A DNA stretch of 64,000 nucleotides. Source: a virus. Its lineage: Duplodnaviria; Caudoviricetes. Location of the stretch: positions 1-64,000 of IMG/VR virus record IMGVR_UViG_3300028804_000002, one strand, 5' to 3'. The notes below the pieces were generated by a model. That model had not been told where the DNA came from. It ran no database searches and saw only the letters and a list, made by a program, of their open reading frames with translations. Made by a program: the position numbers and the translations under genes. Below are positions 1 through 64,000 of the stretch, one piece after another (the stretch's first letter is position 1; every line of letters begins with the position of its first letter).

Positions 1-1
1 T

Positions 2-418
2 CCTACATTAGTCAACTCAGTTATGGGTCCTTTATTTAGAAGGGTAACAAGTATAGATGGAACAGAAGATTTAACAGAAATAACTCCATTTGAATGGAAT
101 AGAAAAATAGAAGATACTAATTTTAAATATAATAAATATTACTATTATTTTTATAGCGATGGTTATCTTTATTTTCCAAATATACAGTGGAAAAAAATTA
201 AAATCGAAGGTTATTTTGATGATGATATAGAAGATATAAACTGTGCGTGTGAAGATACAGAAATAGGTTGTACTAGTATGTTAGATAAAGAATTTAGAAT
301 ACCTGAATATATATTAACATTGTGTATAGATAATGTTAATAAAGAACTTTTTAATTATTATCAAAGAATACCTCAAGATGACGATGATATAAATAAAAAT
401 ACAAATCGTAAGAACTAA
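2..418 (+). CDS. Tail ring/tubular-type structural protein, 5'-truncated by the window edge
   Basis: Frame is open from position 2 through the ATG at 23. Its stop overlaps the next start (TAATG at 416-420). It lies two genes upstream of the muzzle-type gene, as in crAss-like tail modules. Confidence 0.5.
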   Translation, partial: PTLVNSVMGPLFRRVTSIDGTEDLTEITPFEWNRKIEDTNFKYNKYYYYFYSDGYLYFPNIQWKKIKIEGYFDDDIEDINCACEDTEIGCTSMLDKEFRIPEYILTLCIDNVNKELFNYYQRIPQDDDDINKNTNRKN

Positions 419-1293
419 TGGAATTACAATATAAAACATTTAATCAATTAATGTCATCAGTATCGTCGGATCTAAGTAAATATGCTGATGAAGGTATGAT
501 TGATGATATACTCTATATAAAAGAGGCAAGAAAAGTAAATGCAGAATTAGGACTTAAAATAAATAAAGAAAAAGAAATAATATTAGATGTAGTTAATTAT
601 AAGGCATGTTTGCCCGACGATTTCCAATATCTCCAATTGGCATTAGCCTGCTCAGTTTCTTATGTTACTGTACCAAAAATCCAAGGTGTACATACAGAAG
701 ATAAAGTAATTCCTCTTAAAAACTTATGCAGTGAGTGCGGGCAAACTCCTTGTAATTGTAAGATTGAATTCAAGGCCTGTAATGGTTATAAATATGTAGC
801 TCAAACAGTAGGTATAAAAACTTATAAACATGAAAATTTAGATTTAATATCACTTACAAAAGCATCATATAAATTTTGTTCCGATTCTTGTTTAAATTTA
901 GGTTTTAAATCTCCTAATGTAATGAATATTATGGGAGAAGAAGCAACTTTTTCTTTTAGATCAGGTAAAGTATATCTGAATTATTTATCAGATATGGTAG
1001 ATGATGCAGGTAATTATTTAATTCTAGATCATCCACTTACCAATGATTATTATGAATATGCTATAAAAAAGAAAATACTTGAAAATTTTAAACTAAATAA
1101 AGATGCTGATGTAGCACAGGATTTACAATATGTAATTACTCAATTAAGAGATGCAAGAACAAGAGCAATTAGTATTGTTAATATGCCAGAATATGATGAG
1201 ATAAATGAATATTTTGCTAGAAATAGAAGAAGATTTTATAATGATTATGTGAAATACTTTGATAACAAAGAAAGCGGATATTATCAACTATGA
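418..1293 (+). CDS. crAss-like tail ring (tubular) protein
   Basis: 291 aa with 'YKACLPDDF' and 'SFRSGKVYLNYLS..D..G..LILDHP' patterns resembling crAss-like ring proteins, a Cys-rich insert, and synteny before the muzzle. Confidence 0.6.
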   Translation: MELQYKTFNQLMSSVSSDLSKYADEGMIDDILYIKEARKVNAELGLKINKEKEIILDVVNYKACLPDDFQYLQLALACSVSYVTVPKIQGVHTEDKVIPLKNLCSECGQTPCNCKIEFKACNGYKYVAQTVGIKTYKHENLDLISLTKASYKFCSDSCLNLGFKSPNVMNIMGEEATFSFRSGKVYLNYLSDMVDDAGNYLILDHPLTNDYYEYAIKKKILENFKLNKDADVAQDLQYVITQLRDARTRAISIVNMPEYDEINEYFARNRRRFYNDYVKYFDNKESGYYQL

Positions 1294-1784
1294 TATTAAA
1301 TATAAAAGAAGCAATTTGTAAAGAAACTGTTGATAAAATAACAATAGCAATAAATAATTTACAACCTAAAGAAAAATTATTTATCTATTTTTCTAGTGAA
1401 GGAGGAGATGTAGATTCTGGAGAAGCAATTATAAGTATTATAAACAATAATGTAGATTTAATAGAGCTTGCAGGATATGGAGATATAATGAGTTGTGGTT
1501 TTGATATATTTTTTAGATCTAAATGTAATAAAATACTTTTACCAGGAGTTATTGGAATGTATCATCAAGGAACTATAACAGTTACTATGAATGAATCAGA
1601 AAAAATACATCAAACTAGAGATAAAGCAGATAAAGAATGGGCAAGTTTACAAAAAATACAAACAATTAAACTATGCAATCTTTTGAAAATGACAGATAAA
1701 GAAATAAATCAAATTAAAAGAGGTAGAGATGTCTATTTTCAATATCCAAGAATGCTGGATTTTTTAAATACACAACAAAAATAA
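1290..1784 (+). CDS. ClpP-like serine protease
   Basis: ClpP motifs 'YFSSEGGDV', 'IMSCG' (catalytic Ser), 'MYHQ' (His) and 'RDVYF' (Asp). Confidence 0.75.
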   Translation: MILNIKEAICKETVDKITIAINNLQPKEKLFIYFSSEGGDVDSGEAIISIINNNVDLIELAGYGDIMSCGFDIFFRSKCNKILLPGVIGMYHQGTITVTMNESEKIHQTRDKADKEWASLQKIQTIKLCNLLKMTDKEINQIKRGRDVYFQYPRMLDFLNTQQK

Positions 1785-4700
1785 TTGGAAAATTTAACTA
1801 ATATATATACAAATACTCCTATAAAAGGATTAGTTACAGATTTAGATGATAGTCTAATTTCTAAAGATTTGTGGACTCATATGCGTAATGGTACTACAAG
1901 TTCACACAAAGGTAATCAGCAATTTTTACAAAATGAACCAGCAAATTTATTTTGTTTAACTCTTCCATTAACTCCTATAGGATTTATAAAAATACTTAAC
2001 AATCGCTGGGTAGTGTTTAGTACAGATAATACTGATTCAGAAATAGGTATTTTTGATGAGAGTAAATGTACTTATACTAAAGTAGTTAATGATCCATGTT
2101 TAAATTTTAATACATCATTTCTTATAAGAGGAGCTTTTAAAGAATCATTCGATCAAACAGAATCTATTTATTGGACAGATTCTGGAAGAAACCCTCGTAG
2201 AAAATTAAATCTTTCTAAAATACCATATAAAATAAAGAAAATTAAAGATGACGCTTGTAAAACTAAAGAATTTACAGAAGATTTAGATTGTGATGCTCTT
2301 CTTATGACTCCTAAATTAGATGTTCCATGTATAAATGTAAGATTAGGAGCTGGAGGCAATTTAAAAAATGGATCATATCAATTTGGTATAGCTTATACTA
2401 TAAATCAACAAAGAGTAAGTGAATTTTATTCTATAACTAATCCTGAAGCTATTTGGTCTCATAATAATACAGGTCAAAGTATGGTTTTAGATATAGATGG
2501 AATAGATAGAGATTTTCCAGAATATGAACTTATAGTTATATATACTCAACTTGGAATAACAACGGCTAAAAGAATAGGATTTTTTAATACATCTAATAAT
2601 AGACATTCAATAACTTCAGTTGATAAACCAGAATATATAAATATTCCAATTGAAGAAATAATAACAAAAAGACCTTATTATTATGCTGCGGATGATGTAG
2701 TATCTAATGATCAGTATATATTATGGTCTGGAGTTACATCTAAACCTGAACTTAATTATCAAAAGAAAGCTCTCGATATAAAAACTAAGTGGGTTCTTTA
2801 TCAGGTTCCATCAGATTATTATTCTAGAGGAGGTAATAAAAAAGGTTATTATAGAGGAGAAGTATATACATTTGGTATTCAATGGTTATATAATACTGGA
2901 GAATGGTCTAGTGCATTTCATATACCAGGAAGAAAGCCAGAAGGAGCAGAAACTAATGATGCTACTGGTACAGATGTATATGAGATTAGTATAAAAGATT
3001 GTGAAGTAGATACTAAAATTAGAAACTTTGAAGTATATGATACTTCTAAAAAAACTAAAACGATTAATGATAATAAAGAATGTAATGAGAAGATAATTAC
3101 TGAAGGTACAATGAGTTATTGGGAAAGTACAGATCTTTATCCTGATAATAAGATTATGTTTGGTGATTTAGCTTGTAAACCAATAAGACATCATAAATTT
3201 CCAGATGAATGTCATGCTCCTCGTTATGAAAAAGGTGGTCAATTTATTAATATTCTTGGAGTTAAGTTTGAAAATATAGAACATCCTAAAGATGATAAAG
3301 GAGTAGAAATAGATTCTATTGTTGGTTATAGAATAGTGAGAGGAGATCGTAAAGGTAATCGTTCTATTATATCTAAAGGTATATTTAAAAATGTTAGAAG
3401 TTATAATGAAACTATTAATGAACAAAGTGATACTACTGAGGTATTATATCAGAATTATCCTTACAATGATTTAAGACCAGATCCATTTATATCTTCTTTC
3501 CAAACTTATTTTAAAAAGCAAGAAAAAAATTTTAGACCTCTTAGTAATTATAAAAAAGATCAATTTACTTTTTATTCTCCAGAGACTTTATTTAATAAAG
3601 TATCTTTAGGAGATGAATTTATTTTGGATACTGAAGAAATTGGAACAGTTACTACTGGATTTGAAGAAGTATATAATCATCCAAGAGGTAAAGCTCTTAA
3701 CAATTCAATATTTTGGTTAGCAATAGCGGTTGGTGCTATTGATGGTGTACTTTCACTTTTTGGAAAGAAATGTGTTACTACAGTAAAAGATGGTACTATT
3801 AAGTTTGCAACAACAGTTGGTGAAGTTAATTATGAAACAACAACTATAAATTATGCTGGTACTGGTCATAAGTTAGTTCAAGATTGTGAAGGTCTTATTA
3901 ATGGATTAAATGTAAGAGATATATTAGCTTTACCTAATGCTGCAGAAAAAGTAGCTAAACTTGCTTTAAAAGTATTACAAACAGCAGTATCAGTTGGTAT
4001 GGCTGCTTATTTTGCATTAAATACTGCGAATGAAATTATAAAAACTATACAAGAATTTCAACCTTATAGAAAATATGCTTTACAAGTAAATAGTTATTGT
4101 TTATTTAATGATTTTAAATGTGTAGAAAGAAATTTTCGTAGAAAACATATTGATTATTATCAATACCTTTATGATGGTATAAATACTGTAAATGGTTTAA
4201 CTTTTAATAATTTTAAAAGAGAGGATGCGGTATATATAAAACTTAATTCAGATGTAAGAGATCCTAAAACAAAAGATACATCTAAGAAAACAATGAGTGA
4301 AGCTGGAATATGTGGTACTCCATTTAAAAAATTTCAAAATAAAGCTTCTGTATATTATGGTACAATAAAAAGAAGAATAACTAATCAATATGGTCAGATA
4401 GATTCTATAAGATATCTTGATACTGGTTATTGTATTAATAGATTAGTAGATGTTTCGGCTACTGGATCTAGAAATAGAGTATATAAAACAGATGTAGTAT
4501 TTGGTGGAGATACGTTTATATCAAAAATGTCAATAAAGAGTTCTCATCAATATTTTAGTCAAAATATAGCCAATCAAAATTTTCCAGATGGAACTGAATA
4601 TGACTATACTCTTTATAGAAATATAGGATATCCTAGATTCTGGTTTGATAGTACACAATATGATGTTGGAGAATTATTAGTAGTAGGTAAAGTTCCAAAT

Positions 4701-6431
4701 AAATTACCACAAAATAGATATAATTTTGATTGTGGTAAAACAGAAAGATCTAATAATAAACTTACATTTGATAATAAATTAGGATATTTTTATTTATCTA
4801 ATAATGGAGTACTTGAATTTTTTGTAGAATCAGAATATAATTTAGATTATAGAGATTATAAAAACGAAATTCAAAACTTCTTTTCTAAAACTTATAGTAA
4901 TCTTCATGATTTGTTTAGAAGTGATAGATTAGATACTCCAGAAGAGTTTATCTATGATGAATCATATTCTAAAGAACTTACAGAAAATGCTATATTTCAA
5001 CAGGCAATAGATTATGATCCACTTGTAAATTACTATACTTATTATAAAAATAGGGTAATATATTCTTTACCAGCTTTTAAGGATCAAAAAAGCGACAATT
5101 GGTTAACATATCTTACTAATAATTATTATGATTTTCCACTTGCTGAATATGGTAATTTAACCGGTATGCATGGTGTAGATAATCAACAAATAATGTTTTT
5201 ATTTGATAAATCAGCTCCTTATATAACTATAGGTAGAGATGAACTTCAATTAGATGGTACTGGAACTAAAGTAACAATTGGTGATGGAGGATTATTTGCA
5301 AGAGAACCCAGACCACTTCTTTATACGGATTATTACTATGGTAATTCACAAAGTAGATGGGCATTTGTAAATACACAATTTGGATCATTTTATCCATCTC
5401 AAAGACAAGGTAGAGTATTTAAATATACTGGAAAGATGGAAGAAATATCTAGACAAGGTATGCATTTTTGGTTTAAAGAATTTTTACCTAGTAAATTACT
5501 TGAACAATTTCCAGATTTTAAAGATAAAGATAATCCAGTAGTAGGAGTAGGATTAACTAGTGTATTTGATAATAGTAAACAAGTATATTATTTAACAAAA
5601 AAAGATTATAAATTAAAGGATCAGTATATTGGATTAATAACATATGATCCTATAGAAAATAAATTTAGTGGTAGAGCTAAGCTTAGTGATCCTAAGTATT
5701 TTGATGATATATCTTGGACTATAAGTTATGATCCAGCAGCAAATCAAGGAGAAGGTGGATTCATTAGTTGGCATGATTGGCATCCAAATTGGACTATACA
5801 AGGAGAAAATCATTTTATGGTAGTTAAAGATAAATCTATATGGAAACATAATATACGTTGCGATTTATTTTGTAATTTTTTTGGAGTAGATTATCCATTT
5901 GAAATAGAATATCTTATTAATAATGGAAAAACTGTTCAAACATTAAGAAGTATAGAATATGTACTAGAAACCGGTAAATATTTTCAAGATTGTAGATTTT
6001 TTCATCAAATACTTGATGATAATTTTGATGAATTAGTTATTCATAATCTTGAACAAAATAGTGATATTCTTAAAATGAATTTAGGCGAAAAAAGAACAAT
6101 GTCAGAAGCTTTAGAATATCCTAAACTTATTAATGGACAATGGAATATTAAATACGATAAAGAAGAACAAAAAATATCAGTACAACAATTTTGGGATTTA
6201 ACTAAAGATAGAGGTGAATTCAGTGGTAATAATTTTCCATTATGGCAGATACATGCAAATGGATATATTAAAACACCAGAATCAAGATCTATCAATGTTA
6301 ATAAATCTCAATTTCAACGTAAAAAATTTAGAAATCTTTGGCATAAAGTTTTTCTTCGTAAAAATATTTCTAATGATCGTAAATATATATTTAAATTTGG
6401 AGATACTTCTCAAACCTTATCTCCTAGATAA
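1785..6431 (+). CDS. Tail stabilization/muzzle protein (crAss-like; P22 gp10 analogue)
   Basis: 1548 aa with TTG start. 'KGLVTD', 'YWTD..NPRR', 'GYRIVRGDR', 'FGGDTFI', 'WTISY' and 'ISWHDWHP' patterns are typical of crAss muzzle proteins. It precedes the cargo genes. Confidence 0.75.
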   Translation: MENLTNIYTNTPIKGLVTDLDDSLISKDLWTHMRNGTTSSHKGNQQFLQNEPANLFCLTLPLTPIGFIKILNNRWVVFSTDNTDSEIGIFDESKCTYTKVVNDPCLNFNTSFLIRGAFKESFDQTESIYWTDSGRNPRRKLNLSKIPYKIKKIKDDACKTKEFTEDLDCDALLMTPKLDVPCINVRLGAGGNLKNGSYQFGIAYTINQQRVSEFYSITNPEAIWSHNNTGQSMVLDIDGIDRDFPEYELIVIYTQLGITTAKRIGFFNTSNNRHSITSVDKPEYINIPIEEIITKRPYYYAADDVVSNDQYILWSGVTSKPELNYQKKALDIKTKWVLYQVPSDYYSRGGNKKGYYRGEVYTFGIQWLYNTGEWSSAFHIPGRKPEGAETNDATGTDVYEISIKDCEVDTKIRNFEVYDTSKKTKTINDNKECNEKIITEGTMSYWESTDLYPDNKIMFGDLACKPIRHHKFPDECHAPRYEKGGQFINILGVKFENIEHPKDDKGVEIDSIVGYRIVRGDRKGNRSIISKGIFKNVRSYNETINEQSDTTEVLYQNYPYNDLRPDPFISSFQTYFKKQEKNFRPLSNYKKDQFTFYSPETLFNKVSLGDEFILDTEEIGTVTTGFEEVYNHPRGKALNNSIFWLAIAVGAIDGVLSLFGKKCVTTVKDGTIKFATTVGEVNYETTTINYAGTGHKLVQDCEGLINGLNVRDILALPNAAEKVAKLALKVLQTAVSVGMAAYFALNTANEIIKTIQEFQPYRKYALQVNSYCLFNDFKCVERNFRRKHIDYYQYLYDGINTVNGLTFNNFKREDAVYIKLNSDVRDPKTKDTSKKTMSEAGICGTPFKKFQNKASVYYGTIKRRITNQYGQIDSIRYLDTGYCINRLVDVSATGSRNRVYKTDVVFGGDTFISKMSIKSSHQYFSQNIANQNFPDGTEYDYTLYRNIGYPRFWFDSTQYDVGELLVVGKVPNKLPQNRYNFDCGKTERSNNKLTFDNKLGYFYLSNNGVLEFFVESEYNLDYRDYKNEIQNFFSKTYSNLHDLFRSDRLDTPEEFIYDESYSKELTENAIFQQAIDYDPLVNYYTYYKNRVIYSLPAFKDQKSDNWLTYLTNNYYDFPLAEYGNLTGMHGVDNQQIMFLFDKSAPYITIGRDELQLDGTGTKVTIGDGGLFAREPRPLLYTDYYYGNSQSRWAFVNTQFGSFYPSQRQGRVFKYTGKMEEISRQGMHFWFKEFLPSKLLEQFPDFKDKDNPVVGVGLTSVFDNSKQVYYLTKKDYKLKDQYIGLITYDPIENKFSGRAKLSDPKYFDDISWTISYDPAANQGEGGFISWHDWHPNWTIQGENHFMVVKDKSIWKHNIRCDLFCNFFGVDYPFEIEYLINNGKTVQTLRSIEYVLETGKYFQDCRFFHQILDDNFDELVIHNLEQNSDILKMNLGEKRTMSEALEYPKLINGQWNIKYDKEEQKISVQQFWDLTKDRGEFSGNNFPLWQIHANGYIKTPESRSINVNKSQFQRKKFRNLWHKVFLRKNISNDRKYIFKFGDTSQTLSPR

Positions 6432-6433
6432 TT

Positions 6434-8884
6434 ATGAAAAGAAAATTAAAAAAATGTCAGGAAGGTGGTCCTGGTCCATTATGGTTACTTCCAGGAAAAC
6501 AAAATTCTTCACAATTTAATATACAATGTCCGGAAGGATATCATTGGTCTACCTTTGAAGGTAAGTGTGTGCCTGATTTAATTCAATCACAAAATCCAAC
6601 AGATAATTATTTAGGAAATCTAGATCCTAAACCAATCAGAACTATAAAGAAATCTGATATAGCTCCAAGAGTTGGAGATAATACTATATGGGAGACTCCT
6701 GGAGATATAAATGGTAACAAACCTCAACCTCCAGTAAATCCAACTCCAGGTGTTCCAGTAGATCCAAAACAAATAGATACTGGATCAAATGAAAATGGTG
6801 GTAATTTAAATAATACAGTTACTTCAAATCAACCACAATTTCAATTTAAAACAAAAGCTACATTTGGTAATATAGATTATGGATATCGTTCATTATCTAA
6901 TTCTATACAAGGTATAGCTGCATTTTTTAGAGAAAAACATAATAGAGCTGGGCAAAGAAAATATTATGAAAATCAATTTAATCCATTAACTTATATACCA
7001 TATACTGGTAATACCAGTGAACAAAATCAATTTGGAATGGATTATTTTAAAAAAGGAGGAAAATATAAATATCCAGATGGTGGACAAACCTATAAAGGTA
7101 AACAAAAAGGTTTTGATAAAGATATAGTTTATATAGATAAAGGTAAAGGTAAATTATATTTTTATGATGACAAAGGTAATCTTCAAGAAAAAGAAGCTCT
7201 TACTGGTAAAAATAGAAAAGGTCATCTATTAAATCCATATAATAAAATAGATACTTTTTCTGAAAATCAAAAAGATACTGATAAAATAACTCCAATTGGA
7301 ATGTTTCCATTATCAAAAGTAAGAAATATTTATGGCAATCCTGGATTAGATATTCTTGGTACAATAGATAAAAAGGGTCAAGGAATAGCTATACATTCTA
7401 CTTACGATCCTGGATATAGAAATCAATTTTATTATAATAATAATTCTGAAGATAATGCTCAGTCTTATGGTTGTATAAATTGTAATAAAACAGAAAGTGA
7501 TAAGATAGCAAAAATGTATGCAAATAAGAAAGTTTATATTTATGATAGTAATCTTTCAGATGAAGAGAATCAAAAATATAATGTTGTAAATAATCTTATT
7601 GCGGAAGATAATTCTTTGTATAATAAACTAGCTAATACTTTTAATAAATCAAAAGTTATTTCTTATAGAAAAAGTAATGATGGTAAACTTTATAGTACAA
7701 AAGGATCTTATGATCCAGTTACAGAAACAATGATACCAAATAATGATTTAAAAGAAGTAGTAGTTAGATCTAGTAAAACTAAACAGATACCTAAATCTAT
7801 AATAGAGAAACAAGAACAAATACAAAATAATGTAGTTACTCAACCAAATGAAATAACTCCTATAAAAAAATCATCTGTAATTTCAGTAAAATCTGACATA
7901 AAAAATCCATCTATAGTTGACTTTCTTAATTCTTCTGGACTTAATTCAACTTTTAAAGAAAGATCTAAATTAGCTAAGGTAAGAGGTATAGAAAATTATA
8001 AAGGTACGGCAGATCAAAATTTGAAATTGCTTGCAATGTTAAGATCTGAAACTCTTAATACCAATGATATTCCTGCATCTAGAAAAATGAAAGATGGTGG
8101 TTGGATAAAAGAAGCAATTAATCCTGCTCATAAAGGATATTGTACTCCTATGACTAAATCTACTTGTACTCCTCATAGAAAAGCATTTGCAATAAGAGCT
8201 AAAAATCATTTCAAAGAAGACGGAGGTCCAGTAAATTTTGATGAAGAATTTGAAAATGAAATATTTGGTGAACCAGTAGTAGATAAAAGAGTACCTCAAG
8301 AAGAACCTGAAGTAACTCAAGAATCTACTCCAGAACAAGATAACTGGACAGACGAATATTTAATGGAAGATCAACAAAGATATAGAAGTAAAAGTTTAAA
8401 TGAAGATGGAGATACACCAGATATAATTCAAGCATTTAAAAATGGTATATCCAATGTAGAATCTGGCGGAGATTATTATGCTCAAGCTAAAGGATCTTCA
8501 GCATATGGTAAATATCAATTTACTAAAGGTACTCTTGAACAAGTAAGAAAACAATTTTATCCACAAATTGGATCAAAAGAATTTGAAAATGCTTACAAAA
8601 CAGATCCAGAATTTCAAGAAAAAATAATGGATACTTATTCTAAATATCTATTATCAACTTCTAACACTCCTCAAGAAGCTGCTTTGAAGCACTTTTTGGG
8701 TGAAGCTGGAGTTAAAAAAGCCATTAATCCTACTTATAATCCTGGAGGAGTAAATATGAATGTAGGTGCTTATATAAATAAATTTAATAAAGGATTTAAA
8801 TATGAACAAGGTGGAGAATATGAAGTAGATGAACAAACAATTCAAGAATTAAAAAACCAAGGATATGATATTGAAATTATGTAA
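6434..8884 (+). CDS. Virion cargo protein with L,D-transpeptidase(YkuD)-like, DUF3597-like and lysozyme/lytic-transglycosylase-like domains
   Basis: 'TPIG.F...IAIH...SYGCIN' (YkuD-like); 'SIVDFLNS.GLNSTFKERSKLA...GIENYKGTADQNLKLL' (DUF3597-like); 'ISNVESGGDY...SSAYGKYQF' (lysozyme-like fold). Confidence 0.7.
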   Translation: MKRKLKKCQEGGPGPLWLLPGKQNSSQFNIQCPEGYHWSTFEGKCVPDLIQSQNPTDNYLGNLDPKPIRTIKKSDIAPRVGDNTIWETPGDINGNKPQPPVNPTPGVPVDPKQIDTGSNENGGNLNNTVTSNQPQFQFKTKATFGNIDYGYRSLSNSIQGIAAFFREKHNRAGQRKYYENQFNPLTYIPYTGNTSEQNQFGMDYFKKGGKYKYPDGGQTYKGKQKGFDKDIVYIDKGKGKLYFYDDKGNLQEKEALTGKNRKGHLLNPYNKIDTFSENQKDTDKITPIGMFPLSKVRNIYGNPGLDILGTIDKKGQGIAIHSTYDPGYRNQFYYNNNSEDNAQSYGCINCNKTESDKIAKMYANKKVYIYDSNLSDEENQKYNVVNNLIAEDNSLYNKLANTFNKSKVISYRKSNDGKLYSTKGSYDPVTETMIPNNDLKEVVVRSSKTKQIPKSIIEKQEQIQNNVVTQPNEITPIKKSSVISVKSDIKNPSIVDFLNSSGLNSTFKERSKLAKVRGIENYKGTADQNLKLLAMLRSETLNTNDIPASRKMKDGGWIKEAINPAHKGYCTPMTKSTCTPHRKAFAIRAKNHFKEDGGPVNFDEEFENEIFGEPVVDKRVPQEEPEVTQESTPEQDNWTDEYLMEDQQRYRSKSLNEDGDTPDIIQAFKNGISNVESGGDYYAQAKGSSAYGKYQFTKGTLEQVRKQFYPQIGSKEFENAYKTDPEFQEKIMDTYSKYLLSTSNTPQEAALKHFLGEAGVKKAINPTYNPGGVNMNVGAYINKFNKGFKYEQGGEYEVDEQTIQELKNQGYDIEIM

Positions 8885-9500
8885 AATTTGTAATAAAGAA
8901 TATTATTCTTCTGATTCAAAGAATTCAAATGTATGTAGTTTAGAATGTAGAAAACTATATAGTAATTCGTATGGTAAATTCGGATTACCACAAAGAAATG
9001 AAGAAAACTTACTTTTATGTTATAATTGTTTAGAATATAAAAAAGATGAGGAGTTTTGGAATCATAAGAATAAACATATTCCAGAATCTAGAAATGGAAA
9101 AAATACAACTTGTGGTTCTTGTAATAAATACAAAAATAATTTACTTAGAGATGAAAAGAAAGAAACATTAGATGGTATTTTAAAAAATAGATTAAATATT
9201 GCAAAGTATAGTTCAAAAAAGAGAAATATATATTTTGATAATGAATTAGATATAAAATATCTTAAAAATATATATGATGAACAAGATGGTAAATGTGCTC
9301 TTTCAGGAGAAATATTAGAATTTGGAAAATGGGATAATAAAACACTATCAATTGACAGAATAGATTCTAATTTAGGTTATTCTAAAGGTAATATTCAATT
9401 AGTTTGTTGGATTATTAATCATATGAAAGTTAATCTAGAACAAAATGAATTTATAAATTGGTGTAATAAAATATCAGAAAAACAATTAATAAGTATATAA
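8865..9500 (+). mobile_element. Free-standing HNH-type homing endonuclease
   Basis: CxxC zinc motifs and 'GKCALSG...LSIDRIDSNLGYSKGNIQLVCWIINHMK' beta-beta-alpha-Me core. Overlaps the upstream gene. Confidence 0.8.
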
Positions 9501-9502
9501 TA

Positions 9503-11449
9503 ATGGCAAAAATTAGAATAAATAATATTCCAGAAAAAATGAGAAATAAAAGTGTATCAAATCATAATTATTGGTTCACAAAAAGTGGAGCAATTAAAAC
9601 TACTGATACAAATTATATATCTCCAGTTAAAGAAGAAATTACAACTTCAGTTAAAGAAGTTCCAGAAGAAATTGCAACTATAGAAGCAGAAAAAGGAGAA
9701 CTTATAACCAAACCTGGACTTGTAGGAATATATAAGATATTAGGTAAAACTCATGCAAATGGAGGAACTAAACTTAATCCAGAACCTGGTAGTTTTATAT
9801 TTAGTAATGATCCTAGACTTTCTATTAATAAAACAGAGAAGAAACTCTTTGATTTTAAAGAAGGAGGATCAGTTGCAAAACGTAAAAATACTCCAGCTAA
9901 AATTCTTGAGAGAGAAATAGATATGGAAGAATATAATCGTTATTTAAACATACTTCAAAATCCTAAGGCTGAAAAAATAGAAAGAGCTACAGCTCAAATA
10001 ATGATTGATAAATATCAAAAAATAATAGGTCAAGTAGCTTATCTTCAAGAATCTAAGAAAAATAAACCTATACCAGAATTTGCTATGGGTACAGCTCCTA
10101 TAAAAAATCCAGAACTTACTGATAAAGAACAAGAGCAAGAAATGTATAAACAAGGTGGTCTTGTAAAATTAGCTCTTGGAGATGAATGGTGTCCTTGTGG
10201 TAAGGATGAAAATGGTAAATGTTTACCTTGTGAAGATGATGTTTATAAAAAAGTTTTAAAAGAGAAAGCCAAGAAAGTATCTGTGGTACCAGCCGGGTAT
10301 GATTATCTTTATAAGGATGAAGATGGTAGTTCTTTATATGGTAAATTTGGAACCACTCCAGGTAATAAAAAGAAAATGACTAATCAACAATGGTTAGACT
10401 ATCTTAAAAATGAAACACCTCAACAAAAAATCAAAAGATTACAAAGACAAAGTACTGAAGGTAAAGATACTGAAGATTATGTATATACTAATAATCAAAG
10501 AATGATACCTAATGTACCTCTATATACAGCACAAAGATCTCCTTCTCCTCCAGCTACGATAGTAACTAAAGAGAATCCTATTAAGCCTACACAGCCAGCA
10601 GTAGGAGAAGAACCAACTCCTGGTAATCTACCTTATGATATTAAAGGTTATCTTACTCCAGCTCAGAAAGCTCATCTTAGTTATCTTGGTTTACAAGCCA
10701 TGGGTATTAAAAGATATATGCCTATGAGAGAACAAATTCATCTTGGTAGAGTATCTTTAGATAAACAGAATTTACAACCTTTTTTAAATGGTATTAGAAA
10801 TCAAGAGTTTCAGGCTTATAATTCAGCCAATGTAGTTAATCCTAGACAAGCTGCTTTACTTAATTCAAATACATTTGGTAAAGGTATAGATGCTGAAACT
10901 CAAGCAAGAGGTCAAGTAGAAGCCGCTAATATACAAATAGGTAATCAGGAGAATTTGACTAATTTACAACAAAGTAATCAAGAACAGATGTTCAATATAC
11001 CTGCTAGTGGTAAGTATTATGATCAAACTGTGATATCAGCTCAAAATTTTGATGATGAACGTAGATTTGCAAATAATCAAGTTATGAGTACTTTAAATAA
11101 ATATCAATCAGATGCTGATGCTCTTGCTTGGTCTTTAGCTAGTGTAAATAAATATGGTACTAGAAAAGTAACAGATCCCAAAACAGGTAAAATATATAAT
11201 CAACCAGTACCTTTATATGAATATTTACCAAGTGGTAGAATTAGATATAATTCTGATGTGGCTTCACTTAATATGGCTACTGGAGCTGATAAAACAAATT
11301 CTATAGCTGAAATTAAATCAATTATGGAACAATTTGGACTTAATTCTAGTGATCCTAAACAAATATATGCTTTTGCAAAACTTTATGAATCAATTACTGG
11401 TAAAGGTAAAAATGCTATATATCAAAATAATCCAACGTTTCCACAATAA
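9503..11449 (+). CDS. Virion cargo/internal protein
   Basis: 'IEAEKGE...GKTHANGGT...FIFS' motif of crAss-like structural proteins and a Q/N-rich helical C-terminal half, in the cargo block. Confidence 0.55.
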   Translation: MAKIRINNIPEKMRNKSVSNHNYWFTKSGAIKTTDTNYISPVKEEITTSVKEVPEEIATIEAEKGELITKPGLVGIYKILGKTHANGGTKLNPEPGSFIFSNDPRLSINKTEKKLFDFKEGGSVAKRKNTPAKILEREIDMEEYNRYLNILQNPKAEKIERATAQIMIDKYQKIIGQVAYLQESKKNKPIPEFAMGTAPIKNPELTDKEQEQEMYKQGGLVKLALGDEWCPCGKDENGKCLPCEDDVYKKVLKEKAKKVSVVPAGYDYLYKDEDGSSLYGKFGTTPGNKKKMTNQQWLDYLKNETPQQKIKRLQRQSTEGKDTEDYVYTNNQRMIPNVPLYTAQRSPSPPATIVTKENPIKPTQPAVGEEPTPGNLPYDIKGYLTPAQKAHLSYLGLQAMGIKRYMPMREQIHLGRVSLDKQNLQPFLNGIRNQEFQAYNSANVVNPRQAALLNSNTFGKGIDAETQARGQVEAANIQIGNQENLTNLQQSNQEQMFNIPASGKYYDQTVISAQNFDDERRFANNQVMSTLNKYQSDADALAWSLASVNKYGTRKVTDPKTGKIYNQPVPLYEYLPSGRIRYNSDVASLNMATGADKTNSIAEIKSIMEQFGLNSSDPKQIYAFAKLYESITGKGKNAIYQNNPTFPQ

Positions 11450-11465
11450 TAACATTAAAAATTAA

Positions 11466-11496
11466 TTGCTAATTACAATATAATATTGTATATTAT
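11466..11496 (+). promoter_or_regulatory. Putative promoter for the LAGLIDADG gene
   Basis: TTGCTA-N17-TATATT, also readable as TTG-N20-TATATTAT, in the only sizeable intergenic gap of the + block. An inverted repeat TACAATA/TATTGTA sits in the spacer. Confidence 0.35.
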
Positions 11497-11527
11497 AATA
11501 GTGTTATTACAAATTTTATAAATTAAG

Positions 11528-12316
11528 ATGAGAAAATTAGAACTTGATGATAAATTTATATTAGAAAAATATAAAGAATTTAAATCAGCAAAACCAATTG
11601 CAAAATTATTAAATTGTTCTGAAGGTACAATAAGATCTAGACTTAGAAAACATATAAATATTTTTAATAAATCTAAATCCTATTGTAATAAATATAATTA
11701 TAATAGAAATTATTTTGAAAATATAGATACTCCTCAAAAAGCATATATTTTGGGTTTTATTTCTGCAGATGGATGTAATTCAAAAACAAGACTTAAAGTA
11801 AATATACAAGAAAGAGATATAGAAATTATAGAATTTATAAGAAATGAAATTGGTGTTGATTTACCAATAGGAAGAAGAATAGGATATAATAATATTCAAA
11901 ATCAATCTTTAATATCTATATATTCAACTAAAATTTGTAATGATTTAAATAATTTAGGAGTTACACCAAGAAAAAGTAAAACTTTAAAATTTCCAAATAT
12001 AGAAAATAAATTAATGAGTGATTATTTAAGAGGATATTTTGACGGAGATGGTTGTATTAAAAAAGATAAAAAAGGTAATGGTTTTAGTTTTTCATATATC
12101 AGTGCTTCAGAAGATTTTATATTAAAATTAGAAGAAATATTAAGAAATAATTGTAATCTAAATTATAGAAAAATATATACTTATTCAAAAACTGGAGTAA
12201 AATATTTAGAATATACAAAGAAACAAGAATTAAAAAATATATTTAATTATTTATATAATAATTCTTGTTTTCATTTAAGTAGAAAATATGAAAAATTTTT
12301 AAGTGTAAATGGCTAA
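11528..12316 (+). mobile_element. Free-standing double-motif LAGLIDADG homing endonuclease with N-terminal HTH
   Basis: 'AYILGFISADG' and 'YLRGYFDGDG' motifs, N-terminal 'IAKLLNCSEGTIRSRL' HTH, C-terminal 'LSRKY'. Confidence 0.88.
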
Positions 12317-14843
12317 TTATCTTTCAAATCCAGCATATAATACTTATCAGACTGATCCGTATCGTTTACCTGTGCAACAGATAGTTCAAGCTATAGATAC
12401 ACGTAATAAATATTGGGATATAGGTGCTTCTCAAGTCAAATCAGCCTATCAGAATTATCTTAATTTAGATTTATCTCTTAAAGCAAATCAAGATAAATTA
12501 GATGGTTTAATGCAGGGAGTTAATACTAATTTAAAGAAAGTAGTATCTACTGATCTTTCTTTAGCAGATAATGTAAATACTGCTATGAAGATATTTGATC
12601 CTATAACTAAAGATGATGATATTAAATATGATAATGCTATAACTAAACATTATAGACAACAAGCAAGTTTGGCTCAAAATCTTAAAACTACTAATGGTGG
12701 TAAAGATTATAATGATGCTAATTTTGCTTATATGGTTAAACCATTACAAGATTTTATAAAAAATAATGATCCAAAATTAGGTAGAGAAGTATATAGTAAT
12801 CGTAGATATTATACTCCTTATTATGATGTAATGGAAGAATGGAATAAAATTGAGAAGAATTTTAAACCAGACGCCACACAATTTACTAGACCAGAAACAG
12901 ATGCTAATGGAAAAATTACTAACAATGGTAGAATGATAGAAGAGAAAAATAAATCTGTGTATGCTTCTCAATTTAGAGCATATATGAACTCTCATTTATC
13001 AGATAAAGCGAAACAACAACTTAATATTAATGGAGTAGTTGCCTATGGAGATCATGTAGAAACTATTGCAAATGATTATTTAAATTATAATTCAGAAAAA
13101 ATAGATTCGTATAATCATGAGATTAATATTTTAAAAGGTAAAAAAGAAGCTGCTATTAAAAGTGGTAGAACTAATGATGCTGAATTATATCAACATGACA
13201 TAGATAGGTATGACACAGAAGTAAAACGACTTGGAGTAACTAATACAAAACTTAAAATTAAAGATTATAGTGATCTTATAAAAGATAAAGATGCTATTGC
13301 TGGTCAGATGTACACAAGTAATTGGATAGATAATATCTCCAAAGCTTCCGAAAGAAAGGATATAGAAATTAAATATTCTAAAGATGACGCAGCTTTATTC
13401 TTTTTAAAAATGGATAATGATAATAAGAATAAGAATGCTGATAGAGAAATGGATTGGAAAATAGCAGAACTTAATAATGATACTAAGCTTAAAATAGCTG
13501 AAATGACTGCTAGCAACAAAAAAGATAAGAATGGTGAAGATATTGAAACAGAACCTACTTATGGAGTTTCTACAGAAGATGATAATGAAAATTTTGGAAA
13601 ACCAGAAGTAGATAAAATAATTTCAGATGGTGAAAAAATTAAATCTGATGCAGCCGATGGATTAAATAAATATCTTACTTCAATAGGTATTATAGATTCT
13701 AAAAAACCAAAAGCTACTAATGATGCTGCTATTGAAGAATGGAAGAAAAATAATCCTAATGATTATCATTGGAAAAATTATAGAGAGCAAATAGATTTAG
13801 GAGATTCTAATATTGCAGCAGGCAAAGCCATTCAAGATTATGTAAATCAAGAAGTAAGAAGAAATAATCCAAAATTATTTGATCGATCATCTATAAAAGA
13901 TATAAAACCAATAACTTTTAATGGAATAACAATAACTGCAGAAGATGTTCAAAATTCTTTAGAAGGTAGATCATCTAAAATAAAAGTTATAAAAGGTAAT
14001 ACTGGAATAAATTCTACATCATCTGTTGGAATTCCAATAAATAGTGGATATATTCCAGATAGACTTTTTATAAATGGAGTAGAAATTCCATCTACATATG
14101 GAAAACCAGGTAATGATGTTATGATGTATTATAATAAAATAGAAGGTAGAAATTTTGAAAATACACAAAAAATATTATCAGAAAGTAATACATTATATAA
14201 TCAAGCTATGACTAAAATACAAGGATTAGAGAGATTTACACAAAATGCTAAAGACAGTAATGCTATAAAATCTGTACAAAATATAGTATATGGAAAACTC
14301 GCTGCAACTGGAATTAAACCAGATGATGTTACTATTACTCATCGTGATAAATCTGGAGGTGTTTATTTTAAAGTAGATGCAACTGCAGATAATGTTAGTC
14401 CGAGTAAGATAAAAGATATTATACTTTCTTCTGGAGGTAAATATAAGAAACAATTTGAAGGTGGATCTTATTATTTACCAAATTCAGAAGTAGGATCTTT
14501 TATTAGACCAAAGACATTTTCTGATTCTAGATTAAATGCAATTCAAACTCAAATAGATTGGAGAACGGCAGCATCAAAAAATAATGATGTTTTTAATACA
14601 ACAAGTATTAAATTTGGAAATAGAGATTTTCTATTTAGAATAACAAATAGAAATAGTGTTCCAATGTATGAAGTAATTGATGAAGATTCGGGAGCTTCAT
14701 TTATAAACTTTTCCACTGGTCAACCTTTTTCTACATTAGAAGAGGCTTCTGCTATGGCAAATGCTTTAGCAAATTTAAAACCAGCTGATTTAGAAGCAAA
14801 AATTAGAATACTAGGTAATAAACCAGATTATAAAATTAAATAA
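12309..14843 (+). CDS. Virion cargo/ejection protein
   Basis: 844 aa with 'YYTPYYD' and helical N-terminus. Coupled to the vRNAP gene (TAATG), matching the crAss-like gene order. Confidence 0.55.
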   Translation: MANYLSNPAYNTYQTDPYRLPVQQIVQAIDTRNKYWDIGASQVKSAYQNYLNLDLSLKANQDKLDGLMQGVNTNLKKVVSTDLSLADNVNTAMKIFDPITKDDDIKYDNAITKHYRQQASLAQNLKTTNGGKDYNDANFAYMVKPLQDFIKNNDPKLGREVYSNRRYYTPYYDVMEEWNKIEKNFKPDATQFTRPETDANGKITNNGRMIEEKNKSVYASQFRAYMNSHLSDKAKQQLNINGVVAYGDHVETIANDYLNYNSEKIDSYNHEINILKGKKEAAIKSGRTNDAELYQHDIDRYDTEVKRLGVTNTKLKIKDYSDLIKDKDAIAGQMYTSNWIDNISKASERKDIEIKYSKDDAALFFLKMDNDNKNKNADREMDWKIAELNNDTKLKIAEMTASNKKDKNGEDIETEPTYGVSTEDDNENFGKPEVDKIISDGEKIKSDAADGLNKYLTSIGIIDSKKPKATNDAAIEEWKKNNPNDYHWKNYREQIDLGDSNIAAGKAIQDYVNQEVRRNNPKLFDRSSIKDIKPITFNGITITAEDVQNSLEGRSSKIKVIKGNTGINSTSSVGIPINSGYIPDRLFINGVEIPSTYGKPGNDVMMYYNKIEGRNFENTQKILSESNTLYNQAMTKIQGLERFTQNAKDSNAIKSVQNIVYGKLAATGIKPDDVTITHRDKSGGVYFKVDATADNVSPSKIKDIILSSGGKYKKQFEGGSYYLPNSEVGSFIRPKTFSDSRLNAIQTQIDWRTAASKNNDVFNTTSIKFGNRDFLFRITNRNSVPMYEVIDEDSGASFINFSTGQPFSTLEEASAMANALANLKPADLEAKIRILGNKPDYKIK

Positions 14844-17800
14844 TGGCAGAACCAACTTCAGATATATTAACTGGAATAAATCCAGTAGAGGTACTTAATA
14901 TGCAGCATGATACCGAAGCTAGGTATGCAGAGCTGTTTAAATCTATTGATACTACTCCTCCAAATATTACACAACCTCAACTTCCAGATTTTCATCAAGG
15001 TATAGTCGGACCTGGTGATAATATTAATATTGATAAAAATTCTTATGATTATCAATTAGCAGATTTTGCTAATTTAACAAAGAATGTTCAAAAACAATAT
15101 CCTGATAGTTTTAAATTTCAACCAGATCTTAGAATACCACAAACAGAAACTAATCGTTATATAGATGAAGATTTTGGTTATAAACTAGAAAGAGATAATG
15201 AGGATTTCTATGCTAGTCAACAAGGAGCTTTTAAAGAAATAATGAAAGCTTTATTTGTTAAACTTCCTACATATACATTTACAAAACTTGGTACTGGTGT
15301 TGGATATCTTTTAGGACTTGTAGATCCTACAAACTGGGGTTCTAATTATATTCAAAAGGCTGGAGATAATATGATTGCTAAAGCTTTTAGTGATCTTGAA
15401 GATAATCTTAAGAATGATTGGTTAACTACATATAGACATACAGTAGATCAAAATAAAGGATTCTTTGAAAGAGCTGGTACAGATTTATCTTTCTGGACAG
15501 AAGACTTTGTTGATGGTGCTGCTTTTCTTGCTTCAGCATTTGTACCTGGAGCTATAATATCTAAAGTTGGACTTGGAGTAAAAGCTGCTCAATTAGCTGA
15601 ATTAGCTAATGGAGTAGAGAAATCTAGTGCTCTATTAACTAATTTAGGTAAATTCTCTGTTAAATATGGAGATAGATTATTCACTACTGCAGTAAATACA
15701 GCTTCAGAATCTATGTTTGAAGCTAAGGGAGTTAGAGATAAAGTATTTGCTGATTTAATGGCTACTGGTAAATATAGTAAAGACGAAGCCACAGATATAG
15801 CTGCACAAAAAGCCAAGAATAGTTTTCTTTGGAATATGGCAGCATTGTCATTCTCTAATGCTTGGGAAACAAATCTATTTTATAAGGCTCTTGGTAAAAG
15901 TGCACCATCTAAAATAGAAACAAAGGTAACAAGTCTACTCGAAGATTATGCTGCAGCTGGTACTGCAAAAAAACTAGGTAAGCTTGCTTATTATAGTAAT
16001 AAAGCATTACAAGGTGCATTAGTAGAAGGCTTTTATGAAGAAAACATTCAACTTGCTATTCAAAGAAAAAACGAAGGTAGAAATACTTATAATGGATATT
16101 TTACTGTTCTAGGTCAGCTTTTACAGCAAACCAAAGATGCTATAAAAGGTAATGATAAAGAAGCTGCTGAGAATATAGGTATGGGTGCCTTAATAGGTGT
16201 CATATTTGGTACAGGTACATCTCTTGCTACCAAAGAGTATTCTAGAGATAGAATAGCTACAGAACGTCTTGTAGCTTCTTTAAATGAAGCTAAAAATAAT
16301 TGGCTTAAAGTTCAGGATATTTATACAGTTGGACCAGATGGTAAAATAAAAGAAGATAAAGCTAAAGTTGCTGCTGCTTTCTTAACTCAAATGAAAACAG
16401 CAAATGATTTATCTGAAGCTCAAACAATAGAACATCCTATATTAAGAAATCTTGCTCAGAAAGAAATCTTTTCTACATTTATTGCATCTCATTTGCAACA
16501 AGGTAGTTTTGATTTATTGATGAAACAGCTTGATAATATAAATACTTACAAGCCAGAAGATCTTATTAAACTTGGTTTTGATCCTAAAGGAGATGTGGCA
16601 GCTCAAATAATGGAGTATAAAAATTATGCCCAAAGAGTAGCTAATATAAAAAAATCTATTGATGATAAAGTTGTAGTTACAGCTCCTGCTGATCTTGCTC
16701 GTAAGAATTATTTATTTACTCTTGGTAGTAGACAAGTAGCTCTTGATCAAGAATTAAATAAAGTAGAATCTAATATAGGATCACTTCAAAGTGAGATAGG
16801 TTATAGTTCAATTACAGATTCATTAGTGGATGATCTTAATTCTAAGCAAGTAAAAATTAAAGCTCAGAAAAAAACAGTTGCTCAAGCCGAACAAGAGGAT
16901 ATACAAGATGCCCAAACCAAACTTGATAAATATCAATCTGAGTATGATAATATAGTTAAAGATAATGAAGAAACTATTAAAAAACTTAAAAAAGATAAAA
17001 ATGGATTTTATTTTTATGAAGATGATAAAAAGAATAAACATCCAAGAGTAGCAGATTTAGGACAAGAAATTTATTTTAAAGCAGAATTAGAAAATACTAT
17101 TGATGATACTATGGATGAGTATAACAATACTCTTACAGATAGAAAAGATTTTAATAAAAAATATCAAGAATCATTAAAAGTAGTCCAAGAACGTTTAAAA
17201 GAGGAGGCTGAAAAAGTAAAAAAAGCAGAAGAACAAAAGAGAGCTGAAGAAGTTAAACAGACACAACCAGTTCCTACTGAAACTAAAAAAGAACCAACAA
17301 CTCAGACAAATGAACCTGTACAAGCTCCTGTAGCAAGTCAACAGGAGAGACATGATGCTATTTTAGCCAAGATTCCAAAGACTAAAAATATAAACGTTAA
17401 TCTACTTAATAGATTAATGGTTGAAGTAAATCAGGCTTCTATTAAAGGAGAAATAAGTGAAGATCAAGAAAGTGATTTAATAGCAATGCTTAATGCTAAA
17501 AATCCTATAGGTACTATACTTGATACTGAAGAAGATTTTAAATCTGAAGAAGAGAAAATAGTAACTCAAGAGAAATCAGAAGATCCTAAAGATAATGGAT
17601 TTAATCCAGATACTAATACTATTCAAGATATAAATTTTGAAGAAGAGACATTTTCTGCTCTTGCATTTAGATCTTCTAATAAAACAGTAACTCAAGAAGA
17701 AGTAGAAAAAGAAGGTTCTTATGTTGGAGTATTAGATGAAGATCCTTATAAAGTATTTAAACAAGGATTTTTACGTTATTTAATTGTAAATAACCTTGCA

Positions 17801-20800
17801 CAAAATCAATATAAAGGTCTTATAATTAAAGATAGAAAAGATCTCCCAAGAGACAGAGGTTCTGCCAAACAGACAGAATTAGGTCATGTTATGGTTATAA
17901 CTGACATAAATGGTAATATTGTTTATTTTGATAAAGATTATAATCCATCTTTGAATAAAACTCTTGGATATCAAGAAATTATTTATTCTTTTAATAAAGT
18001 TGCTTTTAAAGATCTTGAAGAAGCCAGAGCTTTATTAGGAGAACAAAAAACAGGTATTCCGTTAGATCAATGGTTAGATTTTTATAAAAGGCAAGAAGAA
18101 GAAAGAGAACTTGCAAGAATTTTAGTGGATAAAGGTATACCTGTTCCAGTTTCTATTTCTGGTATGGCAGCAGGTATGCAACGTCAAGGTACAAAACCTA
18201 TTGATGCTAAAATAGCTCTTGCAGATCAAAAATATAAACTTCATATACCACAAGCATTAGAATCTTATGATATAAAAGATCCTAATAAAAATAAGTTTGT
18301 ATTTAACATAGATGGTCAAAATCTTATTAATGGTGCTATATATATTCAAACACAACGTTCAGAAAATGAACCAGCTGTATATACAAGAATTATACCTAAC
18401 AAAATAGGAGATAATTCTAAATTATTTGAAGATATAAAGAATGTATTTTTACATAGTTATAAAGATGAGAATGAAGCTAATATCGCTAAAGATTATTTAA
18501 AGAAAGTTTTATTCTTAGGATATACCAATAGACCTACTATTATTACTACATTTAATTCAGATCGTGATGTTTATACTCTTGATCTTTTTGAAAATAAACA
18601 AGTAATTCCAAAACCAGATGTAGTACAATTTATAGCAGATCAAAGACTTAATGTAACTAAACTTAATATAAATGGTAGGTTTAATTATTATTCAATTAAA
18701 GATAAAAAACTTGCTGTAGATGAAATAGAAGATTATAATAATTTTATAATTGAAAATTCTAAAACTAGAGCTAGAAATATCATAACTACCAAAGGTAAAG
18801 TACTGATGAATATCAATACTTATATGATGTTTAATTTTGATCAGGGTCTTGAAACTATGCAAGCTCTTGCAGAAGGTAAAGAGGCTGAACCCGTTGTAGA
18901 TAGTCTTGATGATCTTGCTATTGAAGAAATAGAAAGAAGAAGACAAGAAGAATTAGAACCTATAACTAAAGAAATAGAAAAGGTTGAAAAGGAAATTGAG
19001 AAAATAGAGAAAGAAGATAAAACTCAAGGTGCTTATGATTTCAGTGCTTCTTCAAATAGTGGAAAATGGAATAGTGCTAATAATGAACTTTTAAGTTTAG
19101 TTCAAGATAATAGAAAAGCATTTGCTATTTATAAATTTCTTATAGGTGATATGGAAACCTTTAAAGAAATTGTAGATTTTCTAAATGAAAGAGGTATAGA
19201 AATACCCTATACAGATAGAATGAAAAGAGCAGATGAAACTATGACAGCAGAAGAAAGAAAATCTGCTATTGATAGTTATAATAATTCTGTTACTTCTAAA
19301 GTAGAAGATAAAGTACAAGTTGAAAAAGATATTTTATCTGAAAATAATTTACAAGATGAAACTGAATACACTCCACAAGAATTAATTGAAAAATACCCAT
19401 TAACAGGAGTTCAAAAAGTTATATGGAATTTAATTAAAGATATTGTAAATAAACTTGGAATTAAAGTTAAATTTTCTTCGGGTAGAATTACAGAAGGATT
19501 TGATGGGAGTAATAATCCTCAAAATGGAGAAATATTAATAAGACCTTCTACTTTAAAAAATGGAAGATTTGGTGAAGTTTTAGTACATGAAGTTGTTCAT
19601 GCTTTAACTACTAAAATTATATCAAGAGTTAATTCTGGAGTTACAACAGGACTTACTCAAAAACAAATTAATGCTGTAAAAGGATTAATGAAATTATTTG
19701 AAGCAGTAAAAGCAGATAATAATTTAGAAAATAAATATCCTGTAAAAGATGTATTTGAATTTATTGCACACTTAACTAATGAGGCATTTGTAAAAGAATT
19801 AGAATCAAAAGATAAAACTTTCTTACAAAAAGTTGTTGATTTTATTGCTGATATTTTAGGAATTACAAATGCAAATGAGTTATCTAAACAGTATTTAAAA
19901 GATATTATTTCTGATGGAACTTTCTTACAAGAACAAGGAATTACTGTATTAGCTTCTGATTATTCAGGTAATTTACAAGGAAGTAAAAATGATACAAAAC
20001 TTCGACAATTAAAAGATAAACTACAAGAATTAAAAGAACAAGTTGCAAAAATCAATGCTAAATATGACGAACAGATTAATTCTTTATCTCAAAAAATAAC
20101 CAAAGGACAAAATATAGCTCAATTAAATAATCTTCCAGAATTAATAGACAAAGCTAATAAAACTAAACTTAGTACTCAAGATAAGATAAATCTTGATAAT
20201 GATCCTCTGGCATTCTTTACTTTCTTGAAAGATCAAGCACTTGCTGGTAATTTAGCGATGATGGATAAGCCAGAGAATTATGGTAAAGAGTTTATGGATG
20301 ATGTTCTTAATTTCTTTAATATAAAAAGAGATGATTCTTCTTTAAAGAAAGAAGATATTAAACCTCAACGTAGAACTAGAATACAAGATGCTGAAAATCA
20401 AGTAGATGAAGAAGCTAAGAATCAGAATAAGAATGAAGAAGATCTTTTTAGTGGAGATTTACAAGCTAGAGTTACAGAAGAAGAAAATCAGAAGTTATTC
20501 TTAACAGATACTGAAATTACCAAAGTAAATGAAATGTTTGGTGAGAAAGTAGCTCGTAGAGTATATGGAATAATTAATTCAAGTGCATATGCTACTTGGT
20601 CTACTTCTGGTATTAAACTATTTGAAAATGCTGTTGTAGGTACTGGATATCATGAAGCTTGGCACCATTTCTCTCAAATGTATCTTACAATTGATCAAAA
20701 GAGAAATCTTTATCATGAAGTAAGGATGAGAAATGTTGAATTTAAAACAAGAGATGGTAGGACTCTTAAATCATTATCTTCTACAGATTTTGATATAGAA

Positions 20801-23800
20801 GAATTTTTAGCTGACGATTTTCGTGATTATGTACTTTCAGATGGCAAATCAAGGTTTAGTAATAGACCATATAGAAATACTATATTTAGAAGAATAGTAG
20901 ATTTTATTCGTAAATTCTTTTTTGGTGGTATAAATATCACAAAATTATATGAAGAATTAAGAAGAGGAGATCTTAATAAATATACTCCTTCTATAAATAA
21001 TGCTATGTTTGGAAAACTCAATTCAAGTATAGTTAATGATTTAAATGAAGAGATATTTGATAATAAAAAAGCATCTTATTATAGAGGAGTTATGGATATG
21101 CTTCTTGGTGAAGAATTATTGTCTAGAAATATTGGTGTGGAGTCTTTAAAGAATAATCCTAAACTTACTACAGCTGTTTATAATAATCTTTATAATAGAA
21201 TAAATGATTTCTTAGATCCTTTGTTTGATGCTAGAGAAGCTGGACAACCTTATAATGAAGAATTATTTGATGATCTTTATAAACTTACAGATAATAATAA
21301 CTGGAATAAGTTTATTAATTATCATAAAAAATATTCTAAACTTGGAACAGATATACAGTTTGATATTGAAACTGCTGTAAATGATTTATTTAGAAATGAG
21401 GAAAAATTAGGAGAAGAAGATTATATTATAGAACAATATGAAGAAGATGATGATCCAATAACTGAAACTCCAGATGAAGCCGATCAAGATCCAAATAATG
21501 ATGCTAATTATGCTGGAGAAAGATCTATATTTGATTTCGCAGGTAATGAAATATCTTCATCTAATGCAGCTAGTTTAGAGACTAAATCTCTAATTAGAAT
21601 GCTAAAGAAAGTTATTTATAAGGATGGAAAATTTGAAATACAATATGATAGTAATGGATTTGCCAGACTTAATGATTTCTCTCATACTTGGAATAATCTT
21701 GCAGCTTCTTTAGCAGATCTTCCAACATATGAAGATATGTATAACAAACTTCTAGATAATCAAACTCAAATAAAAATACCTGAAATAGTAGAATTACTTA
21801 AATATTTACCTCATCCTACTACTGTTGCAACTAAACAACAATTAGATAGAGTACTTGCATTTAGAAGAGATTTTAATAGATCTCAGGTGGATATTTTTAG
21901 TGGTAAGATTACTGAATCTAATGATTTCTTCTTTTTACAAGAGACTAAAAGAAATATAGATCAAATAGAAAAAGAATGGACTTCTAACTTCTTATCATTA
22001 GATCCAGAACATAAGTTATTTAAAGATGGTATAGTTTTACAAGATGATGATGGTAGAAATTATATAAATCCAGAAGTAACTCTTTCTTATAATCTTCAAG
22101 ATCAGAATCAGAGACAAGAATTTCTAGATTTAATTGGATTTACTTTCTCTGATGAGACAATGAGAAATGCCAATGTAAGAGCGACTTTTCTAGGATTTTT
22201 ACAATCTATTCAAAATAATATAAATCAAAGATTAAAGTTTGGACAGAAGATATACAATCCTGTTTATGATCTTAAACAAGATCTAAGAAATGATCAAAGA
22301 GAAATAATACTTAAAGGTCTTGGTGGTAGAATTAATGCATTTATTGGAATAGAATCTTTGTATTCTAGTCTTAATCCTTCTATGTCTTATCAAAATGCTG
22401 AAGGTAATACTATATATGCATTAATGCTTAATAACTTCTTAACAAAGACTGCTGGCCTAATAAATAATGTTAAATCTTACGATGAACTTGTTTCTAAACG
22501 TGAGGCTCAATATTTAAATTATTTAAATAATCCTTATGTAAAGAACTCATTATTTTTAAATAAAATCTTTAATCAAGATGGATCTAAGAATAATATAAAA
22601 CTTATTGTAGGTAATTATAGTGGTCTTAAGATAGTAACTCCTAAAGGTAGTAAAGCATATTCTACTACTTCTTTGAACTTAAGAGATAAGATCATTATGG
22701 ATATGAACTCCTTACTTAGATCTGGAGCTATTGAAATAATGAGAACTGAAAGTTCTAAAACTGCTTATTTTATTAAACTTGATAAATATGGAGAAACTGG
22801 ATATCTTCCATCTAATATAGAGCAATTTATTTCTGGATTTAATTCTCCTACATTTATTAAGATAATGAAAGGTTATCTTATAGATGAAATTGAGAGAATG
22901 AAAAATGCTGATAAGATAACTCTTGAGAATTATCCAAAAGAAGCAGCCAAACAATTTAATCTATTTAGAGATATACTAAGATTAAAATCAACAGATACTG
23001 AATCTAATACAGAAAGATTAAAAGATAAAATTAAAGAAGATATTAAAATAATGTCTCCTGAAGAAGTTGTTAATCAAAATAATGATGAAATAGAAAAAGC
23101 CATTATTCAATTCTTTGATGGAGAATATGAATCATTTCTAGATCTATTATCTGATGAAGGTATTAGTAGAGATGATATAGCTGTTAGTTTAAGAAGTTTT
23201 AGTACTCCTCAATTATATAGAGCATTTATTGCAAATGATTTTATATTAAATGTTGAATATACTAAAATATTTGATGGTGATACTGTATTTCAAGCTCATT
23301 ATAAAGATTATCATAAAAGAGCCAAAGGAGCTATATCTACTGGACATGATCCAATGGTAGATGGTATGTTTGTAAGATTTATGCAAAATAATGAGCATAA
23401 TACAGTTGCTGGATTTTTAGGAGCAGCAAATCTTAATGATTATATTACTACTAAATCTTTAGTTATAAATGATGATAAAAGATCATCTATATATGTAGAT
23501 CATTCTATAATACAAGAAAATCTTAAGAAAGTTAATCCTGCTCTTACAGATACTCAAATTGATGCTATAGTAGATAAATATAAAAATATGACTATTGGTG
23601 ATGGTCAAGGTCACATTTCTTTGGATTTTTATAGGCAATTTTTAATGTCTATTCATAACTGGTCAGATAAGCAAGAACTTATGTATCAAAAAGAACTTGC
23701 TTGGTTCAGACTTAATTATGCAGATCTTAATCCAGAATATTCTGAAGAACAAAAATCTAGAGATAGAAATTTTATAGAAAAATATAAAGATATAGTAGCT

Positions 23801-26800
23801 TCATTTACACCAATTAAAATGCAATACAATGGTCCTATTGAAACTACTGGTACTTATGCTCAAGTGATGGATAAGTTCTCAGTAGCTCCTTTAATACCAT
23901 CTATTATACAAGGTACTCCTTTAGAAAAGCAGCATTTTGAAATGGTTAAAAAAGGTATTGGTTATTCTAAATTTGAAAGTGGTACTAAGAAATTCAGATA
24001 TACTGCACATAAAGCTTATACTGAAAATGGAGTAGATATGGATCTGAAAGATTATAATCCTCCAGTTCATTTCTTACAATTCTTAAAAGAACAAATCAAT
24101 ACTAAGTCTGAAATAGATGAAGATAAAGAATCAATATTTGGTTCTCAAATCAGAAAATTGATAATGGCTAACGTATTTTCTAATGGATTAGCTAATGATA
24201 AATGGTTAGATATTAGAAATCGTTATAAGTCTATAATAAGAAATATTCGTAATTTTGAGAAAGAAAAACTCTATAACGAACTTGGTCTAGTTGATAAAGA
24301 CGGTAAAACTGTAATAGATAATCTAGAAAGATTCATTGATGCTATTCAAAGACAAGCTGAATTTAGAGATCTTAATAATAATGTAAGAGATTATATTCAA
24401 TATGATAAAGATACTGGAAATGTTAAGTATCCACTTGAAGCTTCTTTAAATAAGAAAGCTATTCAAGGTATGCTTATGGGTATTATAGATAACAGACTTC
24501 GCAAGCAAAAGATAAGTGGAGATATGCTTATTCAAGTATCTTCATCTGGATTTGAATCTAATAATTTCAAATACAAAAATGCGGATGCAAAAGATGCAGC
24601 CCTTTATGGAACTAATGGATTAAAATTCTATGATATTTATACGGATAAAAATGGAGATCTTAAAACAAGAGGCATCCAAGTAAAAGTATCTATTATAGGA
24701 TTTAAAAAATTACTTAATAGAAAACATCCAGATGGTCAAAATATTAAAACTATCGAACGTCTTAATGCTTTATTAAAGGATGAAAAATGGTTAGAATCTA
24801 ATAGAAATCTAGTAACTATGATAGGTTATCGTATACCTACTCAAGGTACTAACTCTATTGAATATATGGAAGTAGCAGAATTCTTACCAGAAATTGCTGG
24901 TAATATTGTTATACCTCCAGCTGAGATTGTAGCTAAATCAGGTTCTGACTTTGATATTGATAAAATGTCAGTATTTAGACCATCATTTGATAGATTTGGT
25001 AATCTTGTAAGTGAAGATACAATAGAAGATCTACAGAAGGCTTTGGATGAAAAACAAAATGCTAATAAAATAAATGTACTTAAAGCTAAATATAACATTA
25101 CTGGTAACATAGAAGCTCTTAGTGATGTTCTTGAGCAAGAAGATGATCTGGATTTAGATCCTGAAACTAAACAACTTAAGAAAGAAATAACTAAACTTAG
25201 AAATTCTCGTAAGCAAATATATAGTAATCAACTAATTAAATTGTATTCAGAAATACTTAGTGATCCTGCTATGTATCAACAATTGATTACTCCGAATGAT
25301 ACTAACTTAATTAAAAAGCCAGTTCTTGAAGTTGCTAAGAAAATTGGTAAACTTTCAAATAGGGATTTTAAAATAAATAAACAAACAGGAGAAGAAACAA
25401 AAGAAGCTTATTCTGGAACTCAGATATATCGTTATAAAAATAACCTTCGTAAATTTGATTCACTTCTTTCTGCTAAGAATTTACTTGGTGTATTTGCAGT
25501 TAATAATTCATTTAGTCAGTTATTACAACAAGCTAATGTAGGTCTTAATATGCGTTATAATATTAAACAAGCTTTTAGACCAACTAAAAGAGATGTTAGA
25601 TTATTACTTTTAAGTCCTAAAGAAAGAGAAGCTGTAATGAAAGATGGTAGAATAAATGTCTCTAGTAAATATAATGTTTTTGGAGAACTTAAACAAGATT
25701 ATTTCTCTCAGTTAATTAATGGTACTGTAGATGCTGCTAGTGATGATTTCTTAGGTTATGTTAATATATCTTATGAAAATATTGGTGTAATTAACTATTT
25801 ATTACATATAGGAGTTCCATTTCAACGTATTATTTGGTTTATTAATCAGCCAGTAATGCTTAAATATTATTCAGAACTTAAAAGATCTAAAGATTATAAA
25901 AATGAAATTCAAGGTAAAATACTTGGTAATTTAAGAAATCAAAGTTATTTTTATATTCAAGAATCAGAAACAGGAGAAGGTGTTGAAAGATTCAGTGGAG
26001 ATAAATTTAATAATGCTATTAATGAACTTTTAAGTGGTACTACAATTAAAGTAAAAGAAGGTAAAAAAGAGAATGTTAAAATAATACCTGATAATTTCTA
26101 TTTTAGTGATAATAAATTAAAAGAGAATGCTACAAGAAATTATGAAGATTTTCTTCAAAAGTCAGAAAATAAAACATACCAAGCGGCTGTATTTGCTTAT
26201 TTTATATCTTTACAAGAACAAGCGCAATTATTTAGAAACTATCAATCAGTATTTAATATGGATACTACTAAAATGCAGAATCCAATGGATGCATTTAGAT
26301 TGATATTTAAACAATCTCAAATAGTTAAAAATGGTCTTTTCAGTAAAGAAGATATTCAAGAAATAGAAAGTGGTAGTATTATATCACCTTTTATAAATAA
26401 TAAGACTTTGACATTTAATGTCGCTAAAGAACTCATGCCATTTGCTTTTAATACTCGATTAACTGGTAGTGCAGCTAAATTTATAGAAAATAGTATTTAT
26501 GCTAATAGAGTTAAAATATCTAAAATAATGGGTACTATTGAGAATGATTGGGTTGAATATATAATTAAATCTTTTGGTATTATTAATGGATTACCTCTTA
26601 CTACGTACACAAACACACTATTACTTGGTAAGAATTCATTAGCTAAAAGATTAATAGTTATTAGAAATAAATATCCTAACCTATTAAAAGAATATTCTTT
26701 CTTTGATAGATTAAGAACCAATATAAGTCCATTTAATCAAATTAAGCAACAGAATATTGAAGTTCAAAAATTATTTGAAGATACATCGGATGATCAGAAT

Positions 26801-28840
26801 AGATATATAACTGAGTTTAGAAGACTTATAAATTTTACTGATAATAGGTATACTTTACAACAACAGGCTGAAATAAGAAAGTTCTTTACAGACCTTGCTA
26901 CTCTTGGATTCTTACAATCAGGATTTAATAGAAGTCCTATATCTTTTCAAGAACTTATACCATATGAACAAATGGCTGATTTATTCTTTAATGCTTTAAA
27001 AACATTTAAAGAAAACGTAGAAAGTAATCCTGAAATACTTAAGAAGTTTGTAGATTCTTTTATGAGTCAATTTAAATCTATAAATCCTACTTTAGTATCT
27101 TCTAAAGCAAGAAGTAAACAATCTTGGAGAGGCAAAACTTATCACTTAACTCCAGAATTATATGCTCAAATTCAAGGTGAATTTTTAAAGAAAGCTAAAC
27201 AGAATCAAATTAAGCAACTTGAAAGTGAGCAATTTAGTCAACTTAATCCAGAAATAGATCAAGATGGTAATATTATTCTTGAATCTAAATTTATTGATAA
27301 TATAAAAACTATAAGACAAACATTAATAAGTTTAACAAATGTAATAGAAAATGGAGAAAAAACTTTACAAGATAGAGATGGTAAGAATAAAACTCTTGTC
27401 AATATTAGACTACTTGGTCAATACAGATTTGTTCCAGAGGATAATCTTGTTTATAAGGTCGTAAATGATAAACAAACAGTAGGTTATAATCCTGAAGTAA
27501 TAGCTAAAACATTAGGATATAGTACATTCTTTGAATTAGGTAAAGATAATAAAATGCTTGCTTTTAGTGCTGGTATGCAAACTCGTAATATATATAGAGT
27601 AGAGCCTCTTATATCTGAAGTAGATAATGTACCAGTCCAAAAAGAAAATCTTAATGATGAAGTTGAAGAAAGTTCTCCAGAAATTTTGCCAACTGAAGAA
27701 AAAGTCGTATCTTCAGGTATGATAGATTTTCAGGAAGATAAATCAACTGGATATGCTGCTAGAACTACAAAAAATGCTTCTGCAGATGCTACAATTGCAG
27801 TAGCAATAGATTTTACAAGTGCTGGAGAGAAAGCTACTAAATCAGCTGTAGAGGCTCAAAAGAAGCTTTATGCTCCAATAGATATGGCAAGATTAAGTAC
27901 TTTAATAGAAGTTTCTAAAGCTGCTCAAGAAGTAGTAGATAAATTATTAACTCTTAATAAAAAAGATATTAATTTAAATATTGCTGGTAATGGTATTTAT
28001 ACAATGAAACATGTAAATATCTCTCAAAAAAATGTAGATAATAAGATTTTAGTTTTATTAAATGCAATATTAACCAAATTACAAGATACTGGAGTAAGAA
28101 TAATTTCTATAAGGACAGGTGGTCAAACTGGAGTAGATGAAGCAGGTGCTAAAGCAGGATTAAGTCTTGGAATACCTACTACAATTTTAGCTCCTAAAGG
28201 CTGGAAATTTAGAGATATTAATGGAAAAGATATTTCTAATGAGAAAGCTTTTAAAGCAAGATTTAATATAGAAATAGAAGATAAAACTTCAAGACAAATA
28301 AATAGTCAAGATGCTAAAGAGCTTTATAAAGAAGCTGCAAAAGTAGAACAGCCTCAAAATGCTCGTGGATTAGCTATGGAGTATATTATAGGAGGAGGTA
28401 AATTAAGTCCAGAAACTCTTTATAATGAAGTTTTAACTAAAAGAGATGAAAGATTAACTCCTACTAAACAAAAAACTGCAGAAGAAGTAAAATCTAGAGA
28501 TTATATTAAAAAAGGAGCTAAATCTATTAAAGAAGTAGCTCATAATATATGGGATGATCTTACAGAAGATATGCAAAATAGAATATCTGAACAAGATATA
28601 AGAGACGAATTAATTAGTATAGTTAAAGACTTTAATAAAAGACTTGATATAGCTAAAGACTATATGAATATTTACGCTGAAAAACCAGTAGAAGATATTA
28701 AACCTGAAGAAGAATCACCATTTACTTCAGATGAAGAATTAATAACTAAAGGATTAAAAGTAGTATCATCAACTGATCATACAGAAGAAGAATTGAAACA
28801 AATTGAACAAAAAATTAAAGACTGTTTAGGTGGAAAATAA
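14843..28840 (+). CDS. Giant virion-packaged DNA-dependent RNA polymerase (crAss/phi14:2 gp66 type) with accessory domains
   Basis: Catalytic 'GSDFDIDK' (DFDID at 24947-24961) preceded by 'YRIPTQ'; 'GDGQG' and 'KRAKG' motifs; two HExxH zincin motifs; C-terminal SLOG-like domain. Confidence 0.92.
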   Translation: MAEPTSDILTGINPVEVLNMQHDTEARYAELFKSIDTTPPNITQPQLPDFHQGIVGPGDNINIDKNSYDYQLADFANLTKNVQKQYPDSFKFQPDLRIPQTETNRYIDEDFGYKLERDNEDFYASQQGAFKEIMKALFVKLPTYTFTKLGTGVGYLLGLVDPTNWGSNYIQKAGDNMIAKAFSDLEDNLKNDWLTTYRHTVDQNKGFFERAGTDLSFWTEDFVDGAAFLASAFVPGAIISKVGLGVKAAQLAELANGVEKSSALLTNLGKFSVKYGDRLFTTAVNTASESMFEAKGVRDKVFADLMATGKYSKDEATDIAAQKAKNSFLWNMAALSFSNAWETNLFYKALGKSAPSKIETKVTSLLEDYAAAGTAKKLGKLAYYSNKALQGALVEGFYEENIQLAIQRKNEGRNTYNGYFTVLGQLLQQTKDAIKGNDKEAAENIGMGALIGVIFGTGTSLATKEYSRDRIATERLVASLNEAKNNWLKVQDIYTVGPDGKIKEDKAKVAAAFLTQMKTANDLSEAQTIEHPILRNLAQKEIFSTFIASHLQQGSFDLLMKQLDNINTYKPEDLIKLGFDPKGDVAAQIMEYKNYAQRVANIKKSIDDKVVVTAPADLARKNYLFTLGSRQVALDQELNKVESNIGSLQSEIGYSSITDSLVDDLNSKQVKIKAQKKTVAQAEQEDIQDAQTKLDKYQSEYDNIVKDNEETIKKLKKDKNGFYFYEDDKKNKHPRVADLGQEIYFKAELENTIDDTMDEYNNTLTDRKDFNKKYQESLKVVQERLKEEAEKVKKAEEQKRAEEVKQTQPVPTETKKEPTTQTNEPVQAPVASQQERHDAILAKIPKTKNINVNLLNRLMVEVNQASIKGEISEDQESDLIAMLNAKNPIGTILDTEEDFKSEEEKIVTQEKSEDPKDNGFNPDTNTIQDINFEEETFSALAFRSSNKTVTQEEVEKEGSYVGVLDEDPYKVFKQGFLRYLIVNNLAQNQYKGLIIKDRKDLPRDRGSAKQTELGHVMVITDINGNIVYFDKDYNPSLNKTLGYQEIIYSFNKVAFKDLEEARALLGEQKTGIPLDQWLDFYKRQEEERELARILVDKGIPVPVSISGMAAGMQRQGTKPIDAKIALADQKYKLHIPQALESYDIKDPNKNKFVFNIDGQNLINGAIYIQTQRSENEPAVYTRIIPNKIGDNSKLFEDIKNVFLHSYKDENEANIAKDYLKKVLFLGYTNRPTIITTFNSDRDVYTLDLFENKQVIPKPDVVQFIADQRLNVTKLNINGRFNYYSIKDKKLAVDEIEDYNNFIIENSKTRARNIITTKGKVLMNINTYMMFNFDQGLETMQALAEGKEAEPVVDSLDDLAIEEIERRRQEELEPITKEIEKVEKEIEKIEKEDKTQGAYDFSASSNSGKWNSANNELLSLVQDNRKAFAIYKFLIGDMETFKEIVDFLNERGIEIPYTDRMKRADETMTAEERKSAIDSYNNSVTSKVEDKVQVEKDILSENNLQDETEYTPQELIEKYPLTGVQKVIWNLIKDIVNKLGIKVKFSSGRITEGFDGSNNPQNGEILIRPSTLKNGRFGEVLVHEVVHALTTKIISRVNSGVTTGLTQKQINAVKGLMKLFEAVKADNNLENKYPVKDVFEFIAHLTNEAFVKELESKDKTFLQKVVDFIADILGITNANELSKQYLKDIISDGTFLQEQGITVLASDYSGNLQGSKNDTKLRQLKDKLQELKEQVAKINAKYDEQINSLSQKITKGQNIAQLNNLPELIDKANKTKLSTQDKINLDNDPLAFFTFLKDQALAGNLAMMDKPENYGKEFMDDVLNFFNIKRDDSSLKKEDIKPQRRTRIQDAENQVDEEAKNQNKNEEDLFSGDLQARVTEEENQKLFLTDTEITKVNEMFGEKVARRVYGIINSSAYATWSTSGIKLFENAVVGTGYHEAWHHFSQMYLTIDQKRNLYHEVRMRNVEFKTRDGRTLKSLSSTDFDIEEFLADDFRDYVLSDGKSRFSNRPYRNTIFRRIVDFIRKFFFGGINITKLYEELRRGDLNKYTPSINNAMFGKLNSSIVNDLNEEIFDNKKASYYRGVMDMLLGEELLSRNIGVESLKNNPKLTTAVYNNLYNRINDFLDPLFDAREAGQPYNEELFDDLYKLTDNNNWNKFINYHKKYSKLGTDIQFDIETAVNDLFRNEEKLGEEDYIIEQYEEDDDPITETPDEADQDPNNDANYAGERSIFDFAGNEISSSNAASLETKSLIRMLKKVIYKDGKFEIQYDSNGFARLNDFSHTWNNLAASLADLPTYEDMYNKLLDNQTQIKIPEIVELLKYLPHPTTVATKQQLDRVLAFRRDFNRSQVDIFSGKITESNDFFFLQETKRNIDQIEKEWTSNFLSLDPEHKLFKDGIVLQDDDGRNYINPEVTLSYNLQDQNQRQEFLDLIGFTFSDETMRNANVRATFLGFLQSIQNNINQRLKFGQKIYNPVYDLKQDLRNDQREIILKGLGGRINAFIGIESLYSSLNPSMSYQNAEGNTIYALMLNNFLTKTAGLINNVKSYDELVSKREAQYLNYLNNPYVKNSLFLNKIFNQDGSKNNIKLIVGNYSGLKIVTPKGSKAYSTTSLNLRDKIIMDMNSLLRSGAIEIMRTESSKTAYFIKLDKYGETGYLPSNIEQFISGFNSPTFIKIMKGYLIDEIERMKNADKITLENYPKEAAKQFNLFRDILRLKSTDTESNTERLKDKIKEDIKIMSPEEVVNQNNDEIEKAIIQFFDGEYESFLDLLSDEGISRDDIAVSLRSFSTPQLYRAFIANDFILNVEYTKIFDGDTVFQAHYKDYHKRAKGAISTGHDPMVDGMFVRFMQNNEHNTVAGFLGAANLNDYITTKSLVINDDKRSSIYVDHSIIQENLKKVNPALTDTQIDAIVDKYKNMTIGDGQGHISLDFYRQFLMSIHNWSDKQELMYQKELAWFRLNYADLNPEYSEEQKSRDRNFIEKYKDIVASFTPIKMQYNGPIETTGTYAQVMDKFSVAPLIPSIIQGTPLEKQHFEMVKKGIGYSKFESGTKKFRYTAHKAYTENGVDMDLKDYNPPVHFLQFLKEQINTKSEIDEDKESIFGSQIRKLIMANVFSNGLANDKWLDIRNRYKSIIRNIRNFEKEKLYNELGLVDKDGKTVIDNLERFIDAIQRQAEFRDLNNNVRDYIQYDKDTGNVKYPLEASLNKKAIQGMLMGIIDNRLRKQKISGDMLIQVSSSGFESNNFKYKNADAKDAALYGTNGLKFYDIYTDKNGDLKTRGIQVKVSIIGFKKLLNRKHPDGQNIKTIERLNALLKDEKWLESNRNLVTMIGYRIPTQGTNSIEYMEVAEFLPEIAGNIVIPPAEIVAKSGSDFDIDKMSVFRPSFDRFGNLVSEDTIEDLQKALDEKQNANKINVLKAKYNITGNIEALSDVLEQEDDLDLDPETKQLKKEITKLRNSRKQIYSNQLIKLYSEILSDPAMYQQLITPNDTNLIKKPVLEVAKKIGKLSNRDFKINKQTGEETKEAYSGTQIYRYKNNLRKFDSLLSAKNLLGVFAVNNSFSQLLQQANVGLNMRYNIKQAFRPTKRDVRLLLLSPKEREAVMKDGRINVSSKYNVFGELKQDYFSQLINGTVDAASDDFLGYVNISYENIGVINYLLHIGVPFQRIIWFINQPVMLKYYSELKRSKDYKNEIQGKILGNLRNQSYFYIQESETGEGVERFSGDKFNNAINELLSGTTIKVKEGKKENVKIIPDNFYFSDNKLKENATRNYEDFLQKSENKTYQAAVFAYFISLQEQAQLFRNYQSVFNMDTTKMQNPMDAFRLIFKQSQIVKNGLFSKEDIQEIESGSIISPFINNKTLTFNVAKELMPFAFNTRLTGSAAKFIENSIYANRVKISKIMGTIENDWVEYIIKSFGIINGLPLTTYTNTLLLGKNSLAKRLIVIRNKYPNLLKEYSFFDRLRTNISPFNQIKQQNIEVQKLFEDTSDDQNRYITEFRRLINFTDNRYTLQQQAEIRKFFTDLATLGFLQSGFNRSPISFQELIPYEQMADLFFNALKTFKENVESNPEILKKFVDSFMSQFKSINPTLVSSKARSKQSWRGKTYHLTPELYAQIQGEFLKKAKQNQIKQLESEQFSQLNPEIDQDGNIILESKFIDNIKTIRQTLISLTNVIENGEKTLQDRDGKNKTLVNIRLLGQYRFVPEDNLVYKVVNDKQTVGYNPEVIAKTLGYSTFFELGKDNKMLAFSAGMQTRNIYRVEPLISEVDNVPVQKENLNDEVEESSPEILPTEEKVVSSGMIDFQEDKSTGYAARTTKNASADATIAVAIDFTSAGEKATKSAVEAQKKLYAPIDMARLSTLIEVSKAAQEVVDKLLTLNKKDINLNIAGNGIYTMKHVNISQKNVDNKILVLLNAILTKLQDTGVRIISIRTGGQTGVDEAGAKAGLSLGIPTTILAPKGWKFRDINGKDISNEKAFKARFNIEIEDKTSRQINSQDAKELYKEAAKVEQPQNARGLAMEYIIGGGKLSPETLYNEVLTKRDERLTPTKQKTAEEVKSRDYIKKGAKSIKEVAHNIWDDLTEDMQNRISEQDIRDELISIVKDFNKRLDIAKDYMNIYAEKPVEDIKPEEESPFTSDEELITKGLKVVSSTDHTEEELKQIEQKIKDCLGGK

Positions 28841-29378
28841 AATTACAATATATAGTTTGATTGATCCAATATCTAATGAAGTTAGATATATTGGTAAAAC
28901 CATACAAAAACCAGAAAGTAGACATAGCAGTCATATATCTCAATCAAAACATAATAAAAAGAAAGATTATACACATTGTTGGATTAAATCATTATTAAAT
29001 AATAATAATAAACCTATATTAAATATTGTTGAAGAAACTTATGATATTACAAGAGAAACTTATTGGATAAAATATTATAGAGAATTGGGCTGTAAACTTA
29101 CTAATTTTACTGATGGTGGAGAACTAGGTAATATTGGTAAAACTTGGAAAGTTAAAGATAGTAGTAAGATGGGGAGAAAAAGAATACACAAAGAGCCAAA
29201 AATTCACAAATTAAATAAACCAGTTATAGCATTCAAAGAAAATAAAAAATTTGAATTTTTAACACCAAAAATTGCTTCTACAGAACTTAATATAGAATAT
29301 AGTGGTATAATGAAATGCTTAAGAGGAGATATTTCCAAAATAAAAGGTTATAAATTTATATACAATGAGTTGTCCTAA
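28830..29378 (+). mobile_element. Free-standing GIY-YIG homing endonuclease
   Basis: 'TIYSLIDP...VRYIGKT...R...H' and 'RETYWIKYY...LTN' motifs, with a NUMOD1-like C-terminal HTH. Overlaps both neighbours. Confidence 0.88.
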
Positions 29379-32300
29379 TGTGAATTCTACTGCTTGGAAA
29401 GACTTAGTAGCTAAAATAGGAGTATTTGATGCTATGAAAGAATTCATTAGAAATAATGAAGAAATACCTAATGCTGATAATTATCAAGAAACTTTCAAAG
29501 GAGTAAATGCTACTATGAAAATAGTAACAGCTCTACAGAAGACTCCAAGATCTCATTATCCTTCTAATAGTATACAAGGCTTCTACAATGATCTTATAAA
29601 ACAAGGTGCTCCTAAGAACCAAATAGAACTATTACAACAATATATAGCAGATCATAATATAACAAATATAAATGTAAATGATTTAATAGTAGGACTATTA
29701 TCTGAAATGTCTTATTCAATAGAGATTAATACTGCTATGAAAAGTATTTATGGTGGTGATAAAAATGATCCAGAATATAAAGAATTTTTAAAAACTAATA
29801 AATCTAAAGAAGGAGCAATCCCAACTCAACATTATGCAAATATATCTGTTCCGGGAGGAACTAATTATACAGAGAATGAAATAGCTACTCCAGCTATAGT
29901 TCCTTCTATTAAAGGACATGCTCAATTCTCTACAGAGAATGGTATTGGTTGGTTTAGAAGTGATGAACAAATAACTTTTGATTCAGGTATATCAGAACAA
30001 GAAGAAGCTTATTACAACCCTGATACTGATGAGATGGTTATCAACGATAAAGGTAGAACCATATTAGGGGGTAAAACTCGTAGAATACTAGAAGTACAAT
30101 CTGATTTATTTCAGAAAGGTAGAGGTAAAGAATTTTTAGTAGATAATTATAAACATACTCCAGGAGATAGAAGTTTTAATGTTACTTATGAAAATAAGGA
30201 ATATAAAGTTGGAACTATGGGAGGAATGCAAAGAGTTGTTATATATAAAACTCTTGAAGGACAAATACATAATGAAAATCCAAAACAAGATTGGTTAACA
30301 CAAGAAGAAATACCACAAGGTTTAAAAGATATTGTTTCCAATAAATTTAATAATCTAAAACAAGAAGTATTAACTCAAAATAAATCTAATCAAGAAAATC
30401 AATTTCTTCAACTTCTAAATAAAGATAATAACTGGGTTACATTCTTTGTTAAATCTATTATACAAGATAGTGCTAAAAAAGGATATGAGAAAGTGCTTTT
30501 CCCTTCTGGAGATACAGCAGCTAAAGTGGAGGGACATCAAACTGTTGAAACTTTTATTAAAAGTAAGGAATTAAGACTTAAAGAACTAAATAAGCAAGAA
30601 GCTGAAATTAATAAGTTTAAAAAACTTTTAAGAGAAGACGATTTATTTTTAGAAAGTGTTTCAGAAGATGGTGAAGAAACAAGAAATTTTAATACTTTTG
30701 AGGAATTAGCAGATTTTCATGATAGAAATTCTGGATGGAATCACCCAGACCTTTCTCCTATGGGTTTTAGACCAACTCTTTCAAAAGAAAGGTTAGAAAT
30801 AGAAAGAAAACAATTAGAAAAAGAAATAGAAGATGCTAAAGCTGGAAAACTTAAAATATCAGCTATAGCTAAATTCTATGAAGAGACAATAGCTAATGTT
30901 TTAAAGAAGCAAGGATATTCTCCTAATAGGATTACAGATGAATATGGTAATGAATGGAATGAAGTAGAACTAACTTCAGAAATTGCAAAAGAATTAATTA
31001 ATTTTAATAAACCAGAAAATAATAGTACTTTTAATAAACAAGTACTTAAATATCTTCAAGATAAAGGTATAGTATCTACTAAAGAATTTCCAGCTGGATC
31101 AGGTAATTTTTATATAAAGAAAACTATAATTGGTCAAGATAGAAATAACTATGCTCCAGAAGAAGTAGAAAGAAGAAATCTTGAAAAAATTAATGATATA
31201 AATCAAAAACTTGGATTTGAAGCTATATCTACTATTCAAATAGGTAATGGATTAGTAGTAAAATTTAATTCACAATTATCTTTATTTGATAGATTTGATG
31301 AAGAATTACTAACTGATCCAGAAGTAACTCAAGGAGATAAAGAATATTTTAATGAAAATATTTTAACAACTAATACTAGAGATTTAGTTGATAATGTTTA
31401 TAGAGTAGCATTAATGATTAATAAACCAGATCTTATAAATATTGGAACTATATTAAAACAAAATGAAGATTTATTAGCTGGAGTAATTATAGAAATATTT
31501 AATGAAGCTCAATGGAAAGATTTACATGAAGATGAAGAAAATAAAATTAGTGCTTTATATTATGCAAATACAAATTTAATACGTTTTTCTCAAAAACATT
31601 TAGATAATTATCCTATAGAAAAAAATATTCGTATAATAATGGAAGAGTTGTTACATGCTTTAACAGTTCAGCCATTTCATAAACAGGATAATAATATTAA
31701 ATTAAATCCAAAAGAACAAAAATTTGTTGATTCAATTAATAAACTTTATAATCATTATAAACAAAATGCTCCTAGATATTTAAAAGAATCTTATCGTTTC
31801 ACAAATGCGAGAGAGTTTATTATTGGTATGACTCTTGATCCAAATTTTAAAGATCATTTAGAGCAAGTAGATAAACCTGGATTTTTTCAAAAATTAATAA
31901 TTGATTTTGTAAATGCTATTTTACAATTCTTTGGAATTAAAACTAATAAAGAAATTTATCCTTTTGAAAAATTAACTCTTAATTATATTAATGATTATAT
32001 TTCTGATATAAAAGAAATTAGACCATTATTAATAACTGCTGATGGTGATTTAATAAGTGGTGCAAAAGATATTAGAACTGAAAAAGAAGAATTAAAAAAG
32101 AATTTAACAGAAGAACAAAAAAATAAAATTAAAGAAAGAATTAAAACTTTCATTAATCAAATTAAATCTATTTCTGGTACTTCAAGATTTTCAAATCCAG
32201 AAATAAAAAATGCTGTTTTTCATATAGGAGATGACTATAAGAAATTTAATCAAGATGATATAGACATGATTGATTTCTTCTTTAATTTTACCAGAGAAAT

Positions 32301-35300
32301 AAATTCAATTTTTGATAGTCTTAATAGACAAATCGAAGCTATAAATACTTCAAGAGTTCCATTAACTGATAATGTAAAACTTAGTAAATGGAATCGTATT
32401 ATATCTACGGCAAGAGATTTTGATTCTACTCTTGAAGAATTTAGAAAAATAAAAGCTGAACTTTTTAAGGATGAACTTGTAGCTAAAGAAATAGAAAAAC
32501 TTATTGTTAAAAGAGCTTCTATAGAAGATAAATATTTTTTTGGTATAACTCCATTAGTTGTAACTCATTTATCAGATATAATTGAACCAGCTACAGAAAA
32601 AGCTTTAGCTTATCTTGATGATGAAATAGATCAATTATCTAAAAGAATTGATTTAGCTACGAAAAGTGGTGCTGAAAAAAGAGCTAAAGATCTTAAAAAA
32701 ATTGTGGATGCCAAAATTCAAGAAAGAAATGATAAATATAATATAACTAAGGATAAAGTTCAAGATTATATTCGTGGATTACTTGGAGATAGTAACACTC
32801 TTTCTTCTTTTTTAGAGGCTAGTATAGTAAGTTCAAATCCTATAATATCAGGATTAACTAAATATATAAAAGATAATCTTCATAAAAGTGATTCTAATAT
32901 ACTTCAAACAGCTAATGAAACTCAAACAGAAATAGATAAATATGAAAAAGATTCAGGTATATCTAGAAATAATTTAGAAGAATTTAATAGACCTTTATTA
33001 GATACTTATGATATAATAGAATCTATAGATGATGAAGGTAATTTTACTTATAAAAAACAATTGGCTTTATTAAGTCCATGGAATATGGATTATATTAAAG
33101 AATTACAGAAATTTACGTTTATTAATGGACAACTTAGAGATAAAATTAAGAATGCTAAAACTGAACCAGAAACTCTTGAACTTAAGAAATTACAGAAAGA
33201 AAATACTATTAAAAGACTTCAATTTTTAAGAGATTATATGGAGATGCCATATCTTAATGAGGTTCATGAAGCTATGGATTTAATACATGAAGATCTTGGT
33301 GGATATACAGCTTTTGAAGCAATAGGTCAACTCTATGATGAGAAGGAACGTATAGAAGAAGAAATAGAAAGAACTAAAGATGAAGAAGTTAAAGATATTC
33401 TCTATAATAATCTTGATGATGTTGAGTTCCGTATAAAAGAAATTAGATCTACTTATGAAAAAGATCCAGGTAGTAAAGAATACAAAATAGCTGCTCAACT
33501 TCGTAAAAGAGATGAAGCTTTAAAAAAATATAGAAAATTTGTTCTAACTACGGCCGGAGAAGCTAAATTTAAACTTGAAAAAGAAAGAATAGATAAAGCT
33601 TTTGAAGATGGAAAAATAACTCAGAAAGATAAAGATTACTGGTATCAACATAATACTGTAAGTACTCTGACAGATGAATATTGGCAAACCAAATTAAGTT
33701 TGATAGGTGAGATGAATGATCTTCTTAGTCAAATGAGTACTAAACAAGAGAAGAGTGAAGATATTGGTAAACTTTATAATGAGATAGAAAATATAGTTAA
33801 ACCTTATAGAGATTCTAATGGAGTTATTAATGGTAATGCTTTTAATCAAAAACAAGTTGCAGATATAAGAGAACTTGAAGAAAAGATTGAAAGATTTAAA
33901 GATGGATTAGCAAATATATTTGGACTTTCAAGAAATGAAAGAGTTGAATTAGCTAATCTTAATGAAGAACTTCAAAATAATGATGTAGAATCTCAGACAG
34001 AATCTGATCCTCAGCGTCAAGAGTTTTTAAGAAATGAACAAATTCGTATAGAACAAAGAATTAATGCTATTCAAGGTAAGAAAAAAACTTTTAACAAAAA
34101 ACTTGTTAATAAGTATTTTGATTTAATGAAAAAGCTTTCAGCTCTTGATATTACTACAAATACTCATTACTACGAACAAAGACATCAAGAAGAATACGAT
34201 AAATATATTGATTCTCAATCTTTAAAGGGTATGACCGATAAGTTTACTTATAATGGTACTACCTATGAAAAAATAAGTAGTCAATGGTATGCCAAAACTA
34301 AAGATAAAACTCAGAAAATTACTAAGAAAGAAGCTGAGAAAATGTTTAAAACGAAAAGAGGAGATTTAAGTTTTGATCAAAGTGAATGGTTTAAAAATAA
34401 TCATATAAAAAGACTTAAATGGGTTAAAACTGATAAGGATTACGATCCATATGATCCTTATGCAGTTTCTGGATATTGGGAAGAAAGTTATGATCCTGTT
34501 TATATATGGAGACAAACCAATCCTACCAATCCTAAACATAAAATATCAGGACAACCTTCTTTAAAATATAAAAGATCTATTATAAAGAATGGTAAGAATG
34601 ATAAAGGTATTCCAGATGGTTCAGAAGATTATACAAATCCAAATTATAAAGTTAGTATAAATGGATATAATACTCCAAGAGCAATTGGAGCCAAAGATAA
34701 TCGTTATATTAATCAGAGATATCTTGAAATGTCCGTTGCAGATGATAAAGTAAATAAAGCAAGATTTAGATATCTTAAATATCAAACAGAACTTTATTTT
34801 AAATCACAAATAGAATCATTTATTCCAAAGACGATGCGTCCTGGATATAATATGCCTTCTATTAGACCATCTGGAGTAGAAAGATTTCAAGCTACTTCTG
34901 TAAGTGATAAAGTATCTGAAGTAGGTCAATGGCTTAGAGGAGTAAAAGATGAGACTGTAACTAATGAACAAGATAAAGATGTTTTATACGGATATCTTGA
35001 TAATAAAGGTATGATACCTATGAAATTTTTAGGAGATATAGATGTAGAAGATCAATCTATAGATATAGCTCGTTCAATAGGTATGTTTTATATTGCAGCT
35101 CAACAAAGAGCTAGATTAGCTGAAACTTATTCTTTAGTTACTTCAACTGCTGATATTCTTGCTCAAACAGAGAATACTCCAGTTAAAACCAAAGATGGTA
35201 AAGTAGTATCTGTAGCTAAGAAGTATCTTGGTAAAAATACCACAGTAGCTAAACATATAGCTGGAAGTAGTAATACTTTGAAACAGGTAAATGAAATGAT

Positions 35301-36612
35301 AAATACTTTCTATTTTGGAGAAAGAATCAAAGACGAAAAAGGTAGTAAACAATTAAATACAGTTCTTGGTCTTGGTGCCAATTTAATGCTTGGATTAAAT
35401 TTTGGATCTATGATTCAAAACTGGTCTAATGCTAAAATACAGTCAATTCTAGAGACCGAATCTAAATTGACAAGGAATTTTAATATGAAAGATTGGACTA
35501 AAGCAGAAGCTACATATTGGGCTCATATTGCAGAATTAATGGGTGATCTTGGTAAATACGGTAATAAGTCTTATATAAATCAATTTATTGATTATTTTGG
35601 GGGTATAAATTTTAATATAATTAATATTTTTGATACAACTTCAGCTTACAAAGGATTAACCAAAACAACCGCAAAAGTACTTATGCCTACAGAAATGGCA
35701 GAACATCAACTATCTTATGTACTTTTTATGTCTATTGCTATGAATACTAAAGTTAAAATGAATGGTGAGGATATATCTTTATTTGATGCTTTTAGAATTG
35801 GAGATAAAGGTCTTGAATTAAAAGAAGGAGTAGAATTATCTCAAGCTCAAAAAGATGAATTCATTAATAAAGTTAATTCTTCAGCTCGTAGAATAAATGG
35901 TGAGTATGGTAATTTAGATTCTCCAATAGCTCAAAAATATATGATGGGTAGACTATTCTTATTTATGAATAAATACGCCGTTCCATTTTTTATGAGGAGA
36001 TTTGGTAAGAGAAGATTTAATATTCAAGATGGTATTCAAGATGATGGTTTCTGGAGATTATTCTTTAGAACTCTTGGACATGATATTAAACAATTCCAAT
36101 TAAATATAGTAAGAAATTGGAAATATTATACACCTTCACAAAAGGCTGCAATTAAACAAGTAAGTACCGAAATATCTGTTTCAATAATACTTATATCTAT
36201 GATTGCTATGCTTGGTGGAGATGATGATAAAGAACTTAAAGATAATGGATTACTTGCTAATAATATTATTTATGTTCTTAAAGGTATTAAAAGACAGAAT
36301 GAACAATTCATGCTTGTACCTGGACTTGGTTTAGATGATGTTTATAACCGTATAAAAAATCCATTTCCGATTGCTACAAAATTAGGACAGGCATTTGCTG
36401 TAATGAATGATCTCGTTTATTTAGCAGGATATTCAATGGGTTATAATGAACTTAAGGATATAGAATATACTAAGAAATCAGGTTGGCATAGTAAAGGAGA
36501 TCTTAAAATATGGAATGATTTAGGTAAATTATTTTCATTACCTAACAAACTTAATCAATATCTACATCCAGATATTGCTATTAAGAATCTTAATGCTTAT
36601 CGAATAAAATAA
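29365..36612 (+). CDS. Large virion cargo/ejection protein
   Basis: 2415 aa with 'MSCPN' start typical of the gene after the crAss vRNAP, a degenerate zincin, coiled coils and hydrophobic C-terminal helices. Confidence 0.7.
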   Translation: MSCPNVNSTAWKDLVAKIGVFDAMKEFIRNNEEIPNADNYQETFKGVNATMKIVTALQKTPRSHYPSNSIQGFYNDLIKQGAPKNQIELLQQYIADHNITNINVNDLIVGLLSEMSYSIEINTAMKSIYGGDKNDPEYKEFLKTNKSKEGAIPTQHYANISVPGGTNYTENEIATPAIVPSIKGHAQFSTENGIGWFRSDEQITFDSGISEQEEAYYNPDTDEMVINDKGRTILGGKTRRILEVQSDLFQKGRGKEFLVDNYKHTPGDRSFNVTYENKEYKVGTMGGMQRVVIYKTLEGQIHNENPKQDWLTQEEIPQGLKDIVSNKFNNLKQEVLTQNKSNQENQFLQLLNKDNNWVTFFVKSIIQDSAKKGYEKVLFPSGDTAAKVEGHQTVETFIKSKELRLKELNKQEAEINKFKKLLREDDLFLESVSEDGEETRNFNTFEELADFHDRNSGWNHPDLSPMGFRPTLSKERLEIERKQLEKEIEDAKAGKLKISAIAKFYEETIANVLKKQGYSPNRITDEYGNEWNEVELTSEIAKELINFNKPENNSTFNKQVLKYLQDKGIVSTKEFPAGSGNFYIKKTIIGQDRNNYAPEEVERRNLEKINDINQKLGFEAISTIQIGNGLVVKFNSQLSLFDRFDEELLTDPEVTQGDKEYFNENILTTNTRDLVDNVYRVALMINKPDLINIGTILKQNEDLLAGVIIEIFNEAQWKDLHEDEENKISALYYANTNLIRFSQKHLDNYPIEKNIRIIMEELLHALTVQPFHKQDNNIKLNPKEQKFVDSINKLYNHYKQNAPRYLKESYRFTNAREFIIGMTLDPNFKDHLEQVDKPGFFQKLIIDFVNAILQFFGIKTNKEIYPFEKLTLNYINDYISDIKEIRPLLITADGDLISGAKDIRTEKEELKKNLTEEQKNKIKERIKTFINQIKSISGTSRFSNPEIKNAVFHIGDDYKKFNQDDIDMIDFFFNFTREINSIFDSLNRQIEAINTSRVPLTDNVKLSKWNRIISTARDFDSTLEEFRKIKAELFKDELVAKEIEKLIVKRASIEDKYFFGITPLVVTHLSDIIEPATEKALAYLDDEIDQLSKRIDLATKSGAEKRAKDLKKIVDAKIQERNDKYNITKDKVQDYIRGLLGDSNTLSSFLEASIVSSNPIISGLTKYIKDNLHKSDSNILQTANETQTEIDKYEKDSGISRNNLEEFNRPLLDTYDIIESIDDEGNFTYKKQLALLSPWNMDYIKELQKFTFINGQLRDKIKNAKTEPETLELKKLQKENTIKRLQFLRDYMEMPYLNEVHEAMDLIHEDLGGYTAFEAIGQLYDEKERIEEEIERTKDEEVKDILYNNLDDVEFRIKEIRSTYEKDPGSKEYKIAAQLRKRDEALKKYRKFVLTTAGEAKFKLEKERIDKAFEDGKITQKDKDYWYQHNTVSTLTDEYWQTKLSLIGEMNDLLSQMSTKQEKSEDIGKLYNEIENIVKPYRDSNGVINGNAFNQKQVADIRELEEKIERFKDGLANIFGLSRNERVELANLNEELQNNDVESQTESDPQRQEFLRNEQIRIEQRINAIQGKKKTFNKKLVNKYFDLMKKLSALDITTNTHYYEQRHQEEYDKYIDSQSLKGMTDKFTYNGTTYEKISSQWYAKTKDKTQKITKKEAEKMFKTKRGDLSFDQSEWFKNNHIKRLKWVKTDKDYDPYDPYAVSGYWEESYDPVYIWRQTNPTNPKHKISGQPSLKYKRSIIKNGKNDKGIPDGSEDYTNPNYKVSINGYNTPRAIGAKDNRYINQRYLEMSVADDKVNKARFRYLKYQTELYFKSQIESFIPKTMRPGYNMPSIRPSGVERFQATSVSDKVSEVGQWLRGVKDETVTNEQDKDVLYGYLDNKGMIPMKFLGDIDVEDQSIDIARSIGMFYIAAQQRARLAETYSLVTSTADILAQTENTPVKTKDGKVVSVAKKYLGKNTTVAKHIAGSSNTLKQVNEMINTFYFGERIKDEKGSKQLNTVLGLGANLMLGLNFGSMIQNWSNAKIQSILETESKLTRNFNMKDWTKAEATYWAHIAELMGDLGKYGNKSYINQFIDYFGGINFNIINIFDTTSAYKGLTKTTAKVLMPTEMAEHQLSYVLFMSIAMNTKVKMNGEDISLFDAFRIGDKGLELKEGVELSQAQKDEFINKVNSSARRINGEYGNLDSPIAQKYMMGRLFLFMNKYAVPFFMRRFGKRRFNIQDGIQDDGFWRLFFRTLGHDIKQFQLNIVRNWKYYTPSQKAAIKQVSTEISVSIILISMIAMLGGDDDKELKDNGLLANNIIYVLKGIKRQNEQFMLVPGLGLDDVYNRIKNPFPIATKLGQAFAVMNDLVYLAGYSMGYNELKDIEYTKKSGWHSKGDLKIWNDLGKLFSLPNKLNQYLHPDIAIKNLNAYRIK

Positions 36613-36632
36613 GGCCCTGTAAAGAGCCTTAT
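36609..36632. terminator. Hairpin at the convergence of the two transcription blocks (probable bidirectional terminator)
   Basis: ATAAGGC-cCT-gtaa-AGa-GCCTTAT. Both stop codons lie in the stem. Confidence 0.7.
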
Positions 36633-37342
36633 CGTCCAGTTTCATTCGAATATAATATTCCAGATTTATCTGATTGGAAGTATTCTTTAGTGTCTATATT
36701 CATTATTGTAAGACAACCAAATCTACTTCCAGCACCAGAATCTAAATTCCAAACATTATATCTATTGAAATTAGTTGGTTGATGAGTATGTTGAGTATGC
36801 CCAATAAAGATCTCTTTAAATTCATAAATCTTTTTCTTTTCTTCATCAGAAAGACTTCTTAACATAGCTAGATCTCTACTCCAATGGTACATATTAGCTC
36901 CCTTAATATTAATTTTTACATTTCTAGTTTCTTTAAAACCTTCATAAAGTTCAAATCCACCATGAACAAATAGTCTATTTTCATCATCAATATGATAATC
37001 TATTTGACTACTCCAAAAATTTCTATGATCAGGATCTTGTAATTTACCGCTTTTAATATAAGATTCTATTGTAGCTTTACCACCTTGATATACCCATATA
37101 TCAGGTTGTTCACCATAAATAAACCAATTATTACACCATATATCATGATTACCACGTATACTTATTAGATTCTTTATCTTAAGTAATTCATCAACACATT
37201 CAGAAGTTTGACTATAACCATCAGCTACATCTCCTAACTGTATTAAAATATCATTTTCATAATCAAATTTACTTCTATCTAGGCATTGTCTTAAAGCTTT
37301 ATAATTTCCATGGATGTCTCCAAGAGCAAATTTTCTAATCAT
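36629..37342 (-). CDS. Calcineurin-like metallophosphoesterase (PPP Ser/Thr phosphatase-like)
   Basis: GDIHG, GDVAD, GNHD, FVHGG, IGHT and LDSG motifs. Confidence 0.9.
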   Translation of the reverse strand: MIRKFALGDIHGNYKALRQCLDRSKFDYENDILIQLGDVADGYSQTSECVDELLKIKNLISIRGNHDIWCNNWFIYGEQPDIWVYQGGKATIESYIKSGKLQDPDHRNFWSSQIDYHIDDENRLFVHGGFELYEGFKETRNVKINIKGANMYHWSRDLAMLRSLSDEEKKKIYEFKEIFIGHTQHTHQPTNFNRYNVWNLDSGAGSRFGCLTIMNIDTKEYFQSDKSGILYSNETGR

Positions 37343-37380
37343 TATTAATAATTATTACGCATATTAATACACATTTAAAT

Positions 37381-37410
37381 AAAAGCCCTACCAAGAATGA
37401 TAGGGCTTTT
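37381..37410 (-). terminator. Rho-independent terminator
   Basis: AAAAGCCCTA...TAGGGCTTTT inverted repeat with A/T tails on both sides. Confidence 0.75.
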
Positions 37411-37452
37411 CTTCAATTAAAACACAATTCTAAACTATAAAACTTATTTTTA

Positions 37453-38025
37453 TTACCATAGATTTTTAACAATTTTAGGCTGAGATCTATTGTTTTCTTT
37501 ATCCATGTTTTTAATCATTTTAAGAAAATCTGAATCATCTGATCCAACATGATTACAAGGATCTACATCCCTAAAGTTTTTCTCAGAAGCTTGATTTCTT
37601 TTCTCTATATTAGTTTTTTCTTTTTCTCTCTTAATTTCTACATCTTCAAATACATCAGAAGATTTACCTCCCATATGAGATGGTATATTTTGAAAGGTAA
37701 TATTTGCTGGTCTTTTTTTACTTCTTAAAACTGCTTCAAGTTTTTCTGTAGCTTCTTCTAAAGCCATTTTTCTTATTTTTTCATGTATATTTTCATTCGT
37801 TGCCATATACTGTTCATTTTTTAATTCAACTTCTTGTACTGGATTTGATACAACTTCTGTAGCTGTAACATCTCCATTTGAAATAGTAACTGTTACACTT
37901 CCATCATTATTTGTCGTTACTGTATTTTTTGGTTTAGAATTAGTTGTAATTTGCTGATATAAGCCATATGGTGACCTATATGATTCATCATAATCAAAAC
38001 TATCCCAAACATAAGATTGTGACAT
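37453..38025 (-). CDS. Hypothetical protein
   Basis: 190-aa ORF co-oriented and tightly packed with its neighbours. Confidence 0.6.
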   Translation of the reverse strand: MSQSYVWDSFDYDESYRSPYGLYQQITTNSKPKNTVTTNNDGSVTVTISNGDVTATEVVSNPVQEVELKNEQYMATNENIHEKIRKMALEEATEKLEAVLRSKKRPANITFQNIPSHMGGKSSDVFEDVEIKREKEKTNIEKRNQASEKNFRDVDPCNHVGSDDSDFLKMIKNMDKENNRSQPKIVKNLW

Positions 38026-38033
38026 ATTATATC

Positions 38034-38303
38034 TTATTTTAACACATATTCTAAATCACAAAGCCAAGGTCTATTAGATACAAAATATCCAATACTATCC
38101 TTTAGTCTTAATCCAGAAACAATTAATAAATCTTTACCATTATCTATAAGACTCCATACATGATTTTGTTCTTGATCTTCTAAATATTCTAATTCATCTT
38201 CTCCAAAATCATACATAGTATTCTCATATGGTGAGGTATGTTGTATTGTGTTTCTTCTTATTTTAAATTGATTATAAAAATCATTGAATGTTATTTTGTC
38301 CAT
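38034..38303 (-). CDS. Hypothetical protein
   Basis: 89-aa ORF coupled to the polymerase stop codon. Confidence 0.65.
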   Translation of the reverse strand: MDKITFNDFYNQFKIRRNTIQHTSPYENTMYDFGEDELEYLEDQEQNHVWSLIDNGKDLLIVSGLRLKDSIGYFVSNRPWLCDLEYVLK

Positions 38304-40249
38304 TAAAATAATGTTAGTTGTCTAAATTTTTCGTTAATCACATCTGGTTCAAGTTTACTAATTATGTTATACACTTTTTTAATATAATAATCATAATTAA
38401 TATCATATTTTTCAATATCTTGTTCAGTATGTTTGTTGTATATAGTTGACAACCATTTACCAGCATCTACTTGTAATTGTCTACCATCTATATTACATTT
38501 CATTAATTTAGATCCTTTATTACTTATATAATATCTATTGGTTTGTTGTAATCTATCAGATTTTTCTTCAATACCAGAGATATATCTACTTTCAAAATAC
38601 CAATCAGTTTTAGCTCTAATACCAGCACAGAAATCAAATATATTTTTATGATTTCTAATGAATTCTGTGGGATTGGTTTCATTTTTGTAATAAATTTCAA
38701 GTGCTAATGGTATTATTCTAAAGGATTTATTTTTATGTAATTCAAAATCCACCATAAAGTCACCTTTATGTTTAGGAGTTCCATCAATTTTAATAGCAAT
38801 ATAATCATTAACACTTAATTGTGCTAGTTTTTTATAATCAGTATATTCCAATTTACCCATTTCATTATTACCTACTTTATTTTCCCATTCTTCACAAACT
38901 TTATTGTAGGTATTTTCTAATTCTCTATCAAATAAACAAACAATACCATCTGTATTAGCTGATACTACTTTTATACCTGATAATTCCATTTCTTCTATAA
39001 GCATCATAATTTCTAACTGATTACCTATAGTACACTGAAATAAACAAAATGGATCATATTGCCAGTTAGTTTTTTCATTTAACTTACCAAATGATCCTCC
39101 ATTTAAAGCTAATTTAAAAGCTTCATCAAAAGATTTATATTTACCTTCTTTGGTTTCTTTATAAAGTCTTTTAGATTCAATTCGTTTATTAATTATATCT
39201 GTATATCCTTCTAACCATTTTATTCCAAGATGAGATGGATATATTCTTCTTTTTCTAATAGCATTAGGATATTGAGATCCTACGTCAGCATCTCGTAAAA
39301 TCTGAGATCGTAATGGTATAATAACTCTCTTAGGATCATTACTATGAATACCACCTTTAGCAAATGTATACGTAGCTTGACCAAATTTAAATTTATATTT
39401 TTGATCATTATTTTCTGGATCTATTTTAATATCTTTAATACTATTAACAAAATCATTTAATTCTTTAGTTTTAAATGATATGTAATCTGGAAAACAATCT
39501 CCAAAAGTAAAAGACTGATTTTTAATTACAGGTTTAAGATCATATTTATCAATATTAGTAGCAATGCAATAATTTGTTTTCATTATTTCATCGCCAATCT
39601 TAACATCACTAAAGTTAAGACAATTAAATCCAAATTCTTTATGTACGTCTTTACGTAATTGAATTTTATCTATATTTTTATATAGTTTATTATTTGTCTT
39701 ACCTACAGTAATATTATAATGCTCCTTAGTAGAGAGACAGTCATTTTTACAATAATCTATTATTGAATCTGCTGTCTCTCTATCTTCTATTAGAGTATAA
39801 TGTTTAATCGGCATATCTTCAATATTATGCCAATCCATACTATATTGGAGCCATTTAAGTGAACAACTTCTAGCTTTATTATTATAATGCCAAACTCTAA
39901 AAAGATCTAACTGTTTAACATTTAAATCTTTTTCTCTAAAATCAGGCCACCCATCGTTACTAATAACTTTTTGTGAATAAATATAAATTTCAGAAGCAAT
40001 TTGTTCTCCTTCTAAATTATTTTTTATCCATTTTTTATAATTAGTAAGAATAAATTGTTGAATCTGACTATCATAAAATAAATTATTAAAACCTATTTCA
40101 CCTTTTAATTCTTTAACAAACTCAACAAATTTTTTGAGATCATTTTTGAATTTTGATATTTCAAAGATATCGAAATCATCTCCTTCTAGAGAGAGGGAGA
40201 CACATAAGAAGTAATTTTTTAAAACTTCTAAATCGTATATTTTGTACAT
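38303..40249 (-). CDS. Family B DNA polymerase (crAss type)
   Basis: Exonuclease motifs 'YDLE', 'GFNN..YD' and 'YC.ND'; polymerase motifs 'DVGSQYP', 'KLALNGGSFGK' and 'ANTDG'. Confidence 0.92.
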   Translation of the reverse strand: MYKIYDLEVLKNYFLCVSLSLEGDDFDIFEISKFKNDLKKFVEFVKELKGEIGFNNLFYDSQIQQFILTNYKKWIKNNLEGEQIASEIYIYSQKVISNDGWPDFREKDLNVKQLDLFRVWHYNNKARSCSLKWLQYSMDWHNIEDMPIKHYTLIEDRETADSIIDYCKNDCLSTKEHYNITVGKTNNKLYKNIDKIQLRKDVHKEFGFNCLNFSDVKIGDEIMKTNYCIATNIDKYDLKPVIKNQSFTFGDCFPDYISFKTKELNDFVNSIKDIKIDPENNDQKYKFKFGQATYTFAKGGIHSNDPKRVIIPLRSQILRDADVGSQYPNAIRKRRIYPSHLGIKWLEGYTDIINKRIESKRLYKETKEGKYKSFDEAFKLALNGGSFGKLNEKTNWQYDPFCLFQCTIGNQLEIMMLIEEMELSGIKVVSANTDGIVCLFDRELENTYNKVCEEWENKVGNNEMGKLEYTDYKKLAQLSVNDYIAIKIDGTPKHKGDFMVDFELHKNKSFRIIPLALEIYYKNETNPTEFIRNHKNIFDFCAGIRAKTDWYFESRYISGIEEKSDRLQQTNRYYISNKGSKLMKCNIDGRQLQVDAGKWLSTIYNKHTEQDIEKYDINYDYYIKKVYNIISKLEPDVINEKFRQLTLF

Positions 40250-40253
40250 AATA

Positions 40254-40285
40254 CAAAATTACACCATATTTACTACATAACCAAA
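40254..40285 (-). promoter_or_regulatory. Bacteroidota-type promoter for the DNA polymerase gene
   Basis: Minus strand TTTG-N20-TAATTTTG, with the ATG 4 nt downstream. Confidence 0.8.
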
Positions 40286-40286
40286 T

Positions 40287-40499
40287 TTAATACGATTTAT
40301 TTGCAAGATTTCTTTCAATTCTTCTAATTTCTTGTCGACAGAGTCTTATGTTCTCTTCAAGATCTTTAGAAGATCTTCTTTTAAAAGGATTATGAGCACC
40401 TCTTTCAATAGAATGTTCTCGCTCTTTTAAAAGATTTTTAAGTTCTCCACGTCTAAGAAGAAGTTCTCCTCTTAATTCAGATTTATATACTGTAATCAT
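40287..40499 (-). CDS. Hypothetical basic helical protein
   Basis: 70-aa ORF in operon context. Confidence 0.55.
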   Translation of the reverse strand: MITVYKSELRGELLLRRGELKNLLKEREHSIERGAHNPFKRRSSKDLEENIRLCRQEIRRIERNLANKSY

Positions 40500-40509
40500 T
40501 TCTTATTAT

Positions 40510-40860
40510 TTATAAGTTTTCATAAATACCTTCTTTAATATAATCACGAAGTTTATTAGCTTTATTGACAAGTCTTGCTTCAATATCTTTTTCACTTATA
40601 TCTTTTGATATACCATACATAATAAGTCTAGCAAATACATCACCCATTTCGTCTATTATTTCTTTTTGAGCAGGTTTATAATCAGGATGTTTATTTATAT
40701 TTTTTAATAGTTTTTCACTTAACTCAGCAAGTTCTTCTAACAATTTTGTAGTATTATACAAATCTGTATTAGTTAAAGCAAGTTGAGCAAAAAATATTTC
40801 AGCTCCATTAATATCAGTTATTTCTTCATTAAATTCTATTAACAATTCTTGTTTTGTCAT
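40510..40860 (-). CDS. MazG-like NTP pyrophosphohydrolase
   Basis: 'KLLEELAEL...IIDEMGDV' (EExxE...ExxD motif). Confidence 0.75.
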   Translation of the reverse strand: MTKQELLIEFNEEITDINGAEIFFAQLALTNTDLYNTTKLLEELAELSEKLLKNINKHPDYKPAQKEIIDEMGDVFARLIMYGISKDISEKDIEARLVNKANKLRDYIKEGIYENL

Positions 40861-40861
40861 T

Positions 40862-41263
40862 TTACCCTTTTTTTATAAGCTCAGCAATTACTTTAGCTTT
40901 TTCTTCATCACTAGATTTAGAACTAAGAGTTTTCAAAGTAGTCCATACCCTAAATTCAGTATCATCGTATACTTTATTACCAGTTTTTTCCATCCAAGCA
41001 ATTTTATCTTCTTGTTCAAGTATTTCTTTTTGAAGACGTTTTATATCCTTAGATATTTCTTCAAATGTTTCTTCAAGTTTATCTAAATGTCCTATTTGAA
41101 CTGCTATTACTTGTCCAGATGGAGCTTGTACATTTATTTGATTACCGGCTTTATATGTTACTGTAACTATTGATCCTTTTTCTGTTCCCCAATTAAGGTA
41201 TGCATCTGTACTTACTTTTACTTTATCTCCTACTTTTACATCTACTAATCTTAACTTAGCCAT
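40862..41263 (-). CDS. Hypothetical protein (SH3/KOW-like N-terminus, coiled coil, shared C-terminal domain)
   Basis: 'VKVGDKVKV'; C-terminus similar to that of 41286-41801. Confidence 0.6.
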   Translation of the reverse strand: MAKLRLVDVKVGDKVKVSTDAYLNWGTEKGSIVTVTYKAGNQINVQAPSGQVIAVQIGHLDKLEETFEEISKDIKRLQKEILEQEDKIAWMEKTGNKVYDDTEFRVWTTLKTLSSKSSDEEKAKVIAELIKKG

Positions 41264-41285
41264 TCTATTGTTTCTTTAAATCACA

Positions 41286-41801
41286 TTATTTTTTCTTCAA
41301 TAATTGCGCTATTTCAGTTGCTTTTTCAATATCACTTCTTGATGCTTTACATTTTTTAATTGTTTTAAAAACTGTATATACATCTTCATCAAATTCACCA
41401 ACTTCATTCTCTTGCATGAATTTGATAATTTCTTTAATGTTTTTTCTTTTTTCTTTAATTATCTCTTCTTCAATTTCAAGTTGAACTAATTCATCATTAA
41501 AGTCATTTACTGTACTATTATGTATAAGTTTTAAATTATGAAGAAAGACATAATTTTGCATTCCGATTCCAGGATCACATAAAGAAGAATAATCAAGATT
41601 ACCATCAGAATTATATTGAAAATTTTGTGTAAGTTTAAATTTTTTACCTAATTGTATTCCATGAGGATTACCATTAGGTTGATTATTAAATCCTGTATTT
41701 CCTATAACCTCTACTGTCTTACCAATTAAAAATGCTCTTACTTGTTGGCTATTTCCAATATTTATATTTGATAATTTAAGTTTTTGCAATAAATTTTTCA
41801 T
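41286..41801 (-). CDS. Hypothetical protein, paralog of 40862-41263
   Basis: Start moved to ATG 41801 because the longer ORF runs through a terminator. C-terminus 'FDEDVYTVFKTIK...SDIEKATEIAQLLKK'. Confidence 0.6.
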   Translation of the reverse strand: MKNLLQKLKLSNINIGNSQQVRAFLIGKTVEVIGNTGFNNQPNGNPHGIQLGKKFKLTQNFQYNSDGNLDYSSLCDPGIGMQNYVFLHNLKLIHNSTVNDFNDELVQLEIEEEIIKEKRKNIKEIIKFMQENEVGEFDEDVYTVFKTIKKCKASRSDIEKATEIAQLLKKK

Positions 41802-41814
41802 ATTTATACATATT

Positions 41815-41845
41815 AAAAAAGCCCCAGTATTTCTACTGAGGCTTT
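41815..41845 (-). terminator. Rho-independent terminator (GAAA tetraloop)
   Basis: Minus strand AAAGCCUCAGUA-GAAA-UACUGGGGCUUUUUU. Confidence 0.85.
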
Positions 41846-41871
41846 GTGAATAATCAAATAAATCCATGTTC

Positions 41872-42249
41872 TTAACTCAAATCTGAAACTTCTTCTTTTG
41901 AATTTTCTGTGATGGTGGATACATATTTAACATCCCATTCTTGATCAGTAAAATTCATACAAAGATTTTTCAGAATGTATTCAACTGCAGATTTATCATC
42001 AATTGTAATCCTGTAGTACTGCTCCATGCGTTTATCTTGGAGAGTTGTTTTTCCATTCTTAGCAACTACTGGATATGGTATCATATTTTCTTTAACAGAA
42101 TTAAATTGACACACTAATAGTTCTTTTTCTGGATTCCAAGCTGCATGCATAAGTGAAGAATTACCTACATTAATCAGCTCCCATGAATTAAATTGACTTC
42201 CGTCAGAAACTGTAATTGTTGTTGAAATAAATAAAAATGGTTTTAACAT
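41872..42249 (-). CDS. Hypothetical protein (own promoter and terminator)
   Basis: 125-aa ORF bracketed by the promoter at 42266-42297 and the terminator at 41815-41845. Confidence 0.7.
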   Translation of the reverse strand: MLKPFLFISTTITVSDGSQFNSWELINVGNSSLMHAAWNPEKELLVCQFNSVKENMIPYPVVAKNGKTTLQDKRMEQYYRITIDDKSAVEYILKNLCMNFTDQEWDVKYVSTITENSKEEVSDLS

Positions 42250-42265
42250 TATATATAATTTTACA

Positions 42266-42297
42266 CAAAGGTAAAACTAATTTTTGAAATTACCAAA
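42266..42297 (-). promoter_or_regulatory. Bacteroidota-type promoter
   Basis: Minus strand TTTG-N20-TACCTTTG. Confidence 0.8.
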
Positions 42298-42462
42298 TTT
42301 ATTTTTTCTTCTTAAATAACGTTTTCTTAATTCTGCAAAATTTTGTCTACTTTCATCTCTCCTCATTTCTGATAATCTGGTTTCTATCCACCTCACATCT
42401 TCTTCTTCAAGTTCTTTAATTTGATCCCAGATTTTTAAACAGATTGGATTAATTTTACTCAT
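42277..42462 (-). CDS. Small hypothetical protein
   Basis: ATG at 42462 ('MSKINP') preferred over the TTG at 42489, which lies inside the upstream hairpin. Confidence 0.5.
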   Translation of the reverse strand: MSKINPICLKIWDQIKELEEEDVRWIETRLSEMRRDESRQNFAELRKRYLRRKNKFGNFKN

Positions 42463-42474
42463 AAAATTAATTTT

Positions 42475-42637
42475 AAAGTTTATCTTCAAGATATTTCTAC
42501 CCTTTTATTACCTTGAACCTGCTTATCTATAGATTATGCCCAAACAATGCCACCTATTTTTATGGGTGTGCCAATTCTGAGTATGACTCCTATCTAATAA
42601 TACGAGTTTTTCAAGGGTACAGGTTTAGATAAACTTT
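42475..42637. ncRNA. Candidate structured RNA (long rod-like hairpin)
   Basis: Perfect 11-bp closing stem AAAGTTTATCT/AGATAAACTTT plus nested stems TACCCTT/AAGGGTA, TTATTA/TAATAA, ATAG/CTAT and CACCTA/TGGGTG in a non-coding gap. Confidence 0.45.
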
Positions 42638-42784
42638 TTATCTTTTAAATTTATTTCTTGATCTACCTGGATTCCATGGAGATTTTACTTTTTTATCTCC
42701 TTGGGCTGATACTGCTGTAGAAGCTGTCCCATCTCCTTTAATAAAGTAGATCTTTCTTTTTTGTTTACCAGATTTTGCTGCCAT
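42638..42784 (-). CDS. Small basic protein (48 aa, not in the ORF track)
   Basis: MAAKSGKQKRKIYFIKGDGTASTAVSAQGDKKVKSPWNPGRSRNKFKR; starts 1 nt after the upstream stop. Confidence 0.55.
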   Translation of the reverse strand: MAAKSGKQKRKIYFIKGDGTASTAVSAQGDKKVKSPWNPGRSRNKFKR

Positions 42785-42785
42785 T

Positions 42786-43166
42786 TCATTTAATTTTATC
42801 CATTATTTTTTTCAGTTTAGACTTATAGTTTTTCACTTTTGCATATCTCTTCACCTTCTTAACTATAGTCTCATCTCCATTCTTTACTCTGAGTACTTTT
42901 AGACCCATATCCCTACAATAGCTATCTCTACGTTTATCATACTCCTTTCTCTTATTATGAAAACTACCATCCACCTCTAAAATAAGTAGACGATTAGGTA
43001 TAATAAAGTCTAAAATATAATACTTAAAAGGCACTTGCGTTTTAAAGCCAATTCTAGCCTTTTTAAGGGCGTTTTTGGCATGCTGCTCACCTTTTGTAGG
43101 GTTAAGCCTCATCCTCTTTGCACGGGTCTGTAATTGCTTCTTAGTTACTTTCTTCTTTACTGCCAT
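42786..43166 (-). CDS. DUF559/Vsr-like PD-(D/E)XK endonuclease
   Basis: 'FKTQVPFKYYILDF...ILEVDGSFH...DKRRD...GLKVLRV'. Confidence 0.82.
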   Translation of the reverse strand: MAVKKKVTKKQLQTRAKRMRLNPTKGEQHAKNALKKARIGFKTQVPFKYYILDFIIPNRLLILEVDGSFHNKRKEYDKRRDSYCRDMGLKVLRVKNGDETIVKKVKRYAKVKNYKSKLKKIMDKIK

Positions 43167-43177
43167 TCTATTGATTT

Positions 43178-44905
43178 TTATGATCCACACGTACCACCTT
43201 TACCAGTTATAGAACAAACATCATGAAATTCTTCTTTAAACTCTTGTCCTTCTTTGTTCTTAACTTCATGATAATCTACTATAGTAAGTGGTTGTCCTCC
43301 TCTCGCTTCATCAGGATAACACGTAAACCCTCTTAATCTATGAGCATATTTTACTAATATTCTAGCAAAATCTGTCACACGAGTATCGTTATTTAATTCA
43401 GAACCCCATTTAGGAAGATTAATTGTAGAACTGATAGACATATCCACATAATCTTGAACATCAGCTTGAAATTTGATTCTTTTCTCATAATCCGATGATA
43501 GTGATAAAGCAGTCTCCATATTATCTGGATTTACTCCAAACTCACGAATCAATATTTTAGCTGTTCCATCAACAACATATTGATAATGCCATTCTTTCTC
43601 TCCTTTTAAATAACGTCTTTTATAGGCTACCGCAAATAAAGGTTCTATACCAGTAGTTGTACCAGCTAGAATTCCAATACTTCCAGTAGGAGCAATAGCT
43701 CTAAAACCTGCGGGTTTTGATATACCTAATGAATTTGCTAACTCAATAGCACCTTTCTCACTTTCATCCTTCCAAACTTGAAGCCATTTATGTAACTCCG
43801 GTACTACTTCATATCTGTAACCACGTTTTAACAGCCATTCATGTATACCCATTAATCCCAGACCAAGTCTGCGGTTCTTCTCTCGAACTTGATATACTTT
43901 TTTATAAGGTAACTGAGCAACCATTGTTCCACATAAAAGAAATTTTGAAGCTAAATTACATGCATCTCTCCATTCATCTATAGAGTCAAATTGACTCATA
44001 TTCATAGAGGCTAAATTACATACATCAGAATCATCTTCACTAGTTACTTCTGTACAAGCGTTCCTGAGTGTTTCATTAACTTTCTCAAAGAAATTAAATG
44101 AGAATCCCGGTTCACCTGTTTTTAAAGCCTGTTTACAATTATCTATGAATGCAATTGGTATTTTAGCTATAATTAACTCTTCTCCACTATGATATTTACG
44201 TTTGATTTCTTGTATCGGAAGTGCATAGACTTCTTCCAAGAATTCGTTATCATAGTTTAAGCTAATATTAGTCATGTCTAAAGGAGCTGGATAATTAAAA
44301 TCCTTCTCTTTAAGATGACCTATAGTTAATTTATTACCTTCTTTATCATATGCTCCAGCAACTGGCATTGAAAACCAATCTTTGCAATGTAGAAATTCGT
44401 AAATATCATTATGTCTCCAATTCAATGAAGCATAAATAGCGCTTCTGCGACTACCTCCTTGCATGACCTCTCTACCTATCTCATTTATCATTTTCATTTT
44501 AGAAATGGGACCAGATGCTAAACCTCCAGTTTTAGATACTGTAGATCCTTTTGGTCTATAAATACTATAATCATTACCTATACCTCCACCTGTCATAAGA
44601 CAGTTCTCAGCCTTCCATGATAGATTGGCCCAGTCCTCTCTTGAATCAGCTTCAGATCTGAGTAGATAGCAATTATTAAAGTATTTATTTGGTCTACCTG
44701 CATAGTAAAGATACCTACCACCAGCTATAAATTTCATTTTTGAATGTAAAGTTATAAGCTGATCTTTATCTTCTTTAGATAAATAATCTCTACATACATC
44801 ATTAATTAACGTGTCGCTTAATTGCTCCCACGTCTCAGCTCCTTCATGTTTATATTTGTGTTCGAAGATAGCTTGAGAAAATTCTGTTCTAAAAGTTTTA
44901 TTCAT
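43178..44905 (-). CDS. nrdJ: Ribonucleotide reductase, probably class II (adenosylcobalamin-dependent)
   Basis: 'GGRY', 'NNCY', 'GGSRRSA', 'GEPG', 'RNACTE', 'VCNLAS', 'RRLGLG', 'APTGSI' and a C-terminal Cys pair. No beta subunit gene nearby. Confidence 0.85.
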   Translation of the reverse strand: MNKTFRTEFSQAIFEHKYKHEGAETWEQLSDTLINDVCRDYLSKEDKDQLITLHSKMKFIAGGRYLYYAGRPNKYFNNCYLLRSEADSREDWANLSWKAENCLMTGGGIGNDYSIYRPKGSTVSKTGGLASGPISKMKMINEIGREVMQGGSRRSAIYASLNWRHNDIYEFLHCKDWFSMPVAGAYDKEGNKLTIGHLKEKDFNYPAPLDMTNISLNYDNEFLEEVYALPIQEIKRKYHSGEELIIAKIPIAFIDNCKQALKTGEPGFSFNFFEKVNETLRNACTEVTSEDDSDVCNLASMNMSQFDSIDEWRDACNLASKFLLCGTMVAQLPYKKVYQVREKNRRLGLGLMGIHEWLLKRGYRYEVVPELHKWLQVWKDESEKGAIELANSLGISKPAGFRAIAPTGSIGILAGTTTGIEPLFAVAYKRRYLKGEKEWHYQYVVDGTAKILIREFGVNPDNMETALSLSSDYEKRIKFQADVQDYVDMSISSTINLPKWGSELNNDTRVTDFARILVKYAHRLRGFTCYPDEARGGQPLTIVDYHEVKNKEGQEFKEEFHDVCSITGKGGTCGS

Positions 44906-44923
44906 ATATAAGGGTGTAAGCCT

Positions 44924-44954
44924 TAAAGATACAAATTAATCACTAAATTACCAA
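44924..44954 (-). promoter_or_regulatory. Probable variant Bacteroidota-type promoter for RNR
   Basis: Minus strand TTG(GTAA)-N20-TATCTTTA, with the same spacing and the same TTGGTA context as the exact promoters. Confidence 0.5.
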
Positions 44955-44977
44955 TTAATTTTCATTAATTTTTCAGA

Positions 44978-45409
44978 TTATTTTGCATCAGTACTACCAA
45001 ATCCACCCTCTCCACGAGTAGTTTTAGAATGTTCTTCTACTTCTTCAAATTCAATTTTAGGATATGGAATTATAACTAGTTGACCTACTTTGTCGCCTAT
45101 GTTATATTCTGTTGTATTCTTAATGTATCTAAATCTGAGTTCTATTTCTCCTCGATATCCAGAATCAATTACTCCTACCGAATTACATAATATCATACCA
45201 GTTTTTGAAATAGATGATCTTGGATATATTAAACCAACAAAACCTTCAGGTATCTCTAAAGAGAGTCCGGTTTTATACTGATAATATCCATAATCTTTTG
45301 TATCAATAATATCCTTAGATATTGCTACTAAATCTAATCCAGCATCAGTATTATGTGCGTAAGTGGGTATTATTGCTTCTGGACAAAGTTTTTTAATCTT
45401 GACTTTCAT
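44978..45409 (-). CDS. dut: Trimeric dUTPase
   Basis: 'AGLDL', 'PRSS', 'GVIDSGYRGE', 'GQLVI' and 'RGEGGFGST'. Confidence 0.95.
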   Translation of the reverse strand: MKVKIKKLCPEAIIPTYAHNTDAGLDLVAISKDIIDTKDYGYYQYKTGLSLEIPEGFVGLIYPRSSISKTGMILCNSVGVIDSGYRGEIELRFRYIKNTTEYNIGDKVGQLVIIPYPKIEFEEVEEHSKTTRGEGGFGSTDAK

Positions 45410-46067
45410 CTATAATAAAATCTTTTATATTCACTTTATTATCATAGATATAAGTTTCAAGATCTAAATTTGGCTTACTACACAATTCTTTGGCTTCTTT
45501 TAATAATTCTATATTCTTTTCAAAGTCTCTTCTCTCAGTACTTAACTCTCTTGCAAAAGATCTAATACATTCTTCTTGAAATGGATATAGATAACAATAT
45601 AATTTCTTTTGTTCATCTTCTCTTAAAGATTTCCATCTAAAATCTATTATTCTTTTCTTTGCATCCGGACTAAATTTAGAATAAGAACCATTTATAAAAT
45701 TTGTCCAATCGGAAGACCAATCAGATAAATCAAATGTATAAATATATTCATCTTGACTTTCATAAAATCCTGTGAAGTTTCTATTGGACATCAAAACATC
45801 TGTCTCAAACCTCTCCCAATTATTTATAGGATTGTTTATCTTTAACTTATTAATACTATTTATCTCATTCATTTCATATTCTTTCGAGTATGTAAGAATT
45901 AACGTTTCATCTTGAATAGTAAGTCCGTTTGGATAATCAGTAGAAACAAGTGTTGGAGATGCAATATAAGTATTTACTGGTCTATAAATTTTATCTTTTC
46001 TTATTCCAGTTAATGGAAGTAGAAAAATCCTAGATTTTTGTATATAAGCTTTTTGTAATAAACTCAT
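45393..46067 (-). CDS. Conserved-looking crAss-like hypothetical protein
   Basis: 'KSRIFLLPL', 'F.NGSYSKFS..AK..I' and 'ELCSKP...ET' patterns; position downstream of the PD-(D/E)XK-like gene. Confidence 0.55.
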   Translation of the reverse strand: MSLLQKAYIQKSRIFLLPLTGIRKDKIYRPVNTYIASPTLVSTDYPNGLTIQDETLILTYSKEYEMNEINSINKLKINNPINNWERFETDVLMSNRNFTGFYESQDEYIYTFDLSDWSSDWTNFINGSYSKFSPDAKKRIIDFRWKSLREDEQKKLYCYLYPFQEECIRSFARELSTERRDFEKNIELLKEAKELCSKPNLDLETYIYDNKVNIKDFIIDESQD

Positions 46068-46087
46068 TTATTAATATTAGCATCATA

Positions 46088-47653
46088 TTATATGCTCACA
46101 CCTTCATTTGCAAATTCGTAAGGTAAATCATATCTTTTATTATATACGTGCCAATATGCCATATCAGAGAACTGATACAGCTTTTGTTTCCATTTTTTAA
46201 TTGTACCAGATTTTACATTAAATACATAGCATAAATTGTTTTTATCAACTATTATGAAATTAAAAACAAGCTTTATTTTTTTATTTTCAGTTGTTAATAT
46301 TTCATACAATATAGCCATTCTCATTGACAATTCATCTGATATGTTTTCTGGAAATTCATACAGATTTTTATCAATTTTCTTGAATATATTGATATACATA
46401 GTTGGATGATTAGATAAATCAAGTTTAGTTATATCAGAGAAATCTGAGATAAGGTATGGCTTATCTTTAATTTTTTCTGAAATATACTGTTTATTGAGTT
46501 CTATCTTATCAGTTTTATTAACCTTTATACTACACTTTTTTACAATATGCAGTTCTTTTAAAGTTTTTGAAAGAGTTTTTAAAGATTCTACTTTTTCTTT
46601 AGTTATTAAGATTTTATCATCTTTTACTAGACAGAATCTAAAATAATCATCAAATTCTTTAGCCATTATTTCAACTGCTCCAAGAGATTCTTTATAACCT
46701 GAATATTCATAAGCCTTTTTCTTAAGATCTTCAAGATCATCGATTTCATCTTTCTCTATCATATCAGCTGATATCAAATCAGCTAATTTTGTGAGATATT
46801 TTTTCATCATATCAGAAGAAGGCTCTTTTTCAACCATAGTAAAAAATTCATCTATTTGTTCTGGATGAAATATTAATAAGAACAAATATTTTTCTTCAAT
46901 TTCTTCTTTAGTAAGAGAAGATCTTACTGAATTTTTGTCTATTTTAAGTAATTTGTATAGAGGAGGATTAGTTCTTAATAATTGAATATCATTAGATGTA
47001 AACTTAAGATCTTCTGTATTTTTTGAGTAATCCTTAACTTCACAACCAAGTTTTTTAGTTACTAAATTAGTAATATCTTCTCCTGTAATAAAATCTATAT
47101 AATTACTTACATCATTCGAAAGAATATTTTTTAAATTAACTCCTGGATAATTTATTATATCTTGAATTTCATTATTTCCATAAATATCAGTTGCATTATC
47201 ATATTCATTATAAACTGAACTATAAGAAAACATTGGATGATCATTTCTTATCTCTAAATAATTAGAAACTCTGGTTATTCTTGTATGTCCATCTTTTTGA
47301 TATACTGCTATATATTCTGATAGAAAATCTTCTTCCTCATCAAATTCTTCTTCGTTTTGTTCATCGACATTAATTAGTCCACCATCAAAACCACCAATCA
47401 TTGGTTCAATAGCATGAGAAGTAATATCAAGTTGTTTTATTATTTCTTGATCAACATTAACTGCATTTAAAATTTCATTAGCATTAGAATCTGATTTAGT
47501 TTCTTTAACTTCTTCTTTTTTAAATACATTTGGAAATTCAAATTTATATCTATCACTAATATCTTTGTAACTTTGATATTTATGAGATCCAAAAACAAGT
47601 TCATCAAATGCATTTTTTTTAGAAGAAGTTTTATCTTTTTCTTTATCGTTCAT
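46088..47653 (-). CDS. PD-(D/E)XK exonuclease-derived protein, apparently degenerate
   Basis: C-terminal 'FNFIIVDK...AYWH....YDLPYE' and synteny match crAss PD-(D/E)XK nucleases, but no clear D...(D/E)xK catalytic motif is visible. Confidence 0.45.
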   Translation of the reverse strand: MNDKEKDKTSSKKNAFDELVFGSHKYQSYKDISDRYKFEFPNVFKKEEVKETKSDSNANEILNAVNVDQEIIKQLDITSHAIEPMIGGFDGGLINVDEQNEEEFDEEEDFLSEYIAVYQKDGHTRITRVSNYLEIRNDHPMFSYSSVYNEYDNATDIYGNNEIQDIINYPGVNLKNILSNDVSNYIDFITGEDITNLVTKKLGCEVKDYSKNTEDLKFTSNDIQLLRTNPPLYKLLKIDKNSVRSSLTKEEIEEKYLFLLIFHPEQIDEFFTMVEKEPSSDMMKKYLTKLADLISADMIEKDEIDDLEDLKKKAYEYSGYKESLGAVEIMAKEFDDYFRFCLVKDDKILITKEKVESLKTLSKTLKELHIVKKCSIKVNKTDKIELNKQYISEKIKDKPYLISDFSDITKLDLSNHPTMYINIFKKIDKNLYEFPENISDELSMRMAILYEILTTENKKIKLVFNFIIVDKNNLCYVFNVKSGTIKKWKQKLYQFSDMAYWHVYNKRYDLPYEFANEGVSI

Positions 47654-48024
47654 ATTTTTTGATTTATCAATTTATAAAAATCACTTTTTTTCATTATCAC
47701 ATACTCTCCCATTTTCTTAAATATTTTTTTTGAATTTTTTTGTTCAATTTTTTTAGTATATTCATGAAAAATAACTAAAGGTTTATCTAATAACTGAAAT
47801 TCAGAAAATAAATCTTCGTACTTTGGATAACCTGTAATAGATTTAGCTTGTATGTGATATGGAAATTTATTTAGACTATCTGGATAGTCGCATATATCTA
47901 CTAAATTATCATCCATAAATCTGGATAATAGCCTTGAAGTACCTACTTTATAACCCATTTCATTGAGTTCTTTACATAGTTTACGTTCATAATTCGAGCC
48001 TTTGACTTTATTTCTATTTGCCAT
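47650..48024 (-). CDS. Holliday junction resolvase-like PD-(D/E)XK nuclease
   Basis: 'KGSNYERKLCKEL...G...VDI...IQAK...P.VIFH'. Confidence 0.75.
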   Translation of the reverse strand: MANRNKVKGSNYERKLCKELNEMGYKVGTSRLLSRFMDDNLVDICDYPDSLNKFPYHIQAKSITGYPKYEDLFSEFQLLDKPLVIFHEYTKKIEQKNSKKIFKKMGEYVIMKKSDFYKLINQKI

Positions 48025-48029
48025 AATAG

Positions 48030-48061
48030 CAAATATATGCTTTTTTACTCAGATTACCAAA
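48030..48061 (-). promoter_or_regulatory. Bacteroidota-type promoter
   Basis: Minus strand TTTG-N20-TATATTTG, with the ATG 5 nt downstream. Confidence 0.8.
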
Positions 48062-48599
48062 GATTTTTACAAAATTCTAAACACAAATTCTTATTACTCA
48101 TTCTATGATTTTCAAACTCATTCATGATTTTATAAGTTTTTATCTCTTTAATTAAATCATAGAAAAGTGGTTGTTCTGGTTTAGAAACTATCATAGAAAA
48201 AGAACTATATTTACAATGCTTTAATGTATACTCTACAATATCTATAAATATAGAAAATAATTTATTCAGATCTTTTTCAGATATCTCAAAATGATTCATA
48301 CCAAAGAATCTCTCCTTAATATAAAATCTCTTTCCGATTACTTTTCCACAACATGGATAAAATTCACCAAGTTCCATGCTAATTACAATACCTTGCTTGC
48401 AATTTATTGAAAATCCGGTACTTGTTCTAAGATCTCCACTAAGTCTGTGATTAAAATCTCTGAATCTTTTTTTAAGTAATTCTTCTATAGAAGTTACTTC
48501 CTCTTTTTCATCTTTGTCAAAAAACATTAGCTTATATTCGCCAATTTTCTTTATCTTTTCTAAATATTCATCAATATTAGTATTCATAAACTGTTGCAC
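48054..48599 (-). CDS. Divergent GNAT-like protein
   Basis: Aligns by eye with 49473-49967 ('PCCGKVI' vs 'NCSGIII'; 'YKIMNEFENHRMSN' vs 'WKLVADFINPKTLN'). Motif A is not recognisable. Confidence 0.4.
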   Translation of the reverse strand: MQQFMNTNIDEYLEKIKKIGEYKLMFFDKDEKEEVTSIEELLKKRFRDFNHRLSGDLRTSTGFSINCKQGIVISMELGEFYPCCGKVIGKRFYIKERFFGMNHFEISEKDLNKLFSIFIDIVEYTLKHCKYSSFSMIVSKPEQPLFYDLIKEIKTYKIMNEFENHRMSNKNLCLEFCKNLW

Positions 48600-49458
48600 G
48601 TCTTTGTAAAGCCTCTTCAGTTGGCTTTAGTAAGATATTTATTTCATATTTTTTACATAATTCAAGAGCCAGTTCTTTATTTGAAGTATTAATACATTCG
48701 ATGATTTTATCAGCGTCTTTATCAATTTCTTTCATTGAATTTGCATTATAATAGTCAAACATTTGATTAATTTGACCAAAAATATAATTCAATGTATCTT
48801 CACTATTGAAACAATAACCTGAAAGAGTTCTTGCTTCAAAACCTTGAACTTCTCCCCAATTTTGTAATCTAAATGCACCTGCTTGACCATAAAGCTCTCT
48901 TCTTTTTGTATCTCTATCTATAAGAACTAATGGAACAGCTACAAAAGTATCAAATACTTTCATAAGTTCAATACTTCTATCAACACTTGCATTAGGATAA
49001 CTAAAGTGGAAATGACCACCAGTAGTTCTTAAACCACCTGGAAATTTATCAGGTTTATCATTAATTTCCCCGTCTTTCCATGCGTTATAATCACTATCGC
49101 ATCCTATCTGATTAGCTTCAGGATCAAGTAATTGTTCATCAGGTACTACAGCAGAAGCACAACAAACAAGTCTCAGATTTTTGTTTTTTATGTAATTATT
49201 TTTAATATATTCTTTTACATAATTAACATTTTCAATGAAAATATCACCTTCACTTATTTTTACAGGAGGTACATTACATTCAGCTAATACACCATCATGT
49301 TGTGTACAACATCCATCTTTATCTGTTTTTTCTGGATTTTGTTTGGTACCAATAAGATAAGGTATAGCTGACACTATATCTCCTGTATTTTCATTTTCAA
49401 CGAACATTTCAAAATCTGAACCTACTAATACTGCTTCTTTATCAATTTTATTCTTCAT
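48577..49458 (-). CDS. phiEco32-like COOH-NH2 ligase (glutamine synthetase fold)
   Basis: 'VGSDFEMF', 'DGVLAECN', 'GCDSDYNAW', 'RTTGGHFH', 'RRELYGQAGAFR' and 'EARTLS'. Confidence 0.88.
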   Translation of the reverse strand: MKNKIDKEAVLVGSDFEMFVENENTGDIVSAIPYLIGTKQNPEKTDKDGCCTQHDGVLAECNVPPVKISEGDIFIENVNYVKEYIKNNYIKNKNLRLVCCASAVVPDEQLLDPEANQIGCDSDYNAWKDGEINDKPDKFPGGLRTTGGHFHFSYPNASVDRSIELMKVFDTFVAVPLVLIDRDTKRRELYGQAGAFRLQNWGEVQGFEARTLSGYCFNSEDTLNYIFGQINQMFDYYNANSMKEIDKDADKIIECINTSNKELALELCKKYEINILLKPTEEALQRRATVYEY

Positions 49459-49472
49459 ATATTTTCAATTAA

Positions 49473-49967
49473 TTAATTTAAGAAATACATCCACACATTT
49501 ATTCTGTTAAGAGTTTTTGGATTTATAAAATCTGCAACAAGCTTCCATCTATTTTTAATAAATATCTTTTTCTGATATTCATTCATATCTTTATCAGTAG
49601 CTTGAATAATTCCATAACCATAATACTTACAGAAATCTATACAAAATAAATTTATTAAAGAACCAAGTCCTTTATTTAAATATAATTTTGATACAAATAC
49701 ATCACTATTAATTATGATACCAGAACAATTTACCATATCCTGAAGTATAAATCTTGCTATAGGTTTTTGACCTATTGTTATTGCAAATATAAAATTTGCC
49801 TGACCTTTTTGTATATCTTCTGGATTATATTGGCTGATAAATTCTTCCAGGGTGAATCTCACCCCAGAAGAATTTTCATATACATTAATATCTAATTTGC
49901 TCGGATCAATTTCAATAGCCTTACCAAAATCATTTCTTAATTTCGCTACTGACTCCTGAATTTTCAT
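49473..49967 (-). CDS. GNAT-family acyltransferase
   Basis: Motif A 'VFVSKLYLNKGLGSLI' followed by 'GYGIIQAT...IFIKNRWK'. Confidence 0.65.
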   Translation of the reverse strand: MKIQESVAKLRNDFGKAIEIDPSKLDINVYENSSGVRFTLEEFISQYNPEDIQKGQANFIFAITIGQKPIARFILQDMVNCSGIIINSDVFVSKLYLNKGLGSLINLFCIDFCKYYGYGIIQATDKDMNEYQKKIFIKNRWKLVADFINPKTLNRINVWMYFLN

Positions 49968-50706
49968 CTTTCTTTAAATTTGGTGATTTACTGAGTAAAT
50001 TTTTAATGAGATAATTGCCTAAAACGTTGTAATCTTCCTCAGTATGGAATTGACATCCTGCAATAGGCAAACTTTCATGCTCAATTGCTTCAACAACACC
50101 ATCTTTTGTTTTACAAATAACTTTTATACCTTTTGGTATGTCATTTCTTTCGTCATCTTGATATGCTCCTTGATGATGGAGTGAACAAGTAGCAATAGAT
50201 TTATTCTTATTGTTCTTTCTTTTTGCTAAAAGAGTCATTTCAAGCATTTTATATTCTGGTTCAAAAACCAGTTCATGAACTAATTCACCTCTATATTCAT
50301 CACTATAAGCATGATTAATAATATTTTGACATAAGCTTCCACCAAATTTAACAATGAGTTGTTGCATACCAAGACAAGTACCAAATACTGGAACTCCAGC
50401 TTCGATATATTTATCTAAGGTTTTATTAACAAACCATTCTTTAAATTGATCTGGACTACTATTTGTAAAATTTGGTGGTTCATTATAGAGAAAACTTGGG
50501 GTATCTGGACCTCCCGGTAAAAATACCAAATCCAAACCTTCTACCATTGCATTCATTGGAGTTAGTACAACTACATCTCCAAATAATCCTAAATGGATCA
50601 TATAAGGTAGAGTCGCTCCAAATGAATTCTCTCCAACTTTCCATCCTACTATACCAATTAATGGCTTTTTTTTACTTTTCATATTAAATCTCAGTTTTAT
50701 AATCAA
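49930..50706 (-). CDS. Class I glutamine amidotransferase / peptidase C26 (PuuD-like gamma-glutamyl hydrolase)
   Basis: 'KPLIGI', 'LPGGPD', 'GTCLGMQ', 'SLHHQ', 'DGVVEAIE' and 'QFHTE'. Confidence 0.88.
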   Translation of the reverse strand: MIIKLRFNMKSKKKPLIGIVGWKVGENSFGATLPYMIHLGLFGDVVVLTPMNAMVEGLDLVFLPGGPDTPSFLYNEPPNFTNSSPDQFKEWFVNKTLDKYIEAGVPVFGTCLGMQQLIVKFGGSLCQNIINHAYSDEYRGELVHELVFEPEYKMLEMTLLAKRKNNKNKSIATCSLHHQGAYQDDERNDIPKGIKVICKTKDGVVEAIEHESLPIAGCQFHTEEDYNVLGNYLIKNLLSKSPNLKKDENSGVSSEIKK

Positions 50707-50709
50707 TTA

Positions 50710-51378
50710 TTAAAGTTCATCATTGAAAAATTTCATAAATGTAGTTTGCATCCATTCAATTGTAGCATCATAATATTTACTTCCAAACATCATTTCAGGA
50801 TGACCTTGAATACCCATTGCATTAATTTTTGGAAAATATGCTGCTTCAATTTCTTTAAATTCCACAGGTAATGCAACAGATCTATCTTTTGCACCAAGAT
50901 ATCTTGTAGATATTCTTTTTGTAGTCCAGGCTAAAATTTTATATTCTTTACCTGACTTCAAATTATATGGATTTATCATTTGATGATGTATACTATTTGT
51001 TCTAATTTTTACTCCATCAAAAGTAGTCATACTATGATCACCACCATGACCAGTAACATCCTGAATAAGTTTACCACCAGCCATTGCACATAAAAATTGC
51101 AATCCACGACAAGTTCCATACATTTTCTTACCAAGTTTAAGACCTTTTTCAAAGTCTTTCTTTTCTCTTCTTTCTCTTTCAGGACTTGAATAAGTTCTAC
51201 TACCTTCTTTCTCTCCATAAGTTGATGGTTCTATATCAGCACCACCACCAAATATGATGACATCAGCATCTTCTAAAGATTCAGTAAATTCAAATCCAAG
51301 AGGTTCTAGCCAGTTACCATGACCTCTTCCAGTTGCAGAAGCAAAGTATTTGTATTTTTTTTCTTCTTTTTCTTTCAT
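50710..51378 (-). CDS. Second class I glutamine amidotransferase / peptidase C26
   Basis: 'FGGGADI', 'GTCRGLQ', 'NSIHHQ' and 'QGHPE'. Confidence 0.88.
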   Translation of the reverse strand: MKEKEEKKYKYFASATGRGHGNWLEPLGFEFTESLEDADVIIFGGGADIEPSTYGEKEGSRTYSSPERERREKKDFEKGLKLGKKMYGTCRGLQFLCAMAGGKLIQDVTGHGGDHSMTTFDGVKIRTNSIHHQMINPYNLKSGKEYKILAWTTKRISTRYLGAKDRSVALPVEFKEIEAAYFPKINAMGIQGHPEMMFGSKYYDATIEWMQTTFMKFFNDEL

Positions 51379-51380
51379 AT

Positions 51381-52967
51381 TTACTTAATTTCAAAATTAT
51401 TGTATTCAAATTTAAATTCGCTATCTTTTGAAAACCATAGTTTTTCTATAGTTTTATAACTTTTATACTCTCCATTTTCATTAAAAAAAGTATTTTGTCT
51501 GAATTTTAGATATTCCATTAAATATTCAGAATATTTAGAAGGAAGTTGATCTTCAAGAATTTCTTTTAATGTAAGAATTTTTAAAGATAAACCTCTCTTA
51601 ATATCTTCTGCATATTTTAATATTGAAGAACATATCAACATCCAAGAAAGAACTTTTGTTACATTTGTAGAACCTTCGTGTAATCTAAATTCTACAGTGT
51701 GTATTTTACTGAAGAATAAATTGAGAAAATTAACAAGATAATATCTCTGTTCTCTGTCCCATTTATTACCAGTAATGGCATGATAAACACTTTTTGTTGT
51801 ATAAATATTTTTTACCCATTTATCACAAAACATTTTCTTACCGTCTTTTATAAAAGTTTCTCTTACTATTGATCTTTCTCCATACTCTTCAGCTAATGGT
51901 TTACCATTATTTAACCAAGTATAGAGTTTATTAAATTCAAATACTGTATTTCTATGAAATTGCTCTTCATCTTTAGCTTTAAGAATAGAAGCACAATTTA
52001 ATTTTAAGTCAACAAGTGGTTTACAATATACTTTACCATCTTCTTTAATAGAATTAACTCTACTATATGGAAAATATTTCATTAACTCTTCTTGTATTAA
52101 TTGTAATATTCTATAAAGAGATAGTACATAAAGCTTATCCATTCTTACTTTACCGAAATGGTAATGAACTGAGCATAAATTATTTACTTCACATCTTTTA
52201 GAAGCTTCACGACAAAGAAGTTTTATAACTTCAATACCTTTAGCTCCAAACATTGGAACAGTTACATATTCAATACCTTCACCATCACCATGTCTTAATG
52301 ATCCATCTTTTAAAGCTTTTACACCTATAAGACTTCTTATTCTTTTAGGTAAAAAACCATTTATAACTTCAAGTTCCATACCAAATGTAAAATCACCTAT
52401 GAGTTTTGCTATTTCTACACTAGAAGCAGAAATTTTAGGATTAAATTCACTATAGAACTTTTCAAGTTCTTTTTTTCTTGCTTGATCAGATTCAAGATTA
52501 TAATTTTTTGATCTTTCACTATTCGGAATGGCCTTTCTTAATAAGAAAGTCATTTTTTCCGGATTTTCAGCATCAAATTTATAAAATAATCCATCACTCA
52601 TGCATTCTTTATATCCTATTGCTTCTGCTATTTCTGCATTCAAACAAAACACATTTGGTTTTTTACCATAAGTATCAGCAAGACTAACCATAAAATCATT
52701 TTCACTAAAATAACCTTCATCTTTATTTACATTTATGATACCTTTTAGTAAATTTGAATTAGCTTTTAATACATACTTACCTTTATAATTATCAAAGATA
52801 ATTTTTTCAGTAGATGTTATTCTATATCTTTGACCATCCTCCATGAGAAAGCAGGACACACCATCTTCATAGTATTTACCCATGATCTTATATGCCCTGC
52901 TTTTAGGTATGATATTACCTAAATAATCTTTTACAAATTTATTAGTCATTCTGTTTGATTTTTTCAT
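51381..52967 (-). CDS. Putative amidoligase (Amidoligase_2-like, glutamine synthetase fold)
   Basis: 'TFGMELE', 'DGSL', 'EYVT', 'CSVHYH', 'RY..VN' and 'TVEFRLHEGS'. Confidence 0.82.
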   Translation of the reverse strand: MKKSNRMTNKFVKDYLGNIIPKSRAYKIMGKYYEDGVSCFLMEDGQRYRITSTEKIIFDNYKGKYVLKANSNLLKGIINVNKDEGYFSENDFMVSLADTYGKKPNVFCLNAEIAEAIGYKECMSDGLFYKFDAENPEKMTFLLRKAIPNSERSKNYNLESDQARKKELEKFYSEFNPKISASSVEIAKLIGDFTFGMELEVINGFLPKRIRSLIGVKALKDGSLRHGDGEGIEYVTVPMFGAKGIEVIKLLCREASKRCEVNNLCSVHYHFGKVRMDKLYVLSLYRILQLIQEELMKYFPYSRVNSIKEDGKVYCKPLVDLKLNCASILKAKDEEQFHRNTVFEFNKLYTWLNNGKPLAEEYGERSIVRETFIKDGKKMFCDKWVKNIYTTKSVYHAITGNKWDREQRYYLVNFLNLFFSKIHTVEFRLHEGSTNVTKVLSWMLICSSILKYAEDIKRGLSLKILTLKEILEDQLPSKYSEYLMEYLKFRQNTFFNENGEYKSYKTIEKLWFSKDSEFKFEYNNFEIK

Positions 52968-55356
52968 CTCTTACTACGTTTCCTTTTGCAAGGTAATAAT
53001 GGTTAAGAAGTTTCTTTATCAAAGGAGTCCTCTTTTCTTCTGGTATTCTATTAATTTCATTTATATTTATCTCTACACCAGACATAAAATCCTGATAAGC
53101 ATTTATTGCATCTGCCTCATATTCATCTTCGTTTAAATCTTCAAAATGAATAACTTCTGGCTTAAGAATTTCGTCCTTATAAGATAAATATAGTCTTTCG
53201 GTCTCCAGATTAAGATTCTTCTCACTCATATTTAACATATTAAGTACACCTTGAACATCAATTCTTCCAATCATATGTAAACAAAGCAAAATAGCTTCAC
53301 AAAACTGTCTATGTTCTGTAGATGCTGTATTATAATCAGAAACCCAAGATCTACTATATTCTGATAAAGTGTTGTAAGTGGCATCATAAAAATCTTTAGT
53401 AAATTGTTTTTCTGTATAATACGGATTACTTTTTAATAAAGAATCTATAATAGCTTGATTTTGAGTATCTATTTGTTCATCAATTACATCACTTGGATTA
53501 TCATTAAGATCATCTTTTCCATGTTCATTTGATACAGCAAATGTCTCTTTTAAATCAATTTCTCTTTGTCTATGATTTCTAAATAATCTAAGAAGAACTT
53601 GAACTTCTCCAACAAAATCTCCTTTCTCCATATTGAATCCACATGCTTCTCCAAGTTCAAAGAATCTTGTACTATCATATTCATCAAGAATATGTTCTTC
53701 TCTGAATATTTTGAAAAGTTTTCTGAAGAAAAAAGCTTTAGTTTTTATGGTATTATTGTCTCTTAATATGGATATTCTTGCAGCATTATAAACTTCAAAA
53801 CAATTATATTCTTGATTGTTAAGAATTATATTTATAATAGTTGCATCCATATTTTTTGGATTTGGACTTATTGGACCAATTATACTTATAAAAGATGTAT
53901 CTTTTTCTACATTAGATATTTCACATACTTTTATATCAACACCATCAACTTCTATTACTCTTCCAGTATATTTTAAAGTATATTTAATATCAGTAAAAGG
54001 CATTACATAAGAAGTAACATCTCCATAAACTGAAACTTTTCTTCCCCATTCTTCATTCAATAAAAATAATTGTTTATTATCACAAACTGTAAGACAAGGT
54101 TGAGAAAAATACTTACAAAGTTCAGAAAGTTTAATATCCTTAAATTTAGGAAGAGAAAATCCTTTATTATCAGATGCTTTCTCTTTTAATTCATTATAAG
54201 ATTTTTCATCTTTAATTAAGAATCCTGCAATGAAATAATATTTACTAAATTTATCTGGATTTTTGTCATCAATCTTAACTTCTCCATCATTAGATAACCA
54301 TATTTCATCCATAAGAGGATGACCATTTCTCATATATTTATCAACCTGACAATAAATATGTTTACCATCTTTTGGTGTATTATTTATTGTTGGCTTAAAC
54401 ATATCAATAATAATACTATCAGTACTACGAGTATTATTATCTTTACGAAACGGAGTACAGCCTCCTCCCATGTGACCGAAATTTTCATTATTATAGTCAT
54501 AGTCATTCATGTTATAATTGTTACGTGGATAACTTATGACTTTATTTTTTATTGGAGTTCTCTTTATTTCAATACTTTTTGTTATCTTACCTTTATTTAT
54601 TCTATAAAGAATATTATCAGCAAAGCTATGAATATCAAGAGGATCAGCTCCTATTACTTGCAATGGTTCTTCCATTGAAGATATATACATTTCATTCTTA
54701 GCTTTTTGCCAATAAAATAAGGGTCTTTCTGGATCTTTGTAAACCATTAAAGTATTTGGATATTTTGGAGTAAAAAATAACAAAGTAGCTGTTCCATCAT
54801 AAGATTCAAGAGCTTTTGTATATTCTTTTTCTCCAAGTTTCGTCATAATTCTTGTTAAAATTTGAGTATCAGAATTAAGATGAGATTTATAATCCACTTC
54901 AAAATGCTTAGCCATGGCTTCAGTATTAGTTAAAGTACCGTTCATTGCTAAGATAAGATCATATTTTTCTTTTTCTATTCCATCTTTATACATACCAAAT
55001 GGATGAGCAAGCTCTTTTGAAGTAGAACTTCCAGAACTACGTTTTCTTGCATGAGCAATAAAACTATAATTTTCATCATTTTCAGAAATTATTATAGCAT
55101 TCTTTGTTAAGAATTTTATAACTTTTTCAGTATCTTTTGTGATTTGATTATTTATAGCAAATCCTGTACTATCTTCTCCTCTCTCTTGATTGTAAATCAT
55201 CATGAGTTTTAAAAGATTTGGGTCACCAGGATGATCACCACAAAAACCGACCATTCCACAGAATAGATATCCAGATTTATTCTTATTAATGAGAGACATC
55301 AATATATTCCAACATATTATAAACATTGATACTTTCACTACAATTAATAATTCCAT
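52942..55356 (-). CDS. Class II (Ntn) glutamine amidotransferase with long C-terminal extension
   Basis: 'CGMVG', 'RGEDSTG', 'AHARK', 'AHPF', 'NGTL', 'SDTQ' and 'RPL'. Confidence 0.85.
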   Translation of the reverse strand: MELLIVVKVSMFIICWNILMSLINKNKSGYLFCGMVGFCGDHPGDPNLLKLMMIYNQERGEDSTGFAINNQITKDTEKVIKFLTKNAIIISENDENYSFIAHARKRSSGSSTSKELAHPFGMYKDGIEKEKYDLILAMNGTLTNTEAMAKHFEVDYKSHLNSDTQILTRIMTKLGEKEYTKALESYDGTATLLFFTPKYPNTLMVYKDPERPLFYWQKAKNEMYISSMEEPLQVIGADPLDIHSFADNILYRINKGKITKSIEIKRTPIKNKVISYPRNNYNMNDYDYNNENFGHMGGGCTPFRKDNNTRSTDSIIIDMFKPTINNTPKDGKHIYCQVDKYMRNGHPLMDEIWLSNDGEVKIDDKNPDKFSKYYFIAGFLIKDEKSYNELKEKASDNKGFSLPKFKDIKLSELCKYFSQPCLTVCDNKQLFLLNEEWGRKVSVYGDVTSYVMPFTDIKYTLKYTGRVIEVDGVDIKVCEISNVEKDTSFISIIGPISPNPKNMDATIINIILNNQEYNCFEVYNAARISILRDNNTIKTKAFFFRKLFKIFREEHILDEYDSTRFFELGEACGFNMEKGDFVGEVQVLLRLFRNHRQREIDLKETFAVSNEHGKDDLNDNPSDVIDEQIDTQNQAIIDSLLKSNPYYTEKQFTKDFYDATYNTLSEYSRSWVSDYNTASTEHRQFCEAILLCLHMIGRIDVQGVLNMLNMSEKNLNLETERLYLSYKDEILKPEVIHFEDLNEDEYEADAINAYQDFMSGVEININEINRIPEEKRTPLIKKLLNHYYLAKGNVVRDEKIKQND

Positions 55357-55370
55357 TTTTTATTTTTGTT

Positions 55371-56063
55371 TTAAATTGAATAATCTTTGTATCCAACAAT
55401 TCCAGAATGACTATGTATATTTCCAGAATTGTACATTTCAAACGTTTGTTTTTTATCTATCTTACCATTAAGTAAGTCTTGTAACTTATTCTTTGCTGTT
55501 TTGAAATAGCCTTCATCATGAGGTGAATAAAAATCAGCTGATTTAGCTTTACTAAAGAATTCAATAGGATCTTTAGTACCTTCATAACTGAATCCAAGTC
55601 TTATAAGAAAAAATAAAGCACTTACTAAGTAAGGCTTACTTCCCCATTCTCTTGGAACAGTTAAAACAACATAAGATCCAGTATCATCAAACACAGCTCT
55701 TGTAAGCTTAAATTTGAGTTTTCTTTCAAACTTATTTAATAAAGTTCTTATACCAGTAACTTGTTTTTGCTGTATTTCAAGACTCTTATTTGAATCTCTG
55801 TCGTGAAGCTTTAAAGCTATACTATACTTATCTGCATCTAGTATGCCTTTATCTTGATTAGGTTTCCAGTTAAATCCAAATATGTTTATATCTTTTTTCA
55901 TGATATTACTCCAAAACATATCTGTAAAATAATCTTTACATTTACAAAATGGAGTTATTGTTTCACCATTTTCTGGATTTAGAAAGGCAAACTTTATTTC
56001 TTTCTTACCTTGTCCAGCTTCACAAAGACTGTATTTTTTACTTACATTATCAATTACCTTCAT
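55371..56063 (-). CDS. Hypothetical protein of the ligase cluster
   Basis: 230 aa with 'CKCKDY' and C-terminal 'HSHSGI'. Embedded in the cluster. Confidence 0.6.
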   Translation of the reverse strand: MKVIDNVSKKYSLCEAGQGKKEIKFAFLNPENGETITPFCKCKDYFTDMFWSNIMKKDINIFGFNWKPNQDKGILDADKYSIALKLHDRDSNKSLEIQQKQVTGIRTLLNKFERKLKFKLTRAVFDDTGSYVVLTVPREWGSKPYLVSALFFLIRLGFSYEGTKDPIEFFSKAKSADFYSPHDEGYFKTAKNKLQDLLNGKIDKKQTFEMYNSGNIHSHSGIVGYKDYSI

Positions 56064-56227
56064 AGAAATCTTTTTAGAAATTTTTTACCAGTTATTTTAC
56101 CTTTGAAATTAGAAATTAGATTATCTGCAAAAGGTAATTTTAAATGTCTATTTGGACATCTTTTCACTTTACTACATCCATTTTTAGAAAAAATAATTAG
56201 TGTGTATTTTTTACGTTCTACAATCAT
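56060..56227 (-). CDS. Small Lys-rich protein (55 aa, not in the ORF track)
   Basis: MIVERKKYTLIIFSKNGCSKVKRCPNRHLKLPFADNLISNFKGKITGKKFLKRFL, with ATGA overlaps to both flanking genes. Confidence 0.65.
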   Translation of the reverse strand: MIVERKKYTLIIFSKNGCSKVKRCPNRHLKLPFADNLISNFKGKITGKKFLKRFL

Positions 56228-57117
56228 AAGTTGTATTTATTTTTGATTATTTTTGGCAGTTCGATTATATATTTTTCTGCAGTTACATCACCAAAAGATG
56301 GAGCACTACATGATTCAATAATAATCCATTTTACTGCTTTATTCTTTTCTTTAGAGTTTTTTGGATCAGTAGTCTTAACATCAAATGCAAGTACATCACC
56401 ACCAATTGCTTTTAATGCTTTTACACAATCTTCAACAATTGCGCTCCAATTTGAAGGTTTACCAAAATCAGGATTTGATTCGAGTATCCAGACACAATTA
56501 TCATCATGTCTTTGAAATTTCTCTTTTTCAGGAGTATCTTTTTTAAGAGCTTTACGGCAAGTATAAAAATATCCATTTGCATGAACGTGAATTCTAAACT
56601 CTTTACTATAGTTCTTATATTCTTCAATAATATAATCACTACAGTTTTTAGATGCCATAAAAGAATCAAGTTCTTTCTGAGTTTTAATAAAATAGTTTCC
56701 ATTACCACGACTTCCAAATCTTGATTTAATAATAAGATGATTTTCTGGAAAATTAACTTCTTTTAAGAATTTAGTCATTTCATCTTTAGATTTTAAAGCA
56801 TCAAGTTTTCTCCAATTTGCTTGAGTTATTCCTGCTTTTGTGAAACACTCTTTCATTCTTAACTTATCAGAACTGTTTCTTACTGAAGCTACAGAGTTAA
56901 TTTCATACTTAAAATCTCCTTGAGTTGTAGACCCATGACGATAAACTACTTTAGCTCCTTTAACAAGAATTTTGTGTCTTAATTTTTCGCAACTTGGATG
57001 TCTTGATAAAATTCTTAATTGAAAGTGAGTTGGTGTTTTTTTAATTAATACTTTTTTAACTTTACTTCCAGAAATAGTACCTATTAATTTTTTTTTCTTT
57101 TTTAATAAAATTGCCAT
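56224..57117 (-). CDS. ATP-grasp peptide ligase (RimK/phiEco32-like)
   Basis: 'SSDKLRMK', 'IIKSRFGSRGNG', 'IIEEYK..KEFRIHV', 'AFDV' and 'IIESCSAP'. Confidence 0.85.
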   Translation of the reverse strand: MAILLKKKKKLIGTISGSKVKKVLIKKTPTHFQLRILSRHPSCEKLRHKILVKGAKVVYRHGSTTQGDFKYEINSVASVRNSSDKLRMKECFTKAGITQANWRKLDALKSKDEMTKFLKEVNFPENHLIIKSRFGSRGNGNYFIKTQKELDSFMASKNCSDYIIEEYKNYSKEFRIHVHANGYFYTCRKALKKDTPEKEKFQRHDDNCVWILESNPDFGKPSNWSAIVEDCVKALKAIGGDVLAFDVKTTDPKNSKEKNKAVKWIIIESCSAPSFGDVTAEKYIIELPKIIKNKYNL

Positions 57118-57121
57118 AATT

Positions 57122-57493
57122 TTACATGTTTTTGTTAAACTTTACCCAATCCCCATCTTCTACCTCTTTATTTTCTTCTCTTAGAGGCCATTCAATAAAA
57201 ATAGAATAAAGTTCATAATCAATACTTATTAAATGTTCAAAATAATCGCGAGTTCTTACTCTTTTCATATATTCATAAACATAATCGTCTACTAATAATA
57301 AATCAACAACTATTTTGTCTTTAGGATTGCCAGTGAATTCAACATCAGCTCTAAATATAGCATCATACATTTTATATCCTAGTATATTGACTGTCCTTTT
57401 ATATAAAACGCTATTTTGTCCAAAGCTTCTATGTAAGAAATCATAACCAGCCATATCTTTTCTATATATCCCGTATGTGCATATTCTATTCAT
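57122..57493 (-). CDS. Gamma-glutamylcyclotransferase (AIG2)-like protein, divergent
   Basis: 'ICTYGIYRK' (cf. VYGTLR), 'GYKMY' and C-terminal 'V.DGDW'; cluster context. Confidence 0.55.
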   Translation of the reverse strand: MNRICTYGIYRKDMAGYDFLHRSFGQNSVLYKRTVNILGYKMYDAIFRADVEFTGNPKDKIVVDLLLVDDYVYEYMKRVRTRDYFEHLISIDYELYSIFIEWPLREENKEVEDGDWVKFNKNM

Positions 57494-57499
57494 TTTTTA

Positions 57500-58492
57500 T
57501 TAGTTATTAATTATTTTATTTATATAATAAGAATAATGTTCCTTTAAAAAAGGAAGAACATTATTTTGATTATTTTTTGCAAGATCTTGTTTAAGAAGTA
57601 TATGCGCATATGGTATGTCATAAATCTTCTTATAATTTTTCATAGCTTTAATACCAGGCTCATCATTATCAAGCATGGTTATTAAATATTTATACTTAGA
57701 TTTTAAATAATCAATCATATCATACTTTATATAAGTATTTTCTGATTTAGGTGCAACAGCTTCAACCTTTAGACCAACTGACATTAATGCCATTAAATCT
57801 TTTAATCCTGAAGTTATAATACAAACATCAGTATTATATTTAAGTTGATCCCATCCTATGAGATAATCTTTTTTAGTATTTAAATATTTTATTTTTGGAT
57901 TTTCAGGCTGATATATTTGATATAAACCTTGTTTTTCAGAATAGAAACCAAAAGAATAATTTGCAAATCTTCCAGCTTCTTGATCTCCTTTAAGAATAGT
58001 GTATTCTTTAAGGGGTTGAACGTTATAATCTATAAGAATTTTTTTACCTATTTGAAATTGTCTCCAAAATTCAAAATCGTTTTCTTTATATTGTCTTGGA
58101 CATACTTTATAAGTAATATAATCATACATTATTTCTGCATTGTCATATTCATCAAGATTACCTCCTTCATCTAAAAATTTCTCATAAGTAGTTAAAATGT
58201 TATCTAAAGTTACACTATAAGTCTTACTAAGAATTGTTTGAACAAAATCAATAACATCTCCACCTTGTCCGCTAGAATGATCATACCAAAGATATTTATT
58301 TAATCTTTCGTTATAATATATACAAAGAGAAGGTTCAGTATCTCTATTTATAAATGATCTTATTTTAATAATTCTTCCATCAAAAGGTTGAACTATAGGT
58401 CTTCCAGACATTTCAGAATAATATTTATATATCCATGCTTCTGGTATATCTTTAATTTCTGTCTTTAACTTATTCATGTTATATAACACCAT
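57500..58492 (-). CDS. DNA primase (crAss type, TOPRIM)
   Basis: 'D..PS', 'G.GGDVIDFV', 'IITSGLKDLMAL' and 'MLDNDEPG'. Confidence 0.85.
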   Translation of the reverse strand: MVLYNMNKLKTEIKDIPEAWIYKYYSEMSGRPIVQPFDGRIIKIRSFINRDTEPSLCIYYNERLNKYLWYDHSSGQGGDVIDFVQTILSKTYSVTLDNILTTYEKFLDEGGNLDEYDNAEIMYDYITYKVCPRQYKENDFEFWRQFQIGKKILIDYNVQPLKEYTILKGDQEAGRFANYSFGFYSEKQGLYQIYQPENPKIKYLNTKKDYLIGWDQLKYNTDVCIITSGLKDLMALMSVGLKVEAVAPKSENTYIKYDMIDYLKSKYKYLITMLDNDEPGIKAMKNYKKIYDIPYAHILLKQDLAKNNQNNVLPFLKEHYSYYINKIINN

Positions 58493-58509
58493 ATCAATAA
58501 ATTTAAATT

Positions 58510-58540
58510 AAAAAAGCCCCTACATTTCTGTAGAGGCTTT
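58510..58540 (-). terminator. Rho-independent terminator (GAAA tetraloop)
   Basis: Minus strand AAAGCCUCUACA-GAAA-UGUAGGGGCUUUUUU, downstream of the SSB gene. Confidence 0.85.
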
Positions 58541-58563
58541 CTTTATTGAGTGCCTGAAATTGC

Positions 58564-59166
58564 TTAGAATGGCAAATCGTCAGTACTTTCTAGAGCTGTA
58601 TTCATCTGAGGAAGATCTATTTTCTTAAAATGAAAATTGTTATTTTCATCAAATTTAATAAGTTTCGAGTTCTCAGTTTCAACATCAATAGATTCTACAA
58701 AGTTATAACGAGGTAATAAAAGTTTAATACCTAATTTACCATCAGCTTTTGGATATTGCTCAGCAAATATAGTATATCTTGCCCACTTATTACCAGTAAT
58801 TATAGATTTTACATTATCAACAACTTCATCAAAACTATTTCCTGTAACTTGGTTTACTTCATCTTCAACTCCAAGAGCTATAGATATAGTTTTAAGTTTT
58901 TTCAAGAAATCTTTTTTCTGATCTTCTGTCTTCATGTAAACACCTATACCAATTTTACCAACTCTACCTTTATGTCCTTCGATAGGAGTAAAATTAGGAT
59001 CATTTATAGGTTTAGTCTCCATATGGAGAATCGCCTTTGGTGATCCAGTATTTGCACTTATTTTTAGTTCAATGTCATTTATTTTTAGTATCTGACCTGA
59101 ACCATATGAAATATATGGAGAACTGTTTTGCCTTTCTGTTGTATTTAATTCGCCTAAGTTATACAT
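58564..59166 (-). CDS. Single-stranded DNA-binding protein
   Basis: C-terminal 'DDLPF' acidic tip; position between the AAA ATPase and primase. Confidence 0.7.
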   Translation of the reverse strand: MYNLGELNTTERQNSSPYISYGSGQILKINDIELKISANTGSPKAILHMETKPINDPNFTPIEGHKGRVGKIGIGVYMKTEDQKKDFLKKLKTISIALGVEDEVNQVTGNSFDEVVDNVKSIITGNKWARYTIFAEQYPKADGKLGIKLLLPRYNFVESIDVETENSKLIKFDENNNFHFKKIDLPQMNTALESTDDLPF

Positions 59167-59219
59167 ATTTGTCTATTGTTTTTTTGTTTTTGATATTTCT
59201 TCCTCCATTAAGAAGAAAC

Positions 59220-59900
59220 TTATTCGTTATAATTCACAATTGTACTTCTTACTAATTCCAAATCATTAGGTATCCTTAATTCATTAAACATATCTTTTGG
59301 ACTCTTAGCTGGAGTCTCTCCATCTGTTTGAGTTTCAAAGAAATATTTAATTTCTTTACCTTCTTTTTTAGCTTTACCATAAAGTACTACCGTAAATAAA
59401 GCTTCAATTACTATTAATTGGTCAACTAATTTACCAACTGTTTTGGCCTTAATTTTAGAATCACCATCTATATTTTCTGATCTCTCTGGGTGAGTAAGAT
59501 AAAATACAGTTAGATCATCTCTCATATCTTTATATTTAGTACCAATAAGATATATATTTTTACCAATATCAGTAAACTTTTGATAACCAACTTCATGTGA
59601 TTTATTCATATATTCAAACGAAGCAACCAACGACCAATCATCGATTACTAACGTTTTCATTTGAGGTAACTTTTTGTCTACTATATCCATAACTTGTAAG
59701 ATTACACTAGGATTAGCAGATGCAACCATATTACCAGTATTTTCTTTACTATTAAATGGTGTATAAAGCGATTTCCAGCCTCTAAAAGGCAACGGTTTAT
59801 TAGCACAATTAATAATAAAAGTTGTTTTTGGATCTAGTGTTTCTATTGATGTAGATTTACCAGATCCTGGTTCTGCAATTATAAGAGCATTATAAGCCAT
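59220..59900 (-). CDS. AAA ATPase (AAA_24/Sak4-like)
   Basis: 'EPGSGKST' Walker A, 'LVIDD' Walker B, 'KTVGKL' and 'AKSP..MF...IPNDL'. Confidence 0.85.
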   Translation of the reverse strand: MAYNALIIAEPGSGKSTSIETLDPKTTFIINCANKPLPFRGWKSLYTPFNSKENTGNMVASANPSVILQVMDIVDKKLPQMKTLVIDDWSLVASFEYMNKSHEVGYQKFTDIGKNIYLIGTKYKDMRDDLTVFYLTHPERSENIDGDSKIKAKTVGKLVDQLIVIEALFTVVLYGKAKKEGKEIKYFFETQTDGETPAKSPKDMFNELRIPNDLELVRSTIVNYNE

Positions 59901-59911
59901 AACTTTTTATA

Positions 59912-59943
59912 CAAAGTTAAGACAAATTTTTTACATTACCAAA
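59912..59943 (-). promoter_or_regulatory. Bacteroidota-type promoter
   Basis: Minus strand TTTG-N20-TAACTTTG. Confidence 0.8.
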
Positions 59944-60428
59944 CAATTTTCTGTTTTTTCATAATTATGTACATAAGTAACTTCAATACTCTTTGTAACT
60001 TCTCTAAATTTCTCGGAATTTACAAATTTTATAAAAGCATCATTGTATTTCTTTATATCTTCAGGATCTATATATAAACCATCTTCTTGTTGCCTTCTTT
60101 TATTTCTTTTATTGGCTTTAAACAAGTCTATAGTAAATACTTTAATCTTTACATTAAAACAGGATATAAGATATCTTAGAGCCTCTATATCGAGCTGAAA
60201 TCCATCTATAACGGCATTTCTATTATCATCTATACCATCGATCATACTAAGAATATTCTCCATAGATGCGGTGATAATATCCTCACTTTTTTTATCGGAC
60301 GGTAGACTACCAAACATCATTATTTTAAGATCATCCATACTTAATCTTACATAATTCTTTTTGGTTAAATTTAGACAATAAGTAGTTTTACCTGCACATA
60401 TTTGTCCAATCACTAATTTCACTATCAT
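59931..60428 (-). CDS. P-loop kinase (AAA_33/polynucleotide kinase-like)
   Basis: 'GQICAGKTT', 'RLSMDDLK', 'AVIDG' and lid 'RNKRR'. Confidence 0.75.
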   Translation of the reverse strand: MIVKLVIGQICAGKTTYCLNLTKKNYVRLSMDDLKIMMFGSLPSDKKSEDIITASMENILSMIDGIDDNRNAVIDGFQLDIEALRYLISCFNVKIKVFTIDLFKANKRNKRRQQEDGLYIDPEDIKKYNDAFIKFVNSEKFREVTKSIEVTYVHNYEKTENCLVM

Positions 60429-60460
60429 AAAAATATACTTAAAGTAAAACTGACAATTAA

Positions 60461-60724
60461 TTAACCTTTAGTTGCTGGAGTATAAAACCAACGACATACC
60501 TTACGGCCATTGTTTGTTATACCTGTAGCATCTGCAGTCTTTTTTACCAAATTTCTTTCACTAAAACGATTCAAACATTTACTCACTTGTGTAACGGTCA
60601 AATGTCCATTATAAATGGTATTTGCTCCAGTACATATTTGTTCAGTTGTCATCTTTGCATTACGTCTCTTACGAAGATACGTTAATACTGCCTTATTTTG
60701 ATTTGATGTTTTATTTTTTATCAT
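60461..60724 (-). CDS. Winged-helix DNA-binding protein
   Basis: 'MTTEQI...LTVTQVSKCLNRFSERNLVKK' wHTH-like pattern; basic composition. Confidence 0.55.
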   Translation of the reverse strand: MIKNKTSNQNKAVLTYLRKRRNAKMTTEQICTGANTIYNGHLTVTQVSKCLNRFSERNLVKKTADATGITNNGRKVCRWFYTPATKG

Positions 60725-60792
60725 TCTATTACTTTTTTGATTTTTGTTTGAAATATTGATTCTTATTGCCAGTTCTACTCTAAGTAATAATT

Positions 60793-61893
60793 TTACCAGT
60801 TTGGATTTCTTTGCTTTATATAACTGTAGTTATTTTGTGTTATTTGATCTGATTTTGGAAGTTCTTTAAAATAATTAACCGCTCCATCAAAATACATACC
60901 TATATTAATATTTTGTATTCCAAAACGATTTTTAAATACATTAAGATTTCTATAGGCATCTCCCATCTCTAAAATATTATATCCGCGATAATTTTTAATA
61001 TCATGTTTATATGGAGAGAATATACCTAATGCAATATCACAATCATTATATGTCAGTTTACTTTCAGCTAAATTAGCTTTATTTGGTTCTAATTTTTCTG
61101 CTTTAAAATGAGATAAATTTTCACCTTCGGCTGCTTGTTGTTGAATTAAAACTGGTATATAATGATATCTATTTTTTAATCTTACAAAATCCTTTGATAA
61201 TTTTTCTATAGTTTGTTTTATAGCCATGCCTTGTTCTAGATTTAATAAACTAGCATGATCAACTATAATTATAACATACTCATTAGGATTGTTAGGTATG
61301 TATCTATCAAATCCAAGAACTTCTTTTTCTATTATAGATCCATCATTTTGTTTTTCTTTTATTATAAAAGATTTTTTAAGTATTTTACCATTAGCTTTGG
61401 CGTAATTCTCAATATCTTTTATTATACCAGTTGGATTTAATACATTATCGTTTATAACTAAATTATCTTCAAGTTTTTCAAAATACTCTTCGGTTTCCAT
61501 CAGAGCCATATATATATCATCTGAGAGTCTATTTTTACCTACAGATTGAAGTATATTAATATTAGCTCGGATATCATAATGATCATACAATCTACGAGTC
61601 ATCCATTGAGTCATTTTTGTTTCTTTATCTAACTCTAAAGAGTAATAAAAAACTTTAAATGTTACATCTACTTCTTCTAATCTTGTAAATTCATTAGGAG
61701 TAAATATAAATAAATGATCTGTTAATTGTGATTTACCAGCTCCTGAAGCTCCAGAAACTAGATAATATCTTTTTTGTTGAATACCTGGTAAATATTCTGA
61801 AAATCTTGGTAGTATACCATTAAATGGTATACAGTTGTCTTTCTTGAATCGATTATTTTCAATTCTTTCTAGAGCAACTTTGTATGTTGACAT
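60793..61893 (-). CDS. Replicative helicase (DnaB-like, SF4)
   Basis: 'SGASGAGKS', 'YYSLE', 'IIVDH', 'IQQQ' and 'KNRFG'. Confidence 0.88.
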   Translation of the reverse strand: MSTYKVALERIENNRFKKDNCIPFNGILPRFSEYLPGIQQKRYYLVSGASGAGKSQLTDHLFIFTPNEFTRLEEVDVTFKVFYYSLELDKETKMTQWMTRRLYDHYDIRANINILQSVGKNRLSDDIYMALMETEEYFEKLEDNLVINDNVLNPTGIIKDIENYAKANGKILKKSFIIKEKQNDGSIIEKEVLGFDRYIPNNPNEYVIIIVDHASLLNLEQGMAIKQTIEKLSKDFVRLKNRYHYIPVLIQQQAAEGENLSHFKAEKLEPNKANLAESKLTYNDCDIALGIFSPYKHDIKNYRGYNILEMGDAYRNLNVFKNRFGIQNINIGMYFDGAVNYFKELPKSDQITQNNYSYIKQRNPNW

Positions 61894-61911
61894 TTAATTG
61901 ATTTAATATGA

Positions 61912-62307
61912 TCATTCTTCTATCATATTTCTTTCAAGAACTTTTTTCAAATAATCAACAAAGCTTTGTGTTCCACCACCCTTATCAAAATTGTATTCTC
62001 TTTGTATTTCTTTGATACAATCTTGTATAGCAGAGTTATAGATCTTTTTAACATCTCGAAAAACTCCTTTTTCTTGAGTAGGTCCAAATATCCACATCTC
62101 TTTAAAATAAATTATGGATTCAGGAAGCTTTTTCTTTTGTTTTCCATATATTGCTGCTATTTTACTTTCAATGTCATCATCTAAGGTAAATACAGTTTCA
62201 AGCTTATTTTTCTCAGGAATAGATGTTTCATCCGGATGACCTGATATTAGTAAGTTTTTAGTATCTGCTTCAACCTTATTTATACATAATTCTTCAAGTG
62301 AAAACAT
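61912..62307 (-). CDS. Hypothetical protein
   Basis: 131-aa ORF in operon context. Confidence 0.55.
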   Translation of the reverse strand: MFSLEELCINKVEADTKNLLISGHPDETSIPEKNKLETVFTLDDDIESKIAAIYGKQKKKLPESIIYFKEMWIFGPTQEKGVFRDVKKIYNSAIQDCIKEIQREYNFDKGGGTQSFVDYLKKVLERNMIEE

Positions 62308-62309
62308 AT

Positions 62310-62843
62310 TTAAACATTTATATCAAATTCTTCATTCACTTCATCTCCTGATTTTATCTTCTCACACCATTCAGCTAAAGAAGAGGATTTTATCTTACTA
62401 CTATCTTGTTTACTTATAAAATTCGATGCAGTTTGCATGTATCTATAATCCTGTTTAGCGTAATATTTAACATACTCTTTAGTTGCTTTAAATATTATAC
62501 CCCAAGAATACTCGTAAGCTTTCATAAACCATTTAAGTTTATCATCTAATTCTTTATATGTTGATCTCGCAGATTTTCCATTAGGTAAAATACCTTTTGG
62601 AAATAGCTCCCTAAACTTATTTACTGGATCTATTTCATCTACAACACCAAATAAATCTTTAGACTTTTGAGTAAAATTATCTTCTTTATCTAAAAATCCA
62701 TTCTTTCTTAATATTCTTTTAGAAAGATGTTCATTAAAGCTAAATTCTTCTTTGATATCTTTAGCCATAAAAGATAAAACTGTAAACTCATTTGGTGATA
62801 ACCCTATTTGCTTTAACTTTTTATATAATTGTATTATTTCCAT
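62310..62843 (-). CDS. Putative replication initiator/helicase-loader-like protein (HTH plus C-terminal domain)
   Basis: N-terminal HTH-like region; 'FRELFP...ATKEYV...YMQTASNFI'; lies upstream of the helicase. Confidence 0.45.
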   Translation of the reverse strand: MEIIQLYKKLKQIGLSPNEFTVLSFMAKDIKEEFSFNEHLSKRILRKNGFLDKEDNFTQKSKDLFGVVDEIDPVNKFRELFPKGILPNGKSARSTYKELDDKLKWFMKAYEYSWGIIFKATKEYVKYYAKQDYRYMQTASNFISKQDSSKIKSSSLAEWCEKIKSGDEVNEEFDINV

Positions 62844-62864
62844 TAAATAATGATAATAAACATA

Positions 62865-63305
62865 TTACTCATAGTGTCTTCCAATAATTTCTTTGCCATT
62901 ATTTATCCTTCTTCCATATTTATCTTCTTTTTCAGCTAATTGTCCTATTACTTTACCTTCCGGTGTTATAATATTACCTTGAGAATCTTTTCTTGTACCA
63001 AATCCATATAAATTTTCAAGTTGAAGAATTTCATTTTCTAATTCAATTTCTTCAATAGAATCATCATCAGGAGGATCAAATGTTAAAGGATAATTATTTT
63101 GAATAAGTTTTGGATCTGGTTTTGAAGTTTCTTTTGGATGACCCTTTGAAGCAAGATATTTTTTATAGGCTCTGATATATTTATATTTTTCTTTTTTTTT
63201 ATCACCAGTAAATCTATTTTTATTATTATCTTGTCTTCTTTTTTTATTAAGATTCTTATTTCTTTTTCTACTCATGATTAAAAGTTTAATATAAACTTGA
63301 TCCAT
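62865..63305 (-). CDS. Hypothetical protein, basic N-half and acidic C-half
   Basis: ORF in operon context; the true start may be 'MSRKR' at 63275. Confidence 0.5.
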   Translation of the reverse strand: MDQVYIKLLIMSRKRNKNLNKKRRQDNNKNRFTGDKKKEKYKYIRAYKKYLASKGHPKETSKPDPKLIQNNYPLTFDPPDDDSIEEIELENEILQLENLYGFGTRKDSQGNIITPEGKVIGQLAEKEDKYGRRINNGKEIIGRHYE

Positions 63306-63651
63306 CTAAAGAATAAGGATTATTAATTTCTCCATCAACTGTGGTTTCTTTAATTTTTTGATTCAAAACCATTTCATTATAGTAATCAATAAGATACTTA
63401 GCTATATTGAATTCATTATTTGTTGGAATTATAAGATATTGAATACCTAATTTTTTTGGAATATAACCAATACATAAATCACTCCAACTTACAGAAGTAG
63501 CAGCTCTACTACCTTTTTCTACACTAGTAAACATATAGGTATCTCCACCATCACTGGTCATAACTCTATATTCTCCTTCAGCAAGTATTTTTATTAATTT
63601 ATATAAATCAGCTTTTAGAGCTTTGGTCATTACCATCTCTATTTGTACCAT
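63286..63651 (-). CDS. Hypothetical protein
   Basis: 121-aa ORF in operon context. Confidence 0.55.
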   Translation of the reverse strand: MVQIEMVMTKALKADLYKLIKILAEGEYRVMTSDGGDTYMFTSVEKGSRAATSVSWSDLCIGYIPKKLGIQYLIIPTNNEFNIAKYLIDYYNEMVLNQKIKETTVDGEINNPYSLDGSSLY

Positions 63652-63880
63652 AATTGTCTTCTTTAATGTGAGTTGTATAATTCTGTACTATCTCTCTATA
63701 GGCCCTATATTTGTGAAGAACAATTGTTCGATCTTCTGTCATATATTGTTCTACTAGTAAAGTATTTGGATTTTTTTCAATTATTTCTACCCTTCTATTA
63801 CGATTATCATATATAGTATCTCCTACATTTAAATTATAAGCATCTTCTTCTGACATTAAATTTAGTTTCATAATTTCCAA
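63608..63880 (-). CDS. Hypothetical protein
   Basis: ORF directly downstream of the promoter at 63887-63917. Confidence 0.55.
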   Translation of the reverse strand: MEIMKLNLMSEEDAYNLNVGDTIYDNRNRRVEIIEKNPNTLLVEQYMTEDRTIVLHKYRAYREIVQNYTTHIKEDNYGTNRDGNDQSSKS

Positions 63881-63886
63881 GATTTA

Positions 63887-63917
63887 CAAAGATACAACTT
63901 AAACATTAATTATCAAA
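63887..63917 (-). promoter_or_regulatory. Bacteroidota-type promoter
   Basis: Minus strand TTTG-N19-TATCTTTG. Confidence 0.75.
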
Positions 63918-64000
63918 ATAAACCTTAAAAATTAATATCTAATTTTCCTAATGTTTCAGAATATTGATTAGGATTATCAATTAATGTTCTTGCATTATGA

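Follow-up and report, generated by a model that had tools for sequence, protein, structure and literature searches.

The question raised by this locus is what role is played by a short peptide ending in Gly-Gly that recurs along two large proteins encoded behind the muzzle gene of a crAss-like phage. Our analysis is based on a window of 64,000 nucleotides (positions 1 to 64,000 of the IMG/VR record IMGVR_UViG_3300028804_000002); all features lie on the + strand. The preliminary description of this DNA had listed eight copies of the peptide, mostly preceded by basic residues and located at domain boundaries, and had read them either as cleavage sites or as capsid-targeting motifs. Translation of 6434-8884 and 9503-11449 recovers all eight where they had been placed; a lysine stands one to four residues ahead of the Gly-Gly in 8/8, and their position at domain boundaries agrees with the family matches given below.

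The first protein, P0001 (816 aa; 6434..8884), lies directly after the muzzle protein gene (1785..6431; PF25731 crAss_MUZ, E=2.3e-24). Together with P0002 (648 aa; 9503..11449) it most likely represents the C1 cargo protein (gp45 of crAss001), split into a payload half (P0001) and a carrier half (P0002), with an HNH homing-endonuclease gene (8865..9500; phrog_1035, phrog_3118) now between them. The HNH gene overlaps the 3' end of the P0001 gene by 20 nt. In related loci the two cargo genes adjoin with no gene between, and in P0100 (1336 aa) a P0001-like and a P0002-like part are naturally fused. Synteny, anchored by the muzzle gene, runs from the muzzle through C1 to the RNA-polymerase cargo. 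Both proteins are probably carried in the particle and injected.

From its N-terminus, P0001 consists of a basic tag (MKRKLKKCQEGG), a conserved N-region, an L,D-transpeptidase (YkuD) catalytic domain (7121..7522, aa 230-363; PF03734, E=5.9e-08), a DUF3597-like cell-wall-binding domain (7829..8092, aa 466-553; phrog_2307, E=4.9e-14) that matches Bacillus and Listeria phage endolysins in tblastn searches, the KG-CT mini-module A (WIKEAINPAHKGYCTPMTKSTCTPHRKAFAIRAKNHF; 8102..8212, aa 557-593), an acidic linker, a lytic-transglycosylase-like domain (8450..8728, aa 673-765; phrog_4067 transglycosylase, E=2e-06) and a C-terminal tag of 22 aa (EYEVDEQTIQELKNQGYDIEIM; 8816..8881, aa 795-816; local HMM E=1.1e-11). 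Mini-module A is a mobile cassette of about 40 aa, whose sequence recurs, at different positions, in P0007, P0010, P0021, P0025, P0038 and P0098. The C-terminal tag, in which a helix is predicted at 800-808, follows the last Gly-Gly directly and occurs once in the 148-kb genome. Its family consensus is GG-EYELTxEEIxxLxxxGYxIEIL(D)-COOH; the HMM matches 95 proteins, most of them products of the gene immediately preceding the core gene, and of its 102 matches 91 lie within 6 aa of the C-terminus. The N-terminal tag of P0001 resembles that of core genes (MKKVRIKxLPKAQxGG), and where two tagged proteins are fused, LP(K/E)AQxGG comes after the C-terminal tag.

Six of the eight motifs, hereafter seams, belong to P0001. 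Seam 1 (CQEGG, 6455..6469, aa 8-12) ends the N-terminal tag, and its G12 is at least 90% conserved in A2; the same holds for G208 of seam 2 (FKKGG, 7046..7060, aa 205-209), which is preceded by an invariant Y204. Seam 3 (YPDGG, 7070..7084, aa 213-217; G216 at least 90% conserved) is followed 13 residues later by the YkuD domain. Seam 4 (MKDGG, 8087..8101, aa 552-556) is found with its module also in P0007, P0021, P0025 and P0098, seam 5 (KEDGG, 8213..8227, aa 594-598) reads FKEDGG if F593 is included, and seam 6 (YEQGG, 8801..8815, aa 790-794) opens the C-terminal tag. All six are located in low-confidence stretches beside confident domain cores of the predicted structure (residues 221-310 in the YkuD region: pLDDT 54-79); since the P0001 model as a whole is poor (mean pLDDT 43), low pLDDT is no proof of flexibility here. 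Four further copies of the general form xxxGG, namely NENGG, VESGG (within the transglycosylase-like domain) and YNPGG in P0001 and HANGG in P0002, were rejected as seams, as all lie inside domains; the preliminary description does not include them either.

P0002 comprises a degenerate N-terminal tag, a conserved core (9635..10102, aa 45-200) and a long helical C-terminal region. The core is modelled with a pLDDT of about 60-91 per 10-residue block, mostly above 80, and contains the invariant residues E61, E63, E66, H84, G87, G88, T89, S97 and S101. PF25725 (crAss_CARG1) gives no match to it; a weak, collinear alignment with gp45 461-546 (hhalign E=0.075, hmmsearch E=0.0056) suggests the portal-bound crAss_CARG1 domain as its probable counterpart. 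Seam 7 (FKEGG, 9854..9868, aa 118-122) lies in a loop of the core where its beta part gives way to its helical part, between H110-116 and H131-138, and is well conserved (F116 97%, F118 97%, K119 94%, G121 85%). Seam 8 (YKQGG, 10145..10159, aa 215-219) marks the end of the core: Y215, G218 and G219 are each conserved at 97% against 18-48% for neighbouring residues, in a probably flexible region (201-228) with a pLDDT below 50.

Chance does not readily account for these copies. In 20,000 composition-preserving shuffles, [F/Y/M]-x-x-G-G is found five times in P0001 against 0.60 expected (P=0.0004) and twice in P0002 against 0.26 (P=0.027; 20,000 shuffles); Gly-Gly alone shows no significant enrichment (9 vs 5.4 expected, 20,000 shuffles), nor is the motif enriched in the other 157 ORFs of the 148-kb genome (25 vs 18.2). 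The seams show no preference among Gly codons, and the signal therefore lies at the protein level. Across 80 related crAss-like loci the motif is strongly and specifically enriched, 4.5-5.6x, in C1-position genes, of which one or two follow the muzzle gene: 339 motifs vs 60.5 expected (5.6x) in the gene that precedes the C1 core gene and 230 vs 50.7 (4.5x) in the core gene itself. The next two genes in these loci, the RNA-polymerase cargo, remain at chance (28 vs 27 and 45 vs 43.5, 1.0x). The motif logo is informative only at -3 (M/Y/F, 42%), -2 (K/A/Q) and the Gly-Gly, and Gly-Gly sites of control genes give a flat logo. Proteins carry 3-19 copies, commonly 8-20 residues from the N-terminus and 5-25 from the C-terminus; 51% of the upstream genes have one among their last 30 aa, in most cases at a distance of exactly 22-23 aa from the C-terminus, and 33% of the core genes have one among their first 30 aa. 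Hence [F/Y/M]-x-x-G-G is a real, conserved seam peptide, limited to C1-type cargo proteins. We found no publication that describes such a peptide.

The seams are also the places where these proteins change. The modules that the motif terminates have unrelated folds (YkuD, wall-binding domain, transglycosylase, HExxH module); P0096 has gained an HExxH module and has an altered domain order, and P0098 carries mini-module A in two copies. Among crAss001-type isolates, indels run from NAFAE|GG to AKD|GG and from NAF|AEGG to LK|AFGG, and crAss001 differs from PhiCrAssBcn1 by a 330-nt indel that starts and stops at GA(A/T)|GGTGG, exactly on the GG codons. These cases show that seams are sites of in-frame gain, loss and reshuffling of cassettes; each cassette ends in a seam, and a seam likewise closes the basic N-terminal tag and opens the 22-aa C-terminal tag. 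Of the earlier proposal of capsid-targeting motifs that let domains be swapped as cassettes, the exchange of domains at seams (P0096, P0098, P0100 and the crAss001 indels) is thus borne out; the absence of the motif from the virion RNA-polymerase cargo genes is at odds with a general targeting signal for cargo.

For the fate of the seams in the particle, gp45 of crAss001 is the closest known system (Bayfield et al. 2023, PMC10172136; PF25725 crAss_CARG1; PDB 7QOG, 7QOI, 7QOJ, 7QOL, 8CKB). It occupies the same slot, directly after the muzzle and before the polymerase cargo genes, contains the same motif at least 10 times, also near both termini, and shares the KG-(F/C)T...RKxAFA mini-module (aa 374-423, the only part of gp45 that matches related-locus proteins in BLASTP) as well as the general layout, in which a compact core separates a variable N-terminal part from a C-terminal part that is long, helical and rich in Gln/Asn. 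It differs in being one gene instead of two with an HNH gene between, in lacking the three cell-wall enzymes or binders of P0001, in having no C-terminal tag at its end, and in a core that P0002 matches only weakly and outside PF25725. Term searches of PMC10172136 turn up no mention of the seam motif.

The portal-bound ordered segment of gp45 spans residues 425-552 (PMC10172136); on the gp45 sequence this range starts with AFGG and is continuous through TQGG and NEGG, and Pfam crAss_CARG1 begins at residue 424. Ubiquitin-like cleavage after Gly-Gly, as formerly suggested, is thereby contradicted as a rule for every copy, since AFGG, TQGG and NEGG are unbroken; it may occur at a subset of the seams. 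The two ordered gp45 segments are separated by a gap of about 420 Å (PMC10172136). In the viable isolate PhiCrAssBcn1, which matches crAss001 at 99-100% identity in gp43, gp44 and gp46, the linker between them has only 69 aa and reaches about 262 Å at most, too little for one intact chain to occupy both sites. In our re-analysis of the published 2018 MALDI peak lists (bands 11-13 not included; the bands are mixed, and gp45 yields few good peptides), gp45 is absent from the bands of 58 to >300 kDa, and no gp45 band of about 90 kDa appears; the equimolar 93-kDa portal is visible in the same bands. The 2018 paper does not have gp45 among its identified bands either. The crAss001 virion atlas names no protease, and Pfam and PHROGs searches revealed no clan-CE or T4-type protease among eight structural-module ORFs.

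The explanation that we tentatively prefer, though it falls short of being probable, is that uncut seams act as anchor and swivel in a C1 protein split into payload and carrier halves, with the tags as the likelier address. According to this model, P0001 would be a row of cassettes, each folding on its own (L,D-transpeptidase, wall-binding domain, 40-aa KG-CT mini-module and lytic transglycosylase), and P0002 would provide a core of the portal-binding type with a long helical tail. Most seams would remain uncut in the particle; the hydrophobic residue of each may pack on its own module, and the Gly-Gly would form a free joint. This would allow the C1 chain to be kept in extended form in the tail and capsid lumen and to be drawn through a narrow channel module by module, and the modules would refold one by one in the periplasm and attack the wall. 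The terminal tags appear likelier than the seams as address or docking elements. What is more challenging for a full account along these lines is that a plain hinge needs neither an aromatic residue or Met three positions upstream of the Gly-Gly nor copies so near both termini. Moreover, the 69-aa linker and the absent gp45 bands fit cleavage equally well.

Such cleavage, by a protease of the phage or of the host acting behind the Gly-Gly of exposed copies at assembly or after ejection, would make the seams processing sites; it would free separate effectors (L,D-transpeptidase, wall-binding unit, transglycosylase) and trim the terminal peptides. We consider this unlikely, with some evidence on its side. 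The adenovirus and African swine fever virus proteases, which cut at GG-X, provide a precedent, although GG-specific viral and ubiquitin-like proteases have a hydrophobic residue at P4 and the seams have it at P5. The near-terminal copies (51% of upstream and 33% of core genes) look like propeptide boundaries, and the homologue P0067 terminates exactly in ...NPYGG; yet Pro directly after the Gly-Gly is only mildly depleted (4% vs 6% background) and present in 2/6 P0001 copies, and the giant polymerase polyprotein, a presumed target of cleavage, shows no enrichment of the motif. Payload and carrier are already separate polypeptides here and in most related loci, so that a covalent link is not required. 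A ClpP-like serine protease gene (164 aa; 1290..1784; PF00574, E=1.2e-06) two genes upstream of P0001 has readable Ser, His and Asp motifs and is apparently intact, but a homologue occurs in only 1/80 related motif-bearing loci and no protease is co-distributed with the motif; the ClpP-like protein is a candidate for a lineage-specific processing enzyme and not a universal partner of the motif. The PhiCrAssBcn1 linker, too short for 420 Å (PMC10172136), and the lack of a credible gp45 signal in the 2018 data favour cutting, the latter as negative and weak evidence given the mixed bands. Against it, at least four copies are uncut in the crAss001 virion structure, among them TQGG, NEGG and AFGG, the last also a module junction (PMC10172136).

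Another reading, which we regard as doubtful, takes the seams as docking or packing handles, i.e. short linear motifs for a repeated site in the particle (putatively the portal wing, tail-barrel ring proteins, the muzzle or neighbouring cargo), whose weak contacts would load, order and hold C1-type cargo; an acidic C-terminal tag and the next basic N-terminal tag may pair, giving a non-covalent chain that leaves in gene order. The confinement of the motif to C1-position proteins with 3-19 copies each, its often terminal position and its conservation amid variable sequence are consistent with such handles, but the copy number is highly variable, and viable isolates can do without entire modules bounded by seams. 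Order in the portal-bound gp45 domain sets in at AFGG, and helix 214-245, bound to the tail barrel, begins four residues after AYGG (PMC10172136); the copy ahead of this helix, however, is itself disordered in the map. Docking would also suit the extreme C-terminal position of the C-terminal tag in genes just upstream of the core gene, the conserved basic strand MKKVRIK...LPKAQxGG with which the core gene opens and the order of the two tags in fused proteins; the pairing of the tags is deduced from the charge pattern alone. A general capsid-targeting signal is ruled out by the polymerase cargo. That the motif is a by-product of Gly-/Lys-rich composition or of common descent of duplicated modules, with no function of its own, is very improbable: Gly-Gly alone is not significantly enriched in P0001 and P0002 and some modules are plainly paralogous and would owe their common ends to descent (e.g. 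the 23-aa VIYPFG...DRGG repeats), but the shuffles (P=0.0004 for P0001), the family excess (339 vs 60.5, 230 vs 50.7) with flat controls, the unrelated folds that seams terminate and the 97%-conserved islands argue against it.

Several known systems resemble parts of this arrangement. Polyvalent proteins of phages and conjugative elements, reportedly described by Iyer, Burroughs, Anand, de Souza and Aravind in 2017, are large, are delivered with DNA and contain many unrelated enzyme modules shuffled between relatives, often including peptidoglycan hydrolases and zincin peptidases. To our knowledge, neither a common junction peptide nor terminal tags have been reported in this group; here, one conserved pentapeptide joins the modules and the proteins represent one syntenic virion gene. 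In the GG-X processing of virion polyproteins by the adenovirus protease and African swine fever virus pS273R, and in the T4 internal proteins, whose capsid-targeting sequence is cut by gp21, a short conserved peptide (a Gly-Gly end or an N-terminal address) also marks a maturation cut in packaged proteins; they differ from the seams, whose hydrophobic residue is at P5 and not P4 and several of which are uncut in the one crassvirus particle with a solved structure. The ejection proteins of T7 (gp14, gp15, gp16) and P22 (gp7, gp16, gp20) are likewise kept inside a podovirus particle and leave it ahead of the DNA, and T7 gp16 has an N-terminal lytic transglycosylase. They share no sequence similarity, known seam motif or cassette shuffling with C1 and reside in the capsid only, not in the tail as well; gp45 has been likened to ejection proteins of the T7/P22 type in PMC10172136 as well.

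The 816-aa protein P0001 (6434-8884) and the 648-aa protein P0002 (9503-11449) carry the pentapeptide [F/Y/M]-x-x-G-G at their module boundaries, here called the seam. The xxxGG motifs that the preliminary description had listed are all present in the translation, each in its place, and their assignment to domain boundaries holds as well: they flank the YkuD, DUF3597-like and transglycosylase-like domains of P0001. P0001 has five seam copies, where 20,000 shuffles predict 0.60 (P=0.0004), and P0002 has two, where they predict 0.26 (P=0.027); GG alone was not enriched in either protein in the same shuffles. The other 157 ORFs of the genome contain 25 copies, with 18.2 expected; no ORF deviates more than P0001. 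The six P0001 copies all fall within low-confidence stretches that separate better-predicted cores of the structure model. No description of the seam motif was found in the searchable literature.

To see the motif gene by gene, copies were counted in 80 related crAss-like loci from viral contigs, by position relative to the conserved core gene, i.e. the P0002-like gene of each locus. The upstream neighbour of the core gene holds 339 copies against 60.5 expected (ratio 5.6) and the core gene itself 230 against 50.7 (4.5), whereas the first gene downstream has 28 against 27 (1.04) and the second 45 against 43.5 (1.03). Since the enrichment covers the two genes in the C1 position and is flat in the next two, the motif marks C1-type cargo only, C1 being the crassvirus cargo protein whose type member is gp45 of Bacteroides phage crAss001, and it does not mark polymerase cargo. 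Among 90 P0002 homologues, the number of copies ranges from one to 19, except for one 388-aa fragment with none; most copies lie in the variable N-terminal half, in mini-modules that each close in GG. The sequence logo of the seam carries information only at positions -3 (M/Y/F, 42%), -2 (K/A/Q) and -1 and at both glycines, and the logo drawn from GG sites of control genes is flat. When the P0002 homologues are aligned, Y215, G218 and G219 each reach 97% conservation, as against 18-48% for their neighbours, in a region with pLDDT below 50. Such a conserved island amid variable sequence of low pLDDT is what characterises a short linear motif. The glycine codons of the seams are a mix of GGT and GGA, as elsewhere, so the signal resides in the protein and not in the DNA. 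A recombination hotspot or a Shine-Dalgarno-like pause at the seams was rejected, because the glycine codons show no peculiarity.

Module exchange also takes place at the seams. Homologues of P0001 show this: P0096 carries a new HExxH module and an altered order of domains, P0098 contains two copies of mini-module A (the cassette at residues 557-593 of P0001), and P0102 carries another lysozyme, Phage_lysozyme2, instead; in all three, the junctions are GG seams. Like the polyvalent proteins reportedly described by Iyer et al. in 2017, P0001 combines several unrelated catalytic or binding domains, and the domain set and order vary among relatives. Cultured phages provide a cleaner case. A homologue search with residues 415-600 of gp45 returned 120 near-identical crAss001-type proteins, which were of no use for a profile, and exposed length variants of 842, 768/759 and 732/729 aa that are 97-100% identical in the region of CARG1, the portal-bound domain. 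The deletions run from NAFAE/GG to AKD/GG and from NAF/AEGG to LK/AFGG (the slash marks the border). At the nucleotide level, a 330-nt in-frame indel distinguishes gp45 of crAss001 (L081:16987-19515) from that of PhiCrAssBcn1 (L084:4936-7134), a cultured crAss001-type isolate (PMC10354031), and both its ends are at GA(A/T)/GGTGG, i.e. at the GG codons. The seam motif is thus real, conserved and specific to C1-type cargo, and it marks the joints of cassette exchange.

The genomic context fits this class of cargo. The crAss-like phage carrying the window is a single contig of 148,085 bp with ~27% G+C. Its genes for ring protein 1 (418-1293; PF24228, weak), a 164-aa ClpP-like protease (1290-1784; PF00574) and the muzzle protein (1785-6431; PF25731, E=2.3e-24) are followed by P0001, an HNH endonuclease (8865-9500; PHROG matches), P0002 as the core-gene homologue, a LAGLIDADG endonuclease (11528-12316; PF14528), an 844-aa protein (12309-14843) and a 4665-aa ORF for a putative virion RNA polymerase (14843-28840). 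P0001 and P0002 therefore occupy the C1-type position, after the muzzle gene and before the putative polymerase cargo gene, and the same cargo gene order is found in crAss001 (gp44, gp45, gp46, gp47) and in the 80 related loci. In crAss001, the muzzle gp44 is followed by the cargo proteins C1 (gp45) and C2 (gp46) and then by the polymerase proteins (PMC10172136). The 844-aa protein has neither a Pfam or PHROG match nor seam enrichment, and is likely the counterpart of the 800-1200-aa gene that stands next after the core gene in 80 of 80 loci. The two C1-type genes are adjacent in most related loci, and in the window phage a homing-endonuclease gene sits in their junction. Both homing-endonuclease genes, HNH and LAGLIDADG, lie where one cargo gene gives way to the next; the final 20 nt of P0001 are shared with the HNH gene, which stops 2 nt short of the P0002 start codon.

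According to Pfam and PHROG, P0001 consists of a YkuD domain (230-363), a DUF3597-like wall-binding domain (466-553) and a transglycosylase-like domain (673-765); its structure model, based on an alignment of 12 sequences, is poor (mean pLDDT 43) and was used only for rough domain limits. In tblastn searches against cultured phages, P0002 had no match, and P0001 matched via its wall-binding domain only, to Bacillus and Listeria endolysins. The relationship to gp45 emerges from smaller units. At least ten seam copies are present in gp45 (IFDTGG, FSAYGG, AFAEGG, KAFGG, AYCGG, NAFGG, TQGG, NEGG, MFAYGG and KAKGG), a KG-(F/C)T...RKxAFA mini-module is common to P0001 557-593 and gp45 374-423, and an LSRE...KAFGG module is common to the homologue P0007 and gp45. 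Furthermore, in the 1336-aa homologue P0100, a P0001-like and a P0002-like part are naturally fused. Because gp45 shares the seams and the mini-module, and because this fusion exists, we read P0001 as the putative payload half and P0002 as the putative carrier half of one C1-type protein.

The P0002 core (residues 45-200; 9635-10102) is predicted with pLDDT of about 60-91 per 10-residue block, mostly above 80. E61, E63, E66, H84, G87, G88, T89, S97 and S101 are invariant in homologues down to 27% identity. The family PF25725 (crAss_CARG1) matches gp45 at 424-555 (E=2.3e-66) and matches neither P0002 nor 33 homologues at E<=0.1. A profile alignment of the core with gp45 461-500 (E=0.075) and an HMM alignment with gp45 495-546 (E=0.0056) are both weak, and the two are collinear. 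A PDB sequence search with P0002 gave chance matches only, Foldseek and VIA with the full 648-aa model returned long-helix matches only, and hhalign found nothing between P0001 135-209 and the tail-barrel helix of gp45. The P0002 core probably corresponds to the crAss_CARG1 domain bound to the portal, a weak link, as these marginal profile scores are no proof. The invariant Glu, His and Ser also made the core a candidate protease, which was rejected: the His is placed differently in gp45, and the structure shows the gp45 domain to be a portal adaptor.

Both ends of the cargo carry conserved tags. The protein encoded upstream of the core gene ends, after its last seam, in a fixed tail of 22-23 residues, GG-EYELTxEEIxxLxxxGYxIEIL(D)-COOH, which a local HMM detected in 95 proteins, with 91 of 102 matches at the extreme C-terminus; within the 80 loci it is confined to genes that directly precede the C1 core gene. 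P0001 789-816 matches this HMM with E=1e-11 (tag after GG: residues 795-816, 8816-8881) and holds the sole copy in the phage genome. The core genes of these loci share a basic N-terminal tag, MKKVRIKxLPKAQxGG, as the conserved start of their first 20 residues. The start of P0001 (6434-6469), MKRKLKKCQEGG, resembles a short form of it, and that of P0002 (9503-9550) is the degenerate MAKIRINNIPEK, which lacks the GG. In fusions of two tagged proteins, an internal C-terminal tag is followed by LP(K/E)AQxGG. The acidic C-terminal strand may pair with the basic N-terminal one, which is inference only.

What is more difficult to decide is whether the seams are cut. Virion presence and ejection have been shown solely for crAss001 gp45 (PMC10172136); the window phage is known from genes alone. 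Several observations speak against general cleavage. In the crAss001 particle, gp45 is ordered at the portal from residue 425 to 552 (PMC10172136). The ordered stretch opens with AFGG, one residue after the Pfam domain start at 424, and includes TQGG and NEGG; at least these copies, including one at a genuine junction of modules, are intact in portal-bound gp45. Right after GG, proline is only mildly depleted. The preliminary description had proposed either cleavage sites of the ubiquitin-like di-Gly kind or capsid-targeting borders of cassettes. What it described is correct, and both proposed mechanisms are supported in part: exchange at the seams is borne out, whereas no protease was found to travel with the motif and the polymerase cargo shows no seam enrichment. 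In the ClpP-like protein, Ser (GDIMSCG), His (MYHQG) and Asp (GRD) motifs are readable, but just one of the 80 motif-bearing loci (L001) has a homologue, so this gene was rejected as a universal partner of the seams. Pfam and PHROG scans of the structural module found, apart from this serine protease, no clan-CE or other dedicated protease encoded with the substrates. As far as this module goes, the window phage differs from systems with Gly-Gly-processed virion polyproteins of the adenain or pS273R type. The crAss001 atlas paper does not mention a protease or cleavage (PMC10172136).

Other evidence points in the opposite direction. In the published model, a single gp45 chain spans ~420 Å from the tail-barrel helix (214-245) to the portal-bound domain with 179 residues (PMC10172136). 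In PhiCrAssBcn1, 69 residues link the same two segments and reach at most ~262 Å, in a phage that shares gp43, gp44 and gp46 with crAss001 at 100%, 99.0% and 100% identity. One intact PhiCrAssBcn1 chain therefore cannot fill both sites. Linker length in the deletion isolates calls into question a single gp45 chain across tail and capsid, and favours some cleavage, or at least physical separation of the halves.

Virion gels were revisited by peptide-mass fingerprinting of the MALDI peak lists for bands 1-10 in the first crAss001 paper (PMC6235969 source data, figure_3a_MS_spectra); bands 11-13 (about 54, 35 and 15 kDa) lie outside the fingerprinted set. Bands 1-9 were assigned cleanly, in an order that agrees with the stated sizes: gp44 (bands 1-2), gp50 and gp47 (3), gp49 and gp44 (4), the portal gp20 (5), gp26 and gp22 (6), gp22 and gp25 (7), gp25 (8) and gp23 (9). 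For gp45 (90.7 kDa, with the copy number of the portal), bands 1-10 gave chance-level matches only and no band of about 90 kDa; gp46 gave no credible signal in the same fingerprints. Likewise, gp45 is absent from the identified-protein list of that paper (PMC6235969). As the bands are mixed, gp45 yields few good peptides and the fingerprints cover all but the three smallest bands, the missing band is weak negative evidence.

As the most likely physical role, we tentatively propose that the seams would be uncut joints, each serving as anchor plus swivel of a modular C1-type protein that would have to be kept in extended form and pass through the tail as a thread; the terminal tags would act as address elements. 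That the internal seams are docking handles is a less likely but serious alternative; the terminal tags are the better candidates for address or docking. A role as protease sites is a serious alternative of the same likelihood. Its most far-reaching form is slightly less likely still: C1-type cargo would be a genuine polyprotein of a phage, from which a candidate protease (phage ClpP-like, zincin or host enzyme) would free the wall-attacking enzymes at [F/Y/M]-x-x-G-G, and gp45 would consist of separate fragments, one stored in the tail and one bound to the portal, with no single threaded chain. If so, the published ejection model would have to be revised, and a Gly-Gly processing system would be added to the tailed phages.

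No phages are more abundant in the human gut than the crassviruses. The junction peptide and the two terminal tags provide a simple rule for reading giant genes that are otherwise unannotatable: it tells where modules start and stop, and which genes encode C1-type cargo. The seams explain how new enzymes get plugged in; together with the tags and the natural 110-aa deletion isolates, they offer a precise handle for experiments. The N-terminal extensions of the P0002 homologues P0025, P0030 and P0021 contain tandem repeats of 22-23 aa (GG-VIYPFGRxDGxExxxWFxDR) and of 18 aa (LIFHPSDIEFPYLxKxGG), which look like beta-hairpin wall-binding repeats.

What the first reader, a model, noticed from the sequence alone, without database searches (positions are those of the whole stretch)
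48054..57493. Eleven-gene peptide-ligation / gamma-glutamyl biosynthetic cluster inside the replication module
Seen: contiguous, overlapping or abutting minus-strand genes in this order: GGCT-like, ATP-grasp ligase, 55-aa basic ORF, unknown, class II GATase, Amidoligase_2-like ligase, two peptidase-C26/class I GATases, GNAT, phiEco32-type COOH-NH2 ligase, second GNAT-like. The block sits between primase and resolvase, and a fresh host-type promoter (48030-48061) restarts transcription at its 3' end. Known: a core of ATP-grasp, COOH-NH2 ligases, GATase-II and AIG2/GGCT occurs in coliphage phiEco32 and relatives, with an uncharacterised product proposed to be a cell-surface or peptide modification. 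Gamma-glutamylation followed by deprotection is used in the Puu and butirosin pathways. Inference: three ligases, three amidotransferase/hydrolases and two acyltransferases give this Bacteroidota phage an expanded non-ribosomal pathway for a small acylated or amidated peptide. It could be attached to the cell envelope (superinfection exclusion), to proteins, or to DNA/nucleotides, or released as an anti-defence or signalling metabolite. This is the best candidate for an undescribed system in the window.
Basis: partly seen in the sequence, partly recalled or inferred. Interest (0 to 1): 0.9.

Follow-up and report, generated by a model that had tools for sequence, protein, structure and literature searches.

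The report
Expanded phage amide-ligase gene cassette
This is a real eleven-gene operon in a crAss-like phage, but it is an enlarged version of an already described, never biochemically solved phage cassette of enzymes that make and trim glutamate-type amide bonds, so it is a new variant rather than a new system.

Summary
Positions 48054-57493 (- strand) carry eleven tightly packed co-directional ORFs between a DnaG-type primase and a RusA-like resolvase, in a complete 148-kb crAss-like phage genome.

Direct family hits confirm:
- an ATP-grasp ligase
- a class II amidotransferase (structure Z 25)
- Amidoligase_2
- two Peptidase_C26 enzymes
- the phiEco32-type COOH-NH2 ligase

Homology through related phages confirms the GGCT-like gene and one GNAT. 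Profile comparison shows the second "GNAT-like" gene is its divergent paralog. The "unknown" 230-aa protein folds confidently and most resembles PafA/glutamine-synthetase-fold ligases, though weakly. The 55-aa ORF occurs only in the closest relative and is not a core part.

The whole arrangement is conserved in at least six related 80-145-kb contigs. The core (GGCT, ATP-grasp, COOH-NH2 ligase, GATase-II, Amidoligase_2, next to primase) is already annotated in Cellulophaga phage phi14:2, cr108_1, phiEco32-like, LUZ24-like and CW02 phages, and was predicted from sequence in 2009.

This scan has already noted the cassette 115 times on other DNA. Its product is still unknown. The genome lacks the usual entry enzymes for DNA hypermodification.

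Verdict: a new variant of a known, uncharacterised kind. Moderate interest.

The parts
57122..57493 (-). GGCT/AIG2-like protein (123 aa). The catalytic Glu of canonical cassette GGCTs is Asp here.
   Evidence: No Pfam hit of its own. It is 31-34% identical to positional orthologs in L007, L010 and L011 that carry PF06094. Alignment A5 shows VDL where phiEco32-like, LUZ24-like, CW02 and Lbo-JY46 GGCTs have VE[LV][YF].
56224..57117 (-). ATP-grasp ligase (297 aa), of the kind labelled RimK-like in phage annotation
   Evidence: Pfam ATP-grasp 4.6e-6, RimK 1.3e-3; phrog_2599 2.7e-18. 39-40% identical to the annotated ATP-grasp of phi14:2 and cr108_1.
56060..56227 (-). 55-aa basic ORF, not a conserved part of the cluster
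   Evidence: Matches only a 56-aa ORF in L009 (46% over 35 aa). It is absent in L007, L010, L011 and L012, where the ATP-grasp stop overlaps the start of the 230-aa homolog. No Pfam or PHROG hit.
55371..56063 (-). 230-aa clade-specific protein, a candidate minimal GS/GCL/PafA-fold protein
   Evidence: 25 homologs, all without Pfam. Model pLDDT 95.5, pTM 0.93. Best structural matches by VIA: PafA Z 6.2 (173 aligned, rmsd 4.3), Dop 5.7, GshF 5.5, glutamine synthetases 5.5-5.4, GmaS 4.9, GshA 4.1, YbdK-like 3.9. Foldseek's best hit is 1-naphthylamine GS, E 0.028. The strand that carries E-x-E in such ligases reads E-x-K.
52942..55356 (-). 804-aa class II (Ntn) glutamine amidotransferase. Layout: 32-residue hydrophobic leader, catalytic Cys33, a 535-aa C-terminal extension of unknown fold (beta domain 335-485, helical domain 500-803).
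   Evidence: GATase_6 3.3e-10. Model pLDDT 81. Z 25.0 PurF, 24.9 GlmS, 22.4 EgtC, 20.1 AsnB, all starting at residue 33. The leader is kept in 6 of 7 relatives, while L011 starts MCG. The C-terminal part has only 36 representatives in 1.8 billion proteins.
51381..52967 (-). Amidoligase_2 (GS-fold carboxylate-amine ligase), 528 aa with an N-terminal extension
   Evidence: PF12224 1.1e-8; phrog_2443 5.2e-26. 25% identical over residues 17-501 to the cr108_1 homolog.
50710..51378 (-). Peptidase_C26 / class I GATase (222 aa), the copy shared with cr108_1
   Evidence: PF07722 7e-16; phrog_7218 6.7e-33. 41% identical to the cr108_1 amidotransferase. GTCRG and GHPE motifs present.
49930..50706 (-). 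Second Peptidase_C26 / class I GATase (258 aa), PuuD/SpuA-like
   Evidence: PF07722 2.9e-24, PF00117 4.5e-19. PDB: Lin1909 2.5e-10, PuuD 1.6e-9 over residues 53-225, 7d4r 2.4e-7. GTCLG and H-T-E motifs present.
49473..49967 (-). GNAT-fold acyltransferase (164 aa)
   Evidence: Homolog P0079 (54% identical) carries PF13508 and PF00583, and JGI names homologs GNAT. Motif A reads NKGLGS. Profile hits to PDB GNATs: 8a9n 2.3e-3, 8a9o polyamine acetyltransferase 9.4e-3, GNA1 1e-2.
48577..49458 (-). phiEco32-type COOH-NH2 ligase (293 aa)
   Evidence: PF14395 2.4e-12; phrog_3815 1.8e-51. tblastn hits in 300 phage records, best cr108_1 at 39%.
48054..48599 (-). Divergent paralog of the GNAT-fold protein (181 aa), without the acetyl-CoA motif A
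   Evidence: hhalign A2 against A3: probability 93.6%, E 2.1e-7, 129 columns. Invariant E-F-x-x-C-C-G and S-x-x-E-Q motifs. No Pfam, PHROG or PDB hit.
57500..58492 (-). DnaG-type primase, the upstream neighbour. The cassette is primase-linked in five phage lineages.
   Evidence: Toprim_2 2.5e-6; phrog_12622 6.2e-17. Same adjacency in phi14:2, cr108_1, UFV-P2, KBNP1711 and CW02.
48030..48061 (-). Bacteroidota-type promoter-like site that starts the next transcription unit (RusA-like gene 47650-48024)
   Evidence: TTTGGTAAT-N-TATATTTG. It is one of five same-strand intergenic sites with the same extended box, each just upstream of an ATG.

Best explanation
The block is an enlarged, clade-specific version of the phage 'phiEco32-type' amidoligase cassette. 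It sits in a 148-kb crAss-like phage that uses Bacteroidota-type promoters.

Shown here:
- It is one co-directional unit downstream of primase.
- It encodes three ATP-dependent amide-bond ligases: an ATP-grasp and two GS-fold ligases (Amidoligase_2 and COOH-NH2 ligase).
- It encodes a class II glutamine amidotransferase and two C26 enzymes with intact catalytic motifs. One of these is PuuD/SpuA-like.
- It encodes a GGCT-fold protein, a GNAT and a GNAT-derived paralog.
- It encodes a 230-aa protein that most resembles GS/PafA-fold ligases.

Inferred mechanism:
- The ligases attach glutamate or another amino acid through gamma-glutamyl-type amide bonds to an amine-bearing cytoplasmic acceptor.
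- The amidotransferase amidates an activated carboxylate, or cuts a gamma-glutamyl amide as EgtC does.
- The GNAT acylates a free amine.
- The C26 enzymes and the GGCT-like protein then remove gamma-glutamyl groups.

This is a build, protect and deprotect logic like the Puu and butirosin pathways. The most likely product is a small amidated or acylated gamma-glutamyl amine or short peptide made early in infection, not a DNA base modification. The acceptor is not identified.
For: - Families and folds.
- Operon structure, promoter set and upstream hairpin.
- Conservation of order and content in six related contigs.
- Same core at the same primase-proximal site in phi14:2 and cr108_1, and the same core next to primase/helicase in UFV-P2, KBNP1711 and CW02.
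- C26b matches gamma-glutamyl-GABA hydrolase PuuD over its whole domain.
- The Ntn domain matches EgtC, a gamma-glutamyl amide hydrolase, at Z 22.4.
- PF06094 members act on gamma-glutamyl amines (established knowledge of GGACT).
- The best PDB matches of the GNAT profile are small-amine acetyltransferases.
- Against DNA as target: no PF00303, PF02511, PF12851 or PF01702 match in a genome CheckV rates 100% complete.
Against: - No substrate, product or phenotype is known for any member of this cassette. Papers up to 2025 only repeat the 2009 speculation.
- The GNAT hits are weak (E 2e-3).
- The GS-fold assignment of the 230-aa protein rests on Z 6.2, below the level the tool calls safe, and its E-x-E strand motif reads E-x-K.
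- The GGCT-like protein has Asp in place of the catalytic Glu.
- The amidotransferase Cys lies behind a 32-residue leader whose removal is only assumed.
- No polyamine biosynthesis gene is present. A weak Spermine_synth hit turned out to be NT5C.
- The recurring link to primase, and the co-occurrence of amidoligase and GATase genes with thymidine hypermodification genes in viral contigs (PMC8989533), keep a nucleic-acid target open.
Confidence: 0.55

Rival explanations
1. Protein or peptide tagging. The ligases add glutamate or a short peptide to side chains or C-termini of host or phage proteins, for example replication or translation proteins. The C26 and GGCT-like enzymes reverse or trim the mark, as in RimK, tubulin glutamylation or Pup-PafA/Dop.
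For: - The ATP-grasp falls in the PHROG annotated as RimK-like.
- The best structural matches of the 230-aa protein are PafA (Z 6.2) and Dop (Z 5.7).
- The cassette sits beside primase or primase/helicase in five lineages.
- Small ORFs lie inside the canonical cassettes.
Against: - No conserved small substrate or tag gene: the 55-aa ORF is confined to two genomes and ends in basic and hydrophobic residues.
- No shared or acidic C-terminal tails among this phage's 210 ORFs.
- The fold matches are weak.
- The RimK label is annotation by homology only.
Confidence: 0.18
2. DNA or nucleotide hypermodification. The enzymes extend or amidate a side chain on a nucleobase or nucleotide so that the phage DNA escapes restriction.
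For: - The cluster lies in the replication and nucleotide-metabolism module (primase, resolvase, dUTPase, RNR).
- Lee et al. saw amidoligase and amidotransferase genes of unknown role next to 5-HMUDK and aGPT-Pplase genes in viral contigs (PMC8989533).
- A P-loop kinase (AAA_33, PNK-like) lies 2.4 kb upstream.
Against: - The complete genome has no ThyA-like hydroxymethylase, ThyX, TET/JBP or TGT/DpdA.
- Pfam scans of all neighbours gave no pyrophosphorylase-type or glycosylase-type family.
- The kinase matches polynucleotide kinase.
Confidence: 0.12
3. Cell-envelope modification, the 2009 proposal. The enzymes remodel cytoplasmic peptidoglycan precursors, for example by adding to or amidating the stem peptide, to block superinfection or to tune lysis.
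For: - This is the role attributed to Iyer et al. 2009 by later papers.
- Glutamine-dependent amidation of iso-glutamate in lipid II by MurT/GatD is a known precedent (established knowledge).
- The amidotransferase has a hydrophobic N-terminal helix that could hold it at the membrane.
Against: - No Mur-ligase, FemX-type, transpeptidase or peptidoglycan-binding domain in the cluster.
- The leader must be removed for Ntn catalysis.
- The cassette occurs in phages of hosts with very different envelopes, including cyanobacteria, a planctomycete and Bacteroidota.
Confidence: 0.12
4. The ORFs are a chance run of unrelated metabolic genes with no common pathway.
For: Five of the eleven ORFs have no direct Pfam hit.
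Against: The same order is kept in six diverged relatives at 27-60% identity. The same core set recurs in five other phage lineages.
Confidence: 0.02

Closest known systems
Cassette of Cellulophaga phage phi14:2 (g037-g041) and uncultured crAss-like phage cr108_1 (Crassvirales, Steigviridae)
   Same: Same position directly after primase and upstream of a RusA-like resolvase or UDG. Same GGCT, ATP-grasp (39-40% identical), COOH-NH2 ligase (39-40%), GATase-II and Amidoligase_2. cr108_1 also has one C26 enzyme (41%).
   Different: The window has eleven ORFs against five (phi14:2) or eight (cr108_1). Extra here: a second C26, two GNAT-fold genes, the 230-aa protein, the 55-aa ORF, and a GATase-II of 804 aa (638 and 492 aa there) with a leader before the catalytic Cys. 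Gene order within the block also differs.
phiEco32-type amidoligase cassette of podophages (Iyer, Abhiman, Burroughs and Aravind 2009). Examples read here: Escherichia phage KBNP1711, Pseudomonas phage UFV-P2 and Salinivibrio phage CW02.
   Same: Same six families: PF14395, PF12224, class II GATase, ATP-grasp, a small amidotransferase-like gene and AIG2/GGCT. They are clustered and lie next to the primase/helicase.
   Different: Only the COOH-NH2 ligase is detectable by BLAST (28-29% identity). The order along the transcript is mirrored. No GNAT genes or 230-aa family were detected there. Those GGCTs keep the catalytic Glu.
Puu / Spu gamma-glutamyl polyamine pathway (PuuA ligase, PuuD/SpuA hydrolase)
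   Same: A GS-fold ligase occurs together with a C26 gamma-glutamyl amide hydrolase. C26b matches PuuD at 1.6e-9 and 7d4r at 2.4e-7.
   Different: No PF00120-type glutamine synthetase domain, no oxidase or dehydrogenase steps, and no evidence that polyamines are the substrate.
Butirosin side-chain pathway (BtrJ ATP-grasp, BtrH acyltransferase, BtrG gamma-glutamyl cyclotransferase)
   Same: The same combination of ATP-grasp ligase, acyltransferase and GGCT-fold enzyme, which there uses gamma-glutamyl as a transient protecting group (established knowledge).
   Different: No carrier protein, PLP decarboxylase or monooxygenase here. No sequence relationship was tested. The resemblance is one of logic only.
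Pup ligase PafA / depupylase Dop
   Same: Best structural matches of the 230-aa protein: Z 6.2 and 5.7, with 164-173 residues aligned.
   Different: Less than half their size, no Pup-like gene, the metal-binding E-x-E motif is not kept, and Z is below a safe level.

Membership tests
phiEco32-type phage amidoligase cassette (Iyer et al. 2009) | COOH-NH2 ligase type 2 (PF14395) | tested here: met
   2.4e-12, 47.1 bits against a cut-off of 25; phrog_3815 1.8e-51
phiEco32-type phage amidoligase cassette (Iyer et al. 2009) | Amidoligase_2 (PF12224) | tested here: met
   1.1e-8, 35.7 bits against a cut-off of 22; phrog_2443 5.2e-26
phiEco32-type phage amidoligase cassette (Iyer et al. 2009) | ATP-grasp ligase | tested here: met
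   Pfam 26.8 bits, just under the cut-off of 27; phrog_2599 2.7e-18; 39-40% identical to the cassette ATP-grasp of phi14:2 and cr108_1
phiEco32-type phage amidoligase cassette (Iyer et al. 2009) | Class II (Ntn) glutamine amidotransferase with a free N-terminal Cys | tested here: inconclusive
   The fold is certain (Z 25) and Cys33 aligns with Cys1. However, Cys33 follows a 32-residue leader with no start codon next to it. Processing is assumed, not shown.
phiEco32-type phage amidoligase cassette (Iyer et al. 2009) | AIG2/GGCT-fold gene | tested here: met
   Homologous to PF06094-positive positional orthologs. Its activity is uncertain because the catalytic Glu is Asp.
phiEco32-type phage amidoligase cassette (Iyer et al. 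2009) | Tight co-directional cluster in a phage genome | tested here: met
   (virus record, CheckV 100%)
GNAT acyltransferases (164-aa ORF) | Motif A (Q/R-x-x-G-x-G/A) and sequence relation to GNAT families | tested here: met
   Motif reads NKGLGS. A homolog carries PF13508/PF00583. PDB GNAT hits at E 2e-3 to 5e-2. The ORF itself has no Pfam hit.
GNAT acyltransferases (181-aa ORF) | Motif A for acyl-CoA binding | tested here: not met
   It aligns to the 164-aa family (93.6%), but the motif A position reads FFGMNH. It is GNAT-derived, and any CoA-dependent activity is doubtful.
GS / GCL / PafA-fold carboxylate-amine ligases (230-aa ORF) | Fold similarity over the catalytic beta-grasp core | tested here: inconclusive
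   Twelve of the top 13 VIA rows belong to this superfamily, but Z is only 6.2-4.1. Foldseek E 0.028. hhalign to the cassette's own GS-fold families found nothing.
GS / GCL / PafA-fold carboxylate-amine ligases (230-aa ORF) | Metal-binding E-x-E on the first core strand | tested here: not met
   The family consensus is E-V-K-F-A, with only one acidic residue.
Thymidine hypermodification clusters (Lee et al. 2018, 2021) | dUMP hydroxymethylase (ThyA-like) or TET/JBP to make 5-hmdU | tested here: not met
   No PF00303 or PF12851 match in the whole genome
Thymidine hypermodification clusters (Lee et al. 2018, 2021) | 5-HMUDK kinase and aGPT-Pplase | tested here: inconclusive
   A P-loop kinase at 59931-60428 matches polynucleotide kinase. 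aGPT-Pplase models were not searched by accession. Pfam scans of neighbours listed none.
7-deazaguanine DNA modification | DpdA/TGT transglycosylase | tested here: not met
   No PF01702 match in the genome

The most novel reading that the evidence does not exclude
The expanded cassette could install and edit a covalent gamma-glutamyl or acyl mark on a macromolecule at the replication fork, either phage DNA or a replication protein. That would explain why it travels with primase in five unrelated phage lineages. It would then be an undescribed phage-only modification system acting as a counter-defence or a replication take-over device.
Probability: 0.1. Interest if true: 0.85.

Novelty: new variant of a known kind. 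Interest (0 to 1): 0.42.

Why it matters
The core cassette is carried by hundreds of phages (300 records matched the COOH-NH2 ligase alone), yet its product has been unknown since 2009. This variant does not solve that question, but it adds clues and a route to test them.
- The added enzymes are a PuuD/SpuA-like hydrolase, a small-amine-type GNAT with an inactive-looking paralog, and a GS/PafA-like mini-protein. Together they point to gamma-glutamyl amine chemistry.
- The absence of all usual DNA-modification entry enzymes argues against a base modification.
- The minimal form of the same cassette sits at the same site in Cellulophaga phage phi14:2, which has a cultured host. A knockout plus metabolomics experiment is therefore feasible in this phage order.

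Tried and rejected
- megablast of the block against phages: no match.
- The search for related loci with the Amidoligase_2 protein in IMG/VR: nothing confirmed.
- Iyer 2009 (PMC3268129) is not held. Its content is quoted only through citing papers and Pfam names.
- PF18909 was a wrong guess for aGPT-Pplase. It is dGTP_diPhyd_N and says nothing.
- Polyamine link: no AdoMet_dc. A weak Spermine_synth match at 71478-71681 belongs to an NT5C nucleotidase, so it was rejected.
- 230-aa protein: no PDB sequence hit, no Atlas feature hit, Atlas fold search TM below 0.4.
- hhalign of the 230-aa, GNAT and GNAT-like families against the unassigned ORFs of cr108_1, KBNP1711, UFV-P2, CW02 and Lbo-JY46: nothing at probability 20% or more.
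- hhalign of the 230-aa family and the satellite 243-aa protein against the cassette's GS-fold families: nothing. The two known GS-fold families did not find each other either, so this is uninformative.
- C-terminal 535 aa of the amidotransferase: no Pfam. Only clade members appear in the 1.8-billion-protein search. VIA gave only helical-hairpin noise and Atlas TM stayed below 0.3. The beta domain has a doubtful match to cr108_1 (49%).
- Complex prediction of the 230-aa protein with the amidotransferase C-terminal part: no verdict (score 0.00).
- Shared C-terminal tails, as another note of this scan reported in a Rhizobium-type phage: none here.
- Rfam on three relatives with split cluster genes: no intron family at gathering score.
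- The count of sigma-70-type promoter matches is below chance (56 against 80.9). Only the Bacteroidota-type motif is informative.

Full report
**What the sequence is**

The window is the first 64 kb of a 148,085-bp IMG/VR virus record that CheckV rates 100% complete.
- Its plus-strand arm carries giant ORFs of 4665, 2415 and 1548 aa.
- Its best phage relatives are the Crassvirales members cr108_1 and Cellulophaga phage phi14:2.
- GC content is about 27%, and the strand switch lies near 36.6 kb.

**Checking the observation**

Eleven minus-strand ORFs occupy 48054-57493, with overlaps or gaps of at most 14 nt.

Six ORFs have direct family support:

| Coordinates | Size | Family | Support |
|---|---|---|---|
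| 56224-57117 | 297 aa | ATP-grasp | Pfam 4.6e-6; phrog_2599 2.7e-18 |
| 52942-55356 | 804 aa | GATase_6/7, N-terminal part | Pfam 3.3e-10 |
| 51381-52967 | 528 aa | Amidoligase_2 | Pfam 1.1e-8; phrog_2443 5.2e-26 |
| 50710-51378 | 222 aa | Peptidase_C26 | Pfam 7e-16 |
| 49930-50706 | 258 aa | Peptidase_C26 | Pfam 2.9e-24 |
| 48577-49458 | 293 aa | COOH-NH2_lig | Pfam 2.4e-12; phrog_3815 1.8e-51 |

Both C26 proteins keep the nucleophile elbow (GTCRG, GTCLG) and an H-x-E motif.

The flanks are as described: primase upstream (Toprim_2; phrog_12622 6e-17) and a RusA-like resolvase downstream (phrog_244 2.5e-8).

**The five ORFs without a Pfam hit**

Relatives were found through the 230-aa protein. 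Six contigs of 45-144 kb were fetched. All keep this order:
1. primase
2. a small ORF in some
3. GGACT
4. ATP-grasp
5. the 230-aa homolog
6. a roughly 800-aa GATase-II
7. a roughly 525-aa Amidoligase_2
8. an extra 273-292-aa gene in four of them
9. C26
10. C26
11. a roughly 165-aa ORF
12. COOH-NH2 ligase
13. a roughly 180-200-aa ORF
14. the resolvase-like gene

What this shows for each unassigned ORF:
- **123-aa ORF.** It is 31-34% identical to positional orthologs with precomputed PF06094 hits, so it is GGCT-fold. Alignment A5 shows that the catalytic Glu of canonical cassette GGCTs is Asp in all seven clade members.
- **164-aa ORF.** It is a GNAT. Homologs carry PF13508/PF00583, motif A reads NKGLGS, and its profile hits PDB GNATs: 8a9n 2.3e-3, 8a9o polyamine acetyltransferase 9.4e-3, and glucosamine-phosphate acetyltransferases 1e-2 to 5e-2.
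- **181-aa ORF.** It aligns to that family by hhalign (93.6%, E 2e-7, 129 columns) but has lost motif A. It is a GNAT-derived paralog of doubtful CoA-dependent activity.
- **55-aa ORF.** It has a counterpart only in the closest genome (46% identity, where its neighbours are 72-89% identical). It is absent where the ATP-grasp stop overlaps the next start. It is not a core component.

**The 230-aa protein**

With 21 homologs it folds at pLDDT 95.5 and pTM 0.93.
- An exhaustive structural comparison puts PafA first (Z 6.2, 173 residues, rmsd 4.3). Next come Dop, the gamma-glutamylcysteine ligase part of GshF, six glutamine synthetases, GmaS, GshA and a YbdK-like protein.
- Foldseek's top hits are a glutamine-synthetase-type enzyme at E 0.028.
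- The Z values are below the level the tool calls safe, and the E-x-E strand motif reads E-x-K.

I therefore rate it a likely but unproven minimal GS/PafA-fold protein, possibly non-catalytic.

**The amidotransferase**

The 804-aa model (pLDDT 81) has these parts:
- an N-terminal helix (residues 2-23);
- an Ntn domain (34-263), matching PurF (Z 25.0), GlmS (24.9), EgtC (22.4) and AsnB (20.1), each alignment starting at Cys33;
- a disordered linker;
- a beta domain (335-485);
- a helical domain (500-803).

The C-terminal 535 residues have only 36 representatives among 1.8 billion proteins, all in proteins of similar architecture, and no assignable fold. The hydrophobic leader before the catalytic Cys is kept in six of seven relatives, while L011 starts MCG. 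The leader is therefore a real feature, presumably a propeptide.

**Transcription**

The site at 48030-48061 is one of five same-strand intergenic sites with the extended form TTTGGTAAT...TAnnTTTG, each a few bases before an ATG. This is the Bacteroidota promoter type. The next one upstream is at 59912-59943, so the primase and the cluster lie in one unit, with a terminator-like hairpin at 58543-58510 in front of primase. No expression data could be obtained.

**Comparison with what is known**

- Cellulophaga phage phi14:2 has primase, GGCT, ATP-grasp, COOH-NH2 ligase, GATase-II and amidoligase in that order, followed by UDG and a RusA-like resolvase.
- cr108_1 has the same core plus one C26 and two unassigned genes.
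- KBNP1711 (phiEco32-like), UFV-P2 (LUZ24-like) and CW02 carry the same families next to their primase/helicase.
- Leptolyngbya phage Lbo-JY46 carries them next to PncB and PrsA.
- Papers from 2014 to 2025 cite only the 2009 comparative-genomics prediction: cell-wall modification, superinfection exclusion or a secondary metabolite.
- This scan has already recorded the cassette 115 times in at least 97 genomes, each time as known and untested.

What is new here is the expansion. The extra parts are a second PuuD/SpuA-like C26 (PuuD 1.6e-9), the GNAT pair, the 230-aa family, and the long amidotransferase with its leader.

**Mechanism**

All assignable parts deal with glutamate- or glutamine-type amide bonds. 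GS-fold and ATP-grasp ligases make them. An Ntn amidotransferase amidates them, or cleaves them as EgtC does. C26 hydrolases and GGCT remove gamma-glutamyl groups, and a GNAT caps amines. The most economical reading is a build, protect and deprotect route to a small amidated or acylated gamma-glutamyl amine or peptide, in the manner of the Puu and butirosin pathways.

DNA hypermodification is disfavoured, because the complete genome has no ThyA-like, ThyX, TET/JBP or TGT gene. It is not excluded, given the primase linkage and the co-occurrence reported by Lee et al.. Protein tagging and envelope modification also remain open.

I found no conserved tag gene and no shared protein tails. I also found no polyamine biosynthesis genes.

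**Verdict**

This is a real, conserved operon. It is a new variant of a known but uncharacterised phage cassette.

Noticed in passing
window 40254-40285, 42266-42297, 48030-48061, 59912-59943, 63887-63917 (all - strand): Five intergenic sites share TTTGGTAAT, a spacer of about 15 nt, then TAnnTTTG, and each ends 5-12 nt before an ATG. This is a likely early/middle promoter set of Bacteroidota type. The pattern count alone is not above chance (6 against 5.0).
   Followed up: partly
window 58510-58543 (-): A strong terminator-like hairpin (15 pairs, followed by a T run) lies 18 nt upstream of the primase start, inside what otherwise looks like one transcription unit.
   Followed up: no
window 55258-55356 (-): The catalytic Cys of the Ntn amidotransferase is residue 33, behind a hydrophobic helix. 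This leader is conserved in 6 of 7 relatives, and one relative (L011) starts directly with MCG. It may be a propeptide or a membrane tether.
   Followed up: partly
L005:8705-9837; L005:15818-16719; L009:15000-15884; L012:12122-13013; L012:16577-17539: In relatives, four different cluster genes (ATP-grasp, C26a, Amidoligase_2, COOH-NH2 ligase) are cleanly split by 0.9-1.1-kb insertions that carry LAGLIDADG or other ORFs. No Rfam intron family was found at gathering score. The window's own copies are uninterrupted.
   Followed up: partly
L005:14663-15541; L007:14780-15601; L010:14741-15568; L012:13387-14217: An extra 273-292-aa gene without any Pfam hit sits between Amidoligase_2 and the first C26 in four relatives. 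It is missing in the window and in L009.
   Followed up: partly
L002:4209-10297 (genome 68209-74297, - strand): A second operon lies 11 kb beyond the window. It holds a 243-aa protein with a GIELEFF strand motif (no family hit), an intact GGACT (1e-5), a 226-aa HisRS-like core without an anticodon domain (PF13393 5e-18), an NT5C nucleotidase, an NMNAT-Nudix fusion and NAMPT. In Leptolyngbya phage Lbo-JY46 the cassette also abuts NAD-salvage genes (PncB, PrsA).
   Followed up: partly
window 59931-60428 (-): A 165-aa P-loop kinase (AAA_33; phrog_505 polynucleotide kinase, 3.3e-8) is conserved at this spot in all relatives.
   Followed up: no
window 46088-47653 and 45393-46067 (-): Two conserved ORFs (521 and 224 aa) between the resolvase and dUTPase have no Pfam or PHROG match.
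   Followed up: no
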